From: Opitutales bacterium
Lineage (GTDB): Bacteria > Verrucomicrobiota > Verrucomicrobiia > Opitutales > JABSRG01
Length of the DNA: 64,000 bases
Reading direction: 5' to 3'
NCBI GenBank assembly: GCA_013215165.1
Contig: JABSRG010000003.1
Span: forward strand, 17,794 to 81,793
Made by a program: the position numbers and the translations under genes
In this document: one piece after another, positions 1-64,000 of the stretch
Layout: every line of letters starts with the position of its first letter
How positions within the stretch are numbered: the stretch's first letter is position 1
Notes under the pieces: model-generated
The model's input: only the letters and a program-made list of their open reading frames with translations
The model's database searches: none
What the model was told of the DNA's origin: nothing

Positions 1-152
1 CTTCCAACGCTAGTTATGAGCGCTGATGCGGCTGATCTCCAAAATTAGCCTTACTGATATCTGCCCTTATAGATATACTCTGTGCCTTGTCTCGCAGTTT
101 ATGGCCGACTATTTTCTTGTGTTTTTGACCTACAAAAATTTTTTCGTTCTCT

Positions 153-1190
153 ATGTCAGCAACCAAGCGGACAGATTCCTACAAAATTGGCCTTTTTGTC
201 TTTTCGTGCTTTTCGCTCGTTTGGGCTTGTTTCCTATTGTACGCTGGCGGCTTCACGACTTCGATCCAGGCAGGCATGGCTTTTCTGGATTGGCCGCTTT
301 CTAATGGCTCGTTGAATCCAGAGCGTTGGATGTCACAGCCCGATCAAGCCGCGGAACACAGTCACCGCCTTTTAGGCATGAAGCTCGGCCTCTTGGCTAT
401 CATCTCAGTAGTGTGGCATGCAGTCCGCGAGGAGCGTAAGGCAGTGAGGGTGACGAGCTATGTGCTGCTGGCAGCCGTTGTTTCCCAGGGTGTTTTGGGA
501 GGCCTCCGCGTTCTCTTGGACCAGCTTAATCATGATTTTGACTCGAACGTCATCGCTCAGAGCTTTGCGATAGCTCACGCTTGCGGGGCCCAGATTGTCT
601 TTTGTATTCTGGCTGCACTCGCTGTGATGCACAGTCCCATGTGGTTTCGACGTGAGGCCGCTGCTGTGGATGGGATTGACCGAGTCCGTGCTCTGGGATG
701 GGCCTCGACAACTGCTTTATTTCTGCAAATCCTTGTAGGAGCGATCATGCGGCACAACCATGCCGGCCTGGCCATCTCGACCTTTCCGATGGCGACCGAG
801 ACGTCGCTTTTGCCGGCAATTTGGAATTTTCACATCAGCATACATTTCGCTCACCGAGCGGGAGCTCTTATCGCAACAGCTATACTCGTTGCGTTTTTCG
901 TACAGGTTTGGAAACGACCAGCTCTCCGAGCGGAGCTTAAAGGCAATGCGGTGCTGATGCTGTCGATTCTAGCGTTTCAGATTTACTTAGGAGCGCTCAC
1001 AATCTGGACCGGACGTAACCCGCATGCCGCGACTGTGCATATGCTTGTGGGCGCATTTTTAATGGGGAGCACCTGGATCATGACCTTCCGCCTTTATCAA
1101 TTTCAACAAGTGGCCGCCTATTGTGTGGGGCGCCCTGAACGCAGGCGAAGTCCTGTCGATGTTAAACAACCCGCTGAACAAGGCGTCTGA
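153..1190 (+). CDS. ctaA: heme A synthase (COX15/CtaA family)
   Basis: 345-aa polytopic membrane ORF with His-containing helices (AEHSHRLLG, MRHNHAGL, HFAHRAGAL) typical of COX15/CtaA. It sits directly upstream of ctaB and the oxidase structural genes. Confidence 0.8.
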   Translation: MSATKRTDSYKIGLFVFSCFSLVWACFLLYAGGFTTSIQAGMAFLDWPLSNGSLNPERWMSQPDQAAEHSHRLLGMKLGLLAIISVVWHAVREERKAVRVTSYVLLAAVVSQGVLGGLRVLLDQLNHDFDSNVIAQSFAIAHACGAQIVFCILAALAVMHSPMWFRREAAAVDGIDRVRALGWASTTALFLQILVGAIMRHNHAGLAISTFPMATETSLLPAIWNFHISIHFAHRAGALIATAILVAFFVQVWKRPALRAELKGNAVLMLSILAFQIYLGALTIWTGRNPHAATVHMLVGAFLMGSTWIMTFRLYQFQQVAAYCVGRPERRRSPVDVKQPAEQGV

Positions 1191-1195
1191 TAGTT

Positions 1196-2116
1196 ATGGC
1201 CTCCCCTCATACCCAGACGAATTCAATCCCAGTCGATACACTGAGTGCCGAGAAAGGCAAGGCTAAGGCGTTTTTCGAGCTTACGAAACCGCGTCTTAGC
1301 ATGATGACGGTCATTACTGCAATCGTCGGATATATGCTCGCCGACCCACAGCGAAGTGGATTTGCGCTGCTTGGGTTGATTTTAGGTACTACTTTCTCCG
1401 CGGGAGGCGCGGCGGCCCTCAACCAGTGGTGGGAGCGCGCGAGTGATGCGCTTATGGCACGGACTCGAGGCCGCCCTATCCCAGCCGGCGTGATCTCGCC
1501 CGAGGCTGCGCTCATTTTTGGGATAACCATCAGCCTCTTAGGTGTAGGAGCATTGTGGTGGATAAACAACTGGCTTGCCGCACTTCTATCCGCCGCGACC
1601 ATTGGACTTTACGTTTTCGTCTACACCCCGATGAAACGCTGGTCATCGTGGAACACTGCTGTGGGCGCGATCCCTGGTGCCATTCCGCCACTCATTGGGT
1701 GGGCTGCGGCTGAGGGGGCTATAGGGTTGATGGGATGGATTCTCTTTGGGATTATCCTCTTTTGGCAAATTCCCCACTTCATGGCGATTGCTTGGACTCA
1801 TCGAAAGGATTACGCCGCGGCTGGATATCGTATGGTCACCACCGATGAGCCGTCAGGCCGTAGTGCAGCTGTCCAATCCTTTGTCTGCACCGTGCTTTTA
1901 GTAGGGGTTACGCTCACTCCGGTGTTTTTGGGATTTGCAAGTTGGTTTTATGGTGCGGCTGCTCTCTTAGGTGGAGCCCCGTTCATGGTATTTGCCACGC
2001 AGTTCTTGCGACATGAGCCGCGTGACATGGCTGCGAAAAAGCTCTTTTTCACCTCCATTTCCCATTTACCCCTAGTTTTGTCCGCACTGGTGCTGGATGT
2101 CTGGATCTTGGGCTAG
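1196..2116 (+). CDS. ctaB: protoheme IX farnesyltransferase (heme O synthase)
   Basis: 306-aa UbiA-type prenyltransferase. Motifs NQWWERASDALMARTRGRP and FWQIPHFMAIAW match CyoE/CtaB. Lies 5 nt after ctaA. Confidence 0.9.
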   Translation: MASPHTQTNSIPVDTLSAEKGKAKAFFELTKPRLSMMTVITAIVGYMLADPQRSGFALLGLILGTTFSAGGAAALNQWWERASDALMARTRGRPIPAGVISPEAALIFGITISLLGVGALWWINNWLAALLSAATIGLYVFVYTPMKRWSSWNTAVGAIPGAIPPLIGWAAAEGAIGLMGWILFGIILFWQIPHFMAIAWTHRKDYAAAGYRMVTTDEPSGRSAAVQSFVCTVLLVGVTLTPVFLGFASWFYGAAALLGGAPFMVFATQFLRHEPRDMAAKKLFFTSISHLPLVLSALVLDVWILG

Positions 2117-2121
2117 TTGCC

Positions 2122-2577
2122 ATGGACTGGTTGACGACACTTCCTGCCATCAACGCCTGCCTGAATGGGGTGTCGACGCTATTGCTGACAGCTGGCTTCG
2201 TGTTCATAAAGAAAGATCAGAAAAAGGCGCATCGTGCCTCGATGGTGAGCGCATTCCTCGTTTCTGCCGTATTTTTGGCGCTTTACTTGACCCACAAGAG
2301 CCTCAAAGCGAGCAGCGGCCAGGATGTGAACACGAGCTTTGCAGGAGAAGGTTTTTGGCGGCCCGTCTATTATACAATGCTGATTACACACGTCATCTTA
2401 GCGATGGCTATGGTGCCGATGATTTTTAGGACGTTCTTTTTGGCATTCAAAGAACGCTTTGAGAGCCACAAAAAGTGGGCCCGGATCACCTTTCCAATCT
2501 GGTATTATGTAAGCATCACGGGTGTCTTGGTCTATTTTTTCATTTATCAGTGGTTCCCTCACCCAGAGAGCCCCTAA
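2122..2577 (+). CDS. DUF420-family membrane protein, commonly linked to cta/SCO clusters
   Basis: 151 aa with 4 predicted TM helices. The N-terminal pattern LPAINACLNGVSTLLLTAGFVFIKK..KAHRASM resembles DUF420. Position inside the cta cluster supports the call. Confidence 0.7.
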   Translation: MDWLTTLPAINACLNGVSTLLLTAGFVFIKKDQKKAHRASMVSAFLVSAVFLALYLTHKSLKASSGQDVNTSFAGEGFWRPVYYTMLITHVILAMAMVPMIFRTFFLAFKERFESHKKWARITFPIWYYVSITGVLVYFFIYQWFPHPESP

Positions 2578-2725
2578 CGATCTATTTCACAACCTTATCT
2601 GAGCCCAGACTCTCATTAGTTTAACTGATTCATAGCGAAAGACTTAACTCTAAAGCGTAATAAAAATCTTAACTAGCATCGATCCATTGACAGTACGGGC
2701 CGTTAGCAGCGAACTTTATGCAGAC

Positions 2726-4009
2726 ATGAGCCTTCCATCCTCATCTTCATGGAAACCTATCTTCAAGCGCATTACGTTTAGCCTATTCGCGATTGCGGCC
2801 CTACTCGGGATGACCGGCTGCGATTTTAAAGGGCGCATGTCGACGTTTGACCCGAAAGGCCCCATCGCCGAAATGCAGCTGGAGATCTTTTATATCACCG
2901 TTTGGGTGACACTTTTTCTCTTTATCGCAGTCGGCGGGGCGCTTTTATATGCGGTCTGGAAATTCCGCGAAACCCCTGAGAATAAAAACGATCCAATTCC
3001 GCGAGTCGGTCACGGAAATCCGTTGATTGAAGTGGGGTTGATCGCCGCCTCGATCCTCATGCTCGTCATCATCGCCGTCCCCACGGTCCAAGTAATCTGG
3101 GAGCAGCATGAGCTTCCGGTAGATAGTGAGCGTTACCGCGAACGCTATGGCGATTACGAGCAGAACCTCCTTGGAAATTGGTATGATGGGGACATCGCAG
3201 ATGGTGAAGAGGATGAAGTGCTAGTTATCAAGGCCTATGGTTGGCAATGGTGGTGGTCATTTGAGTATCCACAGCTCGACGGTGTGGTGACTGCAAACGA
3301 GATGGTTATTCCTAGAGGCAAGGTCGTGAAAATCGAACTGCGCTCGAAAGACGTGATTCATTCCTTTTGGCTTCCCAAGATTGCTGGGAAAGTCGACTTG
3401 ATGCCGGGGCGTGTGAACTGGATGTGGATTCAAGCGGACGAGCCAGGTTATTATTACGGACAGTGCGCCGAGTATTGTGGCGATTCGCACGCCTATATGT
3501 TGTTTCGTGCAGAGGTAGTGGAACCCGATGAGTTCGAAACCTGGATCGACCGCCAGCAGCGCACGATTGAAGCTCCCGAAGGCTACGATACGTGGGGAGC
3601 TTGGTTGGGAGCTACAAACCAGGATGAGTCCTTGGCTAATACACCCTTCCTCAAGGGAGCCAAAGCCTACTTCGCGAATAATTGTTCTTACTGCCACGCC
3701 ATCAATGACATGTCTATGGGTAACATCGCTCCGGACCTCACCAACGTGAAGGATAGGAAGTCTCTGGCTGCTGGATGGATGGAAAACGTGACTGCAGACA
3801 ACCAAGTTGACGTCCCCAAGCAGTATGAAAACTTGGTTGAATGGATCTTCCATTCTGACCAAGTAAAACCGGGTAATTTGATGTATTACCCTTCCCAGGG
3901 ATTGATTAACTATATCAACCCACCTCTCGGCGATGATGGTCAGCCGATACGCACACCGATGACCCTCGAAGACGCGGAAAATATCGCGACCTTCCTTCAG
4001 GAAATCTAA
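2726..4009 (+). CDS. ctaC: cytochrome c oxidase subunit II with fused C-terminal c-type cytochrome (caa3 type)
   Basis: CuA motif CAEYCGDSHAYM, the WQWWWSFEYP segment, and a C-terminal haem-c site CSYCH. A lipobox-like LLGMTGC sits near the N-terminus. The ORF track starts at TTG 2687; I prefer ATG 2726, but the start is uncertain. Confidence 0.9.
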   Translation: MSLPSSSSWKPIFKRITFSLFAIAALLGMTGCDFKGRMSTFDPKGPIAEMQLEIFYITVWVTLFLFIAVGGALLYAVWKFRETPENKNDPIPRVGHGNPLIEVGLIAASILMLVIIAVPTVQVIWEQHELPVDSERYRERYGDYEQNLLGNWYDGDIADGEEDEVLVIKAYGWQWWWSFEYPQLDGVVTANEMVIPRGKVVKIELRSKDVIHSFWLPKIAGKVDLMPGRVNWMWIQADEPGYYYGQCAEYCGDSHAYMLFRAEVVEPDEFETWIDRQQRTIEAPEGYDTWGAWLGATNQDESLANTPFLKGAKAYFANNCSYCHAINDMSMGNIAPDLTNVKDRKSLAAGWMENVTADNQVDVPKQYENLVEWIFHSDQVKPGNLMYYPSQGLINYINPPLGDDGQPIRTPMTLEDAENIATFLQEI

Positions 4010-4033
4010 AAGCCAGACAGAAAGTATTTTCAA

Positions 4034-6061
4034 ATGAGCACTACGACCGTAGAAACCCCAGAAAAGACTGAGCTCGTTTTTGAGCCATCGACGGCTCAAG
4101 AGAGTAACCTCGGACTGCGCCGTCCGGACTTCACCAAAGGCTTGGTAGATTGGATGACCACCGTAGACCACAAGAAGATCGGTATCCTCTACCTGTTTGC
4201 GGGAATATTCTTCTTTATAGTTGGTGGGATTGAGGCGCTTTTAATTCGCGTCCAGTTGGCCCAGCCAATGAATGATTTCATAACGGCTCAGCAATACAAT
4301 CAGCTGTTTACGATGCATGGGACGACGATGATCTTTCTCGCAGTCATGCCGATGAGCGCGGGGTTTTTCAATTATCTCATCCCCCTTCAGATTGGCGCTC
4401 GGGACGTTGCTTTCCCTAGACTCAACGCTTTTAGCCTCTGGTGTTTTATCGGAGGCGCTATCGTATTGAACATCTCCTTTCTCTTCCAGTTCTTGCAGTA
4501 TGCTGGTGTGGATTGGTTCAATATCACTGTAAATCGCGAAGGATATGGTGATTACACCCTGACTGATATTGTTCCTGGCATGGGTTGGTTTGCCTATGCT
4601 CCATTAAGTAATGATGGCTACTCGGGAATCGGTTCAGACTTTTGGATTTTTGGTCTTCAAGTGCTGGGAATCGCCTCGCTAGCCGCTTCGTTTAATTTCA
4701 TCACGACGATCCTGAACATGCGTGCTCCCGGGATGAAGATGATGCGCCTGCCGGCATTCACATGGATGACGCTCATCACCGCTTTCCTCATCATTTTTGC
4801 CTTCCCAGCGATCACGATTGCCTTGGCAGAGCTGATGTTTGACCGGACATTTGGCACCAATTTCTTCCGGGTGGAAGAGGGCGGACAGCCTATCCTTTGG
4901 CAACACCTCTTCTGGGTCTTTGGCCATCCAGAAGTATACATCTTGGTGCTACCCGCTATGGGAATCGTTTCTGAGATCTTACCTACATTTTCTCGCCGTC
5001 CCCTATTCGGTTACCCCATCATCGTCTTTTCAGGCGCAGTCATTGGTTTCCTCGGCTTTGCGGTATGGTCTCACCACATGTTTACAACCGGACTGGGCAA
5101 AATAGCGACCGCAGCATTTTCTCTTCTGACCATGGCTATTGCGGTCCCGACTGGCGTGAAAATCTTTAATTGGATCGGGACTCTCTGGCAGGGGCGCATC
5201 CGCTTTACTGCCCCCATGGTTTTTGCCCTCGGCTTCATCTGGATGTTTATGATGGGTGGATTTTCCGGGATCATGCACTCGGCGGCGCCTGCCGATGCTC
5301 AGCAACAAGACAGTTATTTTGTGATCGCGCACTTCCACTACGTTTTGATCGGTGGAGTAGTCCTTGCGCTCTTGGGAGGCATCTATTTTTGGCTGCCCAA
5401 GATGTTTGGTAAGATGTGGACCGGCAATCTCGGCTATTGGTCTGCTCTGCTGGTGAACATTGGCCTAAATGTCACCTTTTTCCCGATGCATTTTCTCGGA
5501 TTGCTTGGCATGCCACGCCGGACTCATACCTATCTTGAAGGTAATGATTGGGGCTCGTTAAACTTGATCTGTTCCATCGGCGCGTTCGTGTTGGCTTTCG
5601 GAGTATTAATCTTCCTCATCGATATTTTCCTTCTGGTTAAGAAGGGTAAACCCGCAGCGGATGATGCTTGGGGTGAAGGACGCACATTGGAGTGGTATAC
5701 ATCATCGCCTCCCGCTGTGCACAACTTTGACGCTACTCCAGAAGTTCAGGCACGCGATGCTCTTTGGGCTCACAAACACGATGGTCCGAAATATCAGATC
5801 AAAGACATCCCAGAGCCGCATGGTGTGCATATGCCTTCCCAGTCCTGGTGGCCTTTCTTCGGGGCTTTGGGCCTGACCATCATGGCGACTTCTATGTCAC
5901 TCCATGCCGCAGATCTCCTTCACAGTTTCGGCTGGCTCGCCATCTTTGGCTTGGGAATGACCGTTGTGTCCGTATTCCTTTGGGCGCTTGAAGGTCCCGG
6001 AGGTTTCCACATCCATTTCAAGAAGTCCGGAGCCTCTGAACAGAGCCAACTCCAGCACTAA
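4034..6061 (+). CDS. ctaD: cytochrome c oxidase subunit I
   Basis: 675 aa with canonical haem-copper oxidase motifs (LFWVFGHPEVYILVLP, WSHHMFTTG, HFHYVLIGG). It also has a C-terminal two-helix extension of about 110 aa, as seen in Bacillus/Thermus caa3 enzymes. Confidence 0.95.
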   Translation: MSTTTVETPEKTELVFEPSTAQESNLGLRRPDFTKGLVDWMTTVDHKKIGILYLFAGIFFFIVGGIEALLIRVQLAQPMNDFITAQQYNQLFTMHGTTMIFLAVMPMSAGFFNYLIPLQIGARDVAFPRLNAFSLWCFIGGAIVLNISFLFQFLQYAGVDWFNITVNREGYGDYTLTDIVPGMGWFAYAPLSNDGYSGIGSDFWIFGLQVLGIASLAASFNFITTILNMRAPGMKMMRLPAFTWMTLITAFLIIFAFPAITIALAELMFDRTFGTNFFRVEEGGQPILWQHLFWVFGHPEVYILVLPAMGIVSEILPTFSRRPLFGYPIIVFSGAVIGFLGFAVWSHHMFTTGLGKIATAAFSLLTMAIAVPTGVKIFNWIGTLWQGRIRFTAPMVFALGFIWMFMMGGFSGIMHSAAPADAQQQDSYFVIAHFHYVLIGGVVLALLGGIYFWLPKMFGKMWTGNLGYWSALLVNIGLNVTFFPMHFLGLLGMPRRTHTYLEGNDWGSLNLICSIGAFVLAFGVLIFLIDIFLLVKKGKPAADDAWGEGRTLEWYTSSPPAVHNFDATPEVQARDALWAHKHDGPKYQIKDIPEPHGVHMPSQSWWPFFGALGLTIMATSMSLHAADLLHSFGWLAIFGLGMTVVSVFLWALEGPGGFHIHFKKSGASEQSQLQH

Positions 6062-6080
6062 TTAAAATCTTTTGCTTGCT

Positions 6081-6734
6081 ATGAGCCACGCTGCAACGCT
6101 TACCCTCGATGATGGTCACAACGACCACCATGATGGCCATCATGCGCCCACGAATACGGGCGTCGATAACAAGAAATTGGCCATGTGGCTGTTTCTAGGG
6201 TCGGACTGTATGTTCTTTGGAACACTGATCTCCACCCACCTGATCTACCGTAAGCTTTACCCAGACACCGGGGTGCAGCCGACTGATATTTTCAATATAG
6301 CCCTCACGTCTTTCTCGACGTTCATCCTGCTGATGAGCTCATTCCTGATGGCTTTGTGCGTATCAGCGATGCACAAGGGCGACTTGAAAAGTTTTCAGCG
6401 CAATGTAGTTGGTGTCGCGTTTTTCGGACTGATTTTTTTGACCTGCCAGGTGTTTGAGTTCAGTGAGTTTGTCTACGGAATCCCCGGGAAGTTTGAGGGC
6501 TTTACCCTGTCCTCGGGAACTTTTGGATCTACCTTTTTCGTGATGACCGGCACGCATGGCGTGCACGTAGCGATCGGTATTCTCTGGTTGCTGGCTCTGT
6601 TTTTTTACTCGTTCTCGGGGCGTATGACCCACGCAAGCGCGATGGATGTCGAGGTTTCTGGGCTTTACTGGCACTTCGTCGATATCGTCTGGATCGTTAT
6701 CTTCACCGCCGTTTATCTCATCGAATTTATATAG
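6081..6734 (+). CDS. ctaE: cytochrome c oxidase subunit III
   Basis: Polytopic protein ending in the subunit III signature GLYWHFVDIVWIVIFT. It has a His-rich N-terminus (DDGHNDHHDGHH). The ORF track starts at TTG 6072; ATG 6081 is preferred. Confidence 0.9.
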   Translation: MSHAATLTLDDGHNDHHDGHHAPTNTGVDNKKLAMWLFLGSDCMFFGTLISTHLIYRKLYPDTGVQPTDIFNIALTSFSTFILLMSSFLMALCVSAMHKGDLKSFQRNVVGVAFFGLIFLTCQVFEFSEFVYGIPGKFEGFTLSSGTFGSTFFVMTGTHGVHVAIGILWLLALFFYSFSGRMTHASAMDVEVSGLYWHFVDIVWIVIFTAVYLIEFI

Positions 6735-6737
6735 ACC

Positions 6738-7154
6738 ATGGCTACCACAGCAAGCGAACTGACTTTGGCCCCAATGGACGTTCTCAAAAGTGAGAACGAT
6801 AAGTATCACACGTTCATTAATCTGGGGATGATCCTGGCGGTCCTGACCGGGATCGAAATTGTCGTGATTTTCTTTCCGTGGAACGAGGCCCTTATCCTGT
6901 GGGGCCTGATTATTCTATCGGTAATCAAGTTTATCGCGGTGATCGCCTGGTTCATGCACCTGATTTATGACAAAGCGGTATTGACGGTCTTGTTTATGTC
7001 GGGGTTTGTCATTGCGACAGGGACTGTAATCGCACTGGTGGCTTTATTTAGCTACACGGGGGATGAATACGATATCGAGGCCATGAATGAAAGTGTCTTT
7101 GAAGTGCCGGTGGCCCCTCCTCTACCTGAGGGAGCGAAGGCGGGGCATCATTGA
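6738..7154 (+). CDS. ctaF: cytochrome c oxidase subunit IV (prokaryotic COX4-like small subunit)
   Basis: 138-aa protein with 3 TM helices, immediately after ctaE (3-nt gap). Position and size fit bacterial subunit IV. No strong motif was seen. Confidence 0.6.
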   Translation: MATTASELTLAPMDVLKSENDKYHTFINLGMILAVLTGIEIVVIFFPWNEALILWGLIILSVIKFIAVIAWFMHLIYDKAVLTVLFMSGFVIATGTVIALVALFSYTGDEYDIEAMNESVFEVPVAPPLPEGAKAGHH

Positions 7155-7179
7155 TCGCTCCGAACTCCATTTATTTTAA

Positions 7180-7209
7180 GGCTCTGATGGAAAATCAGAG
7201 CCTTTTTTA
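7180..7209 (+). terminator. rho-independent terminator after ctaF
   Basis: Perfect 9-bp stem GGCTCTGAT / ATCAGAGCC with loop GGAAA, followed by TTTTTT. Confidence 0.7.
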
Positions 7210-7223
7210 TTTCACTGATTCCT

Positions 7224-7997
7224 GTGCAGCTTCACTGGCATACTGAACCTTTCTTAATCATATCCATCCTAGGGGTAGCCTGGCTCTACACCTTGCTGAT
7301 GGGACCCTTGCGCAGTCGTTTTTCGGGTGCGCCTGAGCGTATGCCATGGACGGCCTACAATTGTTTCCAAACCGGCCTGGCGCTGGCCTATATTTCTGTC
7401 GCCTCGCCCCTGGATCAGATCGGGGAACAGTTTCTGTTTTCGGCGCACATGGTGCAACACATGATTTTGGTCTATGTTTGCCCTCCATTAATGATTTATG
7501 GCCTACCGTGGTGGCTGGTAGACCCACTGTTTCGGGTTAAAGGCCTAGGGTTAGTCTTCAGGAAGCTTTTTCATCCCCTCGTTGGAGGTATGACCTTTAG
7601 TACGGTTTATACGGTCTGGCACATCCCGCTTCTCTATGAGATGGCTCTACAGGATAAAACCATACACATCATCGAGCATCTCACGATGTTTGGGACAGGA
7701 TGGATGATGCTGTGGATGGTCTTTTCCCAGTCCAAAGAGATCCCTATCAGCAATCCAGGGGTGCGTATGATCGGAGTGTTCCTGCTTATGGTCGCTCAAC
7801 TGCCAGTGTTTGCCTTTCTTACTCTTTCGGATGCGGTTCTGTATCCTACTTACGATTGGGCTCCACGGATCATTCCAGGGTTTGAAGCATTGCCAGACCA
7901 GATTCTCGGCGGCGTCATTATGAAGATCAGCAACATGGTCTTTTCGCTCTCAGTATTTGCCTACGCCTTCTTTACCTGGGCAAAACACGAGAGTTAA
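7224..7997 (+). CDS. ctaG: cytochrome c oxidase assembly factor CtaG (caa3_CtaG family membrane protein)
   Basis: 257-aa polytopic protein. The motif SAHMVQHMILVYVCPPLMIYGLPWW matches the caa3 CtaG family. GTG start. Follows the oxidase genes as in Bacillus. Confidence 0.75.
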   Translation: MQLHWHTEPFLIISILGVAWLYTLLMGPLRSRFSGAPERMPWTAYNCFQTGLALAYISVASPLDQIGEQFLFSAHMVQHMILVYVCPPLMIYGLPWWLVDPLFRVKGLGLVFRKLFHPLVGGMTFSTVYTVWHIPLLYEMALQDKTIHIIEHLTMFGTGWMMLWMVFSQSKEIPISNPGVRMIGVFLLMVAQLPVFAFLTLSDAVLYPTYDWAPRIIPGFEALPDQILGGVIMKISNMVFSLSVFAYAFFTWAKHES

Positions 7998-8011
7998 TAT
8001 TTGAAGCCTCG

Positions 8012-8037
8012 GGAACCGTGCTATTTGCTCTATGTCT
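8012..8037 (+). promoter_or_regulatory. candidate ECF-type promoter (GGAAC-N17-GTCT) upstream of the ECF sigma gene
   Basis: GGAAC at 8012-8016 and GTCT at 8034-8037 with a 17-nt spacer, about 70 nt upstream of the sigma start. This is pattern-level only. Confidence 0.3.
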
Positions 8038-8110
8038 TTTAACCTATTATGCCACCCAGATTTTGCCTTTGCACGTTGGCCTAAAGCATGCACTGTAACG
8101 CGATTGATTT

Positions 8111-8743
8111 ATGGCTAGCGTATTGCCCAGCAAATTGACAACAGCCCGGACCGTGGTGGCCAAGGAGACCAATGCGGATCGCGAGGCTGCATTGGTGCGC
8201 CGTGTCCAAGAGGGTGATGTCCGGGCTTTCGATTCGCTGGTGCTAAATAATCGCGAGCGCTTATTCTCTATCGTTTACAATCTGACTTCCAATCGGGAGG
8301 ATGCGGCAGATCTGACCCAGGAAGCGTTTATAAAGGCCTTTCGCTCTATCCACAATTTCAAGGGTAAATCTTCGTTTTACACGTGGCTTTATCGCATTGC
8401 CGTCAACACGGCTTACAGCTACCTCAAAAAGCACCGCTGGAAGCGTTTCTTCTCTCTTGAGAATATCAATGAAGAAGGGGCGGCGGCTGATATCATCGAG
8501 AAACTCACTGCTGCCAACAAAACCGAAAAGCCTGCCATGATGGCGGAGCTGCAGGAAAAATTGAACGAAGCGCTTCAATCTCTGTCTTTGAAACATCGCA
8601 CTGTGATCACGCTTTTTGAAGTCGAGGGCCTGAGCCACCAGGAGATAGCCGAAATCGTCGGCTGCTCTGAGGGGACTGTCCGGTCACGTCTCCATTATGC
8701 CAAACAAGAACTTCAAGGGATTCTGAAAGATTATCTCGGATAA
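8111..8743 (+). CDS. ECF-family RNA polymerase sigma factor (sigma-70 regions 2 and 4)
   Basis: Region 2 pattern (LFSIVYNLTSNREDAADLTQEAFIKAFRSIHNFKGKSSFYTWLYRIAVNTA) and region 4 HTH (LSHQEIAEIVGCSEGTVRSRLHYAKQEL). Confidence 0.9.
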   Translation: MASVLPSKLTTARTVVAKETNADREAALVRRVQEGDVRAFDSLVLNNRERLFSIVYNLTSNREDAADLTQEAFIKAFRSIHNFKGKSSFYTWLYRIAVNTAYSYLKKHRWKRFFSLENINEEGAAADIIEKLTAANKTEKPAMMAELQEKLNEALQSLSLKHRTVITLFEVEGLSHQEIAEIVGCSEGTVRSRLHYAKQELQGILKDYLG

Positions 8744-8750
8744 AGCGACT

Positions 8751-9338
8751 ATGCCAGAACGCACTTCAGCTGAGACCAGCCAAGACCTGACATTGGAAGA
8801 GTTGCTCCGACTCAAAAAGCACGAGCAACCTGATCCTTCTTTTTGGGAGTCATTCGAGACCGAATTAAAAGCGCGGATGGTGCGGGAACTGGTTAAGAAA
8901 CCCTGCCCCAGAGAGCGCCTATCAGCAGCTATTTCATTTTTCCTCACACGCTTATTGCCTGCATCGGGGGCTGTCGCTGCCCTGTTGCTTGCCCTGTTTC
9001 TTCAGTCGGGTTCAGGCTGGACCTCTGCCCTCTTGCTCGAATCTGCTTCGCCGACATTGGACGGGATACAGGCTGTTTCTCAAAATGAGCCTGGCGCGAC
9101 TGAGTCTTCTTTTGCAAACCAAGGATCATCTATGGACACGGCAGCTCTCCTCGCTGCATCCGATTTCGCGGTCGATATAATTTCTAGCCCTCAGGCTGAT
9201 CGAGAGGCTAGCTACAAAACCGATTTTCTCCCCGATGTTCTTGCTTCCCAAAATACGGAACGTGCTTCGTATACGGAGGATGTGATATCAGTTAATTTGG
9301 CTTCGATATCGCCCGCATCCTTCATTTTGGGAATGTAG
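8751..9338 (+). CDS. putative single-pass membrane anti-sigma factor
   Basis: Starts 8 nt after the sigma gene. It has a short cytoplasmic N-terminus, one TM helix (LLPASGAVAALLLALFL) and an extracytoplasmic tail. No zinc (HxxxCxxC) motif. The call rests on position and architecture only. Confidence 0.5.
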   Translation: MPERTSAETSQDLTLEELLRLKKHEQPDPSFWESFETELKARMVRELVKKPCPRERLSAAISFFLTRLLPASGAVAALLLALFLQSGSGWTSALLLESASPTLDGIQAVSQNEPGATESSFANQGSSMDTAALLAASDFAVDIISSPQADREASYKTDFLPDVLASQNTERASYTEDVISVNLASISPASFILGM

Positions 9339-9369
9339 CTTTAGAGACAAGCCCTCCCCCTGTGTTGTT

Positions 9370-10611
9370 GTGCAATTTTGTCGAATAAATGTCTGCGTAA
9401 CACTCTTTCTCGTCTCCCTGACATTTGCATCCAAGCTTGCCGCAGAGACGGAGTTCCTAGCCCTGCAGAAGCGGGTCACAGATATCTACGAAAGGTATTC
9501 CGATGCTGTTGTGCGGGTAAAAGCCTACAGCAAGGTAGCTGATGCTGATGCAGGCGCCGAAGGCGTGAGGATTTCCGTCAAAATCGGCTCGGGCTTTTTT
9601 ATCAGCAACGAGGGGCTCATCCTCGTAAATGCAAGCCGCGTCGCCGATGCTGAACGCGTAGTAATTGAACATCGAGGAACGGATTATCTGGCAAATATTG
9701 TAGGGATGGATGAACAGATAAACGTGGCTCTCCTCAAAGCTGAGTTTCTCCCGGATGAGTTTGAATTTATTCGTATGAACGACGCCACACAGCTCCCGTC
9801 CACAGGGACTCTGGCGGTGAGTATTTCCTGCCCCTTTACGTTCTCGCCTGCGCCCCGTCTGACCATGGTTGTCGGTCAGGATACAAAATTTCTCCAGAGA
9901 CTTTTTCCTACGACATATTTACGCGTGGACCATCAATTGAGCAAAGGAGAAGGCGGTGGCCCGATCATCGACCTGCAAGGGCGTTTAATCGGGATGCTGA
10001 TTGTCTCGATACAGGAGACGGTCGCCTCTTACGCACTCCCGGCACGCGCCATAAACAAAGTAAAGGATGACCTCTTGCTTGAGGGACGGGTCGTCTATGC
10101 CAGCGTGGGAGTCGAAGTCGAACAACACTCGCTGCGCGGCGGCGAATCAAGGGTCATTGTCAAAGCGGTAAATCCAGAGTCGCCCGCCGATCTTGCGGGG
10201 ATTATCCCCGGAGATATCGTGCAGCGTGTCGGCGATTACTCTATAAATGATATCAGCGATTTCCCGAATGCCATGTTCTTCATCCGCGTCGGCGAGTTCG
10301 TCACCTTTGAGTTGGATCGTGACGGGACTGCGATGGAGATGAATATGCAGACTGTGGTACGTCCCAGTGATGAGCCGTTCATCGAGATCAAACCACTGAC
10401 GCGACAAGAGGCAGAGTTGCTTGTCGAAGATGCATCAGGATCTGAAACTTCCGAAAAACCTGAGCAGCCTCAGGATGAACCTGGTATGCCAGAGCCAAAG
10501 CCGGAAGTAAAAGGTGATGAAGCGACTTCCACCACCACAATAGAAGAGATACCTGACGCGTTTTCAGTGGATAAGGACAAGCCAGGCCCCGTATTGGCGA
10601 TCGAAGAATGA
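9370..10611 (+). CDS. HtrA/DegS-like trypsin-fold + PDZ protein with a substituted catalytic triad (pseudoprotease)
   Basis: Signal peptide, then the HtrA core GSGFFISNEGLILVN. The triad positions read VNASRV (Ser for His), INVALLK (Asn for Asp) and GEGGGP (Gly for Ser). A PDZ-like segment follows (VIVKAVNPESPADLAGIIPGDIVQRVGDYSIND), then an acidic low-complexity tail. GTG start. Confidence 0.8.
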   Translation: MQFCRINVCVTLFLVSLTFASKLAAETEFLALQKRVTDIYERYSDAVVRVKAYSKVADADAGAEGVRISVKIGSGFFISNEGLILVNASRVADAERVVIEHRGTDYLANIVGMDEQINVALLKAEFLPDEFEFIRMNDATQLPSTGTLAVSISCPFTFSPAPRLTMVVGQDTKFLQRLFPTTYLRVDHQLSKGEGGGPIIDLQGRLIGMLIVSIQETVASYALPARAINKVKDDLLLEGRVVYASVGVEVEQHSLRGGESRVIVKAVNPESPADLAGIIPGDIVQRVGDYSINDISDFPNAMFFIRVGEFVTFELDRDGTAMEMNMQTVVRPSDEPFIEIKPLTRQEAELLVEDASGSETSEKPEQPQDEPGMPEPKPEVKGDEATSTTTIEEIPDAFSVDKDKPGPVLAIEE

Positions 10612-10764
10612 GTGTTGTTGCTTCCTGTTGAAAAAACCAATCCTCCAGACAATCAACAAGTTTTGTGAGTGTGATACATGAGAACTGAGGGTTTTCCAGA
10701 CCGGCTCACGGAAAACAGGCTCAATACGCGAACAGAGCAGGCTTGAGGTTGATATTCGAAGGGA

Positions 10765-10953
10765 TCATACGCCGGCACTTATACGACTGATGCCCTTTGT
10801 CAGGCTTAAGATCTGAATGGCCTGGTAAGGATTGAAAACGAGGAGATCCTGATCTCCAGAAATGATACACGTTTCTGACGCCGCGATGGCCTGTTCCAGA
10901 AACCTGTTGTCTTTTGGGTCCAAGCACACGGTGACAAAGTCTTTGATCCTAAA
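10765..10953 (-). pseudogene. C-terminal fragment of a PIN_3-type toxin (TA-system remnant)
   Basis: A 62-codon open frame with no ATG, absent from the ORF track. It reads FRIKDFVTVCLDPKDNRFLEQAIAASETCIISGDQDLLVFNPYQAIQILSL. This matches the C-terminal RDPkDnkfLelA...TgDkdLL pattern of PIN_3 proteins. The N-terminal half is missing or frame-scrambled. Confidence 0.5.
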
Positions 10954-11045
10954 CTATTCACCGACCTTGGGCGATCTATTGGATAATCCGAGTTCAATGC
11001 ATCCGCATGATCGATTCAGCCAAAAACGCTCAAACGTTCCACTGC

Positions 11046-11876
11046 CTAGTAACTATGCACCGCATCGCCTTGACCCACGATGTCTCCAAAAGCGTCGAGG
11101 ACATCATACTCTGCCGGAACCCAATGACGATGGTCCACCCATTCATAACCTCTTGTGTAAAATATGCGCAGGAACACGATCCCGTTTTCAGGAACGTCCA
11201 CATAGTGGCCTTGTGACTCTTCTTTGTGGCCCACACCCTGCCTAATCCAGGCGCGATTGGGAGTATTTACACTGGGTTTGTAGAAACCATAGAGCCCTTT
11301 GCGGCTGCGGCTTTCAAATCGATATAATTCCTTCCCTTCGAAATTTGTGATAACATCCTCTGCACCATCTTGGTAGATAATAAGAGGATTATCGTAGCCG
11401 ACTATCCTCTTATCCTGCGGGATTATTACCCGTCCAGATGCGCTCTCCTTGATTCCATAAACCCCAGAATTTCGACGTGCTATAGGTTCGACGTCAGGTG
11501 GCCGGGTGATGAGGCGCAGGGTGGATGCTGAGAAACCGAGCCTTTCCAAATAGTCTGTTCGCCGTGCTCGCTCGGCCTTAGCTTGAGACTCTTCGATAAA
11601 CCATCCGTTCATTTCGAAATTGTAGCCTTGCACCTGGATATTCTCATCTTCGAGGCGCGCTTGAAGGCGTGTACTCAAGCGGTCTGTCGGTTGCACGCCA
11701 TCGAACAGAGCCTCAACTGATGTGAAGTCTTCGGCGTATACTTCGGTCAGATAAGCCGTCTTTGCTGATTGAGACCAAGCCAAGGCGAATCCGAAATAGG
11801 TGCGCTCAGAAGCACCCAGAGTGGCTGTGAAAAGGATCGGCAACGCAGATAAAAGGAATAGTTGGACGCTGTTCAT
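11046..11876 (-). CDS. secreted protein of unknown function (shared N-terminal module + WG-like beta repeats)
   Basis: Signal peptide. The N-terminal ~100 aa is paralogous to the upstream gene (YFGFALAWS ... NGWFIEESQAKAERARRTDYLERL). The C-terminal part has KWG-like repeats (GVYGIKESASGRVIIPQDKRIVGYD, GLYGFYKPS). Its start overlaps the upstream stop by 4 nt. Confidence 0.7.
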   Translation of the reverse strand: MNSVQLFLLSALPILFTATLGASERTYFGFALAWSQSAKTAYLTEVYAEDFTSVEALFDGVQPTDRLSTRLQARLEDENIQVQGYNFEMNGWFIEESQAKAERARRTDYLERLGFSASTLRLITRPPDVEPIARRNSGVYGIKESASGRVIIPQDKRIVGYDNPLIIYQDGAEDVITNFEGKELYRFESRSRKGLYGFYKPSVNTPNRAWIRQGVGHKEESQGHYVDVPENGIVFLRIFYTRGYEWVDHRHWVPAEYDVLDAFGDIVGQGDAVHSY

Positions 11877-12901
11877 TCGCTGGATTCGTTCGCTTTCTTA
11901 GTTGCCTGCTCGATGCGTAACTTGATGTTGTGCAGAATGTTATCGGATATACCTTTGACTGTGAAAGGGTCCACCCGATCGAGCCATGATGCTTCCCAGA
12001 TGGTGCTATCGTGGATATTGGGGATATTCAGATCTTTGAAAAACTGGTCGACCTCCGCGTTCTCAAACGTATCAGTGAGGGTGGTGAGCTTCTGGGTGCG
12101 GAATGGGAAAAACATTTTGCCTTCCCAGCGATCGACCGGCGTCGTTGCTACCTTCATATCATCTAACAGCTCATCGAGTTTTGATGGTGCCGGCGTGTAG
12201 ACGTTGAAGATGACATCCATGTGTTGTCCACCTTTCACGATAGTGATGGGAAATTTCATGAAGCGGCGCATGTCATTACGACTCAGTTGTTCGCGAGTGG
12301 GTTGTTCCCAATAGACCTCTTCAATGACCAAAGGGCCGTATTCAGCTTTCAAATAAGGATAGCCGAAAAATGAGAACTGGGCTCGGCAGGTGATGCGCCC
12401 GGTTATGACAAGGCCACCCGTCGTAATGCTGAATTCGCGTGTATCACGAAAAGTTGGTATTAAGCTGCCTTGCTGGATCTCGCGAGTTTTGCCAATGATT
12501 CCCCCAAAGCGCTCTGTTACCGTATATTTGATTCTGTCTTCTAAGTAGCTTTTGCGTCTAGCTCGTTGAGCCTCGGCTTGCGGCCGCGAATCATACCAGC
12601 CGACAATTTCAGCATGATTCCAAGCCGTTTTACGCATGTCTGGCTCGTGGATCAAGGTGTCGCCCCATGACTGTAGTAAGCTTGCTCGTGTGCCCGCGTC
12701 GGCGTCCAGGGTCGCCGTGGGCACTACGGGAAGTGTGAAGATTTCGGATACCACGGCTTGTTGGTCTCGGTCTGACCATGCTAAGGCGAAGCCATATTGA
12801 AGTGTGTAGTCGGCACCCGCCGTAATCGGTTGGGCGATGGCGAAAGGCATGCTCAGGGCGCACATAGCTAGAGAAAGGACTCGGGGAATAAATCGCTTCA
12901 T
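11873..12901 (-). CDS. secreted protein of unknown function (shared N-terminal module)
   Basis: Signal peptide (ALSMPFAIAQ). The N-terminal module (QYGFALAWS ... VGWYDSRPQAEAQRARRKSYLEDRI) is paralogous to 11046-11876. The C-terminal ~220 aa has no recognisable motif. Confidence 0.7.
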   Translation of the reverse strand: MKRFIPRVLSLAMCALSMPFAIAQPITAGADYTLQYGFALAWSDRDQQAVVSEIFTLPVVPTATLDADAGTRASLLQSWGDTLIHEPDMRKTAWNHAEIVGWYDSRPQAEAQRARRKSYLEDRIKYTVTERFGGIIGKTREIQQGSLIPTFRDTREFSITTGGLVITGRITCRAQFSFFGYPYLKAEYGPLVIEEVYWEQPTREQLSRNDMRRFMKFPITIVKGGQHMDVIFNVYTPAPSKLDELLDDMKVATTPVDRWEGKMFFPFRTQKLTTLTDTFENAEVDQFFKDLNIPNIHDSTIWEASWLDRVDPFTVKGISDNILHNIKLRIEQATKKANESSE

Positions 12902-12918
12902 TGGCTTGAATCAAAATA

Positions 12919-13335
12919 TCAGTAGCCCTCGCCGCCGCTGATGGATCGGCCGTTTTCATCCAATACCCGATAGACAACGGGGCAATTTCGGTCGTCAAAA
13001 GCCTCGTTTCCGGAATCCAATAGAATCATACGCACAAGGCAGCCGCGCTCGGGCACATAGACATAGCGGCGTTGTGTGCGCCCCACATCAGTAAACACAT
13101 ATAGTTCATCCAGATCACTGCCCGGCGTGATGGCAAAGGCGAATTCAGATTCAGCGACGGGTTCGCCTAGACGGTTCCAGGCGACTAAGCGGTTGTTCTT
13201 CCCATCTTTACCAGTAATTACAGGACCTAAGAATTGCCAGATCGTATACTCGGGCTGTATCACAATTCTGCCCGTAGATTGATTGCGCACACCCTGTTTA
13301 CCGGACTCTCCGAAAACCTCAAAATCCTGGTCCAA
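12919..13335 (-). CDS. small protein of unknown function with a WG-like repeat; non-ATG (TTG) start
   Basis: 138 codons. The only available start is TTG at 13335, and it overlaps the end of the upstream gene by 17 nt. No signal peptide. GKQGVRNQSTGRIVIQPEYTIW resembles a WG beta repeat. Confidence 0.55.
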   Translation of the reverse strand: MDQDFEVFGESGKQGVRNQSTGRIVIQPEYTIWQFLGPVITGKDGKNNRLVAWNRLGEPVAESEFAFAITPGSDLDELYVFTDVGRTQRRYVYVPERGCLVRMILLDSGNEAFDDRNCPVVYRVLDENGRSISGGEGY

Positions 13336-14092
13336 GGCTAAAGGTCTTGCGGCTTGTCTCAGCCTGCAGGCTCACCTTGAGCTGAGCGAATCTCGAATTC
13401 CCTGCAGATCGCGCCACACGCTCCTCCCAACTTTCATGGATCCATACTGCATAGTCATAGGCCTCCCTGTCGCGAATCATGTAGGGCATGACGCGGTTCA
13501 CATCCTTCAACAGTGTGATCATTTGAAGGGTGTCCTCGCGAAATTGGCCGCCCGCCTCTTTGTAGCGCGGAAGCACTTCAGAGAGACAGTGATCGATCAG
13601 CACGCGTTCGTTTCCATACTCAGCTGCCCAGAACCACGTATCATTAGAAAGGGGAACGTTTTCCAAAAGCCATGTTTGCCAGGTCTCCGATGGAATCAAA
13701 TGCGCTTCAGAGGTGGGGCCTCCCCACTCAATAATGCTTTCCAGCGCGGCCTTTTCGGTGCCCGCTGCGTCCCAAGAGTCAAAGGACCCACGTAGATCAT
13801 CATAACGCGCTCGTGCTTTCTCCCAAGACGCTAAGTCCATGACTGCCGCGCGCTCATACTGGAGTGCTAAAAAATCGATCCATTTGGCAAAGGAGGGGTC
13901 TTTAGCCGTCATCTCCGCCGTATCCCGCTGCAACGCCGAGGCCACTGTCTTAGGACCGGCCAGCCTATTGCGCCACCGCTCGAGCCCAGCCTCAATACGA
14001 GCATCGGCTGGAAGCAACGCCTGCGCAAACGCATCCGAAATCCCCAAAATCGGCCATAAAACCAACCCCATACAGCAAACTAAAGCCTTCAC
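13319..14092 (-). CDS. secreted, probably alpha-helical protein of unknown function
   Basis: 257 aa with a signal peptide (LVLWPILGISDAFAQA). GTG start 56 nt downstream of tRNA-Arg on the same strand. First gene of the four-gene cluster. Confidence 0.65.
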   Translation of the reverse strand: MKALVCCMGLVLWPILGISDAFAQALLPADARIEAGLERWRNRLAGPKTVASALQRDTAEMTAKDPSFAKWIDFLALQYERAAVMDLASWEKARARYDDLRGSFDSWDAAGTEKAALESIIEWGGPTSEAHLIPSETWQTWLLENVPLSNDTWFWAAEYGNERVLIDHCLSEVLPRYKEAGGQFREDTLQMITLLKDVNRVMPYMIRDREAYDYAVWIHESWEERVARSAGNSRFAQLKVSLQAETSRKTFSLGPGF

Positions 14093-14148
14093 AAAATAGC
14101 TCTAAGAGAAATCGAGCGCTCAAGAAAGAAACTTTTCACTTCCAAAAC

Positions 14149-14223
14149 TGGCACTCCCGCCGGGATTCGAACCCAGATTTTCGGCTCCGGAAACCGACGC
14201 TCTATCCATTGAACTACGGGAGC
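14149..14223 (-). tRNA. tRNA-Arg (anticodon CCG)
   Basis: The reverse complement folds as a 75-nt cloverleaf. Acceptor GCTCCCG/CGGGAGT, anticodon arm TCGGT-TTCCGGA-GCCGA, T arm CTGGG-TTCGAAT-CCCGG, encoded CCA. Confidence 0.9.
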
Positions 14224-14279
14224 AATGTAGTGGAGGGGTGGATGAAAGGGGGATGGGTGCGTTGAGACAAGTCTCAAGA

Positions 14280-15446
14280 TCACATGGGGTGGCGGAGGCA
14301 GGCGCAGGTGCCGCCGTCGGGCATAGGCTCGAGGGTGATGTCGCCACCTAGGCTGCGGGCGGAGTGACGGGCTACAGAGAGGCCCATGCCGCAGCCGACG
14401 TGGGTTTTTGTCGATACAAAGGGCTCAAAGAGGGTGTCTTCCACTGAGGCTTCGACGCCTGAGCCTTGGTCGATCACTTTTATCAGGCAAAATCTTTGGT
14501 CAGTTATGTCGACGACATCAAATTCGATTTGGACTGTCCGCGGTCCGCTGTGGCTGGAGGGATAGGCCTCGTAGGCATTGTGCATCAGCGCCACGAGGAT
14601 GGTCTCAAAGATTTCGCTGTTCGCGTTGAGTGTGATCTCACTGAGGTTTTCCGCTATTACGAAATCGGCATTCAGTGGCATCTGTTTGTGATGTTCGGCA
14701 AAGCGTTCTGTCGCTTTTCTTATGAGCCGGTCGAGCTTGATGGGTGTCAGCTCAATGCGATCTATGTCGGAGAGGCTGGAGAGCTGACGCACGATATCGA
14801 CGACGCGTCCGACGGCTTTGTCCATGAGGCCCACGCTGCGTTCGATGAGCTGGGGGTTTTGCAGACCGGTTTTCATTAGGTCGAGGTAGCCCACGACGAC
14901 GCCGAGGAGGTTGTTTAAATTGTGAGCGATCCCTTGGGTGATAGCGCCTACAGCTGCTTTGCGTCGGGCCTCGGAAAGGCGGTTCTGTAGGTCGATATTC
15001 TCGCGAAAAATCTGCTGAAACCTGAGCTGAGTGTGGACGCGTGCGAGGGTTTCATCGAGGTCAATCGGTTTAGTGATGTAGTCGATGGCCCCAGCGTCCA
15101 AGCCTTCGATCTTACCTTCTTTAGTCGATTTTGCGGTGATGAAAATGACTGGGATTGATTCGGAGCGCGGATCCGATTTTAGGCGCTGGCAGGTCTCGAT
15201 GCCGTCCATTTCGGGCATCATGACATCGAGGAGGATCAGGTCGGGAATCTCTTTTTTGACGAGATCCAGGCATTCATAGCCGGTACGCGCCACCATGACT
15301 TTGAAGTTATGTCGCTCGAGTTTGCGCTGAAGTAGGCGAATGTTTATAGGTTGATCGTCGACCACCATGATCTTTGAGCCCGCAAAGGGAGAAGGTTGCG
15401 CTTCGAGCGGGTTTCTAATCAGTGGCGTGGAGGCAGTGGGATCCAT
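14280..15446 (-). CDS. hybrid response regulator / histidine kinase (N-terminal REC, then HisKA + HATPase)
   Basis: REC domain (KIMVVDDQPINIRLL ... DLILLDVMMPEMDG ... TAKS). H-box ITQGIAHNLNNLLGVVVGY. ATPase G-boxes (DQGSGV, GCGMGLSVAR). Confidence 0.85.
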   Translation of the reverse strand: MDPTASTPLIRNPLEAQPSPFAGSKIMVVDDQPINIRLLQRKLERHNFKVMVARTGYECLDLVKKEIPDLILLDVMMPEMDGIETCQRLKSDPRSESIPVIFITAKSTKEGKIEGLDAGAIDYITKPIDLDETLARVHTQLRFQQIFRENIDLQNRLSEARRKAAVGAITQGIAHNLNNLLGVVVGYLDLMKTGLQNPQLIERSVGLMDKAVGRVVDIVRQLSSLSDIDRIELTPIKLDRLIRKATERFAEHHKQMPLNADFVIAENLSEITLNANSEIFETILVALMHNAYEAYPSSHSGPRTVQIEFDVVDITDQRFCLIKVIDQGSGVEASVEDTLFEPFVSTKTHVGCGMGLSVARHSARSLGGDITLEPMPDGGTCACLRHPM

Positions 15447-15513
15447 ATGGAGTCAAACTAACAGCATAGAAGTCGGTTGTAGGCCGTTAATCGTGAGGAA
15501 GATGTTGTGGGGT

Positions 15514-16398
15514 TCATCCTTTCGCTTGGCGCGCGAGCATAGCTTCGAAGGTGTTTCTCATTAGGATAGAGACCGTCATGGGGCCGACCCCGCCGGGAAC
15601 GGGGGTGATCTTTGAGGCGATCTGTGAGACCGATTCGAAATGCACGTCACCGGCGATCCTATATCCGCGTTTTTTCGAGGCGTCAGGGATGCGATTAACG
15701 CCGACGTCGATGACCACGGCGCCAGGCTTTACCATGTCCGCGGTAACGAATTCTGGCTTACCAATTGCGGCAACAAGGATGTCGGCTGAGCGGGTGAAAT
15801 CGGCCAGATTTTGTGTGCGTGAATGGCAGGTGGTGACGGTGGCGTTGCCTGTGGGTGACTTTTGAATAAGGAGCTGGGCGACGGTCTTTCCTACAATGAG
15901 AGATCGTCCAAGGACTACCGCGTGTTTGCCGCTGGTTTCCACGCCTGAGCGTTTCAATAGTTCCATGATTCCCGACGGGGTGCAGGACACACGAGCGTTG
16001 GGATCTTCTTGTGCGATGAGACCCAGGTTTTGGGCATTGAAGCCGTCGACGTCTTTCTCCGGGGATACGAGGTTGAATATGTATTGCTCGTCAATGTGTG
16101 CACCCATGGGGCTCTGAACGAGAATGCCGTCCACTGAGTCGTCGGTATTGAGGCGCATGACGTGTTCAGCGAGTGCTTCTTGGGAAATGTCCTCAGGATA
16201 TACTTCGAGCGAGGCGTTCATGCCTAGTTTTGCCGCGGTGAGTTCTTTTTTTCTCACGTAGGATACCGATGCTGGGTCTTCCCCGACTCGGACGAATACG
16301 ACATGCGGTGGACGGCCGTCATGTGCTTCGATCCGGGCTTTTAGTTCATGAATAATATCTTGGGCGACTTGGTTTCCGTCGATGATTTCGGCAGGCAT
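15514..16398 (-). CDS. folD: bifunctional methylenetetrahydrofolate dehydrogenase / methenyl-THF cyclohydrolase
   Basis: 294 aa. Motifs VGEDPASVSYVRKK, GILVQSP, GRSLIVGKTVAQLL and PVPGGVGPMTV are diagnostic of FolD. Confidence 0.95.
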   Translation of the reverse strand: MPAEIIDGNQVAQDIIHELKARIEAHDGRPPHVVFVRVGEDPASVSYVRKKELTAAKLGMNASLEVYPEDISQEALAEHVMRLNTDDSVDGILVQSPMGAHIDEQYIFNLVSPEKDVDGFNAQNLGLIAQEDPNARVSCTPSGIMELLKRSGVETSGKHAVVLGRSLIVGKTVAQLLIQKSPTGNATVTTCHSRTQNLADFTRSADILVAAIGKPEFVTADMVKPGAVVIDVGVNRIPDASKKRGYRIAGDVHFESVSQIASKITPVPGGVGPMTVSILMRNTFEAMLARQAKG

Positions 16399-16419
16399 GG
16401 TATGGAGGTTGGAGCAGAA

Positions 16420-17337
16420 TCAGTATACGATCTGGATGTGACGCACCTCGATGGTGCGGTGTTTAGAATAGCTGCTGTCGATGATTATTCCTTGTAGCGT
16501 AATCGAGCGGTCGTGATAGCGCGTTAAGGGTAGGGTGGTGACTAGGGCATCCAGGTTAAGCCAAGCGAGGCGTTTCTTGCCGTCTGGGCTGTAGAGGCCG
16601 GCGACTTCACGCGGTTTGCGTTTAAAAATTCCATCTTTCTCGAGCTTAAACACCCCACTGAATTGGGTGAAAATATCGCGTGGAGGTTTGATGCGTGGCG
16701 CTTCCGAGGTGCCGTCGCTGAGTGCTTGATCTGCTTCTGAGCCGAATACATCGAGGGTTTCCAGGGTCTCAGGATCAGAGTCTGGAAGGGGAGCAGTTAC
16801 CGGCGCGGGTGCAAAGTCTCCTGGGGGGGCTGGGGCTTGTTGTGCGATGGGCGCGTTCAAGGCATTGAGGTTTTCCCGGTTTGCTGCGTCTTGAAGAAAA
16901 TAGAGGGGAATGGCTTTCGAGAAGGTGATTCCAGCGAAGTCTGTATCCCCTCGATTTACTTCGTAGGTATCGTCCTCCTGAAGAATACCGAGGACGGGGC
17001 TTTCCTCTGTAGGAGAGCGATAGACGAGTGTTGCAGGTTCCACCTTGAGCTGCTTGGTGACATTGTCGGTCTTTACGTATCCGGTGTAGGTTCCAGGATA
17101 TTCGACCCAACGCCAACCTTGAGCTGCTTGTTGTTCATCAAGGACGGGATAAATTTTAAAATTTTCGAGTTCTGCTATGGAAAGCGAGGTCACTGAGGGC
17201 TCGCTGAGGTCGGGCTGGTAGTAGAGCGGTACTTGCGCGAGGGTGCTACTCACTAGGCCGAGAAAAAGACTCGTATATAAGAAAAATCTATCGCTCATGA
17301 CGATGATGGGATTGTGAGGTTCAACGGTGGTTTTCAA
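16420..17337 (-). CDS. hypothetical exported protein
   Basis: 305-aa ORF with an N-terminal hydrophobic segment and a Pro/Ala-rich linker. Its start overlaps the rluB stop by 4 nt. An alternative start is ATG 17298 (MSDRFFLY). Confidence 0.55.
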   Translation of the reverse strand: MKTTVEPHNPIIVMSDRFFLYTSLFLGLVSSTLAQVPLYYQPDLSEPSVTSLSIAELENFKIYPVLDEQQAAQGWRWVEYPGTYTGYVKTDNVTKQLKVEPATLVYRSPTEESPVLGILQEDDTYEVNRGDTDFAGITFSKAIPLYFLQDAANRENLNALNAPIAQQAPAPPGDFAPAPVTAPLPDSDPETLETLDVFGSEADQALSDGTSEAPRIKPPRDIFTQFSGVFKLEKDGIFKRKPREVAGLYSPDGKKRLAWLNLDALVTTLPLTRYHDRSITLQGIIIDSSYSKHRTIEVRHIQIVY

Positions 17338-18071
17338 ATGAATAATGAGTCGATTTCTTTGCTTTTAAGGAGCTTGCACTCACCGACAGGGATGCCGCGC
17401 ATGATAAGTTTGCCGATTTGTATGCGCTGTAGGCGGTCAACATGATAGCCGAAGTCCGCGAAAAGACGGCGGATTTCGCGTTTTTTGCCGTGTGAGATAT
17501 GGATCTCCAAGCGCTGACCTGACTTTACCTTACCACGCGAAACGATCACTTTTTCAAATTGGAGATGCTCGCCTTCAACCCGTCGGCCTTCGATCAGCTT
17601 GGGGATGAGCTGGATATCTAACGGCTTATGAATTTCCACGCGGTAGCGTTTTACGACTGTGAATGAGGGGTGCATGATGCGCTGGGCCATATCGCCATCA
17701 TTGGTGAGGATAACCAAGCCTTCGGAATCCTTGTCCAGGCGTCCCGCGCAGAAAAGGCGTTGTTTCCGATAGGTCGGTGGCAATAGGTCAAAGACGGTCT
17801 GGCTATTGTGTGGATCGTCATTGGAGCAGATGAATCCCTTGGGCTTATTGAGCATGAGGGTGATTTTGCGCTCCATGTCGCCCATGGAGAGCATTTTACC
17901 TTTCACCGAGATACGATCGCGGCGAGGGTCTGCTTTTTGGCCGATTTCGGCTATTTTGCCATTCACGCGCACGAGGCCATCGGTGATCCATGTTTCCGCT
18001 TGCCGGCGTGAAGCCAGACCACGGTCTGCGATTATTTTTTGGATGCGGATAGCGGAATCGGTGTTTTCCAT
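17334..18071 (-). CDS. rluB: 23S/16S rRNA pseudouridine synthase, RsuA/RluB family
   Basis: N-terminal S4 domain (RIQKIIADRGLASRRQAETWITDGLVRVNG) and catalytic motif GRLDKDSEGLVILTNDG. Confidence 0.85.
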   Translation of the reverse strand: MENTDSAIRIQKIIADRGLASRRQAETWITDGLVRVNGKIAEIGQKADPRRDRISVKGKMLSMGDMERKITLMLNKPKGFICSNDDPHNSQTVFDLLPPTYRKQRLFCAGRLDKDSEGLVILTNDGDMAQRIMHPSFTVVKRYRVEIHKPLDIQLIPKLIEGRRVEGEHLQFEKVIVSRGKVKSGQRLEIHISHGKKREIRRLFADFGYHVDRLQRIQIGKLIMRGIPVGECKLLKSKEIDSLFI

Positions 18072-18163
18072 TTATTTAAGGGCCTGTCTCAATTGATCAT
18101 TGAAAACCAAATCGGGGTGAGGCTACAACCCTGGGTTTTCCTTAACGAAAACGCATACAAATC

Positions 18164-19312
18164 GTGTCCGAATACTCAAAAGAAAATCCTTACCCTGCGC
18201 GCCTGACAGAAAATACCTTGCTCAACAAGGAGGGTTCGGCGAAAGAGACCTGTCATTTCGTCGTCGATCTCGGGGACAGTGGCCTCAGCTATTCCGCTGG
18301 GGATTCACTGGGGGTCTATCCAGAGAATGCACCCGATGCGGTAGAGGTGCTCATCAAGCAGCTTGGTTTTAATGGCGATGAGTCGGTCATACCTCCTAGG
18401 GGAGACACGGGGCTGCCGCTGCGTGAGGTGTTGGCTCGGCACTGCGCTTTGGCTCAGCCGACGAAGAAATTTATCATGACGCTCAAGGATAAGGTCGCTG
18501 GTGATGCCGCGCAGAGCGCACGTGTGGCGCATCTACTGGACCGCGCGAATTCCGATGAACTGAAGGCTTATCTCGCCGAGCGGGAGTTTGCCGATCTGCT
18601 CGAGGACTTTCCGGCGGCTACGTTTGAACCACAAGAGTTTGTTAATGAGCTGAAGCGCCTCACACCTCGACTCTACTCGATCGCATCGTCGCCGGCTAAA
18701 TATCCCAATGAGATTCATCTCACGGTAGCGATTGTTCGCTATCAAACCAACGGACGCGATCGTATCGGTGTCGCATCGTCCTATTTGGCTGATCGCGTGG
18801 AGCTGAATGCGCCGACCATTCCAGTTTACGTGCAGAGTTCTCATTTTCGTCTGCCTGAAGATCCTACGGCAGATGTCATCATGGTCGGCCCTGGGACCGG
18901 TGTCGCACCATTCCGTGCATTCATTCAAGAACGTGTGGCTGCAGATGCATCGGGACGTAATTGGCTTTTCTTCGGCGATCAGAAACGTTCCTTTGACTAC
19001 CTATATGAAGAGGAGATGGAAGCTTACGTGGAAGCGGGCAGTCTCGACCGCCTAGACCTCGCTTTCTCTCGTGACCAAGAGCAAAAGATTTACGTCCAAG
19101 ACAGAATGCTAGAGGGTGGGGCTGAGCTTTGGGCATGGCTTGAAAGCGGCGCCTACTTCTATGTCTGTGGCGATGCGTCGCGTATGGCTAAAGACGTCGA
19201 ACAAGCACTCCTAACCATTGCCTCCACCCATGGCGGACTTGATGAAGCGGGTGCGAAAGAATTCCTAAAGCAGCTTCGGAAGGACAAGCGCTACCAAAAG
19301 GACGTATACTAA
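18164..19312 (+). CDS. CysJ/CPR-like FAD- and NADPH-binding oxidoreductase (flavodoxin domain absent)
   Basis: FAD motif RLYSIASS, NADPH motif MVGPGTGVAPFRAF, and the C-terminal YQKDVY typical of sulfite reductase flavoprotein / CPR reductase domains. GTG start. Confidence 0.75.
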   Translation: MSEYSKENPYPARLTENTLLNKEGSAKETCHFVVDLGDSGLSYSAGDSLGVYPENAPDAVEVLIKQLGFNGDESVIPPRGDTGLPLREVLARHCALAQPTKKFIMTLKDKVAGDAAQSARVAHLLDRANSDELKAYLAEREFADLLEDFPAATFEPQEFVNELKRLTPRLYSIASSPAKYPNEIHLTVAIVRYQTNGRDRIGVASSYLADRVELNAPTIPVYVQSSHFRLPEDPTADVIMVGPGTGVAPFRAFIQERVAADASGRNWLFFGDQKRSFDYLYEEEMEAYVEAGSLDRLDLAFSRDQEQKIYVQDRMLEGGAELWAWLESGAYFYVCGDASRMAKDVEQALLTIASTHGGLDEAGAKEFLKQLRKDKRYQKDVY

Positions 19313-19341
19313 TCTAAGAGATTCATTTCAGAAAGCACCTT

Positions 19342-20088
19342 ATGAGCGAAGCAACAGAACAAAAGATAGCCCTCGTCACTGGCGCGGGCCGCGGCATTGG
19401 CAAAGCGATTGCCCTCCAGTTGGCGCAAGACGGTTTCAAAGTAATTTGCGTCTCCAAGAGTGAAAGCTCCTGTGGGAGTGCGGCTGAGGAAATACAGGCG
19501 GCCGGCTTTGATGCGGTGGCCCTGGCAGTGAACGTTTCTGATTCTGTTGCCGTCGAAGCGGCCTCGGAGTCCCTCTTAAAAGAATATGGTACTGTCGATG
19601 TGCTGGTAAACAATGCCGGTATTACGCGTGACACATTGCTCTTTCGCATGAGCGATGATGATTGGGATTCCGTTTTACGCACGAATTTGTTCAGTTGCTT
19701 TTACTGGTGTAAGCACCTGACTCGTCCTATGACCCGCAAACGTTGGGGCCGCATCGTAAATATAGCGTCGGTAGTGGGACTTATGGGCAATGCTGGCCAG
19801 GCTAACTATGCTGCCGCAAAAGCCGGTATGATCGGCTTTACCAAATCGCTGGCTAAGGAGTTTGCGGCGCGCAAAGTCACCGCCAATGTCGTGGCTCCTG
19901 GTTTTATCGAAACAGATATGACTCAAGACCTCTCAGACGAGGTGAAGAGCAAGGCAACCGAGTTCATCCCTCTCAAGCGTTTCGGCGCGGTGGGAGATAT
20001 CGCATCCATGGTTTCCTACCTGTGCTCCGAGCAAGCTTCCTTCATCACTGGCCAGACTTTTACCGTTGACGGCGGCATGGTCATGTGA
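19342..20088 (+). CDS. fabG: 3-oxoacyl-[ACP] reductase
   Basis: SDR motifs TGAGRGIG, NNAG and YAAAKAG. Directly upstream of acpP-fabF. Confidence 0.9.
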   Translation: MSEATEQKIALVTGAGRGIGKAIALQLAQDGFKVICVSKSESSCGSAAEEIQAAGFDAVALAVNVSDSVAVEAASESLLKEYGTVDVLVNNAGITRDTLLFRMSDDDWDSVLRTNLFSCFYWCKHLTRPMTRKRWGRIVNIASVVGLMGNAGQANYAAAKAGMIGFTKSLAKEFAARKVTANVVAPGFIETDMTQDLSDEVKSKATEFIPLKRFGAVGDIASMVSYLCSEQASFITGQTFTVDGGMVM

Positions 20089-20124
20089 TCCCTCACTTAA
20101 CCTCTCTTTTTAACCCTTTTTACT

Positions 20125-20367
20125 ATGTCAGACAAAACTATCGAACAACGTGTTAAGGACATCATCGAAAGCCAGCTCAACGTGAACCCTGAGCAAATTA
20201 CCTCGGAGGCTTCATTCTTGGATGATCTCGGCGCTGACTCTCTAGACACGGTTGAGTTGATCATGGCGTTTGAGGAAGAATTCGGTGACGAAATCCCTGA
20301 GTCGGATGCTGAGAAGCTCCAGACTGTCGGCGATGTGGTAAAATACATCACCGCGAAGCAGGGCTAA
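20125..20367 (+). CDS. acpP: acyl carrier protein
   Basis: 80 aa with the phosphopantetheine attachment motif [19 protein letters not shown]. Confidence 0.95.
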
Positions 20368-20377
20368 GCCTTGTTGG

Positions 20378-21634
20378 ATGAGCACTCCTGACGCGAGCAG
20401 ACGCGTAGTGGTGACCGGAATCGGGGTCATCAATGGACTCGGTCTGCACATAGATGAATTCTTTGGAAATCTTGTCGCTGGCAAGTCAGGCATTGGACGT
20501 ATCACGCGTTTCGATCCCACTGACTACCCAAGCAAGGTGGGCGGCGAAGCGAATAATTTTGAGCCGACCGATTTTATTGATGCCAAAGAAGTCCGCCGCA
20601 ATGACCGCTACACCCAATTTGCCATAGGTGCCTCACGCCGTGCCGTCGAGCATGGGACTCTCGACCTGACCCAAGTCGACAAAACTCGCTTTGGTGTCCT
20701 AGTGGGCTCCGGCATTGGCGGCATGGAGACGATCGAGGAGCAATCAGCTAAGCTATTTGATGGAGGCCCACGTAAGGTGTCGCCATTCATGATCCCATCC
20801 CTGATCGCCAATATGGCGTCTGGAGTGGTGGCGATTGATCTAGGAGCTCGGGGGCCCAACTTTTCTGTGGTAAGTGCCTGTGCTACGGGATCCCACGCCA
20901 TCGGCGAGGCATTCCATATGATTCGCCGCAGTGACGCCGATGTTATGATCGCTGGCGGTAGTGAAGCTGCGATCACGCGTCTGGGCTACGCAGGATTTTG
21001 CAAAATGAAGGCGATGGGCACCTCGTTTAACGATGATCCCGAACGCGCGAGCCGACCCTTTGACACACAGCGTGATGGATTCATCATGGGTGAAGGTGCC
21101 GGTGTCCTTCTACTTGAATCGTTAGAGCACGCTCAGGCTCGCGGAGCAAAGATCATTTGCGAAGTGGGTGGTTATGCGGCGACCTGCGATGCGTTCCATA
21201 TTACTTCGCCGGACACAGAAGGTAAGGGTTTGAGTAGCGCCGTAGATCGTGCGCTCAAGAGCGCCGACCTGAAGCCGGAGGATGTCGACTACATCAATGC
21301 CCATGGCACCTCGACGCCTTATAATGACAAGTTTGAGACCCTCGCGGTCAAAAATGTCTTCGGCGAACACGCCAAGAAGCTCATGATGAGCTCGACCAAG
21401 TCGATGACGGGCCACCTTTTGGGAGCTGCCGGAGGCATTGAAGCTGCGACGATTGCGAAGGTCATTGAGACCGGAAAAATTCCGCCAACGATCAACGTCG
21501 AAGACCAGGATCCCGAGTGCGATCTCGATGTGGTGGCTAACGAGTCGCGCGAAGCGAAAGTCGATGTGGCCATGAGCAACAATCTGGGCTTCGGTGGCCA
21601 GAATGCGTCTTTGGTGTTTAAGGCTTTCGCCTGA
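20378..21634 (+). CDS. fabF: beta-ketoacyl-[ACP] synthase II
   Basis: 418 aa. Active-site region VVSACATGSHAIG, and His motifs INAHGTSTP and TGHLLGAAG. Confidence 0.95.
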   Translation: MSTPDASRRVVVTGIGVINGLGLHIDEFFGNLVAGKSGIGRITRFDPTDYPSKVGGEANNFEPTDFIDAKEVRRNDRYTQFAIGASRRAVEHGTLDLTQVDKTRFGVLVGSGIGGMETIEEQSAKLFDGGPRKVSPFMIPSLIANMASGVVAIDLGARGPNFSVVSACATGSHAIGEAFHMIRRSDADVMIAGGSEAAITRLGYAGFCKMKAMGTSFNDDPERASRPFDTQRDGFIMGEGAGVLLLESLEHAQARGAKIICEVGGYAATCDAFHITSPDTEGKGLSSAVDRALKSADLKPEDVDYINAHGTSTPYNDKFETLAVKNVFGEHAKKLMMSSTKSMTGHLLGAAGGIEAATIAKVIETGKIPPTINVEDQDPECDLDVVANESREAKVDVAMSNNLGFGGQNASLVFKAFA

Positions 21635-21659
21635 ATTTAGTTTTTAACTTTGCTGCGGG

Positions 21660-22106
21660 ATGGTGGTCTATTTGGATTGCGATGTTGATTTGAAGGCGCG
21701 CTTGGTTGATGGGTGGCCCCAGATTACCCCCAAACATTGGCACTTGGAAAATGGTTTTACTATAGTGGCGATGGATCGGGACGAAATAGTAGGCTTCATC
21801 AGTTGTTATCCCAAGGCGTTGAGGCCGCCGCTTGAAGATTCTGAGGAAGGATTTATTGATGCTATCGAAGTGACTCCTTCTCGCCGAAACCAAGGAATCG
21901 CGACTGAGCTCATCTGTCGTTCATCCGAGCGGCTCAAGGAGTCATATGATGTAATTCAGATCAGTGGGTGGTCTTCGGAAGACAAAATAGAAGCGATTCA
22001 CTTGTGGAAGAAGCTTGGTTTTGGTCTATGTCCGACACAGACGATCTCAGGAATGACTGGAGAATCGATCAAAGGCTACAAGTTCGCGCGCTCTTTGCTC
22101 GCCTAA
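21660..22106 (+). CDS. GNAT-family N-acetyltransferase
   Basis: Acetyl-CoA binding pattern IEVTPSRRNQGIATELI and the C-terminal LWKKLGF motif. Confidence 0.75.
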   Translation: MVVYLDCDVDLKARLVDGWPQITPKHWHLENGFTIVAMDRDEIVGFISCYPKALRPPLEDSEEGFIDAIEVTPSRRNQGIATELICRSSERLKESYDVIQISGWSSEDKIEAIHLWKKLGFGLCPTQTISGMTGESIKGYKFARSLLA

Positions 22107-22136
22107 TTTTTTTAGACTCTATTTAGCTAGGCTGCC

Positions 22137-22847
22137 ATGTATCGAGTTTGCCTAGTTTCCGTTCTATCAATCATCTCTTGTTCGCTGCTATTTGGGCAGA
22201 TCAGTCAGAGTGAGTATAGCGCGTTGCTCCCTGAGTTTACGTCGCTTCACGGCTCATCTTCGCTGCCGGTGGCGGGTATGACCTTTGACGATGTAGAATC
22301 GACCTTTGGTCCGCGATTTCAGCAGTCTACCAGTCAATATGATTTTCATCGCGGTATCGACGTCGATGGGACCGAGGGGGACGACATCCTTGCCGTAGCT
22401 GATGGGGTGTTCTGGGAGTATCGTGAATTTGATGCGGGAGGGCACACCGTCATCTTACGGCATGATTTCGACAGTACGGTGACGCTCAATGGACGGAGCT
22501 ATGATCACTATTACACCTATTATATGCACCTTTATGACCCTGGCACTCTGACGGTGATCAATGGTTGGCAGGAGGAGAAAAACAACACGGGTCTGGGCGA
22601 AGTGATCACTGCGGGCCAGCACATCGGCGAGATGGGCAGTAGCGGGAGCTCAGGTGGGCTACCCTATGCCGACCACCTTCACATGGAGGTGCGCGTGGGG
22701 ACGACAAATAGCCTAGCTTATCAGCTCGAAGACCTGAGCCGCACGCAACATGGTTTCGATCCACATCTGCACCCGATGCTGTTCTTTGAGCCGGAAACAT
22801 TTGGTGGACCGGACTATAGCCCGACAGCGATGTCACGTGCTTTATGA
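22137..22847 (+). CDS. M23-family metallopeptidase, probably the 5' part of a frameshifted gene
   Basis: Signal peptide. M23 zinc motifs HRGIDV and HLHMEV. The frame ends at TGA 22845-22847, while the adjacent +1 frame continues as a coding-looking sequence. Confidence 0.8.
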   Translation: MYRVCLVSVLSIISCSLLFGQISQSEYSALLPEFTSLHGSSSLPVAGMTFDDVESTFGPRFQQSTSQYDFHRGIDVDGTEGDDILAVADGVFWEYREFDAGGHTVILRHDFDSTVTLNGRSYDHYYTYYMHLYDPGTLTVINGWQEEKNNTGLGEVITAGQHIGEMGSSGSSGGLPYADHLHMEVRVGTTNSLAYQLEDLSRTQHGFDPHLHPMLFFEPETFGGPDYSPTAMSRAL

Positions 22848-23274
22848 AGTCAATGATGAGCAGCCGCTGCTCAACCGGATCGAGGTGGATATTGTTGATG
22901 TAGGTGGTGATTCCATTGAAGACAGCCATGTGCTCGACTTTAACCTGCGCATGGGCTTTGACGCATCGACTGTAGATGATCTTGATACGCAGGCGGTCCT
23001 TTTGCCGTATATCGACCCGATCTTATTTGGAGACAGTGCTTCGAGCTTTCAGACAAACATCGTCGTTCCAGAAGACTGGTTGGATGGCTATACAGACGGT
23101 GACTATCGCGTTGATCTGCGAGCCATCGATATCTGGGGCAATGAAACGAGCTTGAGTATCCACGCGGTGCCGGAGCCCGCGCATGTGGGGGCTATTTTGG
23201 CTTTGGTTGTTTTGTTTTGGTCAGCTCGCAGGCGGGATTGTCCAAATAGAGGTGGACGCCCTGTGTGTCGTTAA
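22750..23274 (+). CDS. PEP-CTERM-anchored segment, probably the 3' part of the M23 gene shifted by +1
   Basis: Protein-like sequence begins around 22838 (VLYEVNDEQPLLNRIEVDIVDVGG). It ends with a PEP-CTERM sorting signal: VPEP, a hydrophobic helix AHVGAILALVVLFW, then SARRR. This frame has no signal peptide of its own. Confidence 0.55.
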   Translation: MVSIHICTRCCSLSRKHLVDRTIARQRCHVLYEVNDEQPLLNRIEVDIVDVGGDSIEDSHVLDFNLRMGFDASTVDDLDTQAVLLPYIDPILFGDSASSFQTNIVVPEDWLDGYTDGDYRVDLRAIDIWGNETSLSIHAVPEPAHVGAILALVVLFWSARRRDCPNRGGRPVCR

Positions 23275-24089
23275 AGCGCCGCCAGCCACTCAAGCAGGTC
23301 ACGGCCCCAGGGCAGGTTTGCACCGAGTCCGCTGCCATGTGTTGAGCCTGGGTAAGCATGGAGAGTTGAGGAGACCCCCGCTTCGGTCAGGGCGCGGTAG
23401 AGCTGGATGGAGTTTTCGATGGAAACTGCGGGGTCGAATTGCTCGTGGGCGATGAAGCATCGTGGAGTGTCGGCTGTAACTGCCTTCTCGATAGACACGC
23501 GCTCTGCTAATTCTTCATCTGGTTCTGGGCCGAGTAAGTTTTTGCGGCAAACGGCATTCATGTAATGAGACGCCAGCGCCATGCTTACCACCGAATAAAT
23601 TATTGCGAAGAAATTCGGAGTGCAGGATACACTATCAAGATCGTCCCCAATGACTCCCTCGGGATGGGAGGCTTGAGTCGCTGTCATACCCGCTAGGTGC
23701 CCGCCGGCTGAAAAACCCATTACTCCGACTTGATCGGTTGCCAGCCCATCTTGATCGCCAGCCCACTTACGTAAGAGACGTAGAGCACGTTGAGCATCGA
23801 GAAGTGGTACGGGATATTCCTGGGGTGCATGTCGATACTCCAGGACCGCGGCGGCGATTCCGTGAACGGCAAGAAATTGAGCTGGGCGGTGGCCTTCTTT
23901 GGGTGTAGAAACCATGCTGTAACCCCCACCGGGCAAAACGAGCATACTCTGTCCGGTCCGATGCTCGGCGCTGGGGAGATACATGGTCATCCGAGGAAGG
24001 ATGCCGTCTTCTACTGAATCGTAGGGCGTGTATCCTTTCGGCCAAACATCGCAGGGCTCTGGAAGGTTTATAGGAGGATCAGATCGCAT
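23271..24089 (-). CDS. alpha/beta hydrolase (esterase/lipase-like)
   Basis: Oxyanion region LVLPGGGY, nucleophile elbow GFSAGGHLA, and a C-terminal His region. Confidence 0.8.
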   Translation of the reverse strand: MRSDPPINLPEPCDVWPKGYTPYDSVEDGILPRMTMYLPSAEHRTGQSMLVLPGGGYSMVSTPKEGHRPAQFLAVHGIAAAVLEYRHAPQEYPVPLLDAQRALRLLRKWAGDQDGLATDQVGVMGFSAGGHLAGMTATQASHPEGVIGDDLDSVSCTPNFFAIIYSVVSMALASHYMNAVCRKNLLGPEPDEELAERVSIEKAVTADTPRCFIAHEQFDPAVSIENSIQLYRALTEAGVSSTLHAYPGSTHGSGLGANLPWGRDLLEWLAAL

Positions 24090-24264
24090 GGGTTCGTTTT
24101 AGGTTAAAGGAGAATTTGTGAAAGGTAACAACATCTAGGTTTCAAAGAAGTCGCATGGATTTCCAGATAGAATTAGAACTTTGTCGCAGTCAGATATTCG
24201 AATTTGCCAGACGCTGCTTTGTGACGTGACGTGTCGGGAGAGTTTTTGAGTAGCGAAATACACT

Positions 24265-24651
24265 TTGATAATAACCCAATCTTTGACCACATCTACTTCG
24301 GAATGGAAGCTGTCTGAGCGCGCAATTTTGTATCCCTACACAGATGAAGAGCAGGCATTGAGGATGCGGAGTGAGGACTCTCCTTGGTTTTTGCCGTTAA
24401 GCGGCAACTGGAAGTTTGCCCTCTATCTCGAGGTGGAATCGGTCGATTTGTATCACGGTCTCATTGGGGTAGATAATGAACAGTATCTCTAGGATCTGAA
24501 CGCTTATGCTCTTTGCTGGAAAGTATTAGTCAATGGTGCGACGATCCAGTCCGGGCAGTTTGTTGACTTGATCGCTGCCGCAGGCGAGTCTTTGGGCGCA
24601 GTATTTTCTGTAGCGACAGCACTTTCCGTATTGCGCAGATTCCGCAAATAA
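24265..24651 (+). pseudogene. collapsed remnant of a GH2 beta-galactosidase gene with an in-frame TAG
   Basis: Residues ERAILYPYTDEEQALRMRSEDSPWFLPLSGNWKFALY match the N-terminal pattern of LacZ-type GH2 enzymes. The frame hits TAG at 24490-24492, then continues in the same frame for 52 codons (ALCWKVLVNGATIQSGQFVDL) to TAA 24649-24651. A full-length enzyme would be about 1000 aa. Confidence 0.5.
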
Positions 24652-24677
24652 GTGCTCGGCAATTTTTATTATCTCTA

Positions 24678-24709
24678 GCCTCTTTGGGAAACCCGAAGGG
24701 GCTTTTTTT
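24678..24709 (+). terminator. rho-independent terminator downstream of the GH2 remnant
   Basis: Stem GCCTCTTTGGG / CCCGAAGGGGC (two G-U pairs), loop AAA, followed by TTTTTTT. It pairs better on the + strand than on the - strand. Confidence 0.6.
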
Positions 24710-24710
24710 C

Positions 24711-25532
24711 CTAATTCCAATTAGCGATTAGCCATGCTGTCAGTGTGCCGGCGGACTTCGCCGCGATGGGGCCGTATTTGAGATAGTCGTCGCTGGGTTT
24801 AGATTGGGCCCGGTTGCTCCCAGAGCGGACGACTAAGTGAGGTACCTCAAACTGTTCGCAGACCAGAGAAAAGGTAGCCGACTCCATTTCCATGATATCG
24901 GTTTCTAGGGAACGGAGCTGCTCGATTTGGCTATCGGGTACACCGAAGAAGTCTCCAGAGGCAACTTTACCCGACGCGATAGTAACGGGGTAGGTTTTAC
25001 CGTCCACGGTTACCTGGTGTGGCTCATAGGTCTCAACCAGAGCTAGAGCCTTAGCATGCATCATGGGTGTAATGACAAAATTGTTCGGTTTAAGCGGAGC
25101 TTTATTTTTGACGCCTGGTGGTTGTAAGCCTGCAATGAAGATGCCGTCATCGCTCAAGCTACCGTAGTCGTGGAGGAAGACATGGCTCGGGATAATGATG
25201 TCTGCTGTGCGGATATTGTTGGCGTTGATGCGTGCTCCCGTGCCTGTCATGAAGGCCATCGATGGCTTAAATTCATTCAAGAACATAGCCACCACCATTG
25301 CGGTGTAGCTCTTACCGACACCCGTCGCAGTTACGATCACGTCTTTGCCGGCCAAAGTGCCCCGTGTATATTGAATGCCTGAAAGCTCGCCCGATTTCGC
25401 GTCTTCCAGTTTTTCAATGACTGGAGGAATTTCTTGGGGAACAGCTCCAAAAACGATGATCGGTTGGCCGTGCGACAATAATTGAAGCACCAGAAACCCT
25501 ATTAAAAGAAGTGAAATACGAAGCGTCTGCAT
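24711..25532 (-). CDS. exported nucleoside phosphorylase-family protein (MTA/SAH nucleosidase-like, PNP_UDP_1)
   Basis: Signal peptide. Motifs TATGVGKSYTAMVV and MEMESATFSLVC resemble Pfs/MtnN-type nucleosidases. Confidence 0.7.
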   Translation of the reverse strand: MQTLRISLLLIGFLVLQLLSHGQPIIVFGAVPQEIPPVIEKLEDAKSGELSGIQYTRGTLAGKDVIVTATGVGKSYTAMVVAMFLNEFKPSMAFMTGTGARINANNIRTADIIIPSHVFLHDYGSLSDDGIFIAGLQPPGVKNKAPLKPNNFVITPMMHAKALALVETYEPHQVTVDGKTYPVTIASGKVASGDFFGVPDSQIEQLRSLETDIMEMESATFSLVCEQFEVPHLVVRSGSNRAQSKPSDDYLKYGPIAAKSAGTLTAWLIANWN

Positions 25533-25793
25533 GCGATGCCGTCAGCACTTGGTATTCCAAGGATTCGTTCGCTCACAGTTCGCACTATTATCATTGATCA
25601 ACGATTTCTCGTGCGGCTAGGTAGATTCCTGCGTGACGACAAGAGCTCGCTCCTGGCAATGAAGGTGGAGCAAAATATTCGAGGGATCCCTGACAAGCCG
25701 GGGGTGACATTTGATCTTTGGCAGGCTGGAGCCAAAAAAAATCCTCAAGGAACTGATTCCTTGAGGATGAATTGTAGGACGCTTGTCCAGAAA

Positions 25794-27650
25794 CTACTTG
25801 GCTGCGTTTTCGAGCAGCTTGTAGATCCGAGCGATCATGTCTTTGGGATCTTCGAGGAGGCCGGCAGCCATGCGGGCGTTATCGAAGATTTGGGCGACGA
25901 TCACCTTAGCATCTTCGGCGCGGTCGATGTGGCAGGCGGCGAGATTTTTGATGAGCGGGTGGCGCGGGTTGATTTGCAGGGTGACGCCTTCTTCGGGTAA
26001 GTTGGCATCTTGCCCCATCTGCTGCATCATCTGGCGCATCTGCTGAGACATCATTTTGTCGTCAGAGAGGACCACAGCTGGACTGTCAACCAGGCGCTTG
26101 GAGACTTCGACTTCCTTCACTTGGTCGCCGAGGGCTTCTTTGATCCAAGCGGTCAAGTCTGTGGCCTGTTCTTCGGGGAGTGCTTCGCCGGTTTCGGCTT
26201 CGGGAGCGTCACCGAGCTCGAGGTCTTTTTGGTCACCTGCCACGAGCTTCTTCTCGTCGAATTGCCCCAGGTGCTGCATGACAAATTCGTCGATGGGTTC
26301 GTAGATATAAAGCACTTCCAGACCGCGTGCTTTGAAGGCTTCAAGGTATGGACCGGCTTCGATGGCTTCGCGATTTTTGCCGTTGAGGAAATAGATTTCC
26401 TTTTGCTCGTCTTTGGCGCGATCGAGATAGGCCTGAAGGCTGGTGAGCTTTCCCTTTTCGGTCGCTGAAGATTCGTAACGGAGCAGTTTGCCCAAGCCTT
26501 CGCGGTGGGTGAAATCAGTGGCGATACCTTCCTTCAAATACACGCCGAAGGTATTCCAGAATTTAAAATACTCTTCTTCCTTCTTTTTCGCCATGTCGCC
26601 GAGGTGCTTGAGATAGCGTTTTGTGAGCACCTGGTTGAGCTTGGCGATGAGCGAGCTGTCTTGCATGGACTCGCGTGAAATGTTTAAAGGAATGTCCGAG
26701 CTGTCGACGACGCCCTTTAGGAAGCGCAGCCATTCGGGCAGGAGGCCGTTGGGTTTGCTGTCGATTAGGACTTTGCGGCAGTAGAGGGATACCCCGGGCT
26801 CGGTGCGGCCGAAGCCGAGTTTTTCAGGATTCTCTGAGGGGCAGAAGAGGAGGGAGTTGATGGCCAGGGGGGCATCTGCGTTAAAATGTAGCCAATGCGA
26901 TGGCTCGTCCCAGGCATTGGCCTGAAATTTATAAAACTCTTTGTATTCGTCTTCGGTGACTTCGCTTTTGCTGCGTAGCCAAATGGCTTGCACGGTGTTA
27001 ATCTTTTCGTCGCCGAGGGAAATTGGAAACTGAACGAACGCGCTGTAGCGTTTGATGATCTCCTTGAGCTTCCAGTCCTTGGCGAACTCTTTGTAATCAT
27101 CCTTGAGGTGAACGATGATTTTTGTGCCGCGGTCGAGAGAGTCTTCAGTGGCTTCGATGGTGTAATTGCCGGCACCTTCGCTGGTCCAAACTAGGTTGTC
27201 GCCTTCTTCGCGCCAAGAGCGTGTGAACACTTCGACTTTATTGGCCACCATGAAGGCGGAGTAAAAACCGACTCCGAATTGTCCGATGACGTTCTCGTTT
27301 TTTGATCCACCTTCTTGAAGCGCCTTGAGGAAGGCTTTCGAGCCCGAATGGGCAATGGTGCCTAGGTTCTCAATGAGTTCATCACGAGTCATACCGATAC
27401 CGCGGTCGATAAAGGTGATGGTGGCTGGGTCCTCCTCAAAGGAAACGGAGATTTCAAGATCTTTTCCCGATTGAAATACGGGGTCCTCGCCGAGCTCCAG
27501 ATGGCGTAGTTTTTCCGTGGCATCCGATGCATTAGAAATCAGCTCCCGAACAAAGATCTCTTTGTCAGTGTAGAGCGAGTTGATAACGATATCAAGGACC
27601 TGCTGAACTTCAGCTTGGAAGGAGAATGTTTCCGGTGTAGCAGTAGACAT
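25794..27650 (-). CDS. htpG: molecular chaperone HtpG (Hsp90)
   Basis: 618 aa. The N-terminal ATPase signature FQAEVQQVLDIVINSLYTDKEIFVRELISNASDA and GQFGVGFYSAF are diagnostic. Confidence 0.95.
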   Translation of the reverse strand: MSTATPETFSFQAEVQQVLDIVINSLYTDKEIFVRELISNASDATEKLRHLELGEDPVFQSGKDLEISVSFEEDPATITFIDRGIGMTRDELIENLGTIAHSGSKAFLKALQEGGSKNENVIGQFGVGFYSAFMVANKVEVFTRSWREEGDNLVWTSEGAGNYTIEATEDSLDRGTKIIVHLKDDYKEFAKDWKLKEIIKRYSAFVQFPISLGDEKINTVQAIWLRSKSEVTEDEYKEFYKFQANAWDEPSHWLHFNADAPLAINSLLFCPSENPEKLGFGRTEPGVSLYCRKVLIDSKPNGLLPEWLRFLKGVVDSSDIPLNISRESMQDSSLIAKLNQVLTKRYLKHLGDMAKKKEEEYFKFWNTFGVYLKEGIATDFTHREGLGKLLRYESSATEKGKLTSLQAYLDRAKDEQKEIYFLNGKNREAIEAGPYLEAFKARGLEVLYIYEPIDEFVMQHLGQFDEKKLVAGDQKDLELGDAPEAETGEALPEEQATDLTAWIKEALGDQVKEVEVSKRLVDSPAVVLSDDKMMSQQMRQMMQQMGQDANLPEEGVTLQINPRHPLIKNLAACHIDRAEDAKVIVAQIFDNARMAAGLLEDPKDMIARIYKLLENAAK

Positions 27651-27749
27651 AATTATAGGGTTTTGAGTAATGAAAGGTATGGGATAAAATCAATACGTTG
27701 GTGCTTTTCAAGCGTTCTGTGCGTGATAGCCACCCAAGGGATATATGAA

Positions 27750-27842
27750 GGGGCGAAGTGATGATTTGTAGGGCGATCGTAAGAGCGATTGCCGTAGGGT
27801 GGGTCAAAGCTCAACTCAAGCAATGGCTGTCGCCATCACTCT
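27750..27842 (+). repeat. family-2 interspersed repeat, shorter copy
   Basis: Aligns with 49685-49795 and with the reverse complement of 35033-35143. The shared core is TGTAGGG(C/T)GATCG..AGAGCGATTGCC...TCAAAGCTCAA.TCAAGCAATGGCTGTC(G/A)CCATCACTCT. Confidence 0.65.
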
Positions 27843-27934
27843 CCACGTGAGATTTGAGTTAAACTCAGATTATGCAATGGGTCCGGTCGCATTCCTAACC
27901 GGGAGTATCGTTTCTTAATTGCTCTCGAGAACCA

Positions 27935-30900
27935 TCAGCGAGAGCGGCTTGAGGAGCGCATGAGCGCTTCCTGGATACTATTGGCATGGGTGTGAGAATC
28001 CAAGGAGCCGTTCGTTCCAGATGGATGCGTCCACTCCTTGATTTCTGCATTAGACTTCTTGTTTTTGAGCTCAAGGGGTAGGCTAAGGCGAAAAGTCGAT
28101 CCGGTATTCTGGCCATCGCTAAATGCTTCGAGCTTTCCCTGCATTTCCGAAGCCATGTTGATGGCAGTGTGTAGGCCAAATCCATGACCGTCTTCACGTG
28201 TGGTGAAGCCATGGAAAAAGATTTTGCGAATATGTTCTGGGTTGATGCCAATGCCATTGTCCTTAACCTCGATAGCTATCGTTTGGGGATTGAGTAGATA
28301 GCCTCGAATATCGATGCGGCTGGGGATGCTCGAACGTTGGTTGCAGGCCCATTGAGCATTTTGGATGAGGTTTAGAACGATCTGTTGAACTTTAGGCCGC
28401 TCAGCTTGGATATCAGGACAGTCACGGGTATTGAGCGTCACCTCGATATGATCGTCCTTAAGATCGTGTTCGTTGAGCTTGAGCATTTGGTCTACCGCTT
28501 CCCCTAAATCGAAACTCTCTATGACTCCCGCCACTTTAGCATAATCCTGCTGCGCAGAGACAATTTCTTTTAGATGATCCACTTTCTTGGTCATCTCGAT
28601 GATGAATGCGTTCGATTCATCCGTATGAGACTGGGCGTTTTGAGATAGGCGTTTTAGGTATTCAGGGATCTTTTTGCCCTTGGGGTTGGCGGTCAGGAAA
28701 GCAGGTTCATCGGTGTGATCTTCTATGAGTTTCGATAGCTTTTCGAGGCCACGAGCTTGATCTTCGCGCCCAGTGCGGGTTTTGATCATCTCGAGGCTCA
28801 CATTGAGGCTGTTTAAAACATTGCCGACGTTATGAAGGATGCCCGTAGCGATTTCTGCCATGCCTGCTTGCCTGGATGATGTCATCAGCGCAGTGTGCGA
28901 TTCTTTCAGGCGATCTTCAGCCTGCTTACGTTCGTCTACCTGTTTCTTCAGGCTCTCGTTAGCAAAGACGAGCTCTTGTGTTCGGAGTTTGACGCGTTTT
29001 TCCAGATCTTCGTTGATATCGATGAGATCGATTTGCGCTTGTTGTCGGGCATCGACCTCCATTTTTAGAATTTTATTGGCATGGTGAGCGGCCCAGGCGC
29101 GCTGCATCAGGAGGACCATCAAGACCAAGAAGAGAGCTCCGATACCGTAGACAGTCGGTGTGAACCATCGGGAATCTTGCAGCGGATTCGGGGAGATTTC
29201 GAATGGATGACGTATCTCGATCGGATTCGCAATGAAGTCTTGGTTCCTCGTCCGTATCTGGATCTCGTAATCCCCCTTATCTAGGGGACCGAGTTCGACG
29301 CGGCCGTCGCCCATAGATTGATAGGGGCTCCAAGTTCCGCCGTCGAGGCGCCAAGAAAATTGAATGGAGACCTCTTGCTGAGTCCGGAGGTTCTCTCGGT
29401 TAGCCTGGATTTGGGCGATAACGTTACGTTTTTCTCCTACCAGTTCGGTCAAGATGTTCACCTCAGCTTTAGGAATGAAGTCTTGGGCTGTGTAGGCGAC
29501 AGCTGATGCTTTGAGTGAGGACTTAATATATGCATTGAAGAATAGTTCGTTACCACTACCGGGTTGAATAGAATCTCGGACGATTCTCAAGGGGTGCATG
29601 TCAATAGGATTGATTATGGCTCCGTCTTCCAGGAAAGAGCGACCGATCCATTCTCGATTGCGCGAGAGCCAAACGAGTCTGCCCTGGTTATCAACCGCTT
29701 TTGGCATCCAGTTTTCGTGATCAATATCAATGAGTTGTTCACCCTCCGCATTACTGATCCAAAGCCGAAATTCACCTCCGTTATCTTGGATGGGAATCAG
29801 CACTTGGGCGTCGTTTGCAAACAAGGGGCTGCTGGTGATTCTGAGTTCATCGGAGAAAAAAGGGTCATGTATGTGCCGAAGATTCTTATCGAAAACAAAA
29901 AAGCTGTCTCCAGTCCACAGGTGAGCTTGGTTTTGATTGATGGAGAATCGTACCTGATTCTCCGGGCTGAACACGCTCGTTTCTGCGATTTTTTGCTGAA
30001 ATGCCTCTTTGAGTATGGGGTCCCACCGCAGGACGTGGATGGCTGAATCGAAAAGGGAAATGATCCAGTAGTAGTCCTCTGCGTAAGCGACGAAGAGGAG
30101 GTCGTGCTTTCGGTGTAAGGGTATGTGGACAGCGTCTTTGGATCGGGCGATATTGCGCACTTGCACACGTTCATCTGACCGTTGATAGGCGACTGGAGAG
30201 CCACCATCATAGACTCTCCAGGTTTCGTCTATCCCGTGCACCTCAGGGCGTATCGTTTTTTCAGAATGTGAGAGGGGAATAAGGCGCTGATCTGTGTCGA
30301 TCGCCCAGGGTTTACTATACTTTGTAGAGATGAGAGCTCCTTTGATAATGCGTCCCTGACTGGACCTTAGGTGATCTTCATAGTCCAACCAAGCCTCTCC
30401 TGTTTTGTCGATAGCCACAAGATGGCTGTCGCCTATCAGGCTTGTGTTGAGTTGCCCCTCTGCGAGAACCGAGGATAAGGTGATCCTTCCGTATATCCAG
30501 TAAGCACCCTGGCTATCTTGCGACACCCCACTGAGACCCCTCGCCCTACTCGGCATATAGGGGCTAACCGGGTAAATACGTCTATCGCGCACTCTGTATA
30601 CTCGATGCCCATTTTGATCTAAACCTGAAAGAATTAGGTCGCCATTTATACCCCTTCCGATTGCGGCTATTTTCAAAGTGGATAGGTCGACTTTTTGCAG
30701 GTCTTTCTGTCGCCTATGGCCTATATGCGTATGGAGTTCTACCGTGCCGATAGGACCTATGCTCAAAACGCAGTCTCCCATGTCACGGGAGCGTAGAAAG
30801 CTAACAGTGTGATTGTCTGGCGCTTCGAAGACTTTTTCTGGATATACCTCATCGTCCCGGCTCTGGGTTCTGTAGACTGAATTGTTGTCAGCGACCAAAA

Positions 30901-31510
30901 ATCCAACGCCTCGATCAGTTTCGACTGCACGTGGACGAAAGTTAGGGTGCGGGAGACGTATCTCATTCACTCCGTGACCTCGGATTTGATAGAGGGCAAA
31001 CTTGTCCGGATCATTTTCGGTGACGATGAATACTTGATTCTGGTAAGCCTTAATGACGTCTACGACTTCTCCCTTTAGACCCTGTTGTTCAAGCCCCGCA
31101 GGCGGTTCGAATTGATCTCCATTGAGGGCAAGGATTTTTCCATTCGAGACCACCCAAGGAGTCCCATCTTCAAGAACAACGAGCCGGTCTAGTGTATTCA
31201 GTTTGAGGCCATGATCCTCATCAAAAACCCGGATTCTGGCAGAAGTAATCTGGGCTACTTCATCGTCCGCCAAGCGGACCCAGATTGATCCATCGAGGCC
31301 GTAGTCCAGGTCGAGGTATGTGCCACTTTTTAGCTGTTCACTACGCGTGAGGTCAGCGATTCTATTGTTATCGAAAAAATAGCTGATTTCGGAGGGATCG
31401 GCCTCTGAAGGTGACTCCGCCATCGCGGGAAGCAGACCGATGAGGCCAGCCAGAGTTGCGATCGTTTGAAGCAGATGCTGGCGTGTAAATATACTGACTG
31501 GAGGAGTCAC
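27935..31510 (-). CDS. sensor histidine kinase with a large periplasmic beta-propeller / Y_Y_Y sensor region
   Basis: 1191 aa with a signal/anchor sequence and a long repeat-rich extracytoplasmic region. That region ends in a Y_Y_Y-like segment (FSWRLDGGTWSPYQ ... GDYEIQIRTRN). Then one TM helix, a coiled coil, H-box ATGILHNVGNVLNS, and HATPase motifs (DNGIGI, GHGFGLH). No response regulator is adjacent. Confidence 0.85.
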   Translation of the reverse strand: MTPPVSIFTRQHLLQTIATLAGLIGLLPAMAESPSEADPSEISYFFDNNRIADLTRSEQLKSGTYLDLDYGLDGSIWVRLADDEVAQITSARIRVFDEDHGLKLNTLDRLVVLEDGTPWVVSNGKILALNGDQFEPPAGLEQQGLKGEVVDVIKAYQNQVFIVTENDPDKFALYQIRGHGVNEIRLPHPNFRPRAVETDRGVGFLVADNNSVYRTQSRDDEVYPEKVFEAPDNHTVSFLRSRDMGDCVLSIGPIGTVELHTHIGHRRQKDLQKVDLSTLKIAAIGRGINGDLILSGLDQNGHRVYRVRDRRIYPVSPYMPSRARGLSGVSQDSQGAYWIYGRITLSSVLAEGQLNTSLIGDSHLVAIDKTGEAWLDYEDHLRSSQGRIIKGALISTKYSKPWAIDTDQRLIPLSHSEKTIRPEVHGIDETWRVYDGGSPVAYQRSDERVQVRNIARSKDAVHIPLHRKHDLLFVAYAEDYYWIISLFDSAIHVLRWDPILKEAFQQKIAETSVFSPENQVRFSINQNQAHLWTGDSFFVFDKNLRHIHDPFFSDELRITSSPLFANDAQVLIPIQDNGGEFRLWISNAEGEQLIDIDHENWMPKAVDNQGRLVWLSRNREWIGRSFLEDGAIINPIDMHPLRIVRDSIQPGSGNELFFNAYIKSSLKASAVAYTAQDFIPKAEVNILTELVGEKRNVIAQIQANRENLRTQQEVSIQFSWRLDGGTWSPYQSMGDGRVELGPLDKGDYEIQIRTRNQDFIANPIEIRHPFEISPNPLQDSRWFTPTVYGIGALFLVLMVLLMQRAWAAHHANKILKMEVDARQQAQIDLIDINEDLEKRVKLRTQELVFANESLKKQVDERKQAEDRLKESHTALMTSSRQAGMAEIATGILHNVGNVLNSLNVSLEMIKTRTGREDQARGLEKLSKLIEDHTDEPAFLTANPKGKKIPEYLKRLSQNAQSHTDESNAFIIEMTKKVDHLKEIVSAQQDYAKVAGVIESFDLGEAVDQMLKLNEHDLKDDHIEVTLNTRDCPDIQAERPKVQQIVLNLIQNAQWACNQRSSIPSRIDIRGYLLNPQTIAIEVKDNGIGINPEHIRKIFFHGFTTREDGHGFGLHTAINMASEMQGKLEAFSDGQNTGSTFRLSLPLELKNKKSNAEIKEWTHPSGTNGSLDSHTHANSIQEALMRSSSRSR

Positions 31511-31615
31511 AGACTGACTACTTTAGAATGAGTTCGACAAAACATTCTCAGTAGTCGGTTGGCCCCTTGGTAAATTGAATTAAAGGCTTTAGGATCCCGT
31601 TTCTAGGAAACAGCG

Positions 31616-32827
31616 CTAGCCGATACCATTTAACGTTTTCAGTTGATCATTATCATAGATCTTGCGGCGCCAGCGCTTGTTCTTGGATGACATGTCGATC
31701 TGATACAGGCTTTTGGATGCATCGATAGCACAGGTGCCGAGAATTTCGCACAGCTTCAGTGCGAGCCATTTCTCGATTTTTAGCACCACGAGTTTCTTTC
31801 TCAAGCGGCCTTGGACGTCACGATTTAAAATGGTCGGTATCGAGTTGAGTGTCAGGATCTCGTCGACCGCAGTGTGGGCCAATTTCACGCGGCCTTCCTC
31901 ACTGGCATAAAAATGAGTGAGTGCGAACACGGTTTTACCAGGACTCACTTGTTTGAGAAATTGGCAGGCTTTGACGACGGTCGAGCCGGTGCGTACCATA
32001 TCGTCAAAGAGGACGATATCGTGCCCCTCGATGCTTTCGAAATCCGCCTCGCTCTCGGGATGGATTTTGATGTCTACCTTGCGCTCTCCTGATCGTTCTT
32101 TGTCGAGCATAATAAACTTGGCCCGAGGAAGGTTGAGGCGTCGGTAGACTTCCTTCACAAAGTCACGCGCGCCCTTATCCGGGGCACAAAGGACTAGGCC
32201 TTCTCCCTCATTGCCGTATTGAAGGATATCCGAATTTTTTAGGTAGTCGACATAGATATCGTAGGGGATGAGGTTGTGGAAACGTCCCTCAAAAACCTGA
32301 GAAAACATGATCTGTACTGACTGAGAGTGGTTATGCACAGTGACGACACGGTCGACCCCAGCCAGTTTTAGCATCTCGGCGTAGAGTTTTGCTGTGAAGG
32401 GCTGACCGTCAAATTTCTTCAAGTCCTCGACCTCGCGCTCTAAAGAAGGGTCTCCGAGATAGGGGCGCGGTCCGCGATCCTGGGCGCTGTAATAGAGATC
32501 TGGCTCAACCAGTGTGACCTCGGCGGCGCCATTTTCCTTGGCGGCCCGGGCAATCATGAGCGTCCGCATGGTCATGCTTTGGCGGCTCATTACCAGGTTA
32601 CTCGCGCTCACGATAATGACGCTCTTCCCCTCAAGCTTATTACCTATGTGCTCAAAGTCGTGCTCGTCTGAGATGAAACGGGGGCAGAACTCAGTATTGG
32701 CAAACATCTTCATGCTGATGATGTCTGCGACGTCCTCTTGTTGCCCCATTGCGAAGGCGACATCGATGGCAAATGGGTCATCCGAGAGGTTGCCCACGAC
32801 AATGTATTTGGGATCAATTTGGCTCAC
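31616..32827 (-). CDS. ribose-phosphate pyrophosphokinase-like phosphoribosyltransferase (long variant)
   Basis: N-terminal Prs-like domain and the PRPP-binding loop IVLFDDMVRTGSTV. At 403 aa it is about 90 aa longer than canonical Prs. GTG start. Confidence 0.65.
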   Translation of the reverse strand: MSQIDPKYIVVGNLSDDPFAIDVAFAMGQQEDVADIISMKMFANTEFCPRFISDEHDFEHIGNKLEGKSVIIVSASNLVMSRQSMTMRTLMIARAAKENGAAEVTLVEPDLYYSAQDRGPRPYLGDPSLEREVEDLKKFDGQPFTAKLYAEMLKLAGVDRVVTVHNHSQSVQIMFSQVFEGRFHNLIPYDIYVDYLKNSDILQYGNEGEGLVLCAPDKGARDFVKEVYRRLNLPRAKFIMLDKERSGERKVDIKIHPESEADFESIEGHDIVLFDDMVRTGSTVVKACQFLKQVSPGKTVFALTHFYASEEGRVKLAHTAVDEILTLNSIPTILNRDVQGRLRKKLVVLKIEKWLALKLCEILGTCAIDASKSLYQIDMSSKNKRWRRKIYDNDQLKTLNGIG

Positions 32828-32911
32828 AGCTTCTTACTTAGGGTAGAAGAGTAGTCGGCGAAACGTTGCGAAGAGGCAATACCTGAAGGGCAAAGTGTGC
32901 GTGACAGGCCC

Positions 32912-32941
32912 AAAAAAAGCGACCGGTAGAAACGGGTCGCT
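32912..32941 (-). terminator. rho-independent terminator after the thioredoxin-like gene
   Basis: On the minus strand: stem AGCGACC / GGTCGCT with a 9-10 nt loop, followed by TTTTTTT. Confidence 0.6.
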
Positions 32942-32966
32942 TTAAATCTTTGCGGGATAGAATCCC

Positions 32967-33497
32967 TTATTTCTGTGCTAGAGCTTCAGTGCGCCAAGTC
33001 TGCCAAGCCACGTCGGGGTCTTGGTAAATCTCCTGAACGCCCTGAGCAGTGATGATCTTGGCGTCTTTGTTTAGGATAAATAACGCGGGGATCCCGCTCA
33101 CCTGAAGACCGCCTGAGAGCCGGTTGCTGTCTTCACCGTTTAGCTCAATGGTGAGCCAGCTCATGCCATCTTCTTTGAAATATTTGTCTTTCTGTTTTTG
33201 ATCGCGGTCGGCGCTGATGAAGACGATCTCCATCTCGTCTTTGTGCTCCTCATAGAATTTCACCAGCTTGGGGGTGAACATACGGCATGGGGGACACCAG
33301 TGAGCTGAAAAGTAGAAACCGACGACCTTGTTTTCCAGACGAGCCATATCAACTGGCTCACCTTTTATGTTGGTTACCCCGTTAGGGAACCAGAAATTCC
33401 AGTCAATTTCTGGAGTCTCCTGTTGAGCATTACTGGACGGAAGCCAGGCTAGGAGGCAGATGGCCAGGATCGTTTTAATGATTTGAGCGTGTTTCAT
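32967..33497 (-). CDS. periplasmic thioredoxin-fold thiol:disulfide oxidoreductase (TlpA/nucleoredoxin-like)
   Basis: Signal peptide and the active site WCPPCR. Confidence 0.8.
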   Translation of the reverse strand: MKHAQIIKTILAICLLAWLPSSNAQQETPEIDWNFWFPNGVTNIKGEPVDMARLENKVVGFYFSAHWCPPCRMFTPKLVKFYEEHKDEMEIVFISADRDQKQKDKYFKEDGMSWLTIELNGEDSNRLSGGLQVSGIPALFILNKDAKIITAQGVQEIYQDPDVAWQTWRTEALAQK

Positions 33498-33539
33498 GTA
33501 GGTTGGGAGAAAGGTTTCGGTTTCGTATTCCGAAAAGGC

Positions 33540-34916
33540 TTAAGTCTTTTGAATTTCTATAGTTTCGCCGGGAGCTGGATCGATAATGGTTGAGTCGACC
33601 AAATGCTGTTTAAAGTGAGCCGAAAACCAATCCCGCGCACCCGCCTCACCATGGGTGAGGATAACTGTGCTCGGTGCAACCTCAGTGACGTAATTTGCGA
33701 TCTCTAAACGTTCAGCGTGCCCACTAAGGTCAAACTTTTGAATTTCAGCCCGAATGGGGCACTCGTATTCAAGGGGTTCGAAGAAGAAAGGTTTTTCTGG
33801 CTCCTCAGCATGCTGTCGCTGTAGTTGCCCACCGGCGGTATCTGGATCGCAGTAACCGATGAAGAAAATACTGTTTTGTGGTTTGTCCAAGATTCCAGAT
33901 GCGGCCCGCCATGAAGGTGTATTCTCGACTAACATGCCGCTACTTAGAAGCAGGAGCGACGGTTGACCAGGTTGTTTGCCACGGCACCATTTCCAATCAG
34001 GAGTTCGGACTTTGAGGCGCTTTAGTACCTTTCGGGAAAAGACTAGGTTGCCTATACGTTTTGAAATCTGGTCGAAATAATTGACCAAATCCATCCCTAG
34101 GCCTGTGGCATAGATTGGGATGTCTGTCAGCCATGGTTCGTCTTTTCGAGCGTCCAGCTGAGTCATCACTTCTTGCATTCTTCCCAATGCGAACGTCGGT
34201 ATGAGCACGGTCCCTCCGCGCTCAAAAGTCTTACGCGTTTCAGCAAATAAGCGCTCCCATTCCTCGGTGCGATCTGCGCTGGCGGTTGCTTCGTTCATGC
34301 CCCGCGTGGTCTCGGTGATGATGACGTCTACCGGGTCTACTGGAAATTCTGCTCCACCCAGAATTAAGAGATCGCGGAACAAACAATCGCCCGTGGTGAA
34401 AACAGATTCGCCGTTGCAAGTGATACGCATACCTGCCGCTCCCGCGACGTGTCCTGCGGGGTAAAGTGTTATTTCGAGATCTGTTCCTCGATCATCGAAG
34501 ATATAGGTGCGGTGAAAGGCCAAGGGCTCCATCCTATCTTCGAGGGCTTCGACTTCGGGGAAGCTATAGAAAGGATATTCTGGAATATCCTGCTCCTCTT
34601 TTTGTCGCTTCATCACATTGATTGAATTTCGAAGCATGCGCGGGCCCAGGAGGCAATTTGCGCGGCTAGACAGGATACGTGCTCGCGGAAAGTGACGCGC
34701 CGCCACTGGGATAGAACCGACATGATCGAGGTGGCAGTGGGTCAGGAGGATGAAATCGACGTCCCGATCTCGAATTTTTTCCAAGTCAGGTAGCGCGGCG
34801 TTTCCGGAAAACTTTGGATGGATTCCTGAGTCGATGAGGAGGGTGTAGGGACCGATCTCGATAAGCGATGCATTTGCACCGATACCTCCTTGCCCATTCA
34901 AATCCGTAAACCGCAT
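33540..34916 (-). CDS. MBL-fold metallo-hydrolase of the beta-CASP type
   Basis: Motif THCHLDHVG, plus downstream beta-CASP-like segments. The ORF track starts at TTG 34949; ATG 34916 (MRFTDLNGQGG) is preferred. Confidence 0.8.
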   Translation of the reverse strand: MRFTDLNGQGGIGANASLIEIGPYTLLIDSGIHPKFSGNAALPDLEKIRDRDVDFILLTHCHLDHVGSIPVAARHFPRARILSSRANCLLGPRMLRNSINVMKRQKEEQDIPEYPFYSFPEVEALEDRMEPLAFHRTYIFDDRGTDLEITLYPAGHVAGAAGMRITCNGESVFTTGDCLFRDLLILGGAEFPVDPVDVIITETTRGMNEATASADRTEEWERLFAETRKTFERGGTVLIPTFALGRMQEVMTQLDARKDEPWLTDIPIYATGLGMDLVNYFDQISKRIGNLVFSRKVLKRLKVRTPDWKWCRGKQPGQPSLLLLSSGMLVENTPSWRAASGILDKPQNSIFFIGYCDPDTAGGQLQRQHAEEPEKPFFFEPLEYECPIRAEIQKFDLSGHAERLEIANYVTEVAPSTVILTHGEAGARDWFSAHFKQHLVDSTIIDPAPGETIEIQKT

Positions 34917-35032
34917 AAAAAGCTCGAAGCTGACTTGCCGATGAGCCAAGTCAAGCGAGAGGCACAGCTGGCTAAATGCCAGGGTCTAACCAGATTTCTA
35001 GAAAACTGATTGGGGGCTCAGATTAGAAGCTT

Positions 35033-35143
35033 AGAGTGATGGTGACAGCCATTGCTTGATTTGAGCTTTGATCCGCACGAGGGCAATCGCTCTCGCGATC
35101 ACCCTACAAAACGTCAATGTGCCCCACAATTCAGGTCACGCCC
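35033..35143 (-). repeat. family-2 interspersed repeat, full copy (inverted orientation)
   Basis: The reverse complement aligns over about 111 nt with 49685-49795 at high identity. One end overlaps the apaG stop codon by 1 nt. Confidence 0.7.
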
Positions 35144-35577
35144 TAGATGCCTAATTCCATCTGCCGATCTGGCTCGGGCACTTCCATCCAAAAGGGAGGG
35201 ATACGCGCGAAGATGGGCTGGAGCTCGATACTGAGCCCTAGGTAAGATCCGCTGACGTAGGTGGAGCGTTCTGCGAAATGGTAACTATTATAGCTGTAAG
35301 TCCCTCCCTGGGGAATCGTGGGATTTTCGCCCATAATAGTGGGACAATCGAGGATCTCACGCGTCCCATCGTGGTAGCCCAAAATCCAGCGCCGCCGATC
35401 TAGCGTGACTGTTTGGTTGGACAAATTTTTGATGCTGATGAAATAGATAAATGCGTGCGGACGCTCCGGCTCTGGAGAGATGTCTGGGTCGTAATGGTAG
35501 ACAACAGAGTCTACGGAGACCTTCAGGCCTTCGAGTTCAATGGGTCGTTCTGATAGGGCATTCATCAGCGTAGACAC
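35143..35577 (-). CDS. apaG: ApaG-domain protein (DUF525)
   Basis: Pattern FIYFISIKNLSNQTVTLDRRRWIL ... GENPTIPQGGTYSYNSY fits the ApaG fold signature. Confidence 0.8.
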   Translation of the reverse strand: MSTLMNALSERPIELEGLKVSVDSVVYHYDPDISPEPERPHAFIYFISIKNLSNQTVTLDRRRWILGYHDGTREILDCPTIMGENPTIPQGGTYSYNSYHFAERSTYVSGSYLGLSIELQPIFARIPPFWMEVPEPDRQMELGI

Positions 35578-35629
35578 TTCTACCAGAACGAGTTAGCTCA
35601 GTTTTACCAGAAAAAAGAGAGCATTTTGG

Positions 35630-36172
35630 TTATAACGACGAGCCCACGGCGAGTTCGATCTGAAATCTGGCAGCGATATATCCTCCTAAATCGATACTTT
35701 TCACCTGAGTAAAACCAAAGTCACGATAGAACGCCGTCAGTCGCGGTCGGCTCGCGTCGCAATCTAGCCTGAGATACTTTTTTCCGCACCCAAGCGCGAT
35801 TTTTTGAGCACATTTCAAGAGATCATAAGATACGCCAGTTTTGGCGAACTTTCTCCTTACCGCGAGTTTGTGTAGAAACAACGCGTCACCGTCTTTGAAT
35901 CCCGGCCAGAACAATTCATCGATGCTTTCTAGACTGAACACCCCCGCTGGATCCTTGCAGCGGAAACCGATATGATAGATTCCCGATCTTACTTTTTGCC
36001 GTAAACGAGTCGGCGTAAGATCTTCCTCTTTCCAGCGGGGTGCCCCGCTTTCTCTTTGCCATTGAGCCGCTTCTGTTAGGATAGACGAAACGACATCGAG
36101 ATTCTCCTCACGAGCTATTTGGCATTCGAAATTCATGCCCTTAGAGGTCGGCGTTTCCGCTACAAACGACAA
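35630..36172 (-). CDS. GNAT-family N-acetyltransferase
   Basis: LHKLAVRRKFAKTGVSYDLL and FYRDFGF resemble GNAT motifs A and B. Overlaps the hisG stop by 13 nt. Confidence 0.7.
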   Translation of the reverse strand: MSFVAETPTSKGMNFECQIAREENLDVVSSILTEAAQWQRESGAPRWKEEDLTPTRLRQKVRSGIYHIGFRCKDPAGVFSLESIDELFWPGFKDGDALFLHKLAVRRKFAKTGVSYDLLKCAQKIALGCGKKYLRLDCDASRPRLTAFYRDFGFTQVKSIDLGGYIAARFQIELAVGSSL

Positions 36173-37014
36173 TTACTGATCTGAGTCTCTAGAATCGCCT
36201 TAGCGTCGATCGCTTCAAGCTCGTCCATCACAGAGTTGAGTTCTTTGCGTTTTACCATCACGCGGATGGCAGCCCAGTCATCGCGTTCGAGGCGATTTAC
36301 GGTGGGCGAATTGAAGCCTGGAGTGATCTCGAAGGCTTTCTCGAGATTCTCTCGAGGCACATTATATTCAAGGAGAGACCAGCTGCGTGCGATTACCACG
36401 CCTTCGAGCCGACGTGTGATGCGGTCTGCCATCTCTGGGAGGCGAACGTTGCTGTTTTGAACCAGCATGGTCTCGTAAGAGCCAATGTCCTCCAAGACAC
36501 GTAACTTATTGGCGACGAGGGTACTGCCGGTTTCAACTAGGTCCACGATGGCATCGGCTACACCGAGGGAAATCATGATTTCTACCGATCCCGACAAAGG
36601 TACCAGATGCACTTCAGACCCGAGGCCATTGAAGTAGTTTTGGGTAACGTTTGTGAAGCTCGTGGCGATCCGTGCGTTGCCGAGGTCTTTAGCCGATTGC
36701 GCAGGCGAATCGTGCGGTACACAGACACTCAGGCGACATTTACCCATACCCAGAGCCAGGCGCGTCGTCAGGTCTACCCCGGCTTCCTCAATGCAGTCGC
36801 CACCGGTGATCCCCATATCCAGCGCACTCTCCGCACAGAGAACTGGGATATCATCCGTGCGCAGGAAAATGATCTCAATAGGCAGGCCGCTTACCTTAGC
36901 AAATAAGCTGCGGTCCTGGCGGCGGAATTTTAGGCCGGCTTGTTTGAGCAGCCCTGAGGCGTCTTCGGCGAGGCGCCCTTTGGTGGGGAGTCCAATGCGG
37001 AGATGGGTGTCCAT
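36160..37014 (-). CDS. hisG: ATP phosphoribosyltransferase (long form)
   Basis: LRIGLPTKGRL, the DLVETGSTL motif, and a C-terminal regulatory domain. The ORF-track start at 37077 would overlap hisE; ATG 37014 (MDTHLRIGLP) is preferred. Confidence 0.9.
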   Translation of the reverse strand: MDTHLRIGLPTKGRLAEDASGLLKQAGLKFRRQDRSLFAKVSGLPIEIIFLRTDDIPVLCAESALDMGITGGDCIEEAGVDLTTRLALGMGKCRLSVCVPHDSPAQSAKDLGNARIATSFTNVTQNYFNGLGSEVHLVPLSGSVEIMISLGVADAIVDLVETGSTLVANKLRVLEDIGSYETMLVQNSNVRLPEMADRITRRLEGVVIARSWSLLEYNVPRENLEKAFEITPGFNSPTVNRLERDDWAAIRVMVKRKELNSVMDELEAIDAKAILETQISNCRL

Positions 37015-37018
37015 AAAA

Positions 37019-37360
37019 TTATTTCTGACTTCTTGATGCTTTCTCTTCCAGACCCGAAATGCCAAAGCGTCCTGCAAGCTTCGCTTCGACAGCGCTCAGC
37101 GGCACTTCTGTGTGGGCCAATAATACAAAGAGGTGATAGATGACATCCGCGGCTTCATGCGCCACATGATCAGCACGCGTTTCAACAGCTTCAGCTGCCG
37201 CTTCGACCACCTCTCCGGCTTCTTCCGTTATTTTTGCACCGATTTCATCCAGCCCTTTCCTGAGTAAGCTTGTAGTATAGGATTTTTCGGTTGGATGGGC
37301 CTTGCGGTCGTCAATGACACCCATCAAAGCCTGGAAAATGTTATCTGCGGACGATACCAT
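37019..37360 (-). CDS. hisE: phosphoribosyl-ATP pyrophosphatase
   Basis: 113 aa. SYTTSLLRKGLDEIGAKITEEAGEVVEAA ... EAADVIYHLFVLL is the HisE/MazG-like signature. Confidence 0.85.
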   Translation of the reverse strand: MVSSADNIFQALMGVIDDRKAHPTEKSYTTSLLRKGLDEIGAKITEEAGEVVEAAAEAVETRADHVAHEAADVIYHLFVLLAHTEVPLSAVEAKLAGRFGISGLEEKASRSQK

Positions 37361-37479
37361 GTCATCAGTGTACCACAGCCCAAGTTAGGGTAAGTCAAGA
37401 TTGTGGCGGGAAATTTAACATAGCGTTCGATTTGGTAGGTTCATTGACCCGAGTCCAAAACCTGCTTTGTTGCGCCTGT

Positions 37480-39237
37480 ATGGCTGATAAAAAACCAAGT
37501 CCGATTCGACGTGTTTCGATCTACCTCTTTCGCTACAAAGGCTCTTTTGCGCTTACATTGGCGCTCGCTATCGGCATGACGATGCTGGGAATTTTTGTCC
37601 CCCAAGTCATCAGCCAAGTCATGGATCGTATTATGAGCGGGGAGGGGACACGGGCGATTTTGATCGGAGTTTTGACGATGCTTGCCTGCTACGGTGCGCG
37701 CGAACTCCTCAACTGTCTGCGCATCCGGGTGAATAATACACTGGAGCAGAAAGTCCTCCTCGACATCCGCCGCCAGTTGCACGGCAAACTCCTCGATTTG
37801 CCGATTTCTTTTTATGACAAACGTAAGTCAGGCGACGTAGCCTCTACCGTAATCGACGACGTCAATAACCTCGAACGGGCCCTTCTTGACGGCACCGAAC
37901 AAGGAGTGACGGCCATCCTAATGGTGCTGGGAATCAGTGTCATGATTTTTACGCAGCAGCCCTTGCTCGCCATCTTCGTGTTTATCCCTGTCCCGGCTCT
38001 CTTTATCATGAGTTACATCCATGCGAAGGCGTCGCGTAAGATATGGCGCAAGGTGCGGGACTCAGCAGGGCAACTTAACTCCTTGATCGTCGAAGACATT
38101 CAGGCCAACCGGCTCATACAGTCTTTTGGCTTAAAGCAGCGCGAGACCGATCGTTTCAACGACCGGGCAGAAACGCTCCGCAACGATACATTGCGCGGCA
38201 TGTATCGCTGGTCGATCTTTGGCCCTTCGGTGTCTTGGATTTCTAGTCTCGGTTATGTCGGAGTCGTTGGCTACGGTTCTTACCTACTGGTGACCGAGGC
38301 GCCCGGGTTTACGATTGGTGAGTTCACTGCCTTCATTCTTTATTGCGGTATGATCGTCGAGCCCATCCGCTCGCTCAGCCAACTGACTCAGCTTTTTTCA
38401 ACTGGCAATGCTTCGGGGGACCGCGTCTTCGATCTCATTGACCACGATCTAGAGATTATCAATGCCGAGCGGCCGCAGCCTTTCCCAGCGGGACTCGCTG
38501 ATATCCAATTTAATAACGTTAAATTCGCTTATTCCGACCGCGCCGTCGTTCTTCCGGAAATGGGGCTCAATGTGCCTGCCGGTAAGGTGACTGCGCTTGT
38601 GGGGCACACCGGTGCGGGCAAGTCAACCATCGCGAACCTTGTGCTGCGCTATTACGATTGTTCTGAAGGGTGCGTCACCATCAATGGAGTCGACGTCCGC
38701 GAAATAGATTTAAACCAGCTCCGGGCACACATCGGTGTAGTTTCCCAAGATCCGTTTCTCTTTGATGCATCCGTCCGAGAAAACATGATGCTCGCCGCGC
38801 CGGATGCCACGGAAGCAGCGATCGTCGATGCCCTCAAATCCGCTTGTGCTTGGGACTTTGTGAGCCGTCTCCCCGACGGTTTGGATACACTGATTGGAGA
38901 GCGGGGCATCCGCTTGAGCCAAGGGGAAAAACAGCGACTGACAATCGCCCGTGTCATGCTGAAAAACCCTTCGGTAATCATCTTAGACGAGGCGACCTCG
39001 TCGGTCGACACCATCACCGAACGCCAGATCCAAGAAGCGCTCGACAACCTCATGACAGACCGCACGGTGATCGTCATCGCACACCGCCTGTCCACCGTCT
39101 GCCGAGCCGATCAGATCGTCGTCCTCGAACGCGGCGAAATCATCGAACGCGGCACTCATGAAGGCCTCATCGCCCAAAACGGTCACTACGCCCAACTCTG
39201 GTCCCATCAGCAGGATATGATACCGGAGGAGGTCTGA
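37480..39237 (+). CDS. ABC exporter, fused permease/ATPase (MsbA/multidrug-like)
   Basis: Six-TM N-terminal domain, Walker A GHTGAGKST, signature LSQGEKQR, Walker B IILDEATS. ATG 37480 is preferred over the upstream TTG at 37432. Confidence 0.9.
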   Translation: MADKKPSPIRRVSIYLFRYKGSFALTLALAIGMTMLGIFVPQVISQVMDRIMSGEGTRAILIGVLTMLACYGARELLNCLRIRVNNTLEQKVLLDIRRQLHGKLLDLPISFYDKRKSGDVASTVIDDVNNLERALLDGTEQGVTAILMVLGISVMIFTQQPLLAIFVFIPVPALFIMSYIHAKASRKIWRKVRDSAGQLNSLIVEDIQANRLIQSFGLKQRETDRFNDRAETLRNDTLRGMYRWSIFGPSVSWISSLGYVGVVGYGSYLLVTEAPGFTIGEFTAFILYCGMIVEPIRSLSQLTQLFSTGNASGDRVFDLIDHDLEIINAERPQPFPAGLADIQFNNVKFAYSDRAVVLPEMGLNVPAGKVTALVGHTGAGKSTIANLVLRYYDCSEGCVTINGVDVREIDLNQLRAHIGVVSQDPFLFDASVRENMMLAAPDATEAAIVDALKSACAWDFVSRLPDGLDTLIGERGIRLSQGEKQRLTIARVMLKNPSVIILDEATSSVDTITERQIQEALDNLMTDRTVIVIAHRLSTVCRADQIVVLERGEIIERGTHEGLIAQNGHYAQLWSHQQDMIPEEV

Positions 39238-39245
39238 TGGGATTG

Positions 39246-39278
39246 ATCCGCGAATACACGCGAATGAACGCTAATTTT
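39246..39278 (+). repeat. family-1 repeat, solo arm (three 10-nt units)
   Basis: ATCCG CGAATACACG CGAATGAACG CTAATTTT, 8 nt after the ABC exporter stop. Confidence 0.75.
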
Positions 39279-39515
39279 CAGTGATCGATACTCTCCAGAG
39301 ACTCTTGCAACGCATCCGTTTTTTTCTAGGTGAGCCTGTCTACCTTGAAAATCCGAAATGCGCATTTGGTTTTTCAAGGTTAATTGAATGTTTCAGTGGC
39401 TAGCAATGCGCGGCTTAGCGTGGAAAATCGCTATCTGAAAACTGTTGATGAAGCGTTCATTCGCGGATGTTCAAAAGTGCTTTGCGCTTCGACTGTTTTT
39501 CTTCAAGTTCACGTA

Positions 39516-42185
39516 ATGGATCAAAAATCCCTGATCGATACAGTTGAGTGGAAACGCTTGCAGGCAGATGCCGCGCGGGAGAAAAACTGGAAGCGTTGGG
39601 GTCCTTATTTGGCAGAGCGACAATGGGCCACGGTGCGGGAGGATTACTCCGCAGACGGGGATGCCTGGGCTGCTTTCCCCTACGAACACTCAATCAGTCG
39701 AGCCTATCGGTGGGGTGAGGACGGCTTGTTGGGTTTTACTGATCGGCAATGCCGGTTGTGCATCGCGCCAGCCTTGTGGAATCACCAGGATCCGCATCTG
39801 AAAGAGCGACTTTTTGGGCTGACCGGTCCTGAGGGGAATCATGGCGAAGACGTTAAAGAGCTCTACTACTACCTAGATTCGCTCCCCACGCATGCTTATG
39901 CCAGGGCCCTCTATAAATATCCGCAGGCAGCCTTTCCCTATTCCTGGCTCCGGGAGGAGAACAGCCGCCGCGGTCTCAATGACTTGGAGTTTGAGATCGA
40001 GGATACGGGTGTCTTCCACGAGAGCCGCTACTTCGATGTCGACCTCGCCTACGCCAAGCAAGGACCGGATGATATCTTGATCACCTACACGGTGACCAAT
40101 CGTGGGCCCGATGCGGCCCCGGTTACTGTGTTACCCAGCATTTGGTTTCGAAATACATGGGCTTGGGGCTGCGAGCACGAGGGCTGTACGCTCAAGCCGC
40201 GAATTGAGATGGCTGATGATGCTGGACTGACCTTGAACCATGAGTCACTCGGGCCCTTCCGCTTTTGGGTAGAATCTGCGGATGGCGATCCCTGGCTATT
40301 TACTGACAATGAGAGTAACAACCCCCTGCTCTTTAACAGCGAGCAATACACGCCCTACGTGAAAGATGCCTTTCATCGTTTTGTAGTTCAGGGGGAACCG
40401 GATGCTGTAGATCCCGCCCAGCGTGGCACTAAGGCGGCTCGGCTGATCCGCATGCACCTTGCGCCGGGGGAGAGCCGCACAGTTCGTTGTCGTTTGGCCG
40501 CACAAAAGCAGGCTCCGGCTGATCCGTTTGCCGACTACGACGCTATTTTTGCCCGACGCAAAGCCGAGCATGACGCCTTCTATGCCGCGGTTATCGAGCA
40601 GAATGTCAGCGAGGACGACAAGAACATCGAGCGCCAGGCTTATGCAGGGCTCTTGTGGACCAAGCAGTTTTATCATATCTCCGTGGTCGATTGGCTCAAG
40701 GGAGATCCCGATACGGTGAAACCGCCCGAAAGCCGCCTTCAGGGGCGCAATAAAGACTGGAAGCACCTCTTCAATCGCGACGTCTTGAGTATGCCTGACA
40801 AATGGGAATACCCCTGGTTTGCCGCTTGGGATTTGGCCTTCCATATGATCCCGTTTTGTCGGATCGACCCCTGGTTCGCGAAAGGACAGCTCACCCTCAT
40901 GCTCCGCGAATGGTACATGCATCCGAACGGGCAAATCCCCGCCTATGAATGGAACTTTAGCGACGTGAATCCACCCGTTCATGCCTGGGCTGTCTGGCGG
41001 GTATATAAGATGACCGGACCGCGGGGGCATCGGGATACGTCGTTCCTAAAACATGCCTTCCTGAAGCTGTCGCTTAACTTTACATGGTGGGTAAATCGGA
41101 AGGACGAAACCGGTAAAAACCTCTTTGCTGGCGGGTTTCTCGGGCTGGATAATATCGGGGCCTTTGATCGTTCTAAACCTTTGCCCGACGGCACCTCACT
41201 CCAACAAGCCGACGGCACGGCCTGGATGGCATTCTATTGTTCTACGATGCTGAGTATGGCGCTGGAATTGGCGCAGGAGGACCGCGCCTATGGAGAGATG
41301 GCGAGTAAGTTCTTTGAGCATTTCATGAATATCGCAGACGCCATGAATACGGTGGGCGAGACCGGCCTTTGGGATGAGAAAACAGGGTTTTACGGCGATA
41401 AGCTGCGCACGCAGGACCACGAAATTCCCATCCGTATTCGTTCACTGGTAGGGCTCATTCCCTTGTTGGCAGTGGAGATTTTAGACGACGATGTGACGGA
41501 GAAACTACCCGGCTTCCGAAAGCGTATGCAGTGGTTTCTCGATCACCGGACAGATCTGCACGACCAAATTTCTATGATGGATTGTTCGGAGCGAGATGCG
41601 CGTCGGCATCTGCTCGCTATACCGTCGCGCGAACGCCTCGAACGCGTGCTCAGCGTTTTGTTCGATGAGGATGAATTTCTGTCTCCCTACGGCTTTCGTT
41701 CGCTTTCAAAATACCACGAAGATCATCCATTTGAATTACATCTAGCGGGTGAGACGCACCGCGTGGCCTATACGCCAGGCGAGTCGGATTCATGGCTGTT
41801 TGGCGGAAATTCGAATTGGCGCGGGCCTATATGGTTTCCTTTGAATTACATCCTAATCGAGGCCTTAGAACGCTATGGCTACTACTACGGTGACGACTTG
41901 AAGGTCGAGTTTCCTACCCGTAGTGGAAATTGGGTGACCTTGACCGAAGCAGCTCGCGGCGTGTCGCTCCGCCTCAACCGTATATTCGAAACAGATCAGG
42001 AAGGCGCGCGCCCGGCGCATGGAAAAAACCTGCTCTACCGTGACGATCCGCATTTCAAAGACCTCGTGCTCTTCTACGAATATTTCCAAGCGGACACCGG
42101 TCGCGGCCTCGGAGCTAGTCACCAGACCGGCTGGACGGCCTTGGTCACCGAACTGGTCCGCAAAGGTATTGGTGGGGAGATGTAA
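39516..42185 (+). CDS. GH63/MGH1-like (alpha/alpha)6 glucosidase
   Basis: About 890 aa. Segments such as KWEYPWFAAWDLAFH and FAGGFLGLDNIG resemble GH63-like glucosidases. ATG 39516 is preferred over the upstream start at 39384. Family assignment is motif-level only. Confidence 0.6.
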   Translation: MDQKSLIDTVEWKRLQADAAREKNWKRWGPYLAERQWATVREDYSADGDAWAAFPYEHSISRAYRWGEDGLLGFTDRQCRLCIAPALWNHQDPHLKERLFGLTGPEGNHGEDVKELYYYLDSLPTHAYARALYKYPQAAFPYSWLREENSRRGLNDLEFEIEDTGVFHESRYFDVDLAYAKQGPDDILITYTVTNRGPDAAPVTVLPSIWFRNTWAWGCEHEGCTLKPRIEMADDAGLTLNHESLGPFRFWVESADGDPWLFTDNESNNPLLFNSEQYTPYVKDAFHRFVVQGEPDAVDPAQRGTKAARLIRMHLAPGESRTVRCRLAAQKQAPADPFADYDAIFARRKAEHDAFYAAVIEQNVSEDDKNIERQAYAGLLWTKQFYHISVVDWLKGDPDTVKPPESRLQGRNKDWKHLFNRDVLSMPDKWEYPWFAAWDLAFHMIPFCRIDPWFAKGQLTLMLREWYMHPNGQIPAYEWNFSDVNPPVHAWAVWRVYKMTGPRGHRDTSFLKHAFLKLSLNFTWWVNRKDETGKNLFAGGFLGLDNIGAFDRSKPLPDGTSLQQADGTAWMAFYCSTMLSMALELAQEDRAYGEMASKFFEHFMNIADAMNTVGETGLWDEKTGFYGDKLRTQDHEIPIRIRSLVGLIPLLAVEILDDDVTEKLPGFRKRMQWFLDHRTDLHDQISMMDCSERDARRHLLAIPSRERLERVLSVLFDEDEFLSPYGFRSLSKYHEDHPFELHLAGETHRVAYTPGESDSWLFGGNSNWRGPIWFPLNYILIEALERYGYYYGDDLKVEFPTRSGNWVTLTEAARGVSLRLNRIFETDQEGARPAHGKNLLYRDDPHFKDLVLFYEYFQADTGRGLGASHQTGWTALVTELVRKGIGGEM

Positions 42186-42216
42186 TCCGCGAATACACGC
42201 GGATGAATACTAATTT
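42185..42216 (+). repeat. family-1 repeat, solo arm
   Basis: ATCCGCGAATACACGCGGATGAATACTAATTT. It begins at the last base of the glucosidase TAA stop. Confidence 0.75.
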
Positions 42217-42267
42217 CTTTGATATTCCGGTGCATACTAAGGATTGAAAAAGCCGTTCATTCGTCAC

Positions 42268-43221
42268 TTACTCGCCGCTCATGTGGGCGATGAGACGTTC
42301 GTTGAACTCGCGGGCGGAGTCGTGCCCTTGGTTGCGGAGGGCGAGGACCATGGCGGCGACTTCGACGAGCCGAGCCATGTCACGACCAGGGCGGACTGGA
42401 ATTTCGACTCGGGGGATGTCCATCCCGAGAACCGAGGTATAGTCTTGGTCGAGTCCCGTGCGGTCTTCGACCATGCCTTGTCTCCATTCGACGAAGTTGA
42501 TGATAAGATCTAGACGCTTCTCGGGGCGCACAGAGCGTACACCAAATAATTTCGCGACGTCGATGATGCCGATGCCTCGACACTCCATGAATCCACGATT
42601 GAGTTCTGCGCTGGTACACATGATCTCTCGGTCGCCGACGAGGCGGAGGTAGGTCAAGTCATCAGCTACTAAGCTGTGTCCGCGTTCGATAAGGGCGAGT
42701 GCACATTCACTTTTACCGACACCACTTTTTCCCTGGAGCAGGACACCGATGCCTCGGATGTCCATAAGGGTCCCATGTAGAGTGGTCCGTGGGGCAAGCT
42801 TATCCTCGAGAAGAACGGTGCCTTCCGTGGTGAAATTTTTCGTGGTAATGGGCGTGCGGATGAGTGGGATGCCGTAGTCTTCGCACATCCGGATCATAGC
42901 CCGTGTCGGCATGAGCTGACGTGAGACGACAATGCAGGGGATGCCTTTTTCTGCGATGCGCCGCAGCGAATTGAATTGTTCCTCTTCAGATTGATCGCGC
43001 AAGAAGGCCATTTCTCCCGCACCAAAAAGCTGGATACGTTTGTTGGCGAAATACTTGGTATAGCCTGTCATGGCTAGTGAAGGCCGATTAATACTCTTTT
43101 CGCGAATCACTCTATCTAGGCCCGATTCACCCGCAAACAGGTGCATATCAAGCTGGTCCTTAAATCCGTCGTAAAACTCGCGGACAGGGATACTTTCGAT
43201 GGTAGAGACGCGCATCCTCAT
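42268..43221 (-). CDS. hprK: HPr kinase/phosphorylase
   Basis: 317 aa. P-loop [25 protein letters not shown] and the downstream LEVRGIG-like segment [10 protein letters not shown]. Confidence 0.9.
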
Positions 43222-43260
43222 AATGATTCCTTACAAGAATGATAGCGCGCAACCGGTGCG

Positions 43261-43276
43261 AGCAAATTGATGCCCA
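43261..43276 (-). promoter_or_regulatory. candidate sigma-54 (-24/-12) promoter upstream of hprK
   Basis: The minus strand reads TGGGCATCAATTTGCT (TGG-N8-TTGC, correct spacing). It lies about 40 nt upstream of the hprK ATG, with AAGGA as the RBS. Pattern match only. Confidence 0.25.
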
Positions 43277-43371
43277 TATGGTTCTGGGTCACTACAAAGC
43301 GTGCCCCTCCAGGCTATTATGCACACAACATGGAGGGCGGTGCTTCGCCACCGCTTCGGCTGCCTGACAAT

Positions 43372-44142
43372 CTACATTTCAAAATCGTCCCCAAGATAGA
43401 ATTTCCTGCTATCGGGGTCGTTGATGAGAAACTCGCTGGTGCCGTGGCTGAGGATCTGACCGTCGTAGAGGAGGTAGGCGCGGTCGACGATGCGGAGGGT
43501 TTCGCGGACATTGTGGTCGGTGATGAGTACGCTGATTCCTTTCGACTTGAGATCAGTGATGATCTTCTGAACGTCGGCAACGCTGATGGGATCGACTCCA
43601 CTGAACGGCTCGTCCATGAGAATGTAAGTGGGGTCCATGATCAACGCGCGCGCGATCTCGAGGCGCCGGCGTTCGCCGCCGCTGAGTGTGTATGCCTTTT
43701 GCTTACTCAAGTGAGTGAGCCCCATGGATTCAAGGGTCTCGGCGATCTTTGCCTTTCGCTCCGATCGTTTGAGTGGCAAAAGCTCCGCGACGATTTCGAT
43801 ATTTTGCCAAATCGTCAGGCGGGCGAAAACAGAAGACTCTTGGGGCAGGTATCCGATCCCCATGCGTGCGCGTTGATTGATAGTTTTGCGCGTGATATCT
43901 CGATCGTCGATTGATACGGCCCCTTCGGTGGCACGGACCAGGCCAACGATCATATAAAACGTCGTTGTTTTTCCTGCTCCATTGGGTCCGAGCAGGCCAA
44001 CGATTTCACCGGGGCGTATTTCGAGATCGACTCCCTGGACGACCAGGCGTTTGCCGTATTGTTTTCTTAGGCCTTGGGCGACGATCCCTCCAGAAACCGT
44101 TGTGGCGGATCCTGAACTTTCCATTTCAATAGTCTTTGCCAT
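43372..44142 (-). CDS. lptB: LPS export ABC transporter ATP-binding protein
   Basis: Walker A GPNGAGKTT, signature LSGGERRR, Walker B ILMDEPFSG, and the LptB-type C-terminus FYLGDDFEM. Follows lptA. Confidence 0.9.
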   Translation of the reverse strand: MAKTIEMESSGSATTVSGGIVAQGLRKQYGKRLVVQGVDLEIRPGEIVGLLGPNGAGKTTTFYMIVGLVRATEGAVSIDDRDITRKTINQRARMGIGYLPQESSVFARLTIWQNIEIVAELLPLKRSERKAKIAETLESMGLTHLSKQKAYTLSGGERRRLEIARALIMDPTYILMDEPFSGVDPISVADVQKIITDLKSKGISVLITDHNVRETLRIVDRAYLLYDGQILSHGTSEFLINDPDSRKFYLGDDFEM

Positions 44143-44154
44143 TTTAGAGATGGG

Positions 44155-44760
44155 CTACTCAGTTTTTTCTGCAGGCTTGTCCTCGCCAGATGCTTCTGGA
44201 GGGCTGAATGCTTCTTCGATATCGACTCCGAGATCTTCGAAAGCAGGGAGAATAACCCGTGCTCTGCGATCACCTGTTTCGTAGCCTTCGACGCGGGCTT
44301 GTTGTTTTCCTTGTTCGAGCACGATGCGCTTGCCTTCGACGCGGGCGCCCTGCACGTCGATAAATACAGGATCTTCCAGCAGCTCAATATAGCCATCTTT
44401 GGGAAAGATTTTTACCAGGCCTCCGGTGGCGATACGTCCCTCTTGCTCAATCCTGACATTTCCTGTCGCAATCAGCGATTCGATGCCGCCGATTTGGCCA
44501 ATGAGGCTCGGGTCTTGGTCGATATTGGTGGCTTGGTCTCGTGTGGCGATGACTTCGAGGATGTCGCATTTGGCCACGAGATTGGTCCCCTCGATTCTGA
44601 CATTTCCTTCGAAGGTAAAGACATTTTCTCCGGGTGTGCTCCTCAGGATCACGCGATCACTATCAATGATGGTGCGTTCGATTGGGGCATTTTGTGCGTC
44701 TACTACTCCAATCAGAATGAGATAGAGGCACATCAAAATCTTGGGTAAATGGGGTCTCAT
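44155..44760 (-). CDS. lptA: LptA/OstA-like periplasmic LPS transport protein
   Basis: Signal peptide and repetitive beta-jellyroll-like segments (GNVRIEGTNLVAKCD, GNVRIEQEGRIATG). Lies between lptC-like and lptB. Confidence 0.7.
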   Translation of the reverse strand: MRPHLPKILMCLYLILIGVVDAQNAPIERTIIDSDRVILRSTPGENVFTFEGNVRIEGTNLVAKCDILEVIATRDQATNIDQDPSLIGQIGGIESLIATGNVRIEQEGRIATGGLVKIFPKDGYIELLEDPVFIDVQGARVEGKRIVLEQGKQQARVEGYETGDRRARVILPAFEDLGVDIEEAFSPPEASGEDKPAEKTE

Positions 44761-45203
44761 TTTAAAAGGGAGTTGAGGGATAGATTAAATAGAACACGCA
44801 CGTCTTCTTCGATCATCAGGGTCTGAGTGGGTGTATCCCAGCTCCAATTTTCTCCTGTGACTACAAAAGACTCTCCTTTTGCAAAGACCGAACCTTCGCC
44901 TCGGGCTTGTCCTGTTTCGTGAAAGACGGAAGCTCTTTGGCACTCGATGCGTAGAGTGGCTTCCGAGTGAGCGTGGTTGCCATAGGCATGAAAGGTCGCG
45001 CCCCTCACATCAATTTGTTCCGCGCTCACGTAGACGCCTTCCATACCGGAAACATCCCAGAGCAAGCGGCCTTCATCGGAAAATATTGGGAGACGGAAAT
45101 CTTTGATGGGTGCGTTGGATTGGATCTGCGCTGTGAGTATCCCCAGGCCAAGGATACATATAGCTATGGAAGTTCGGGTGGATCTACGGAATAATCGAAG
45201 CAT
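44757..45203 (-). CDS. lptC: LptC-like membrane-anchored protein
   Basis: N-terminal anchor and a short beta-rich domain. 4-nt overlap with lptA. The call is mainly positional. Confidence 0.5.
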   Translation of the reverse strand: MLRLFRRSTRTSIAICILGLGILTAQIQSNAPIKDFRLPIFSDEGRLLWDVSGMEGVYVSAEQIDVRGATFHAYGNHAHSEATLRIECQRASVFHETGQARGEGSVFAKGESFVVTGENWSWDTPTQTLMIEEDVRVLFNLSLNSLLK

Positions 45204-45270
45204 AAGTCAGGCTGACAGTTCTCAGAGCAGATAGGTTGCAATTCATGGTCCGACGCCTGAGATTTAATGA

Positions 45271-45549
45271 ATGTTCAAGCTCGCTTGGTCTGTCTTCAAG
45301 TATTTTGTCCTTCTACCCATCTTTCTATTCTTGGTATATTTTGGCGCACTCCTGCCCGTGTCTCGCTGCGTAAGTCTGTTAGACGTCCCGGAAACGCTGC
45401 GTGAAGGTTGTGATGCTTTTGCCCAATTTGGAGATTTTTGTGCTAAGCATGTCAGGGTTTATCGGGCCTATTACAATGCATGGTTGCCGGATGGGGCTCA
45501 CATTGAGGGGGAAAAGGTCCCAGTTGATGAGGAGCCGCGGTCGTTGTAG
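45271..45549 (+). CDS. hypothetical small membrane protein
   Basis: 92-aa ORF with one strong N-terminal TM helix. No homology recognised. Confidence 0.35.
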   Translation: MFKLAWSVFKYFVLLPIFLFLVYFGALLPVSRCVSLLDVPETLREGCDAFAQFGDFCAKHVRVYRAYYNAWLPDGAHIEGEKVPVDEEPRSL

Positions 45550-45620
45550 CGGGCCTGAGACCTTCACTGCGAATGCTGCTTACCCGTAAGCGACCCTGCT
45601 AACCTGAGTATGGTGTGCCA

Positions 45621-46952
45621 TCAGAGCGGTTTGCTGTAGACGGCCCCGTTGCCATCCTGGAAGTAGATGACGCGATCTTTGATGTAAAATAGTGTCACCA
45701 TCAAATCTTCATTCACGCGTTCACCTTTCTTAAAGACGATGGGGCCGATGCTTGCGCGTTGGAGGCTCTCACTGTAGCTAGAAATAACTACGGTAGAAAT
45801 CCAAGCTGAGATATTTGGGTTTTGCGGAATGTTAAGTACGGAGCTCGGCTCCGGATCACTACGAGCAATCCGTTTGTTTTCTCGTGCGGTAACCACCGGT
45901 TTTTCGACTGCCTCGATCGGTGGCGTTGGGAGTACGGCGCTCGATTGACCCGCGGCTGTATTCTCCTCTTCCAATGGTGTCGGTGTCGCTTCTAAATCGA
46001 TTTCGTTAAGCACGGCTCTTTGTTTGTTGTGCTGATCGGCTAGTTCTCGTGCCGTTTGTGTCGTCGTGACCATCTGATTTAGCCGAGCTGAAATAGGATT
46101 AGAGGTCTGCTCGGATGAGGAAGTGGTTGAATCGGCCGGATCGGCACTGGTTTCTGAAGTTAGGTCAGTTTCTGCCACCAGTAGCGGGTTGGTGACAACG
46201 ACAACGGGAGCTGTTTCTTCGGCTGGAGCGGGGACGGGTTCGCTTTGTGTAGTAGTCTTAGCTATTGAAGGCGGACTGGGTGTCGTCGTTGGCGCCGATT
46301 CTTCGGTGCCCGCGACAATCAGCCAACCAAAGTACCCACCGAGACCCAGCAGTAAAATGAGGACCGCCGCAAGGATCACTAGGGCAGACTTGCCAGATTG
46401 TTGCTTGGGCTCTGCAGTTTCTGGCGTGGCTTCTTGTGAACTCGGCTCCTGTTCTGTTTCGTGAGGCTCCGAATCGGTTACGCTATCTTGAATTGCTTCG
46501 CTTGAAGAAGGTTTAGTCTGCTCTGAGGCGGAATCGGCGGCCGTTTTGAGCCCAAGTTTTTTTGGAGCATCGGCTGATATATTTTCTTCCGAGCTCTCTT
46601 CTCCATTTTCCAAGCCTTCTGGAGTAACGGCATCAGTTTGAACTGGATTTTGAGCCTGAGTCGTCTTGGGAAGTTTTGGAGTATCGAAAGCGATTTCTAT
46701 ATCAGGATCGAGGAGAGGATCGGGAGTGGCCTGAGCCTTCTTGAGACCCTTGAGTGGGACTTTTTTGAGATCTTTGCCGGCCGACTTGGTATCAGCAGTT
46801 TCGGAATCCGAAGACTTTGGCTCTGCCTTTTTGAAAGAAATCGCCTTTTTTTCAGTGGCATTTTCCGAATCCGATTTGGGTTCGGTAGAAGGGTTCTTTT
46901 CCGCTGACTCCTTGTTGCCCTCGGGAGTATTTCCAGAGAGCTTGAGGCGCAT
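45621..46952 (-). CDS. GspB-like protein with a long S/T/P/E-rich low-complexity region
   Basis: One central TM helix (ALVILAAVLILLLGLGGYFGWLIV). The C-terminal ~60 aa (ISSYSESLQRASIGPIVFKKGERVNEDLMVTLFYIKDRVIYFQDGNGAVY) resembles the T2SS-B C-terminal domain and the C-terminus of the upstream gene. ATG 46952 is preferred; the ORF-track start 46997 would overlap the upstream gene by 41 nt. Confidence 0.5.
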   Translation of the reverse strand: MRLKLSGNTPEGNKESAEKNPSTEPKSDSENATEKKAISFKKAEPKSSDSETADTKSAGKDLKKVPLKGLKKAQATPDPLLDPDIEIAFDTPKLPKTTQAQNPVQTDAVTPEGLENGEESSEENISADAPKKLGLKTAADSASEQTKPSSSEAIQDSVTDSEPHETEQEPSSQEATPETAEPKQQSGKSALVILAAVLILLLGLGGYFGWLIVAGTEESAPTTTPSPPSIAKTTTQSEPVPAPAEETAPVVVVTNPLLVAETDLTSETSADPADSTTSSSEQTSNPISARLNQMVTTTQTARELADQHNKQRAVLNEIDLEATPTPLEEENTAAGQSSAVLPTPPIEAVEKPVVTARENKRIARSDPEPSSVLNIPQNPNISAWISTVVISSYSESLQRASIGPIVFKKGERVNEDLMVTLFYIKDRVIYFQDGNGAVYSKPL

Positions 46953-46956
46953 CGGC

Positions 46957-47589
46957 TTAGAATCGTTTGGTGTATCGGACTCCTGACTCATCGACAAAAA
47001 CTACGGCTTGGCCTCTTATTTCGGCAATTTTGACCTGAAGCTGAGGGTTTAAAGTATCTCCATCCCAATACACCTGCCCATCGATGTAGATGCGGTCCTG
47101 TCCCTCGTCGTCTGATAACAGCACACCGGTAACGCTAATCTGCTTGAGTAGGTCCACAATTTTAGGATCTGCAGCAATGCGCTTGGGCGGCGATGCAGGT
47201 ATCGGTAGTGAGGCCGACGGAGTCGTTGCCTCGACTGCTGGTGCTTCTTTGGGCGCTGGCTCAGATAGTGGGGATGGGATGTCAGCGACAGGTTCTGGAG
47301 CAGGAATCGGCGTGGGCGCTTTTTCGGCTGCTGGCACTGGAATTTGGGCGACGGTTCGCGCCACGGATTCGGGGGTGGGGGTTTTACCCGAAATGATGTA
47401 GAGAGCGACTCCAATCAGAAGCGAAACGACCACCACTGTAATGGAAGCAAACACCCAGGGCCAAGGCGAAGCTTGTTGGGGCTGAACTTGAGCACCATGT
47501 TGGCTGCGATCGTCCTTATGGAGCAACATGCCCGTGTTATGTTGCCGGTCTCGCTGGGCTTTCTTGAGGGCTTCGTTAATCAGGGACAT
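46957..47589 (-). CDS. GspB/ExeB-like protein
   Basis: The N-terminus MSLINEALKKAQRDRQ is typical of GspB/ExeB. One TM helix, a Pro-rich linker, and a C-terminal T2SS-B-like segment (VTGVLLSDDEGQDRIYIDGQVYWDGDTL ... IRGQAVVFVDESG). Confidence 0.6.
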   Translation of the reverse strand: MSLINEALKKAQRDRQHNTGMLLHKDDRSQHGAQVQPQQASPWPWVFASITVVVVSLLIGVALYIISGKTPTPESVARTVAQIPVPAAEKAPTPIPAPEPVADIPSPLSEPAPKEAPAVEATTPSASLPIPASPPKRIAADPKIVDLLKQISVTGVLLSDDEGQDRIYIDGQVYWDGDTLNPQLQVKIAEIRGQAVVFVDESGVRYTKRF

Positions 47590-47602
47590 GTTTGAAAAGG
47601 GA

Positions 47603-48127
47603 CTAAATCGCGCTGGGGTTAAAGGACGCGGTATGGCCGTGAGCTTGGAGTATAAGGTCGCATACTTCGCGGACGGCGCCGAAGCCTCCCGGTTTCTTCG
47701 TAACGTAGGCGGCAGCCTCGATGGCGCTGTCGGTGGCGTCGCTTACGGCAATGGGAAGGCCGACGGCGGCCAACATTTGTAAGTCTGCTAAATCGTCTCC
47801 GATGTAGGCTACAGCTTCTATGCTGAGGCCCCATTTCTCGACGAGCTCTTGAGCGCGTTCGAGTTTACGCTTTTCATCCACATAGACGTCGTTGATACCG
47901 AGTTGTCTGGCTCTGTGTTCGACGACCGGGATGGGGGATGCGCTGATGATGGCGAGATGGAATCCGTGTTCACGTAAGCGGACTAAACCGAGACCGTCTT
48001 TGATATCGAAGCGGCGGCTTTGCTCGCCTGATGCTGTGATATAGACGCCGCCGTCCGTCAGCACCCCATCGCTATCCAATATGAGAGCGCGGACTTTCGA
48101 GAAATCGGGTTGTGGGGATCGGCTCAT
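47603..48127 (-). CDS. kdsC: 3-deoxy-D-manno-octulosonate 8-phosphate phosphatase (HAD family)
   Basis: 174 aa with HAD motifs LILDSDGVLTDG, the FDIKDG segment and YIGDDLADL. Confidence 0.85.
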   Translation of the reverse strand: MSRSPQPDFSKVRALILDSDGVLTDGGVYITASGEQSRRFDIKDGLGLVRLREHGFHLAIISASPIPVVEHRARQLGINDVYVDEKRKLERAQELVEKWGLSIEAVAYIGDDLADLQMLAAVGLPIAVSDATDSAIEAAAYVTKKPGGFGAVREVCDLILQAHGHTASFNPSAI

Positions 48128-48130
48128 GAT

Positions 48131-48946
48131 CTATTTCCCAATGCTGTCGATGTCTTTACGCGCTTTTCTGACATCCCACCAGCCGATGGACTCTGACTGC
48201 CGTATGAAGGCTGCAAGTAGAGCCTTGTCGCACAAATTATTGATGCGGCGTGGGGTCCCGCTGGTGGCCCTGTGAATACTGCGCAGTGCTCGAGGTGTGA
48301 AGTGGGGTTTTCCGTTGGCACCCGCTAGATTGAGACGGTGCTGTATGTAAGCCTGAGTATCTTCGACCTGGAGGGGCTGTAGGTCATAAAATACGAGAAT
48401 CCTTTGCCGTAATTGGCGCAGGCGATCTTCCATCAATTTCTCTTTTAGCTCAGGCTGTCCGATAAGGATAATCTGCAATAGCTTTTGGTCGTCTGTCTCG
48501 AGGTTGGACAACAAGCGCAATTGCTCCATGACCTCGAAGGAGAGATTTTGAGCTTCATCGATGATCAATACGATATCTTTACCATCGTGAATCCGCTCAA
48601 GGAGCGTACGGTTGATTTGATTTTGGAGATCTACCTTCGATCGTGCCTTTGAAGCTTCGCCGAGTTCGCTCAAGATTCCTTTCAGGAGTTGGGTCTCAGA
48701 CATCCTCGGATTGACGATAAGCGCGGTGTCGTAGCGCTCGGGTGCGAGTTCTTCGAGAAGTTTTCGGCAGAGAGTAGTTTTACCACAGCCGACTTCACCG
48801 GTAAGAGCGATGAATCCCTTCTTCTCTTGAACTCCATAGCGCAAGTTCTGCAGCGCCTCTTCGTGAGTCTTGCTCAAAAAGAGGAACCGGGGATTCGGAG
48901 TGATGTTGAAGGGCATTTCCGACAGACCGAAGAACTGTTGATACAT
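48131..48946 (-). CDS. ExeA/GspA/MshM-type AAA ATPase
   Basis: N-terminus MYQQFFGLSEMPFNITPNPRFLF, Walker A GEVGCGKTT, Walker B VLIIDEAQ. Confidence 0.85.
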   Translation of the reverse strand: MYQQFFGLSEMPFNITPNPRFLFLSKTHEEALQNLRYGVQEKKGFIALTGEVGCGKTTLCRKLLEELAPERYDTALIVNPRMSETQLLKGILSELGEASKARSKVDLQNQINRTLLERIHDGKDIVLIIDEAQNLSFEVMEQLRLLSNLETDDQKLLQIILIGQPELKEKLMEDRLRQLRQRILVFYDLQPLQVEDTQAYIQHRLNLAGANGKPHFTPRALRSIHRATSGTPRRINNLCDKALLAAFIRQSESIGWWDVRKARKDIDSIGK

Positions 48947-49134
48947 GGTAAAGAGAACTGCCAGCGCTTTGAGAGGAGGTTAGAAAACGGATTAGATGGA
49001 TGAGATTTGAGAGAGGAATTATCGTTTCGCACGATCTCTATTTTCGGTGAATATTAGATTTGTGCGATATTGCGCTCTCAATGTTAAGAAAAACTTGGCT
49101 TCACACGATTAGTTATGCACATAGTAAGTATTTG

Positions 49135-49464
49135 ATGGGTAGAGGCATCCATAAGGTATTCACAGCCGCGCTAATTGGTCTACAGATTTGCGTGGTTTGC
49201 CTCTTTATTCTTTGGAACAGAGAGACACATCAGCATTTGACGACACAGGAAACTCGGGGCGCTGCACTTGAGGAAGAGGCAGCTCAACTCGCGCAGTCTA
49301 TCGATCAAGGCCGTGCTCACATCCATGCGTTACGCGAAGACAAGGCCTACCTCGAAGCGGTGGCTAGAGAAAAGCTGACGCTCGGTGAAAGTGATGAGTT
49401 CCTGGTAAAATTTCCCGATCGCCTTCGTTTTAACGAGGAATCAGCGCTCGGCGTTGATCATTGA
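49135..49464 (+). CDS. FtsB/DivIC-like septum formation initiator
   Basis: One TM helix, a coiled coil, and the conserved end REDKAYLEAVAREKLTLGESDEFLVKF. The start is uncertain (ORF track 49060). Confidence 0.55.
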   Translation: MGRGIHKVFTAALIGLQICVVCLFILWNRETHQHLTTQETRGAALEEEAAQLAQSIDQGRAHIHALREDKAYLEAVAREKLTLGESDEFLVKFPDRLRFNEESALGVDH

Positions 49465-49474
49465 TTTTGGCGAC

Positions 49475-49510
49475 AAAAAAGCTCCGCGATCATAACCGCG
49501 GAGCTTTTCT
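49475..49510. terminator. bidirectional rho-independent terminator between the ftsB-like gene and tRNA-Tyr
   Basis: A-run, stem GCTCCGCG / CGCGGAGC with an 8-nt loop, then a T-run. It works on both strands. Confidence 0.65.
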
Positions 49511-49515
49511 AAAAG

Positions 49516-49602
49516 TGGTGGTGAGAACAGGATTCGAACCTGTGAAGGCATTACACCGGCTGATTTACAGTCAGCATCCGTTGGCCGCTTGGATATCTCA
49601 CC
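49516..49602 (-). tRNA. tRNA-Tyr (anticodon GTA), long variable arm
   Basis: The reverse complement is an 87-nt cloverleaf. Acceptor GGTGAGA/TCTCACC, anticodon arm GCTGA-CTGTAAA-TCAGC, long variable arm, T arm ACAGG-TTCGAAT-CCTGT, encoded CCA. Confidence 0.9.
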
Positions 49603-49684
49603 TTTTGAGGAAGCGGAGAGAACAACAGGCCCAGATCGCTTTGCCAAGAGAAAATTCTTAGATGTTTCCTCAAAGGGTGTGACC

Positions 49685-49795
49685 AGAAGTGCGGGGCAAA
49701 CTGATGTTTAGTAGGGTGATCGCGAGAGCGATTGCCTCCATGCGGATCAAAGCTCAAGTCAAGCAATGGCTGTCGCCATCACTCTATGCTTAGAA
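49685..49795 (+). repeat. family-2 interspersed repeat, full copy
   Basis: About 111 nt, aligning with the reverse complement of 35033-35143 and with 27750-27842. It lies about 80 nt from the 5' side of tRNA-Tyr. Confidence 0.7.
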
Positions 49796-49807
49796 TCTTA
49801 TTTAAAT

Positions 49808-50707
49808 TTAGCTCGTTAAACCCTCTTGGCCAGCACGTTGCAGGATCTCTTCGAGGAACGGGCTGGGGTACCGCCTTGGCTGAGTGATGGCGTAGAAATT
49901 CTCTCTCAAGTTTGGGATCTTTATCCAGTCTCGAAGTTCTCCGGTGACTAATTCGTCTTTCACCACGACAGGCGGTATGAGCGCCATGACACTCATTTCT
50001 CTGGCTAAGAGGCGAAGGGTGGTCATGTCGTCTGCCTCTGCCGCGACAAGTGGACGGATGCCAGCCTGTTCCATGATGTGGTCGAACTGTATCCCGATGT
50101 CATTGGCCCGACTTGGTAAAATTAGAGGGAAACGATTTAAACTGTTGGGGAATTGAAAATCGTTCGGCAAGGCCAATTCAGGCTGCCCGATGAGGGAGAC
50201 GGGTTGTTCCGCGAGACGGTGGTTGCGCAGAGGGCGATTGCCTTCTTCAGGGGCTGGCCGATTTGCCAGCACCACATCCAGCGTGTGCGCGCGTAGCTGT
50301 TCCAACAGTTCGCCTTTACTGGCTGAGTGAATAATTACTTCGACTCGGTCGTCACGAATGAGGCTTCTCAATAACGCGATTTGAAAGTTGCGAGATAGGG
50401 TAGCTACAGCGCCGACACGGAAGGTCGAGGCATAGAGTCGGCTGCGGTTGTTGAGCGTGGCGATGAGTTCATCGCCAGTCTGAAAAATGGTTTTTGCGTA
50501 ATCGAAGACGATGCGCCCTTCCTCGGTCAAATGAAGGCTCTTGTGTTGGCGATCAAATAAAGCGCAGTCCAAATTTTCTTCGAGCTGGCGTAGTTGGATG
50601 CTCACTGAGGATTGGGACACATGGAGTCTCCGCGCCGCCTCTGTAAGTGTGCCAGCTTCTACGATACTAAAGAAGTAGCGCAGATGATGATAGTTGAGAT
50701 TATTCAT
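49808..50707 (-). CDS. LysR-family transcriptional regulator
   Basis: N-terminal wHTH (YHHLRYFFSIVEAGTLTEAARRLHVSQSSVSIQLRQLE) and a LysR substrate-binding domain. Divergent from the IDH gene. Confidence 0.9.
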   Translation of the reverse strand: MNNLNYHHLRYFFSIVEAGTLTEAARRLHVSQSSVSIQLRQLEENLDCALFDRQHKSLHLTEEGRIVFDYAKTIFQTGDELIATLNNRSRLYASTFRVGAVATLSRNFQIALLRSLIRDDRVEVIIHSASKGELLEQLRAHTLDVVLANRPAPEEGNRPLRNHRLAEQPVSLIGQPELALPNDFQFPNSLNRFPLILPSRANDIGIQFDHIMEQAGIRPLVAAEADDMTTLRLLAREMSVMALIPPVVVKDELVTGELRDWIKIPNLRENFYAITQPRRYPSPFLEEILQRAGQEGLTS

Positions 50708-50787
50708 ATATAAAAAAGAACGATTTTATAGAATAGTTAAATTATACAAATCAATAGATGGTGTTATCTTCTTCTCACCGCATTATG

Positions 50788-52224
50788 AGCAAGCAGCATC
50801 ACATCACTTTAGCACCCGGAGACGGGATTGGACCCGAGATCATGGACGCCACTTTGAGGATACTCAAAGCAGCGGACGCTCCCCTTACCTGGGAAAGCGT
50901 CCGATTGGGAGAAACCGTCTTCAATGAAGGTATCTCATCGGGAATCGAGCCCGCTGCGTGGAAATCGATGCGCGCGACTGGCGTGCTCCTCAAAGGGCCC
51001 GTGATGACCCCGCAGGGAAAAGGCTTCAAGAGCGTCAACGTCACTAAACGGAAGTCGCTGAATCTCTTTTCCAATGTGCGTCCTTGCAAAGCCTACGCGC
51101 CCTTTATCGCATCCGCGCACCCAGACATGAATCTGGTCATTATCCGAGAAAATGAGGAGGATCTTTACGCGGGTATTGAGCACCGGCAGACGCCTGAAGT
51201 GCATCAAGTATTAAAGCTCTTGAGTCGGCCAGGATGTGAGAGAATCGTGCGCTACGCCTTCGAATATGCTCAGGCCTACGGCCGCAAAAAGGTCAGCTGC
51301 ATGACAAAAGACAACATCATGAAGCTGACAGATGGTTTATTCCATCAGGTCTTTGAAGAGGTGGCCGCCGAATACCCTGAGATCGAACACGATCATTATA
51401 TCATCGATATCGGTGCCGCTCGTTTGGCTGATACGCCTGAACAATTTGATGTGATCGTTTCGCTCAATCTCTATGGAGATATCCTATCAGACATTGCGGC
51501 TCAGATCGCTGGTTCTGTGGGGTTGGCCTCGTCTGCAAACATCGGCGATACCCTGGCGATGTTTGAAGCGGTCCACGGTTCTGCTCCAGATATTGCAGGC
51601 AAAGGGATCGCCAATCCTTCAGGCGTCCTCATCGCGGCGACGCAATTGCTGGTTCATCTGGGCGAGGCCGTGTGCGCAGAGAAAATCAAGAATGCTTGGC
51701 TCAAGACCATTGAGGATGGGATTCATACCGGGGATATTTACCAAGAGGGTGTCAGCTCTGAGCGTGTGGGGACAGCTGCATTTGCGGATGCAGTAATCGC
51801 CCGCCTCGGCTTGAGTCCAGAGAAACTGGCTCCAGTGAATTATGAACCCAACGCCATCCAAGTATCCACACAGTCCGTGATAGCGAAGAAGGAGACGATC
51901 GGTGTCGATGTCTTCCTGTGCTGGGACGAAGCGGAACGCGATCCAGGAGCTTTGGCCGCCAGACTTGAATCCGTCGATAGCAGCACGATGCGTCTTCGGT
52001 TGATTACCAATCGCGGTGTTAAAGTCTACCCAGACGGTGCGCCTGAGACTTTCTGCACAGACCATTGGAGGTGCCGTTTCCGTTCAGATTCTGATTGCGT
52101 TCAATACAGCGAAATCCTTGATCTGCTACGCTCTATCAGTGGAGCGGGATTGGACGTCATTAAAACCGAAAATCTCTGCACCTTCGATGGCGTCCCTGGC
52201 TTCTCCATGGGGCAGGGCGAATAG
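50788..52224 (+). CDS. icd: isocitrate dehydrogenase of the IDH/IPMDH family with a C-terminal extension
   Basis: N-terminus ITLAPGDGIGPEIM. Motifs NLYGDILSD and HGSAPDIAGKGIANP. About 130 extra C-terminal residues. ATG 50788 is preferred over 50758. Cofactor specificity cannot be read from the sequence. Confidence 0.8.
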   Translation, partial: SKQHHITLAPGDGIGPEIMDATLRILKAADAPLTWESVRLGETVFNEGISSGIEPAAWKSMRATGVLLKGPVMTPQGKGFKSVNVTKRKSLNLFSNVRPCKAYAPFIASAHPDMNLVIIRENEEDLYAGIEHRQTPEVHQVLKLLSRPGCERIVRYAFEYAQAYGRKKVSCMTKDNIMKLTDGLFHQVFEEVAAEYPEIEHDHYIIDIGAARLADTPEQFDVIVSLNLYGDILSDIAAQIAGSVGLASSANIGDTLAMFEAVHGSAPDIAGKGIANPSGVLIAATQLLVHLGEAVCAEKIKNAWLKTIEDGIHTGDIYQEGVSSERVGTAAFADAVIARLGLSPEKLAPVNYEPNAIQVSTQSVIAKKETIGVDVFLCWDEAERDPGALAARLESVDSSTMRLRLITNRGVKVYPDGAPETFCTDHWRCRFRSDSDCVQYSEILDLLRSISGAGLDVIKTENLCTFDGVPGFSMGQGE

Positions 52225-52227
52225 CGC

Positions 52228-52884
52228 CTACCAATCAAATCCGATCGCATCCAGCAGGGCGCGGGCGAGACTCATGTGCCCTGCTGGGCCCATATGAATG
52301 CGATCCCAGGCGATGGCAGTCGGGTGGTGAACGTCAGTCAGTTGATCCACGGCGCTTTGGCTATCGACGAGTAGAGCATCAAACTTATCGGCCAGCTTTT
52401 CAACGATGGCGGCATACTCTGCCATAAGCACACGCATTTTGTCTTTGGGGTCTTCCTCTACGACGTAGGGGGTCACTAAGATCAGCCCATCTAAAGATCG
52501 CCGTGTCTGCTCCAGCAGTTTTGTATAAACAGTTTCAAACGTATCCAAAGATACGTGCTGATCTCGGTTTGTAGGTGAATCAAAGTGACGCCATACATCA
52601 TTGATTCCTACAAATACACTTAGCCAATTGGGTTTGAGTTCGATCACATCCTCGTTCCAACGGTCCAGTAAATCGAGGATGCCATCACCAGATATGCCTC
52701 GATTGCTGACTTTTATGAAGGCCGCGGGATAACGCGATGCGAGGAGTGCATGTATGTAAGAGACATAGCCGCGGCCCAAGCCGACCCATGGGTCGTGAGG
52801 CAACATTTCTCCGGCCTCTGCACGGTCTGCGTTGGTTATAGAATCGCCGATGAAGACAAAGCGGGAATGGGGTTGAACGAGCAT
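52228..52884 (-). CDS. SGNH/GDSL-family hydrolase
   Basis: Block I FIGDSITN, a block III GxND-like motif (GINDVW), and a C-terminal D..H region (WDRIHMG). Lies 18 nt downstream of the exosortase gene. Confidence 0.8.
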   Translation of the reverse strand: MLVQPHSRFVFIGDSITNADRAEAGEMLPHDPWVGLGRGYVSYIHALLASRYPAAFIKVSNRGISGDGILDLLDRWNEDVIELKPNWLSVFVGINDVWRHFDSPTNRDQHVSLDTFETVYTKLLEQTRRSLDGLILVTPYVVEEDPKDKMRVLMAEYAAIVEKLADKFDALLVDSQSAVDQLTDVHHPTAIAWDRIHMGPAGHMSLARALLDAIGFDW

Positions 52885-52902
52885 GTTAAAGATTATGTGG
52901 GG

Positions 52903-53796
52903 TTACTTGGGTTCTAGAGGTATCTTTCGCTTCGGAGCCCAAAGTCTCCATATCAGGAAAAGAGTTCCAAGAAAGGTGACTGTTCCCACTATTTCGTGCA
53001 TGACGAAATAGTGCTCACCAACCAATGGTGCTAGAATCAGAATAATTACGATACGCAGCGTATTGGCCAGGTATCCGAGGAGGAGAGCGCCTGCGACAGT
53101 CAAGCATGCGGTGATCACACGACTTCCACGGGCGACAGCGAGTAGACTTGCCAACAACACAGCTGAGCCCATGACGCCAAAACCATTGCATTCTGGAGCT
53201 ACTTCGAAAGGGCGCCCGTCGACCACAAAAATGAGTTTGATAGTGTTCGATGTAGTATCCTCAAAGAGCCCCAATTTCGTCTCTACGCCCAAATTTTTGA
53301 AAATCCAATCTGCGTTGTGCCCTGCAAGCATTCGCAGCGGCCAGTCGATCGTAGGGAAAACGATAACTAGCAACAGAAAGACGCAAAATGCCAGAGTCCA
53401 ACCGTAGGCGATTCTTGGGAAACTATTTCCTAGAAAAATGTGCAGCCAGGCAAAGATCATCGCGGTCAGAGCTATTGGATACAGCACAGAGATCTTAAGG
53501 ATGAAACCTGTGAGGAGAAACAGAGTCGAGAGCGCTACAGCGAAGAGAACGGGTCGCCCCATGATTGGCTGCAGCCTAACCTTCTCGCGTTGATCCAAGG
53601 TCAACATCACGCCTGCGAATCCTAGAACAATAAATGCATGTAGGATCTGCGACTCTTTTGATGCGGCGTCATACAGCCAAACCATAAGGGGCGCAAATGC
53701 TAGGATAGAAGCGATACCTAGCAGAACGATCTCAAGCCACGAGGTAGGCCCAGCGTTCACGCCATGAGTCGAGGTAGATGGTGGGGAATCGCTCAA
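52903..53796 (-). CDS. exosortase-family transpeptidase
   Basis: Polytopic protein carrying the exosortase Cys/Arg/His signature regions: VAPECNGFGVMGS, LANTLRIVIILIL and YFVMHEIVG. Confidence 0.8.
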   Translation of the reverse strand: MSDSPPSTSTHGVNAGPTSWLEIVLLGIASILAFAPLMVWLYDAASKESQILHAFIVLGFAGVMLTLDQREKVRLQPIMGRPVLFAVALSTLFLLTGFILKISVLYPIALTAMIFAWLHIFLGNSFPRIAYGWTLAFCVFLLLVIVFPTIDWPLRMLAGHNADWIFKNLGVETKLGLFEDTTSNTIKLIFVVDGRPFEVAPECNGFGVMGSAVLLASLLAVARGSRVITACLTVAGALLLGYLANTLRIVIILILAPLVGEHYFVMHEIVGTVTFLGTLFLIWRLWAPKRKIPLEPK

Positions 53797-53921
53797 TGAC
53801 GAAGAATCTCAACTATAAATGAGCTAATGGAAAGCACTATAATGTCACAAAAATGAAACAAAAATTACGTAAATGTCACATTGAGACTTGAAATTCACAT
53901 AGTGGTCCTTTTACTGCAGAT

Positions 53922-54272
53922 ATGGAAAATTCATTTCAAGTTTCTTACATCGGCCGCTTCTTCTGGATTTTTGCATTCCTTGGATGCATCACTCTCGGCC
54001 CGTCGGCGTATGCGAGCCATCACGACTCTCACGACAATAGAGAGTCTTCATCTATTGTATTACCTGCTGAATTGAAGAGTCAGTTCAGCGCTAGCGATTT
54101 CGTGATCGTTCAATATCAGCGATCTTCGGACATTGGCTCAGATATCTCCATTCAGATCATTGCTTCCACTGCACCTCGGGTAAATGACATCATCTTGGAG
54201 AAGCTACGATCTCACCCGTGTCACCTGCCGGTTGACGGTGAAGTTTTCCGTAGACGTATATTACTGAAGTAG
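53922..54272 (+). CDS. hypothetical small exported protein
   Basis: 116 aa with a signal peptide (FAFLGCITLGPSAYA) and a His/Ser-rich segment. The region is AT-rich relative to its neighbours. No PEP-CTERM tail. Confidence 0.4.
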   Translation: MENSFQVSYIGRFFWIFAFLGCITLGPSAYASHHDSHDNRESSSIVLPAELKSQFSASDFVIVQYQRSSDIGSDISIQIIASTAPRVNDIILEKLRSHPCHLPVDGEVFRRRILLK

Positions 54273-54316
54273 TATTTCTAAATTTACTCAGGACATTGTC
54301 ATTGAGTATTCAGGTC

Positions 54317-54354
54317 AAAAGCCGGAGTGTATATATAGATGCTCCGGCTTTTTG
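54317..54354. terminator. bidirectional rho-independent terminator between convergent genes
   Basis: AAAA, stem GCCGGAG / CTCCGGC with a 14-nt AT-rich loop, then TTTTT. Confidence 0.65.
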
Positions 54355-54454
54355 TTTATTCGGCATTCCGAGCCGATATACATCCCTGGGAACGTCAAGC
54401 CCCAGCTCGGCATTGGGCTTTGAGCCAAATGCGCGATGTAAGTGCCTGTTTCAC

Positions 54455-56218
54455 TTACATCCGCTCCAAAGTCGGTATGCCCAAAATTCCCAGCCCCAAC
54501 TTAAGAACCTGCAACGTCTTTTGACATAGCATGAGACGGCGTGTGCGGACCTCCGAGTCTTCGACATCGACTTTGTCAGCATTGTAAAAGCTGCTGAAGC
54601 TCGAAGAGAGCTCAAAGAGATAGCTACAGATGAAGTGAGGGCGTAGATCCGAAAGTGACTGTTTCACTGCATCGGTAAAGCCCATCAATTGACGAGCCAG
54701 CGCCCGCTCAGCGTCTGTCTCGATGGCTGAGTCGGTCTTAAAGTCTTCAGCCGGGTCCTCCTCGAGCTTTCGAAATATACTGTTAATCCGAGCTACTGCA
54801 TAAAGGAGATAGGGAGCTGTATTCCCTTCGAAGCTCAGGAGTTTGTTCCAGCTGAACACATAATCCGTTGAACGGTTCTGTGACAGGTCCACATAACGAA
54901 TAGCGTTTACGCCAACCACCTCCGCGATGTGGCGCCGCTCGTCTGAGCTGAGGCTTGGGTTTTTCTCTGCGACGATTTTTTCGCAACGCTCGATTGCTTC
55001 GGCGATCAGGTCTTTCAACTTAACTGAGGTGCCTTCTTTGGACTTCAGCGGCTTATTATCCTCGCCGAGAATTGTTCCAAAGCTGACATGCTTCATTTCC
55101 GGTAGATCCCAGCCGCGCGCCGCATACCATTTATTGGCGGTCAGGAAAAGCTGCTCGAAGTGATCACTTTGCCGCGAATCTACCACGTTAATCATCCCGC
55201 TTGCCTTCAGCTCATGCGTACGGTCATAGATCGTTGCGAGATCGGTTGTGGCATAGTTTGAGGCGCCATCGGCTTTGCGGATGATGAACGGTTGCTTTGA
55301 GAAACGCTTGTGTTCGGGATGGAATACTACCTGTGCACCTTGGTCTACCTCTGAAAGACCGGTCTGCTCCATCTCACCATAGATGAAATCTACCTGATCA
55401 CGGTAATAGCTCTCGCCATGGACGATATCGAATTGGACGCCCAGCTGATTATAGATCCGTTGAAAAACGGTCCAGCTTACCTCGGTAATCTTCTTCCAGA
55501 GAGCGACGTTCTCAGGGTCGCCCGTCTGGAGCTTGACCAGTTCATCGCGGACGGTTTGTGCCAATTCCTCGGAGGATTTGTAGGCGGCGTAGCCGTCCTT
55601 GTAAAATTGTTCCAAGTCTGCAATCGGGTCCTCGTGATCGGCATCCAAGTCATAGCCGGCCGCCTTGATCCCATAGATGATCATCCCAAATTGGGTCCCC
55701 CAATCGCCGATGTGGTTGTCTCGAATGACATCGGCTCCGGCAAATTCGAGTAAGTTGGCGATAGCGTGGCCGATGCAAGTCGAGCGGATATGACCTACAT
55801 GCATTTCCTTCGCGGTGTTGGGGGAAGAGTAGTCGACAACGATCTTCTGTCCCGCCTTCAATGCCGAGCAAGGCTGTCCAAAAGCATCGGCATCCTCATG
55901 AGCCATAAGCCATTGTGTGAGGGCCTCTTTGGAAAAAGTAAAGTTGACGAAACCCGGCCCCGCTAGGCTGATTTCCACACCCGCGGCCTTAAACACACCC
56001 GAGGCGACCAAAGCATCCATCAGCGTCTGACCTAGCTGGCGTGGATTGGTCTTATTGCGTTTTGCGAAGGGCAACACACCATTGGCCTGGTAGTCGCCAA
56101 AACGCGCATCTGCCACCCGCACATCTGGCTCAAATGAGTCGTCAAAAGCGTCTATCGTCCGTGCTACTGCGCGGACTTGTTCTTCAATAGTTGATGCAGG
56201 GTCTAGCCAAGCGTCCAT
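54455..56218 (-). CDS. argS: arginine--tRNA ligase
   Basis: 587 aa. Class I HIGH region SPNTAKEMHVGHIRS, a KMSK-like region, and the C-terminal anticodon-binding DALR domain. Confidence 0.95.
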   Translation of the reverse strand: MDAWLDPASTIEEQVRAVARTIDAFDDSFEPDVRVADARFGDYQANGVLPFAKRNKTNPRQLGQTLMDALVASGVFKAAGVEISLAGPGFVNFTFSKEALTQWLMAHEDADAFGQPCSALKAGQKIVVDYSSPNTAKEMHVGHIRSTCIGHAIANLLEFAGADVIRDNHIGDWGTQFGMIIYGIKAAGYDLDADHEDPIADLEQFYKDGYAAYKSSEELAQTVRDELVKLQTGDPENVALWKKITEVSWTVFQRIYNQLGVQFDIVHGESYYRDQVDFIYGEMEQTGLSEVDQGAQVVFHPEHKRFSKQPFIIRKADGASNYATTDLATIYDRTHELKASGMINVVDSRQSDHFEQLFLTANKWYAARGWDLPEMKHVSFGTILGEDNKPLKSKEGTSVKLKDLIAEAIERCEKIVAEKNPSLSSDERRHIAEVVGVNAIRYVDLSQNRSTDYVFSWNKLLSFEGNTAPYLLYAVARINSIFRKLEEDPAEDFKTDSAIETDAERALARQLMGFTDAVKQSLSDLRPHFICSYLFELSSSFSSFYNADKVDVEDSEVRTRRLMLCQKTLQVLKLGLGILGIPTLERM

Positions 56219-56266
56219 CGCGCCATCGAAGCTGAGGGGAGATCACAGGTCAAAGTTTTTGCTTGA

Positions 56267-56302
56267 ATCCGCTAAGACACGCGAATGAACACTAATTTTT
56301 TT
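56267..56302 (+). repeat. family-1 repeat, forward arm
   Basis: ATCCGCTAAGACACGCGAATGAACACTAATTTTTTT. An inverted partner arm lies at 57004-57033. Confidence 0.7.
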
Positions 56303-56382
56303 GAAAGAGAAAACTGGATAGTGCCATCATCGAAAGGTAAAGGCCCCCAAACATTTACATTAATCGGCAGATAATATTCCTG

Positions 56383-56730
56383 TTATTTTACCAGTCTCGG
56401 GATTGCCCCCACCGGGAAAAACCGGAACGCCGAGTCCTGCACCCATTTGAGCAACACGGCTTGGTTTCCATGTAGGACTTGGGCTCTGTAGAAGGTTGGC
56501 CGACCTACTTGAATCACCACTTCGAAACCCGCAGTTTTGAGGAGCTCAATATCATCTAAAGCTGATTGGGCTACGATTTCAGGTTTGTCGTGCGAAATAT
56601 CGATGTCGCGTGAGTAGCGAATTGTGTCAGCTGCCTCATTGAGAACCGTGGCACCGAACACAAAGCTGTCCTGAGAACGAGAAGGCTACAAAGCTGCAAA
56701 GATTGCCTTTTGAAATGCACTTATTGGCAT
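56383..56730 (-). pseudogene. AbiEii/DUF1814-like nucleotidyltransferase toxin remnant (in-frame TAG, C-terminally truncated)
   Basis: The frame reads MPISAFQKAIFAAL-TAG(56686-56688)-PSRSQDSFVFGATVLNEAADTIRYSRDIDISHD...LLKWVQDSAFRFFPV. GGTAL...R.S.DIDf and W..DsafRFFP are patterns I associate with AbiEii-type NTases. The product would be about 115 aa, against about 250 for intact family members. Confidence 0.5.
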
Positions 56731-56960
56731 AATCGATCTGCCAATAAGAACGCTCGTTGATCCCCGTGTTTCCTGAGTCCGTCAATAATCAGAGGTAGAC
56801 TTTCTTTGGTCACTTCGAAATTCGGAGCAAACGACCAGAAGCAGAGCGTCCGATACTGTTGAAAGCTTCTTTGGCTAAAGCTATGTGTCGAGCATCTGTA
56901 TGAGTTGTAGGCACCTGAATGTTATCTTGGGTAACTTTGGCTACATCTTCAAGACTATGC
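56721..56960 (-). pseudogene. frameshifted upstream partner ORF (possible antitoxin remnant)
   Basis: Two adjacent frames read ...HIALAKEAFNSIGRSASGRLLRISK-stop and APNFEVTKESLPLIIDGLRKHGDQRAFLLADRLCQ-stop. The second stop overlaps the toxin-remnant ATG by 10 nt, as in TA operons. No family assignment was possible. Confidence 0.3.
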
Positions 56961-57003
56961 TCGAGACAAGGCCTGGACAGATAAAGGCGGTGCTATTCAA
57001 AAG

Positions 57004-57033
57004 ATTCGCGTTAGTTCGCGTCCATTAGCGGAT
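57004..57033 (-). repeat. family-1 repeat, inverted arm
   Basis: The reverse complement ATCCGCTAATGGACGCGAACTAACGCGAAT matches the arm consensus. Confidence 0.7.
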
Positions 57034-57058
57034 GAATACATTCGCTCTATCTCGCGGA

Positions 57059-57535
57059 TCACTCACCGCGAACTAAGCTGACCATCTCGGGTGACACCCC
57101 GCTCGCTCCGTCGCCAAATGCGTTGCGGGTGTAGGAGACGACTGCGGCGACTTGTTGGTTACTGAGGTGGTCGTGCGGGAGCATACGGACCGGCCACTTG
57201 GATGGTGCGCCACCCAGGGCATCACTGCCCCGCAATACCCAGTCGATGAGGACATAGGGATCACCAGCGAGTTTTTCGGATCCAATGAGTGACGGTTGCA
57301 TCCCCGGCATACCTCGGCCGTCGGCCATGTGACAGGCTAAGCAAGATCGAGTGTAGACACGCTTACCTTGATCAATCACAGCTTGGCTGACTGTGACCGT
57401 AGCGGGATCGATGATGGCGGGTAGGGTGGAGAGGTCGACCGGTTCAGTGGCCTCCTCGGTTTTTCCACCACCACACGCGGAAAACGATAGGGCGATGATT
57501 GAAATTAGAGCAGAGACGGAGGTTCTCATGCTCAC
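57059..57535 (-). CDS. lipoprotein c-type cytochrome (class I)
   Basis: Lipobox ALSFSAC, haem site CLACH with a distal Met region. Its start overlaps the gpmI stop by 4 nt. Confidence 0.8.
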
Positions 57536-59109
57536 ACAATCAGCGATTTCCCTGTCATTTCCACCGGTTTTTCAATTTTCATGAGATCAAGGATGGTGGG
57601 CGCTATGTCGGCCAGGCGATTATCCTCTTGGAATAGCGTCTTCTCTTTGACCGCTGCGCCATACAGCACGAGTTCGACAGGATTGAGCGTGTGTGACGTA
57701 TGAATCGCATCAGAGTCGGGGAAGCCCATCTGATCGCAGTTGCCGTGATCTGCGGTCACGACAGCAACACCGCCTATTTTGTCGATGGCTTTACAGAGTT
57801 TTTCTACGCCACGATCTACGATCTCACAGGCACGCACACAGGCAGGAATACTTCCAGTATGCCCGACCATGTCAGGGTTGGCAAAGTTAACTACGATCAG
57901 TCCGAAGCGTTCGCTCAAGATGGCTTCTTCAGCGGCATCCATCACGCCTTGAGCCGACATCTCGGGAGCCTCGTCATAGGTGGAAACGCCTGGACTCGGC
58001 AAGACTTGGCGCTCTTCCTTGGAAAAGGATTCGTCGCGGTAGTCATTAAAGAAAAATGTGACGTGGGGGTATTTTTCGGTCTCAGCGCAGCGGAACTGCC
58101 GGATACCCTTATCGGCGAGAAAACTGCCAAGGATGTTAGGCATTTTGGGCGGTTTCGGGAAGACGATGTCAGGGCACAGGCCCTTCTGGTAGTCTGTCAT
58201 GGTGGCATAAACCAGATCGAGTTTTTCACCGCGATCAAAGCCGTCGAAGTCATCGGTAATGAGTGCGGCGGTGATTTCTCGTGGTCGGTCGCCACGGAAG
58301 TTAAAGAAGACCACGGAATCACCATCGGAAAACGTAGCACGGGGCTCACCCGATTCATCGGCGATCCAAGTAGGGGGCACAAATTCGTCGCCTTTCATCG
58401 ACTCACCCGCCGGAGCATCATAATAACCTTGAATGGCGGCTTCCGCCGAGATCGCGATGGGTGCATCTTTGCCGGTCAGCATATTGTAAGCTCTCTCTAC
58501 CCGGTCCCAGCGTTTATCGCGGTCCATCACCCAAAAACGGCCGCAGACCGAGGCGATTTGGCCGATGCCGATCTCCTTACACTTGGCCTCTAGATCCTTA
58601 ATGTAGCCCAAACCGCTGGTAGGTGCGGTATCGCGCCCGTCGGTAAATGCATGGATGTAGACTTCCTCAATTTCTGCCATCCACGCGATCTCAAGGAGCT
58701 TGTAAAGGTGTTCGATCATGGCATGGACTCCGGCATCGGAGACGAGTCCCATCAGATGGAGTTTCCCGGAGCCTGATTTTGCCCGGTCAAAGGCTTTTTT
58801 CAGCGCAGGGTTTTCCAGCATAGCACCAAGATCCTCCAGGCCCTTGTTGATGCGCATGATTTCCTGATCCACGATCCGGCCTGCTCCGATGTTTTGATGA
58901 CCGACCTCGCTGTTGCCCATGATCCCTGGTGGTACGCCCACATCGGGCCCGTGCGCGGCCAACTCCGTACGTGGCCACTCAGCGGAAAGATGATCGCAAA
59001 AGGGGGTATCTGCCTGAGCGATTGCGTTGAAAGGTGCCAGTTCCGGGACGTTGTTCACGCCCCAGCCATCACGGATTGCGAGAAGGACCGGTGTCATAAT
59101 CTCGACCAT
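57532..59109 (-). CDS. gpmI: 2,3-bisphosphoglycerate-independent phosphoglycerate mutase
   Basis: 525 aa. N-terminus LLAIRDGWG, plus [13 protein letters not shown] and ADHGN motifs. The start could instead be ATG 59097. Confidence 0.95.
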
Positions 59110-59293
59110 TGCGGGCGTGAGCCCTCAGGCAAGACGGGAATCGGCGAAATCACGCATCTCTTCAGGAAAAATTATCCGCGAATCCGATTGAGTGCTTACG
59201 GACTGATGGTCCTCGTAGGAGACATCTCTACAAAGCTGGGAACGCCGTGCCCCAGCTCGGCTCTTCGAAAACCATGTAAGTCAGTTGAAGGAT

Positions 59294-59437
59294 AATCCGC
59301 TAATGAACGCTAATTCACGCGAATGGTTTAATGCATTTTGGCCGCGTGTATTTGTGGTGCCTTTTCAACATTTTTAGAGTGGGCCGTCAGTCTGTGTTTC
59401 TGCCCAACATTAGCGTGAGTTCGTGTCTATTAGCGGA
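59294..59437 (+). repeat. family-1 repeat, complete 144-bp element with ~30-bp terminal inverted repeats (copy A)
   Basis: Left arm ATCCGCTAATGAACGCTAATTCACGCGAAT. The right arm ATTAGCGTGAGTTCGTGTCTATTAGCGGAT is its imperfect inverse. By eye it is roughly 80 percent identical to copy B over its full length. Confidence 0.8.
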
Positions 59438-59489
59438 TCTGAAACAGGTTGGTTTTGTCGGTGAGTTATGTCCCGTTGATGTATGAATT

Positions 59490-59542
59490 GCTAAAATTTT
59501 AACTTTTAGCTTGCGTGAGTCTGAATTGTTAGAGAACTAACA
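59490..59542 (+). promoter_or_regulatory. two palindromes upstream of blaI (candidate operators)
   Basis: GCTAAAA-N7-TTTTAGC at 59490-59510. TGTTAG-AGAA-CTAACA at 59527-59542, which ends 4 nt before the blaI ATG. Confidence 0.3.
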
Positions 59543-59546
59543 CTTC

Positions 59547-59957
59547 ATGCCAAAAGATGATTTAGATGCCCTGAGTCGACGGGAGCGGCAGATTATGGAA
59601 ATCCTGATTTCGCAAGGCAGTGGCTCTGCAGCCGACGTGCGAGAGGCTCTATCTGACGAGATCAGTGATTCAGCTATTCGGACTTTTTTACGTATCCTCG
59701 TTCAGAAGGGCCATGTGGTGCATCGTAAAGAGGGGAGGAAGTTTATTTACTCCCCGACCACCTCACCCGCCAAGGCGAAGCGCCGTGCGGTCCGCGATGT
59801 GGTGGCACGTCTCTTCGACGGATCTCTCGCCGGAGCCGTCGCTGCTTTCGTCGGCGATAGAAACGACACACTCACTCCTGAAGAAATCGGCCGAATTGAG
59901 CAGCTGATCGAGCAGGCTAAACAGCGCCAATCCTCAAACACTACCCCAGAAAGATGA
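59547..59957 (+). CDS. BlaI/MecI/CopY-family transcriptional repressor
   Basis: 136 aa. N-terminal wHTH pattern LSRRERQIMEILISQGSGSAADVREAL ... IRTFLRILVQKGHVVHRKEGRKFIYSP. Confidence 0.85.
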   Translation: MPKDDLDALSRRERQIMEILISQGSGSAADVREALSDEISDSAIRTFLRILVQKGHVVHRKEGRKFIYSPTTSPAKAKRRAVRDVVARLFDGSLAGAVAAFVGDRNDTLTPEEIGRIEQLIEQAKQRQSSNTTPER

Positions 59958-61468
59958 TTCCTGAATCCCTGTCATTATTCGCGGACATCACCATGAAGAC
60001 ATCCGCGATGCTTCTGCTCGCTTGGTTATTCGATCGCCTGGGAAAATTTTCATCGTCGCAGGTCGCTGCATTATGGACGATCGCGTTTGCCGCAGTCGCG
60101 GCTACGCCACTAACCCACTGGTTGCCGAGCCCGATATCGGTTTGGGAGAGCATGTTTTTCGATGCTGAGGAAACTTTTGTAGTATCTGTCGTTTTCTCGG
60201 ATTCCCAAACCTCAGACACTCGGACGATCGTTAATAACTCAGCAACGGGTTCCGTGCTTCATAGCATCCACTTCGGTTGGTATCTGTGGGGCGCCTGGGG
60301 CGCGGGGGTGTTCTTCTTTCTTTGGCGCTGGGTGCGTGGTTATTTGAGAGCGCGCAGGATCACTCTGGATTCGGTTTCGTTGAACGACTCGGAAATTAGG
60401 CTGCCCTTGTCAGAAGACGATGTGATCTCATCCGAGCACATACGGGTGAGCGATGCGGTGCCTTCGCCCTTTCTATTCGGTTATTTGAACCCGACCCTGA
60501 TGCTACCTGCTTCAGCTGATCGCTGGTCCACCGGAAAACTCGTTGCTGTTTTCGCTCATGAGAAAGCTCATGTGCGAAGAAAAGACCTATGGGTTCGAGC
60601 ACTCGCGGAGGCGGTGACTGTAGTCTTTTGGTTCAATCCACTGGTCTGGCTCGCAGCCCGCCGGTTGAGACTAGCCCAGGAGAAAGCCTGTGATGATCTT
60701 GCTCTCGAATCAGGTGTGGAGCCTCTCGCCTACACATCGACACTAGCACAGATGGCGAGTGCTCTCATAGACGACTTACCCGACGCCTCGACCGTCTCTA
60801 TGGCGAGAAAGTCAACACTACGCAGTCGGGTTGAGGCGGTTTTGGATATGAGTCAAAAGCGTTCTCCTGCCGGCGGCAAATTTTGGTTAGCTTGTATGCT
60901 CACCACGGGATTCTTAATTTCGACAACAGGTGCTCAGGAAGTTCGGAGTTCTGATACCACTTCCACGCCGATCGATCCGCTTACAGGACCTGTTGAGCCT
61001 GAAGAGAACGTAGTGGAAATACGCATGAAGGTCATTCAGGGAGTGCGTTCGACGGTTGAAAATGGAGCTTCCGCACCTCCACTTTATTTGACTGGCGCAA
61101 TCGGCGGGGTTCAATTACCCGAAGATATTGGTGATGCTTTGGCTGCTCCGCCTATCACGATGCTGGAGAATCGCACCGGGGTCATTACGGTTGGCGATGA
61201 TTATCTGGATAACGGCGTGGAGAAAACTGTGGGTCTCCAGACGAAAGTTACCGTTACAAATCTGGAAGATAAGTCCTATCTAGTTCAGTTATCTGTTACG
61301 CTGTCGGCACTGCAAGAGGCAGGGAACGGTGAACTCGATTACAAAGAGAAAACCACTCCGTTTGAGATCGTTATGGAATCTGGGCAATATGCCCTCATTC
61401 CTGGTATTGAAACACCTGACGAAGACCAAGGAGGTATTACTCTGCTGATGGAACTCACCCGACCATAG
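59954..61468 (+). CDS. BlaR1-like M56 peptidase signal transducer with a non-PBP C-terminal domain
   Basis: 4-nt overlap with the repressor gene. N-terminal TM helices, zinc motif FAHEKAHVRRKD, and a further TM helix. The last ~200 aa is beta-rich, has no SxxK motif, and has a secretin-core-like stretch (PPITMLENRTGVITVGDDY ... VGLQTKVTVTNLEDKSYLVQLSVTLS). Confidence 0.8.
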   Translation: MIPESLSLFADITMKTSAMLLLAWLFDRLGKFSSSQVAALWTIAFAAVAATPLTHWLPSPISVWESMFFDAEETFVVSVVFSDSQTSDTRTIVNNSATGSVLHSIHFGWYLWGAWGAGVFFFLWRWVRGYLRARRITLDSVSLNDSEIRLPLSEDDVISSEHIRVSDAVPSPFLFGYLNPTLMLPASADRWSTGKLVAVFAHEKAHVRRKDLWVRALAEAVTVVFWFNPLVWLAARRLRLAQEKACDDLALESGVEPLAYTSTLAQMASALIDDLPDASTVSMARKSTLRSRVEAVLDMSQKRSPAGGKFWLACMLTTGFLISTTGAQEVRSSDTTSTPIDPLTGPVEPEENVVEIRMKVIQGVRSTVENGASAPPLYLTGAIGGVQLPEDIGDALAAPPITMLENRTGVITVGDDYLDNGVEKTVGLQTKVTVTNLEDKSYLVQLSVTLSALQEAGNGELDYKEKTTPFEIVMESGQYALIPGIETPDEDQGGITLLMELTRP

Positions 61469-61503
61469 CTCGGCGACAACCATGTCAGCCAGTTCCATTG
61501 ATT

Positions 61504-61647
61504 ATCCGCTAATGAACGCTAATTCACGCGAATAGTTTGATGTACTTTGGCTGCATGTATTTGTTGTGCCTTTTCGACGTCTTTCGAATGGATCTTCAGT
61601 CTAGGTTTCTGCCCATCATTCGCGTAAATTCGCGTTTATTAGCGGAT
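61504..61647 (+). repeat. family-1 repeat, complete 144-bp element (copy B)
   Basis: Same orientation and architecture as copy A. Its right end overlaps the TAA stop of the MATE gene by 1 nt. Confidence 0.8.
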
Positions 61648-63065
61648 TATCTCTCCTCGTCGACCAAGGATCTTCGGATCACCCCGCGGGTCCGGGAGGC
61701 CATAATGATCGCCGAGACCCAGAGGCCTGCGGAAAGAGCGGCCCACATGCCGGCGCCCTCGAGAGCGAATCCGATGTGTGCGAGAGGCTGGAGGAAATCC
61801 GGGACGCGCGAGAGGTCGAGGCTAGTGCCGAAGGTGAGGAAGAAACAGAGTGGAATGGCGAAGCACCAGAAGATGAAGAAGCTCAGGATCGTCGGTACGC
61901 GGATGTCATTATAGCCGCGGAGGATGCCCATGAGGATAATGTTACAGCCATCGCCGAGTTGGAAAAAGGCGGCGATGAGCAAGAATGTCGCTGCCAGCGC
62001 GGCGACTTGAGCCGTCTCGGCCAGTCCGCGATCAAGAAAGATCCAGGGCAACTGGTGGCGGAAGGCGGCCAGCACGGTGGCTGGGCAGGCCATGATGATG
62101 ATCACAAAAAGGACGTTGGCCCATGCTATACGGGATGCACGTTGGTTTTGATGCGCACCGAGAGCCTGGCCGATGCGGATGCTGATAGCAAAGCTGAGTC
62201 CCAGGGGGATCATAAAGGCTAGGCCCACGAGGCTAATCGCAATATTGTGCGCGGCTAAGCTAACCGCTCCGATCCATCCCATCATGATCGCCGCAACATT
62301 GAAGGAGGCGACCTCGAAAGAAATCTGAATGCCCGTGCCGATTCCTGTCTTAACAATATCCTTCACGGCGCGCCACTGTGGCAGAATCAATTCGCGGAGG
62401 CTCCAGTTGCGTTCCAGGAGCCCCGCTTTTTCGTAGCCAATCCACATCAGAACAAAGCAGATGATGCGGGCTAATAGGGTAGCCAAGCCTGCTCCATCCA
62501 AACCCATCGCCGGTGCGCCAAGGTTACCGAAAATAAAGATCCAATTGAGGAAAACATTTACAGGGACCACAGCTAGGGTCCAGATGAGAGGAATCCATGG
62601 GCGGTCGATAGCCTCGCCATACGATTTCAGCGCCGCCATCATGAGCACGGGTGCCGAGGACCAGCCTAACAAAATGATGTAGGAGCGTGCGTGGCCCAGA
62701 ACGGCGGGCTCCTGGCCAAAATATTCGGCGACGGGTAGAAGGGCGTGCAAGGCCACTGCTAAGAGAACACCGAGCCAGAATGTAGCGTTGATTCCAGCTC
62801 CCAGCGTGGCGCGCTGGCCGGCCGAATCACCGGCACCATAGGCCCGAGCCGTGAAAATAGATACGGCGATGCTCAACCCAAAGCCGACCATAAAAAAGAG
62901 CATATAGAAGTTTGCTGCAAATGCTGCCGCTGCGAGCTCATCCACGCCGACACGTCCGATCATGGCTGCATCGACGAGCTGAGTCAGGTGCACAGCCATC
63001 TGGCCCATCATCATGGGAAAAGCGAGTTTGAACGTATGCCAAACCTCTGAGCGGAGCGAGTTCAC
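61647..63065 (-). CDS. MATE-family efflux transporter
   Basis: 472 aa with 12 TM helices. N-terminal pattern FKLAFPMMMGQMAVHLTQLVDAAMIGRVG is typical of NorM/DinF-type MATE proteins. Confidence 0.9.
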   Translation of the reverse strand: MNSLRSEVWHTFKLAFPMMMGQMAVHLTQLVDAAMIGRVGVDELAAAAFAANFYMLFFMVGFGLSIAVSIFTARAYGAGDSAGQRATLGAGINATFWLGVLLAVALHALLPVAEYFGQEPAVLGHARSYIILLGWSSAPVLMMAALKSYGEAIDRPWIPLIWTLAVVPVNVFLNWIFIFGNLGAPAMGLDGAGLATLLARIICFVLMWIGYEKAGLLERNWSLRELILPQWRAVKDIVKTGIGTGIQISFEVASFNVAAIMMGWIGAVSLAAHNIAISLVGLAFMIPLGLSFAISIRIGQALGAHQNQRASRIAWANVLFVIIIMACPATVLAAFRHQLPWIFLDRGLAETAQVAALAATFLLIAAFFQLGDGCNIILMGILRGYNDIRVPTILSFFIFWCFAIPLCFFLTFGTSLDLSRVPDFLQPLAHIGFALEGAGMWAALSAGLWVSAIIMASRTRGVIRRSLVDEER

Positions 63066-63115
63066 GAGCGGCGCACCATGTCAGCTCAGTCCGTCGTGGC
63101 AAACCTTCAGTGGAC

Positions 63116-63628
63116 TTATTTCGGAGGGTGGTCTGCTTTCCCAAAGAGACGCTTTGCTTCTGGCTTAGTGAGCAGAATCAGCGAACAAACTCCAAGGGCT
63201 GTGCCTAAGGGAACGGAAAGGCAGGCGAAGATAGCGGCGACGACACAGGTGGTATGGTGCTTGAATTTGATGAAACACCACCCCACATAGCAAAATGCCG
63301 CAACGTGCACGACGATCAGGACAGCAACGGAGATTTCGAGTACGCGGATGATCTGTTTGAGATCAATGCCAAGATCTAGCTGTCGGCTCAAGGCGTCCAA
63401 GTCAGGTAGGAAAAGGCTGTGTAATCCGATAAAAAAAAGCCCGGGCAATGCGATGAGGCCGAAGAGAATATAAAATACTCCAGCGAGCTTGAGCCTATCG
63501 TGAGTGACTTTTAGATCAGGATCGGACACAGTTTTTTTAGCATCGGCAGAATCGAGTAATGGCCAACTGTTTAATTCTGATGTCGAAAGAGGCGTGGGTG
63601 TCGATGAGTTATTGATCCGCGAATACAC
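63116..63628 (-). CDS. hypothetical membrane protein (4 TM helices)
   Basis: 170-aa ORF with four hydrophobic helices. The annotated GTG start lies inside a family-1 repeat arm, so the true start is uncertain. Confidence 0.5.
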   Translation of the reverse strand: MYSRINNSSTPTPLSTSELNSWPLLDSADAKKTVSDPDLKVTHDRLKLAGVFYILFGLIALPGLFFIGLHSLFLPDLDALSRQLDLGIDLKQIIRVLEISVAVLIVVHVAAFCYVGWCFIKFKHHTTCVVAAIFACLSVPLGTALGVCSLILLTKPEAKRLFGKADHPPK

Positions 63629-63649
63629 GCGAATGGACGCTAATTTTTT
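63615..63649 (+). repeat. family-1 repeat, solo arm
   Basis: ATCCGCGAATACACGCGAATGGACGCTAATTTTTT. Confidence 0.75.
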
Positions 63650-63744
63650 GTGTGATTGTCAGGGGTCTATGGGGGATGGGGTGACTCTATCCACATCTAG
63701 TTTGCGCCTGTGTCCCTTTGCTTGAGAACATGGCCTTTAAGTCC

Positions 63745-64000
63745 TCAAGTCTTTGGATTAAGAATCCCGTAGACTCGAACGGTCATATAGGCATCCCCCT
63801 TGCGGATTTGATCCTTGAGCTCGCCTTCGAATTCCATGCCTACCTTCAGCATGACCCTTCCAGAGGCCGGGTTGTCATGAAGATGGCATGAGGTAATTTT
63901 GTGTAGGCTCATGGATTCAAACCCGAACCGAATGAGGCAACGGGCGGCCTCGGTGCAATAGCCTTGGTTCCAATAGGGGACGCCTATCCAGTAGCCGAGT
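63745..64000 (-). CDS. GNAT-family (RimJ/RimL-like) N-acetyltransferase, 3' part only (runs off the window)
   Basis: The reverse-strand frame, open to the window edge, reads LGYWIGVPYWNQGYCTEAARCLIRFGFESMSLHKITSCHLHDNPASGRVMLKVGMEFEGELKDQIRKGDAYMTVRVYGILNPKT-stop. It is absent from the ORF track because the start lies outside the window. Confidence 0.75.
   Translation of the reverse strand, partial: LGYWIGVPYWNQGYCTEAARCLIRFGFESMSLHKITSCHLHDNPASGRVMLKVGMEFEGELKDQIRKGDAYMTVRVYGILNPKT

Follow-up and report, generated by a model that had tools for sequence, protein, structure and literature searches.

The third gene of an ECF sigma factor module in an Opitutales bacterium encodes an HtrA/DegS-like protein in which all three residues of the catalytic triad are replaced, and relatives of this protein that likewise lack an intact triad follow genes for an ECF sigma factor and a membrane protein at every locus with enough flanking sequence (a linkage survey covering about 17 sequence-distinct lineages of Verrucomicrobiota and Armatimonadota). 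The three genes are best explained as one signalling module, with the third product descended from DegS-type HtrA proteases. As to its function, we propose, with a probability of roughly 0.45, that this non-catalytic DegS-like partner holds the tail of the anti-sigma factor via its PDZ domain and controls the proteolysis of that tail. Textbook envelope-stress signalling relies on proteolysis of the anti-sigma factor by DegS-type proteases; here there appears to be a widespread natural version that dispenses with catalysis and is still linked to sigma genes.

Layout of the module and its sigma factor

The module lies at positions 8111-10611 (+ strand) of the window (the whole stretch of DNA analysed, 64,000 nucleotides) and comprises three tightly packed, co-oriented ORFs for an ECF sigma factor, a single-pass membrane protein and an exported trypsin-fold protein with a PDZ domain. 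The genes and the region upstream of them are as follows:

8060..8094, + strand: promoter-like block, ATTTTGCCTTTGCACGTTGGCCTAAAGCATGCACT (upstream regions compared across loci; partly conserved in orthologous loci)
8111..8743, + strand: ORF1, ECF (group IV) sigma factor, 210 aa (Pfam, NCBIfam)
8751..9338, + strand: ORF2, candidate anti-sigma factor, 195 aa, one transmembrane helix (position, topology)
9370..10611, + strand: ORF3, predicted HtrA/DegS-like pseudoprotease, 413 aa (Pfam, AlphaFold2, Foldseek)

ORF2 starts 7 nt past the stop of ORF1, and ORF3, which has a GTG start codon, 31 nt past the stop of ORF2. The ORF calls and Pfam matches agree with the arrangement (ECF sigma gene, gene in the anti-sigma position, HtrA-like gene) that an initial annotation had read from the DNA letters. 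No further HtrA-like or ECF sigma genes were found elsewhere in the window.

ORF1 has the sigma-2 and sigma-4 regions only, as is typical of ECF sigma factors, with Pfam matches to Sigma70_r2 (1.8e-20), Sigma70_r4_2 (3.6e-16) and Sigma70_ECF. It passes the cut-off of the sigma70-ECF superfamily model TIGR02937 (125.7 bits, cut-off 42.9) and fails that of the RpoE model TIGR02939 (157.8 bits, cut-off 236.15), which by these profile scores makes it an RpoE-like protein but not an RpoE equivalog. The block at 8060-8094 fits both an RpoE-like promoter (AACTT as the -35 element) and a sigma-70-like promoter weakly, and a consensus promoter scan gave no + strand match in it. Another candidate, GGAACC-N17-TCTTT at position 8012, where the region singled out by the initial annotation begins, was rejected as an ECF promoter: orthologous loci do not preserve it, and it is not enriched in the window (seven matches with at most one mismatch versus 4.5 expected by chance). 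Nothing found in the window qualified as a convincing promoter for autoregulation by the ECF factor.

A family of HtrA-like proteins with a degenerate triad

From its N-terminus, ORF3 comprises a signal peptide or membrane anchor (hydrophobic segment at residues 3-24), a domain with the trypsin fold, a single PDZ domain and a tail that is acidic and rich in Pro. Its main sites are:

9634..9636, + strand: codon AGC, Ser89 at the position of the catalytic His (alignments)
9721..9723, + strand: codon AAC, Asn118 at the position of the catalytic Asp (alignments)
9952..9954, + strand: codon GGC, Gly195 at the position of the catalytic Ser, within GEGGGP (alignments)
10099..10359, + strand: PDZ domain, residues ~244-330 (PDZ_2 covers residues 246-325)
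10375..10608, + strand: low-complexity Glu/Pro-rich tail, residues ~336-413, predicted disordered (pLDDT, composition)

The fold is that of the HtrA (S1C) family, i.e. a trypsin-like domain with at least one PDZ domain (Trypsin_2, 5e-14; PDZ_2, 9e-11). The AlphaFold2 model (mean pLDDT 84.9, falling below 50 at residues 339-342, 357-375 and 379-400) matches DegP, DegQ, DegS, AlgW and MucD in Foldseek searches with E of about 1e-24 and target-normalised TM-scores of up to 0.86. This bears out the view of the initial annotation that fold and PDZ are retained. Its by-eye reading of the triad also proved right when proper alignments (phmmer to solved DegP-like and DegQ chains; MAFFT with intact-triad homologues) and the structure model were used: LVNASRV stands against LTNNHVV (His to Ser), QINVALLK against SDVAVLK (Asp to Asn) and GEGGGP against GN[S/A]GGP (Ser to Gly), so that Ser, Asn and Gly occupy the catalytic positions of ORF3 instead of the His-Asp-Ser triad of HtrA proteases. 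The L2 loop is seven residues shorter than in active homologues, and the protein fails the cut-offs of both the Do-family model TIGR02037 (118.9 bits, cut-off 416.2) and the DegS model TIGR02038 (85.9 bits, cut-off 422.95). ORF3 is thus predicted to be proteolytically inactive. The carboxylate-binding loop of its PDZ domain (S245-V246-G247-V248) is kept, G247 being invariant in all alignments.

The loss of the triad is a property of the family. None of the best 106 family-profile matches (representatives of 50%-identity clusters) has an intact triad; the replacing residues are S, N, G, T, A or I at the His position, N, G, K or S at the Asp position, and G, S, A, I, V, E or Q at the Ser position. 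The motifs TNxHV, IQTDA and GNSGGPL, invariant in active HtrAs, are degenerate across 146 family members, whereas the PDZ motifs are conserved in the dead family to the same degree as in active HtrAs. Family proteins are about 320-410 aa long with a single PDZ domain, and even in very divergent genomes their reading frame is undisrupted. A degenerate triad within a conserved trypsin fold that is, to judge from these patterns, retained under selection qualifies the family as one of pseudoproteases. The remnants of the triad differ between lineages, one keeping His and Asp (H-D-G) and others having x-N-S, which, on a rather speculative reading, may mean that a change of function preceded and caused the catalytic loss.

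Orthologues and distant family members alike sit behind ECF sigma and membrane-protein genes at every locus examined, and the synteny proposed as a check on the initial annotation therefore holds. The outer flanks of the modules differ between loci and are unrelated, and within the modules neighbouring genes often overlap or are separated by just a few nt. Several contigs of Armatimonadetes carry, 2-3 kb from the dead-HtrA module, another sigma/anti-sigma module whose HtrA has an intact triad; this tandem is absent from some Armatimonadetes loci (e.g. L014), and no active HtrA was found near the dead-HtrA module in the window or at the Verrucomicrobial loci. No fusion of an anti-sigma factor with an HtrA protein occurs among the best 150 family members, in which the N-terminal extensions are signal peptides and low-complexity linkers.

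The candidate anti-sigma factor and its C-terminus

The second gene is less readily classified. ORF2 has no Pfam or NCBIfam match, its homologues are all named "hypothetical protein", and a recognisable anti-sigma domain (zf-HC2, RseA_N) was found by Pfam and NCBIfam neither in ORF2 nor in 13 homologues. A Pfam scan of 14 ORF2 homologues at a permissive threshold returned nothing relevant, and an hhalign comparison of ORF2 with the HxxxCxxC (zf-HC2) anti-sigma factors of related modules was negative (probability 0.3). The relevant parts of the protein are:

8787..8858, + strand: conserved cytoplasmic motif, residues 13-36, LTLEELLRLKKHEQPDPSFWESFE (homologue alignment)
8952..9008, + strand: transmembrane segment, residues 68-86 (Kyte-Doolittle 19-residue maximum of 1.87 at residue 68)
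9309..9335, + strand: C-terminal tail SPASFILGM-COOH, proposed PDZ ligand (conserved ending in the window's clade)

ORF2 nevertheless shows the general features of membrane anti-sigma factors, as its gene directly follows the sigma gene and the product is a single-pass protein with a conserved cytoplasmic N-terminus; the N-in topology follows from the 11 Lys/Arg residues before the hydrophobic segment against three after it. At all Verrucomicrobial loci examined, a gene of the ORF2 family lies between the sigma and dead HtrA genes, and the equivalent position in the Armatimonadetes modules is occupied by canonical zf-HC2 proteins. ORF2 is thus a candidate anti-sigma factor by position, topology and analogy, and its relatives point to a new anti-sigma family in Verrucomicrobiota. 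Residues L18, L19, L21, K22, E25, P27 and F35 do not vary among 14 divergent homologues, helices are predicted with low confidence at 15-23 and 29-49, and residues 13-36 are presumed to form the sigma-binding region through which ORF2 would bind ORF1. The structure model is of low confidence (pLDDT 48) and predicts no structure for residues 86-195; because this part looks unstructured, ORF2 seems to have no evident sensor domain of its own.

What the tails of these proteins share is their very end. In the window's clade ORF2 ends in F[IR]LGM or LKFGM, and the other endings found beside dead HtrAs are RETAY, SRL[AT]F, AS[FL]NY, SSRSF, SHNYF, GPAQF, EATSF, EGKYF, [IV]GSF/ICSF, VRASF, EASFSF and AKASL. 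The terminal residue is F, Y or M in 12 of the 13 lineages (Leu in the remaining one), which are not statistically independent since the signature comes from homologous proteins; the base rate of a C-terminal F, Y, M or W is 0.15 in long ORFs of the same DNA. The active-HtrA control set is small (n=2): the two distinct anti-sigma factors beside intact-triad HtrAs, encoded on Armatimonadetes contigs that also carry dead-HtrA modules, have the endings ...KTSQ and ...EIQR. Within a 154-aa anti-sigma subfamily, no other periplasmic stretch is as well conserved as the final 18 residues, and 64/64 sequences end in Phe. The signature accompanies both the novel Verrucomicrobial family and the canonical HxxxCxxC anti-sigma factors of Armatimonadetes.

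Comparison with known systems and possible mechanism

Comparable gene neighbourhoods are known with active proteases. MucD, a DegP-like protease, is active, has its triad intact and is a negative regulator of its pathway; structure 8k2y, which we take to be MucD, is among the matches of ORF3 in both phmmer and Foldseek searches. In Mycobacterium tuberculosis, genes for an ECF sigma factor, an anti-sigma factor and an HtrA-family protein are presumably adjacent as here (sigE-rseA-htrA(Rv1223)-tatB); the mycobacterial HtrA (Rv1223) is an active, essential protease, and its cell-envelope context differs from that of the present module. The same order of genes for an RpoE-like sigma factor, a membrane anti-sigma factor and an HtrA-family protein on one strand is found in rpoE-rseA-mucD of Xanthomonas campestris and Stenotrophomonas maltophilia and in algU-mucABCD of Pseudomonas aeruginosa (PMC4229105). 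However, a recognised anti-sigma domain is present in RseA and MucA, whereas ORF2 belongs to an unannotated family without one, and the place of the active HtrA protease is taken here by a protein with a single PDZ domain and no triad. The initial annotation had considered the architecture undescribed; because operons of ECF sigma, anti-sigma and active HtrA genes were already known (PMC4229105), the novelty lies in the dead protease and not in the gene order. We found no description of a sigma module with a dead HtrA in the searchable literature, and the ECF re-classification paper mentions neither HtrA, PDZ nor trypsin in its main text.

With respect to ORF3 itself, DegS of Escherichia coli and AlgW of P. 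aeruginosa are close structural matches with the same layout, in which a hydrophobic anchor at the N-terminus is followed by a trypsin-fold domain and a single PDZ domain. Both are active site-1 proteases that cut the anti-sigma factor in the sigma-E and AlgU pathways, whereas the triad of ORF3 is dead, and their genes lie outside the sigma operon. DegS and AlgW use their PDZ domains to recognise aromatic residues at the C-termini of outer-membrane proteins, e.g. YxF, and RseB shields RseA from site-1 cleavage (PMC8103513; PMC8545111). Here, in contrast, the aromatic C-terminus is found on the anti-sigma candidate itself. The fold of RseB/MucB is unrelated to that of ORF3, and Pfam detected no MucB_RseB domain in the module; any resemblance of the dead HtrA to RseB/MucB would be functional only. 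Trypsin folds that have a degenerate triad and have been retained for functions other than catalysis are known from MamO and other HtrA pseudoproteases of magnetotactic bacteria, which arose repeatedly after duplication (PMC4794232). MamO differs, however, in its fusion to a TauE transporter, its di-His metal binding and its role in biomineralisation with no sigma link; ORF3 has neither a TauE domain nor a magnetosome context and scores far below the cut-off of the NCBIfam MamO model (E 1e-08, 34 bits, cut-off 800).

In the mechanism that we propose, ORF2 would anchor the ECF sigma factor at the membrane through its short cytoplasmic helical motif and expose a long, apparently unstructured tail to the periplasm. 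ORF3, having kept its trypsin-fold scaffold and a functional-looking PDZ domain, would cleave nothing; its PDZ domain would dock on the conserved aromatic or hydrophobic C-terminus of the ORF2 tail, and bound ORF3 would set the accessibility of the tail to real proteases, which would make it a sensor or co-anti-sigma factor. Envelope proteins that have not been assembled expose C-termini, typically with a final Phe, and these may compete for the PDZ domain; the tail would then become open to cleavage at site 1 and site 2, and the sigma factor would be released. The initial annotation had suggested that ORF3 might be a PDZ-based ligand sensor, a protector or an adaptor, and the conservation of an aromatic or hydrophobic C-terminus among the anti-sigma candidates lends support to these roles. 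A bolder version, which we regard as rather speculative, has an ancient, multi-phylum family in which a DegS-type protease was turned into a non-catalytic "decoy-release" sensor: the PDZ domain would cap an anti-sigma C-terminus resembling that of an outer-membrane protein until unassembled outer-membrane proteins displaced it, whereupon the tail would be degraded and the sigma factor freed. The idea that competitive displacement has replaced the DegS-style allosteric activation by peptide is equally conjectural. In any of its forms (protector, decoy or adaptor), the module offers a testable case of PDZ-based sensing without cleavage.

ORF3 might instead have nothing to do with regulating the anti-sigma factor and serve as a periplasmic holdase that is co-transcribed with the sigma factor and aids envelope proteins under stress. 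A purely downstream role of this kind is conceivable because engineered protease-dead HtrA/DegP variants still show chaperone-like activity and can relieve stress phenotypes (PMC11642142); degP/htrA is, moreover, a classical member of the sigma-E regulon (PMC8103513), and ORF3 has lost neither the trypsin-fold scaffold nor the PDZ domain. We nonetheless think such a role unlikely, given that the family has the DegS-like single-PDZ architecture of about 320-410 aa and not the two-PDZ, cage-forming one of DegP, that its substrate-contacting loops are shortened or degenerate, that linkage to the anti-sigma gene is absolute despite differing outer flanks, and that the C-terminal signature accompanies dead and not active HtrAs. 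Another unlikely role is that of an adaptor or activator, with the pseudoprotease promoting cleavage by presenting the anti-sigma tail to an active protease encoded elsewhere, or by activating such a protease allosterically; an HtrA paralogue or a C-terminal processing protease would be candidates. Since HtrA proteins work as trimers, mixed dead/active oligomers are conceivable, and the intact-triad modules close to dead-HtrA modules on several Armatimonadetes contigs fit this possibility, as does the precedent of MamO, which activates proteolysis dependent on its paralogue MamE (PMC4794232). The lack of an active HtrA near the module in the window and at Verrucomicrobial loci speaks against it, and so does the missing tandem at Armatimonadetes loci such as L014.

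It is very improbable that ORF3 is still an enzyme working via non-canonical residues, or that the substitutions are an alignment or sequencing artefact. Some family members do keep a Ser at the nucleophile position (GESG[AS]P), and the H-D-G lineage retains two of the three residues, but no member of the 106-match set has all three, and no alternative catalytic set is conserved, as there is free variation among the residues that stand in for them. The positions come out the same in three independent alignment methods and in the structure model, and a protein identical to ORF3 is encoded on an independent metagenome contig (P0001). Databases label at least about 135 sequence clusters of the family "serine protease Do" or "S1C family serine protease", and inventories of metabolism and proteases in Verrucomicrobiota and Armatimonadota are probably distorted by these names.

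The module and the trypsin-fold protein ORF3

In the window, the module is flanked by a caa3-type cytochrome oxidase operon, which ends at 7997, and by convergent ORFs on the minus strand from 11046 onwards. The three genes of the module are, as the initial annotation had it, co-oriented and tightly spaced, with gaps of 7 and 31 nt.

Genes of the module
8111-8743, plus strand, ORF1: ECF sigma factor, 210 aa
8751-9338, plus strand, ORF2: candidate membrane anti-sigma factor, 195 aa; start 7 nt past the ORF1 stop
9370-10611, plus strand, ORF3: HtrA/DegS-like protein, 413 aa, GTG start; 31 nt past the ORF2 stop

ORF1, the ECF sigma factor, matches Sigma70_r2, Sigma70_r4_2 and Sigma70_ECF (Pfam) as well as TIGR02937 (125.7 bits, cut-off 42.9); among specific models it scores best with RpoE (TIGR02939), whose cut-off of 236.15 it does not reach at 157.8 bits. 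ORF3 matches Trypsin_2 and PDZ_2 (Pfam) and carries a hydrophobic N-terminal signal or anchor. A search for further HtrA-like or ECF sigma genes within the window found none.

The initial annotation had also claimed that every catalytic position of ORF3 is replaced while the trypsin fold and the PDZ domain are kept, and both statements were borne out. When ORF3 is aligned by phmmer to solved DegP-like and DegQ chains, LVNASRV pairs with LTNNHVV, QINVALLK with SDVAVLK, and GEGGGP with GN[S/A]GGP, so that His, Asp and Ser are replaced by Ser89, Asn118 and Gly195, respectively; MAFFT with intact-triad homologues gives the same columns. Compared with active relatives, ORF3 lacks 7 residues in the L2 loop, which follows the nucleophile strand. 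The AlphaFold2 model (mean pLDDT 84.9, pTM 0.74) comprises a protease-like domain (residues ~47-238), a PDZ domain (~248-327) and a disordered tail, and its Foldseek matches are DegP, DegQ, DegS, AlgW and MucD (~E 1e-24, target-normalised TM-score up to 0.86), which identifies the fold as that of HtrA. Judged from alignment and model, ORF3 is thus an HtrA fold without a defining feature of that enzyme family. Its tail (window 10375-10608, residues ~336-413) is Glu/Pro-rich and predicted to be disordered, with a semi-conserved terminal IP.LSP...GP.P in the window's clade, and is missing in shorter family members (~320-350 aa).

The family without an intact triad and its genomic linkage

The observation made on ORF3 extends to a large family. 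The triad is missing in all seven homologues of 46-56% identity, which come from Verrucomicrobiota and Opitutales MAGs and from TARA Oceans contigs, and a protein identical to ORF3 is present on an independent metagenome contig. A profile built from ORF3 and its close homologues, searched against 1.84 billion cluster representatives, matched 3,080 proteins at E <= 1e-30; among the best 150 of these, which were inspected, none of the 106 top-ranked has an intact triad, and ordinary H-D-S HtrAs start at rank 107. Publicly, proteins of this "dead" family are named "serine protease Do", "S1C family serine protease" or "PDZ domain-containing protein". The residues at their triad positions vary, S-N-G being the commonest combination and T-N-G, S-N-S, A-G-I, E-G-Q and H-D-G occurring as well. 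The motifs TNxHV, AIGxPxG, IQTDA and GNSGGPL, invariant in active HtrAs, are degenerate throughout the dead family, whereas the PDZ motifs compared (the carboxylate-loop Gly, PA..AG, GD and one conserved Arg) are equally conserved in both.

In a neighbour-joining tree of HtrAs calculated with the triad columns left out, 146 of the 148 dead sequences fall into a single clade without active members, with moderate bootstrap support (41 of 59 replicates, thinned set). The H-D-G lineage (L006 4839-6026; protein P0103), in which His and Asp are kept and the nucleophile alone is lost (GGEGGSP), is nested deep within this clade, and sequences of other lineages in which only Ser is left of the triad (S-N-S, T-N-S) are scattered through it. 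Although the tree is weakly supported, this pattern suggests a functional shift followed by parallel decay of the triad on several occasions. A separate set of trypsin-like proteins of ~665-725 aa (L034 5880-7889, L044 1442-3436, L045 4800-6980, L048 725-2722) may represent another pseudoprotease family, as Tyr stands in place of the nucleophile (P[QAV]NYGGPL) and neither the His nor the Asp position holds its canonical residue; the four loci yielded no sigma homologue.

The expectation that orthologues would be syntenic with ECF sigma genes also held, as an ECF sigma gene and a gene for a single-TM protein (150-280 aa) precede the dead HtrA in all loci with sufficient flank.

Loci with linked sigma, membrane protein and dead HtrA genes
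Window's clade: L001/L004, L002, L003, L049-L051
More distant Verrucomicrobial lineages: L005-L011, L052-L054, L056-L059
Hot-spring contigs: L012-L032 (NCBI name of the dead HtrA: "S1C family serine protease [Armatimonadetes bacterium]")
Outside these groups: L036

The outer flanks are wholly different from locus to locus (the cox operon in the window; polysaccharide export genes with accD and folC, or polyprenyl synthase, fumarase and others, elsewhere), so that what is conserved as a unit is the three-gene module. Two modules stand in tandem in four Armatimonadetes contigs (L012, L013, L015, L029): the first consists of sigma1, a zf-HC2 anti-sigma and a dead HtrA with the triad E-G-Q, and the second, ~1 kb past the end of the dead HtrA, of sigma2, a zf-HC2 anti-sigma and an intact H-D-S HtrA, a dead and active pairing that recalls MamO/MamE and that L014 does not have. 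In 17 Armatimonadetes loci among L012-L032 (e.g. L014 3555-3584), a promoter-like ECF-type motif, CGAAAC-N16-CGTCAGAC, overlaps the 3' end of the upstream gene and ends ~7 nt before the sigma1 start codon, its conservation being weak evidence because these loci are closely related.

The middle gene and the possible role of the dead HtrA

ORF2 is predicted to be a single-pass protein with an N-in, C-out topology (hydrophobic segment 68-86, with 11 Lys/Arg before and 3 after it). It has no match in Pfam or NCBIfam, and its homologues, annotated as "hypothetical" throughout, contain no known domains. Those from Verrucomicrobia share an invariant N-terminal motif, L..LL.LK..E.P...F, one TM helix, and a periplasmic tail with little conservation and many Ser, Ala, Thr and acidic residues, in which no folded domain is predicted. 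Comparison of the ORF2 family with zf-HC2 anti-sigma factors by hhalign revealed no similarity. A canonical HxxxCxxC anti-sigma N-terminus is present on the protein that takes the place of ORF2 in the Armatimonadetes modules and in that of L036, and ORF2 is therefore a candidate anti-sigma factor by position, topology and analogy. In one Verrucomicrobial lineage (L005 4298-4990, L010 336-1031, L011 4283-4984) the conserved N-terminal motif of the anti-sigma candidate occurs twice in tandem (DDLRRLLAMKRAERP... and FPALRRLLSLKRYEHP...), as if the presumed sigma-binding element had been duplicated within the protein.

C-terminal endings of anti-sigma candidates encoded beside a dead HtrA
Window's clade: F[IR]LGM or LKFGM
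L006: RETAY
L007-L009: SRL[AT]F
L005, L010, L011: AS[FL]NY
L052: SSRSF
L054: SHNYF
L056: GPAQF
L058: EATSF
L059: EGKYF
Armatimonadetes: [IV]GSF or ICSF
L036: VRASF
P0259 (protein match): EASFSF
L057: AKASL

The anti-sigma candidates end in Phe, Tyr or Met in 12 of the 13 dead-HtrA lineages, against a base rate of 0.15 for F, Y, M or W as the last residue of long ORFs in the same DNA. Two distinct anti-sigmas located beside intact-triad HtrAs on several Armatimonadetes contigs end in ...KPNKTSQ and ...MVEIQR. In the well-sampled 154-aa anti-sigma subfamily, conservation of the periplasmic part is highest over the final 18 residues, and the terminal residue is Phe in 64/64 sequences. C-termini of this type, on unassembled outer-membrane proteins, are bound by the PDZ domains of DegS and AlgW (PMC8103513; PMC8545111).

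We tentatively favour, with a probability of roughly 0.45, the reading that ORF3 controls proteolysis of the tail of its cognate anti-sigma factor by binding that tail, the C-terminus docking on the PDZ domain. ORF3 would be a non-catalytic descendant of DegS-type proteases that holds the periplasmic tail, capping its hydrophobic C-terminus and so setting the access of real proteases to it, i.e. an RseB-like logic on a DegS-like scaffold; the C-termini of unassembled envelope proteins could compete, and the freed tail would undergo the usual site-1 and site-2 degradation. Since DegP variants without protease function retain chaperone activity (PMC11642142), the dead HtrA could instead be a pure output chaperone, which we consider unlikely. 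MamO, a different protein in a different process, demonstrates that HtrA pseudoproteases can take regulatory roles (PMC4794232), and a dead HtrA acting in its manner, as an adaptor or activator of a separate active protease, is about equally doubtful. Residual non-canonical catalysis by ORF3, or an artefact, seems very improbable.

DegS and AlgW match ORF3 in domain architecture and PDZ logic; unlike ORF3 they are active, and their genes are unlinked, being located elsewhere in the genome. The HtrA member of the rpoE-rseA-mucD and algU-mucABCD operons is an active protease. The gene order of the module is that of rpoE-rseA-mucD of Xanthomonas and Stenotrophomonas (PMC4229105) and likewise matches algU-mucABCD. 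In the literature searched, including a 2024 review of HtrA proteins, a naturally dead HtrA belonging to an ECF module is not described, in agreement with the initial annotation, whose interpretation of ORF3 is supported. The main text of the ECF re-classification mentions neither HtrA, PDZ nor trypsin, although its supplementary group descriptions may contain a catalogue entry with a "serine protease" neighbour. An operon of ECF sigma, anti-sigma and HtrA is a known kind of system; what we rate as new is that the HtrA member is obligately a pseudoprotease and that in Verrucomicrobiota it comes with a new family of candidate anti-sigma factors.

Surroundings of the module in the window

The caa3-type cytochrome c oxidase cluster that adjoins the module on its upstream side (153-7997, plus strand) is complete; the adjacency is probably incidental, as the genes upstream of orthologous sigma modules are entirely different.

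Oxidase cluster
153-1190, plus strand: CtaA
1196-2116, plus strand: CtaB/UbiA
2687-4009, plus strand: subunit II with cytochrome c domain
4034-6061, plus strand: subunit I
6072-6734, plus strand: subunit III
6738-7154, plus strand: small subunit
7224-7997, plus strand: Caa3_CtaG

Convergent on the module are four successive ORFs of 276, 342, 138 and 257 aa (11046-14092, minus strand), with no match in a Pfam scan. The 276- and 342-aa ORFs are paralogues (29% identity over 113 aa of their N-terminal domains, E 6e-10) with signal-peptide-like starts and a common YGFALAWS motif. Beyond them, a protein in which an N-terminal receiver precedes HisKA and HATPase_c, adjoining FolD (14280-15446 and 15514-16398, both minus strand), looks like a hybrid sensor kinase.

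Follow-up and report, generated by a model that had tools for sequence, protein, structure and literature searches.

What does it mean when a pair of regulatory genes lies exactly between two copies of the same repeat? The question is raised by a 64 kb stretch of Opitutales DNA (64,000 nt, all of it referred to here as the window), in which two 144 nt inverted-repeat elements, A and B, surround a blaI-blaR1-like pair. A preliminary description had likened the elements to MITEs and proposed that they could make the gene pair excisable or invertible, or else that they simply prefer intergenic space. The second of these suggestions has fared better: A and B are probably gene-less, REPIN-like derivatives of a dispersed family of repeat arms linked to GxxExxY genes, and not the ends of a blaI-blaR1 cassette.

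Two copies of one palindromic repeat

The two elements are real and lie in direct orientation, with a measured identity of ∼82-84% where ∼80% had been estimated by eye. The position first given for B is exact, whereas that given for A was 1 nt too low. The corrected features are:

59295-59438, plus strand: element A, 144 nt; arms 59295-59324 and 59409-59438, 84 nt core 59325-59408
61504-61647, plus strand: element B, 144 nt; arms 61504-61533 and 61618-61647, 84 nt core
59260-59294, plus strand: left extension of A (local score 29, shuffle 99th percentile 19)
61468-61503, plus strand: left extension of B, beginning at the blaR1 stop codon

The arms are ∼30 nt long and are made of 10 nt CGC(G/T)AAT units, as had been noted, around a core that measures 84 nt where ∼85 bp had been claimed. 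Each arm is a set of three heptamer units, CGC(G/T)AAT, in 10 bp phasing: ATCCGCKAAT-NNACGCKAAT-NNACGCKAAT. The arms of A and B fit this pattern exactly, and match a profile from 108 arms of other genomes with E-values of 1e-7 to 1e-10. Chance is excluded, since the pattern is found nine times in the window against 0.00 expected in shuffles. In a repeat search, A and B appear as a direct repeat of 148 nt (59291-59438 and 61500-61647, 84% identity), with inverted arms of 31 nt in A (81%, 59295-59325 and 59408-59438) and 34 nt in B (88%, 61500-61533 and 61618-61651).

The left arms of the two elements match at 30/30 positions, and the single perfect run between A and B is ∼31 nt long. The likeness also reaches ∼35 nt leftward beyond the left arm, at the local score listed above, so that the duplicated unit is ∼180 nt long (59260-59438 and 61468-61647; 81.7% identity by blastn). 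The two left extensions have in common a ∼27 nt block, GCTC..CGA.AACCATGT.AG.CAGTT, and the right flanks are unrelated. A and B are closer to one another than either is to any other arm element. Their core has no match among the other arm loci collected and their exact left arm has none in the JGI metagenomes (0 matches), which leaves two known copies of this 144 nt subfamily. As literature strings, the arm sequences returned unrelated primer matches only.

The elements encode no protein; the 51-aa open reading frames (ORFs) inside them are poorly conserved between the copies. As RNA, A folds with -51 kcal/mol (z = -4.3) and B with -53.9 kcal/mol (z = -6.8), and strong folds are obtained on both strands (z = -4.3 to -7.1). 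No canonical terminator (hairpin plus T-run) is detected at A or B, and neither has an Rfam match at gathering thresholds or at E≤1. Elsewhere in the window Rfam recognises two tRNAs only. The sequences abutting A (GGATA and CTGAA) and B (TGATT and TATCT) form no direct repeat that could be a target-site duplication, and no outer inverted repeat was found beyond the arms of either element.

The bracketed gene pair

The elements bracket exactly one repressor gene and one M56 gene, as first described, and B abuts a third gene:

59547-59957, plus strand: blaI-like repressor gene, 136 aa; PF03965 Penicillinase_R, E 4.5e-27
59954-61468, plus strand: blaR1-like M56 membrane metalloprotease gene, 504 aa; PF05569 Peptidase_M56, E 5.6e-33
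61647-63065, minus strand: MATE gene, convergent with blaR1

The blaR1-like translation contains HEKAH, an HExxH motif. Its C-terminal domain is an orphan. An exact look-up of BlaR1 gave no record, and the nearest non-identical BlaR1 homologue is 27% identical. A diversity-generating retroelement (DGR) was considered as the source of a hypervariable segment in blaR1 and rejected, with no template repeat in the window and with substitutions that are mostly transitions. The genes gpmI (minus strand) and blaI (plus strand) diverge from a gap that holds element A, which ends 108 nt upstream of blaI. Where blaR1 and the MATE gene converge, the whole space between them is taken up by element B and its left extension, and the right end of B shares 1 nt with the MATE stop codon. 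Module and flanks have equal GC content. As had been reported, there is no transposase nearby; in Pfam searches from about -6.5 to +12 kb of the locus, neither a transposase nor an integrase or recombinase was found.

BlaI, GpmI and MATE look-ups retrieved 13 contigs of the same population, metagenomic or from MAGs, at 97-100% identity. The element is present and invariant at every A or B site covered (13/13 contigs), and each of the three contigs that span both sites carries A, the module and B. No deletion junction or presence/absence variation was seen among the 13. For A and B, as for the other gene-less hairpins, neither an insertion polymorphism nor an empty site nor a target-site duplication came to light. 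Among MATE relatives, the closest (52% identical) lack both synteny and arms. An excisable or invertible blaI-blaR1 module is thus unsupported.

Arms at other gene boundaries in the window

The same arms occur at five further places:

39246-39468, plus strand: third inverted-arm element, 223 nt; full left arm 39246-39275, two-unit right arm 39451-39468
42185-42214, plus strand: solo arm, its first base overlapping the TAA stop of a GH63-like gene
56267-56296, plus strand: arm forming a wide inverted pair with 57004-57033
57004-57033, minus strand: arm 25 nt downstream of a cytochrome c gene, partner of 56267-56296
63615-63644, plus strand: solo arm between an acetyltransferase gene and a 137-aa ORF, both on the minus strand

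With A and B, the window holds nine full arms and one partial arm at seven sites, all of them intergenic or abutting genes with at most a 1 nt overlap of a stop codon; this fits the suggestion that the elements prefer intergenic space. Five of the seven sites fall 0-35 nt past a stop codon, and from 56 to 64 kb the arms punctuate successive transcription-unit boundaries. A TA|ATCCGC junction recurs at stop codons and is a candidate target preference. The third inverted-arm element, whose core is unrelated to those of A and B, is located between an ABC exporter gene and the GH63-like gene. The solo arm at 42185 occupies the convergent gap between the GH63-like gene and an HPr kinase gene, and may have a degenerate partner near 42254-42265. 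The wide pair at 56267/57033 encloses 707 nt of frameshifted, degenerate coding sequence; a 92-aa ORF between these arms, considered as a hidden GxxExxY gene, was rejected (no Pfam or NCBIfam match, hhalign probability 0.2%).

The units on either side of the module, cytochrome c-gpmI and MATE gene-orf137, are bracketed by arm elements as well. The bracketing of blaI-blaR1 is best explained by arm elements filling almost every inter-operon gap in this stretch, and calls for no cassette mechanism. In these 64 kb of the genome the elements are dispersed in REP-like fashion, free of polymorphism and with no special tie to the module boundaries, which is essentially the pattern that had been named in advance as a refutation.

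A motif common to distant phyla

A genome scan for the arm returned at least 120 loci. Among the matches listed, exact arms occur in Spirochaetota, Chloroflexota (Anaerolineae), Hydrogenedentota, Verrucomicrobiota, Planctomycetota, Nitrospirota, Acidobacteriota, Gemmatimonadota and Gammaproteobacteria, and in one Methanotrichaceae archaeon. Specific neither to this locus nor to this genome, the arm is a motif dispersed between genes in many phyla of bacteria and in at least one archaeon. It takes the form of solo arms, arm-loop-arm hairpins and tandem arrays; an arrangement of three units, a loop of 10-120 nt and three inverted units recurs in other genomes.

At variable positions, the complementarity of the two arms of an element is 0.70, compared with 0.64 for arms taken from other genomes. 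There is no clear sign of selection for hairpin pairing, and no conserved RNA or DNA structure is claimed, because arms within an element are hardly more complementary than arms of other elements. Conservation is far stronger in the 7 nt unit and its 10 bp phasing than in the pairing of arm with arm, a pattern suggestive of protein recognition. In one spirochaete lineage, an arm hairpin is carried within a TA-flanked MITE of another kind, which shows that arm hairpins can be spread in ways that do not involve GxxExxY. IS110 genes near arms are inserted beside them and are not bounded by them, and among ∼220 loci no insertion sequence (IS) has decamer-arm ends.

The link to a GxxExxY nuclease gene

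Clustering of the ORFs at arm loci (among the matches listed) singled out one small family, which is TIGR04256 GxxExxY (E 1.8e-41) and PF13366 PDDEXK_3 (E 3.9e-39). Among the same matches, its gene is present in nine arm loci, tightly flanked by inverted arms every time; it is the sole cargo between arms spaced 350-600 nt apart, and no Y1 family appears in the clustering. A transposase or Y1-type enzyme with the same termini had been envisaged; the gene that the arms flank is a GxxExxY PD-(D/E)XK gene, of neither the DDE nor the Y1 type. Decamer-arm/GxxExxY units are a grouping defined in this analysis by two features. A and B have the first, inverted arms of at least two periodic 9-10 nt units C(G/A)C(G/T/A)(A/G)A(T/G) with ATCC(G/A)C at the end, and lack the second, a PF13366 gene between the arms that starts within the left one.

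The association was also seen in an independent sample of 80 metagenomic GxxExxY genes, chosen by protein similarity alone. Flanking inverted repeats exceed the shuffle 99th percentile in 51 of the 72 genes with usable flanks, and they consist of 9-10 nt periodic units of several types (CGCGAAT, CACGAAT, CACGAAG, CGCAGAT and others). Unit type tracks the protein clade, with the nearest neighbour being of the same type in 29/39 cases against 24% by chance; this match may be no more than the shared ancestry of linked DNA, and need not indicate recognition.

In the full-length form, the inverted arms surround a ∼130-aa GxxExxY gene whose start codon is inside the left arm, and ATGAACGCGAATGAACGCGAA encodes the N-terminus MNANERE. 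Residues E34, D74, E84 and K86 are invariant. In structure, the AlphaFold2 model (pLDDT 90) most closely resembles Cas4 SSO0001, lambda exonuclease and RecB-type domains; no solved structure is matched by sequence, and the fold search gave generic PD-(D/E)XK nucleases only. On these grounds of sequence and predicted fold, the protein looks like an active nuclease. The family is abundant, with >5500 clusters at E<1e-30, and Planctomycetota, Latescibacteria and Euryarchaeota hold copies that are 84-86% identical, so that, to judge by sequence, the gene behaves as if mobile; none was found in viral contigs. In a 2012 superfamily survey GxxExxY/PDDEXK_3 was of unknown function (PMC3424549), and the searchable literature barely mentions it. 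No GxxExxY gene was found in the 64 kb window, searched by tblastn, or in the ∼9 kb beyond it; with this and their non-coding 84 nt cores, A and B are gene-less forms.

Alternative explanations

That the direct copies allow blaI-blaR1 to excise, or mark the insertion of a circular unit, by homologous or site-specific recombination on the model of integron cassettes or IS26 translocatable units, is highly improbable. The geometry invites the idea: direct orientation, a shared core and ∼35 nt of left flank, one operon exactly bracketed, two elements closer to one another than to other arm elements with a perfect 30-31 nt run in their left arms, and an orphan blaR1 with its nearest homologue at 27% identity. 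The population contigs nevertheless keep the element at every covered site (13/13), with A, module and B intact in the three that span them and a deletion junction in none. Module GC is that of the flanks, the interval from -6.5 to +12 kb contains neither an integrase nor a recombinase, the arms have no attC core sites, and the bracketing of the neighbouring units makes bracketing the rule. The 18% divergence of A and B would also make RecA-mediated exchange rare. A reading of the arms as palindromic operators of the adjacent BlaI repressor is barely credible. It draws on the position of A 108 nt upstream of blaI and on arms that are palindromic relative to each other; yet B is downstream of the operon, and the same arms stand beside unrelated genes of the window and recur, in other phyla, in hundreds of unrelated settings, a distribution by which this reading looks refuted already.

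The MITE-like character first proposed holds in so far as A and B are small, gene-less and bounded by terminal inverted repeats, and a true TA-flanked spirochaete MITE carries such arms internally. A classical MITE, however, derives by deletion from a DDE-transposase IS and is moved in trans by way of its terminal inverted repeats. A and B are not of this kind, since they lack target-site duplications and none of the ∼220 loci has an IS whose ends match. The lack of an outer inverted repeat beyond the arms, the solo arms and tandem arrays, which are untypical of MITEs, and a gene between arms that encodes a 130-aa PD-(D/E)XK nuclease and not a DDE transposase add to making this origin very unlikely. 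It is less easy to set aside a host-domesticated element, in which the arms are sites for a DNA- or RNA-binding host protein or the hairpins are transcript-end structures at operon boundaries (a terminator, mRNA stabiliser or RNase III site, as proposed for REP/BIME), and in which GxxExxY genes merely share the motif. The five of seven sites just past stop codons, the exact filling of a convergent gap by B, the strong folds on both strands, the conservation of unit and phasing above arm pairing and the invariance of A and B across the population are all consistent with it. We still consider it unlikely: A and B show no canonical terminator and no Rfam family even at E≤1, A lies in a divergent promoter gap without an upstream 3' end, an identical motif in distant phyla and archaea is hard to attribute to one host factor without its horizontal transfer, and the arms are tightly linked to one mobile-looking gene.

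A proposed origin of A and B

The explanation preferred here, that A and B are gene-less members of the GxxExxY-linked arm family, treats them as two diverged (∼82%) copies of one palindromic repeat. They would be non-autonomous, REPIN-like derivatives of full GxxExxY units, one copied from the other or both from a common source, with ∼35 nt of left flank carried along. Any spread or maintenance would require a protein able to recognise the phased units, whether in duplex or in hairpin DNA; the most probable candidate is a GxxExxY nuclease from another part of the genome. For this organism we assume such a partner acting in trans, and we infer mobilisation by GxxExxY. The elements would persist because little harm comes of them at the boundaries of transcription units. 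The hairpin of B in the 3' UTRs of blaR1 and the MATE gene and that of A in the control region of blaI and gpmI may affect transcript ends or expression.

For this locus the outcome is deflationary: the repeats are ordinary occupants of inter-operon space and not the mark of a mobile, resistance-type blaI-blaR1 cassette. The arm family is of more interest, as one short periodic motif across distant phyla and archaea that is physically coupled to GxxExxY/PDDEXK_3. It is possible, although we put this forward only tentatively, that arms and GxxExxY form a two-part selfish or domesticated system of bacteria and archaea, comparable to REPIN/RAYT, in which a minimal Cas4/RecB-like PD-(D/E)XK nuclease recognises heptamers phased at 10 bp in the arms, full units cross phyla and domains, and hairpins of the A/B type are non-autonomous progeny. 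If true, a very large family (>5500 clusters in one subfamily) would acquire its first function, and odd spurious ORFs of the 'IRVHSR / NANERE' type would be explained. In practical terms, gene callers read arms as spurious ORFs and place start codons wrongly, an example here being the GH63-like gene at 39384, and arms break short-read assemblies.

Comparison with known systems

The gene pair follows the order of BlaI/BlaR1 (MecI/MecR1), with a Penicillinase_R repressor and then an overlapping gene for an M56 membrane protease. In contrast with those systems, the C-terminal sensor domain is not penicillin-binding (PF00905) and has no close homologue, and the pair is here bracketed cargo, outside the repeat system.

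The 23S rRNA intervening sequences of Leptospira and Coxiella place a small ORF for a four-helix-bundle 'S23p' protein between inverted repeats. They resemble the arm-bounded units in having a small orphan gene within inverted repeats, the capacity for a long transcript stem and a patchy distribution across phyla, but differ in protein family, in repeat sequence and in their place inside an rRNA gene, where the arm units are intergenic. Integron attC sites are imperfect palindromes of ∼60-140 nt that bound gene units in direct orientation, an arrangement that A and B share. The R''/R' core sites (RYYYAAC / GTTRRRY) are lacking, however, and the arms end in ATCCGC...GCGGAT; there is no integrase, attI or cassette array here, and the elements also stand at housekeeping gene boundaries.

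Bacterial MITEs such as Correia, ERIC/IRU and RUP are non-coding, intergenic elements of 100-250 nt with terminal inverted repeats that can form long hairpins in transcripts, and A and B agree with them in each of these respects, from size to hairpin formation. A and B differ in having no target-site duplication, no cognate DDE IS and no outer terminal inverted repeat, and in arms that are internally periodic and occur also alone or in tandem arrays.

The closest parallels are with the REP/REPIN-RAYT system (Bertels & Rainey 2011, PMC3116915; PMC3337134; Di Nocera et al. 2013, PMC3733652), likewise short, extragenic and dispersed. As in REPINs, an inverted doublet with a spacer can form a long hairpin and singlets occur too (the solo arms at 42185 and 63615); as with RAYTs, one small nuclease or transposase gene itself sits inside inverted repeats. 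Target-site duplications are absent, positions are at gene ends, and the repeat type follows the protein clade. A REP unit, however, is an imperfect palindrome of 20-40 nt with a GTAG or CGTC head (PMC3116915, PMC3337134, PMC3733652), whereas the arm is three direct 10 nt units, not itself palindromic and without such a head. REPs are species- or genus-specific, and the decamer-arm motif is common to phyla and archaea. A REPIN host genome has tens to hundreds of copies; the 64 kb plus ∼9 kb of this genome that were covered yield nine full arms and one partial arm. The flanked gene encodes a ∼130-aa PD-(D/E)XK (Cas4/RecB-like) GxxExxY protein and not an HUH/Y1 (IS200-like) enzyme, and its start codon is within the arm. 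If the nuclease acts on the arms, the family would represent a second, independent origin of the REPIN/RAYT lifestyle with a different catalytic fold, and a tractable system for sequence-specific recognition of phased repeats.

Elements A and B at the blaI-blaR1-like module

The two 144-nt inverted-repeat elements in direct orientation, as given in the preliminary description, are real. A repeat search returns both the direct repeat (59291-59438 vs 61500-61647, 84% identity across 148 nt) and the inverted arms of each copy (31 nt, 81% in A; 34 nt, 88% in B). Read in register, B lies exactly where it had been placed and A one base further right. They bracket the blaI-blaR1-like pair, the module, in the following setting:

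57532-59109, minus strand: gpmI, divergent from blaI
59295-59438: element A, 30-nt left arm, 84-nt core and 30-nt right arm
59547-59957: Penicillinase_R repressor gene (blaI), between A and B
59954-61468: M56 BlaR1-like gene, between A and B
61504-61647: element B, 30-nt left arm, 84-nt core and 30-nt right arm
61647-63065, minus strand: MATE gene, convergent with blaR1

The arm is built from three 10-nt units, ATCCGCKAAT-NNACGCKAAT-NNACGCKAAT, a pattern expected 0.00 times by chance when the window is shuffled by dinucleotides; in their left arms, A and B show no differences. The similarity extends ∼35 nt left of the left arms (flank score 29; 99th percentile of shuffles, 19), so that the duplicated unit is ∼180 nt long (59260-59438 vs 61468-61647, 81.7% identical), and the right flanks are unrelated to each other. 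Both elements are gene-less, with strong predicted folds. Element A occupies the divergent gpmI/blaI gap; B with its extension fills the entire gap between the blaR1 and MATE stop codons, its last base lying within that of MATE. Neither is surrounded by an outer inverted repeat or by a target-site duplication, for which a check had been proposed.

Arm sites across the window

The arm pattern has nine matches in the window, and a profile derived from the arms of other genomes recovers all of these and adds a partial arm of two units at 39451-39468. All are intergenic, and besides A and B they comprise:

39246-39468: third inverted pair, 223 nt, core unrelated to that of A and B
42185: solo arm overlapping a TAA stop codon
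56267(+) and 57033(-): wide arm pair around 707 nt of coding remnants with frameshifts
63615: solo arm

Between 56 and 64 kb every transcription-unit boundary has an arm element (orf92 / cytochrome c-gpmI / blaI-blaR1 / MATE gene-orf137). At this density two elements bracketing one operon are expected, and the A/B pair is an ordinary feature of the locus; the common core and left flank identify A and B as copies of one subfamily.

Several sites touch on genes. The mechanically called GH63-like ORF begins with the TTG at 39384 and reads across the right arm of 39246-39468 as 'EAFIRG'; the true start is probably the ATG at 39516, a case in which arms mislead start-codon calling. Within the wide pair, coding-like sequence at 56299-57003 is split over three minus-strand frames and is probably a decayed gene. 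Its 92-aa ORF (56383-56661) has no Pfam or NCBIfam match, and its identification as GxxExxY, the nuclease-like protein treated below, was rejected. In the unrelated GH63-like and MATE genes an arm begins on the final A of the TAA (TA|ATCCGC; 42183-42185 and 61647-61649), and the same TAATCCGC junction is seen again in other phyla. The junction may reflect an insertion preference, or a stop codon supplied by the arm.

A dispersed arm family and its nuclease gene

The arms belong to a dispersed family of many phyla. A degenerate arm pattern scanned over one genome per species gave at least 120 loci; among those listed, exact matches occur in Spirochaetota, Anaerolineae and other Chloroflexota, Hydrogenedentota, Verrucomicrobiota, Planctomycetota, Nitrospirota, Acidobacteriota, Gemmatimonadota, Gammaproteobacteria and one Methanotrichaceae archaeon. 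Units form solo arms, tandem arrays of up to ∼20 units and, frequently, the A/B architecture of three units, a 10-120-nt loop and three inverted units. Rfam holds nothing resembling these elements, and the arm sequences were not found in the searchable literature. Some loci (L003, L026, L033, L079, L097, L115) have long arrays in which the 10-nt unit by itself is repeated head to tail, again up to ∼20 units, an indication that the unit can expand like a microsatellite; in L026 a (GAACGCGAAT)n array adjoins a GxxExxY gene.

When the ORFs of the 120 listed loci were clustered, one small family stood out: ∼130-aa proteins starting M(N/D)(A/T)NERELILKDEVY, which are TIGR04256 'GxxExxY protein' (E 1.8e-41) and PF13366 PDDEXK_3 (E 3.9e-39). 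The full form of the arm family flanks these nuclease genes. Among the listed loci the gene occurs in nine, each time tightly between inverted arms, and it is the sole cargo of arms spaced 350-600 nt; its start and first seven codons are arm-encoded (ATGAACGCGAATGAACGCGAA -> MNANERE). Because these loci had been selected by motif, 80 GxxExxY genes were sampled in reverse from metagenomes with protein similarity as the sole criterion. Among the 72 with both flanks, 51 have an upstream/downstream inverted repeat above the 99th percentile of shuffled controls (median score 13.5 vs 7). These repeats are 9-10-nt periodic, with a unit that varies by subfamily (CGCGAAT/CGCTAAT, CACGAAT, CACGAAG, CGCAGAT, CACAAAT). 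Unit type tracks protein clade, the nearest protein neighbour agreeing in type in 29 of 39 cases vs 24% by chance, as co-evolution would give and as plain common descent of linked DNA would give too.

At one group of loci (L218 1-1600, JGI Ga0265595_1001601, and L219-L226) the gene lies between two tandem arrays: upstream, about seven 70-nt repeats that each hold a left arm, and downstream, about seven ∼100-nt repeats that each hold a right arm. Copy number varies by sample, and most contigs end inside the arrays.

Four residues of the protein never vary, E34 (the glutamate of the GxxExxY motif), D74, E84 and K86; they make up the PD-(D/E)XK catalytic pattern. The AlphaFold2 model (pLDDT 90.4) is closest to Cas4 SSO0001, lambda exonuclease and RecB-type nuclease domains, with weaker matches to tRNA-splicing and homing endonucleases; no solved structure matches GxxExxY by sequence. 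At E<1e-30 the subfamily exceeds 5500 clusters. A Planctomycetia-MAG query (L023) has copies at 84-86% identity in Phycisphaerales, Latescibacteria and Euryarchaeota/Methanotrichaceae (P0198, P0253 vs P0172, P0193), indicating recent inter-domain or horizontal transfer, or binning errors. A 2012 superfamily survey (PMC3424549) lists PDDEXK_3 as of unknown function, with multiple transfers between bacteria and archaea. The few papers mentioning 'GxxExxY' in the searched literature do not concern repeats.

Stability of the module in the population

A protein of an Opitutales MAG (Verrucomicrobiota) matches BlaR1 at 100% identity; the closest non-identical homologue is only 27% identical, and the nearest MATE relatives (52%) are neither syntenic nor accompanied by arms. 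Exact-protein look-ups with BlaI, GpmI and MATE gave 13 population contigs that match the window at 97-100% identity; their sources are assembled marine metagenomes and a second MAG (GCA_022446765.1). Every contig reaching a site has A and/or B, and the comparison proposed for presence or absence of the module found A, module and B in all three contigs spanning both sites. In the population as sampled, both elements are fixed and do not vary; insertion polymorphism was found in no case, and none of the 13 contigs has a deletion junction. The idea that the module is excisable therefore finds no support, and nor does its inversion, since a segment flanked by direct repeats cannot be inverted by them. 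Module GC equals flank GC.

Two tracts in these contigs are more variable. Codons 269-443 of blaR1 (60758-61281) differ at ∼50 positions in 525 nt (∼10%, vs <0.1% elsewhere), with 46 codons altered, 29 amino-acid changes and two haplotypes; in many assemblies the contig ends or an N-gap falls within it. The window offers no template repeat for this segment, and transitions make up most of the changes, so it is not an obvious DGR; its appearance is that of a sensor domain undergoing diversification or altered by recombination. A second cluster, in gpmI (58387-58552, 16 SNPs in 165 nt), is common to contigs L129 and L131, and L130 has its last 10 SNPs, those at or beyond 58441; the cluster resembles a tract imported by recombination.

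Origin of the elements

The MITE-like reading of the preliminary description stands in so far as A and B are non-autonomous and intergenic, and, as it stated, no transposase is called, nor an integrase or recombinase, from 6.5 kb upstream to 12 kb downstream. A transposase-driven MITE is not supported: there is no target-site duplication, and the full form flanks the GxxExxY gene. We infer instead that A and B are REPIN-like derivatives, whose phased units would be a protein recognition site, read by a GxxExxY nuclease encoded elsewhere in the genome. Strong as the predicted folds are, conservation lies in the unit and its 10-bp phasing rather than in pairing: arm-to-arm complementarity at variable positions is hardly better within an element (0.70) than between genomes (0.64).

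This weak excess and the missing insertion polymorphism call for caution, as does the ability of arm hairpins to hitch-hike. In Spirochaetia MS495-2 and MS499-44 a multicopy ∼170-nt MITE carries a decamer-arm hairpin at its centre (L008, L010, L030, L040, L041, L051, L054-L056, L063, L072, L073, L075, L083, L084, L089, L091, L092). This MITE is bounded by outer inverted repeats of its own, TA|TACTSCTTTRGG...CCYAAAGSAGTA|TA, with IS630/Tc1-like TA flanks, and its copies differ in right-arm unit number. A host function is a live alternative, with the elements either forming structures at transcript ends or serving as arrays bound by a host protein: five of seven arm sites lie 0-35 nt past a stop codon, although no canonical terminator is present. 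On the preferred reading, as REPIN-like derivatives, the elements belong to a pairing of repeat and nuclease that is apparently undescribed and of moderate interest.

Elements of the IS110/IS1111 group are known to insert into REP-like palindromes. A similar placement is seen in the Spirochaetota MAG MFD03726.bin.1.50, where two 99.8% identical IS110-family transposase genes (PF01548 + PF02371; L004 810-3547 and L048 4620-6064) lie ∼140 nt from an arm's inner end in the same relative orientation, that of L004 between two inverted arms.
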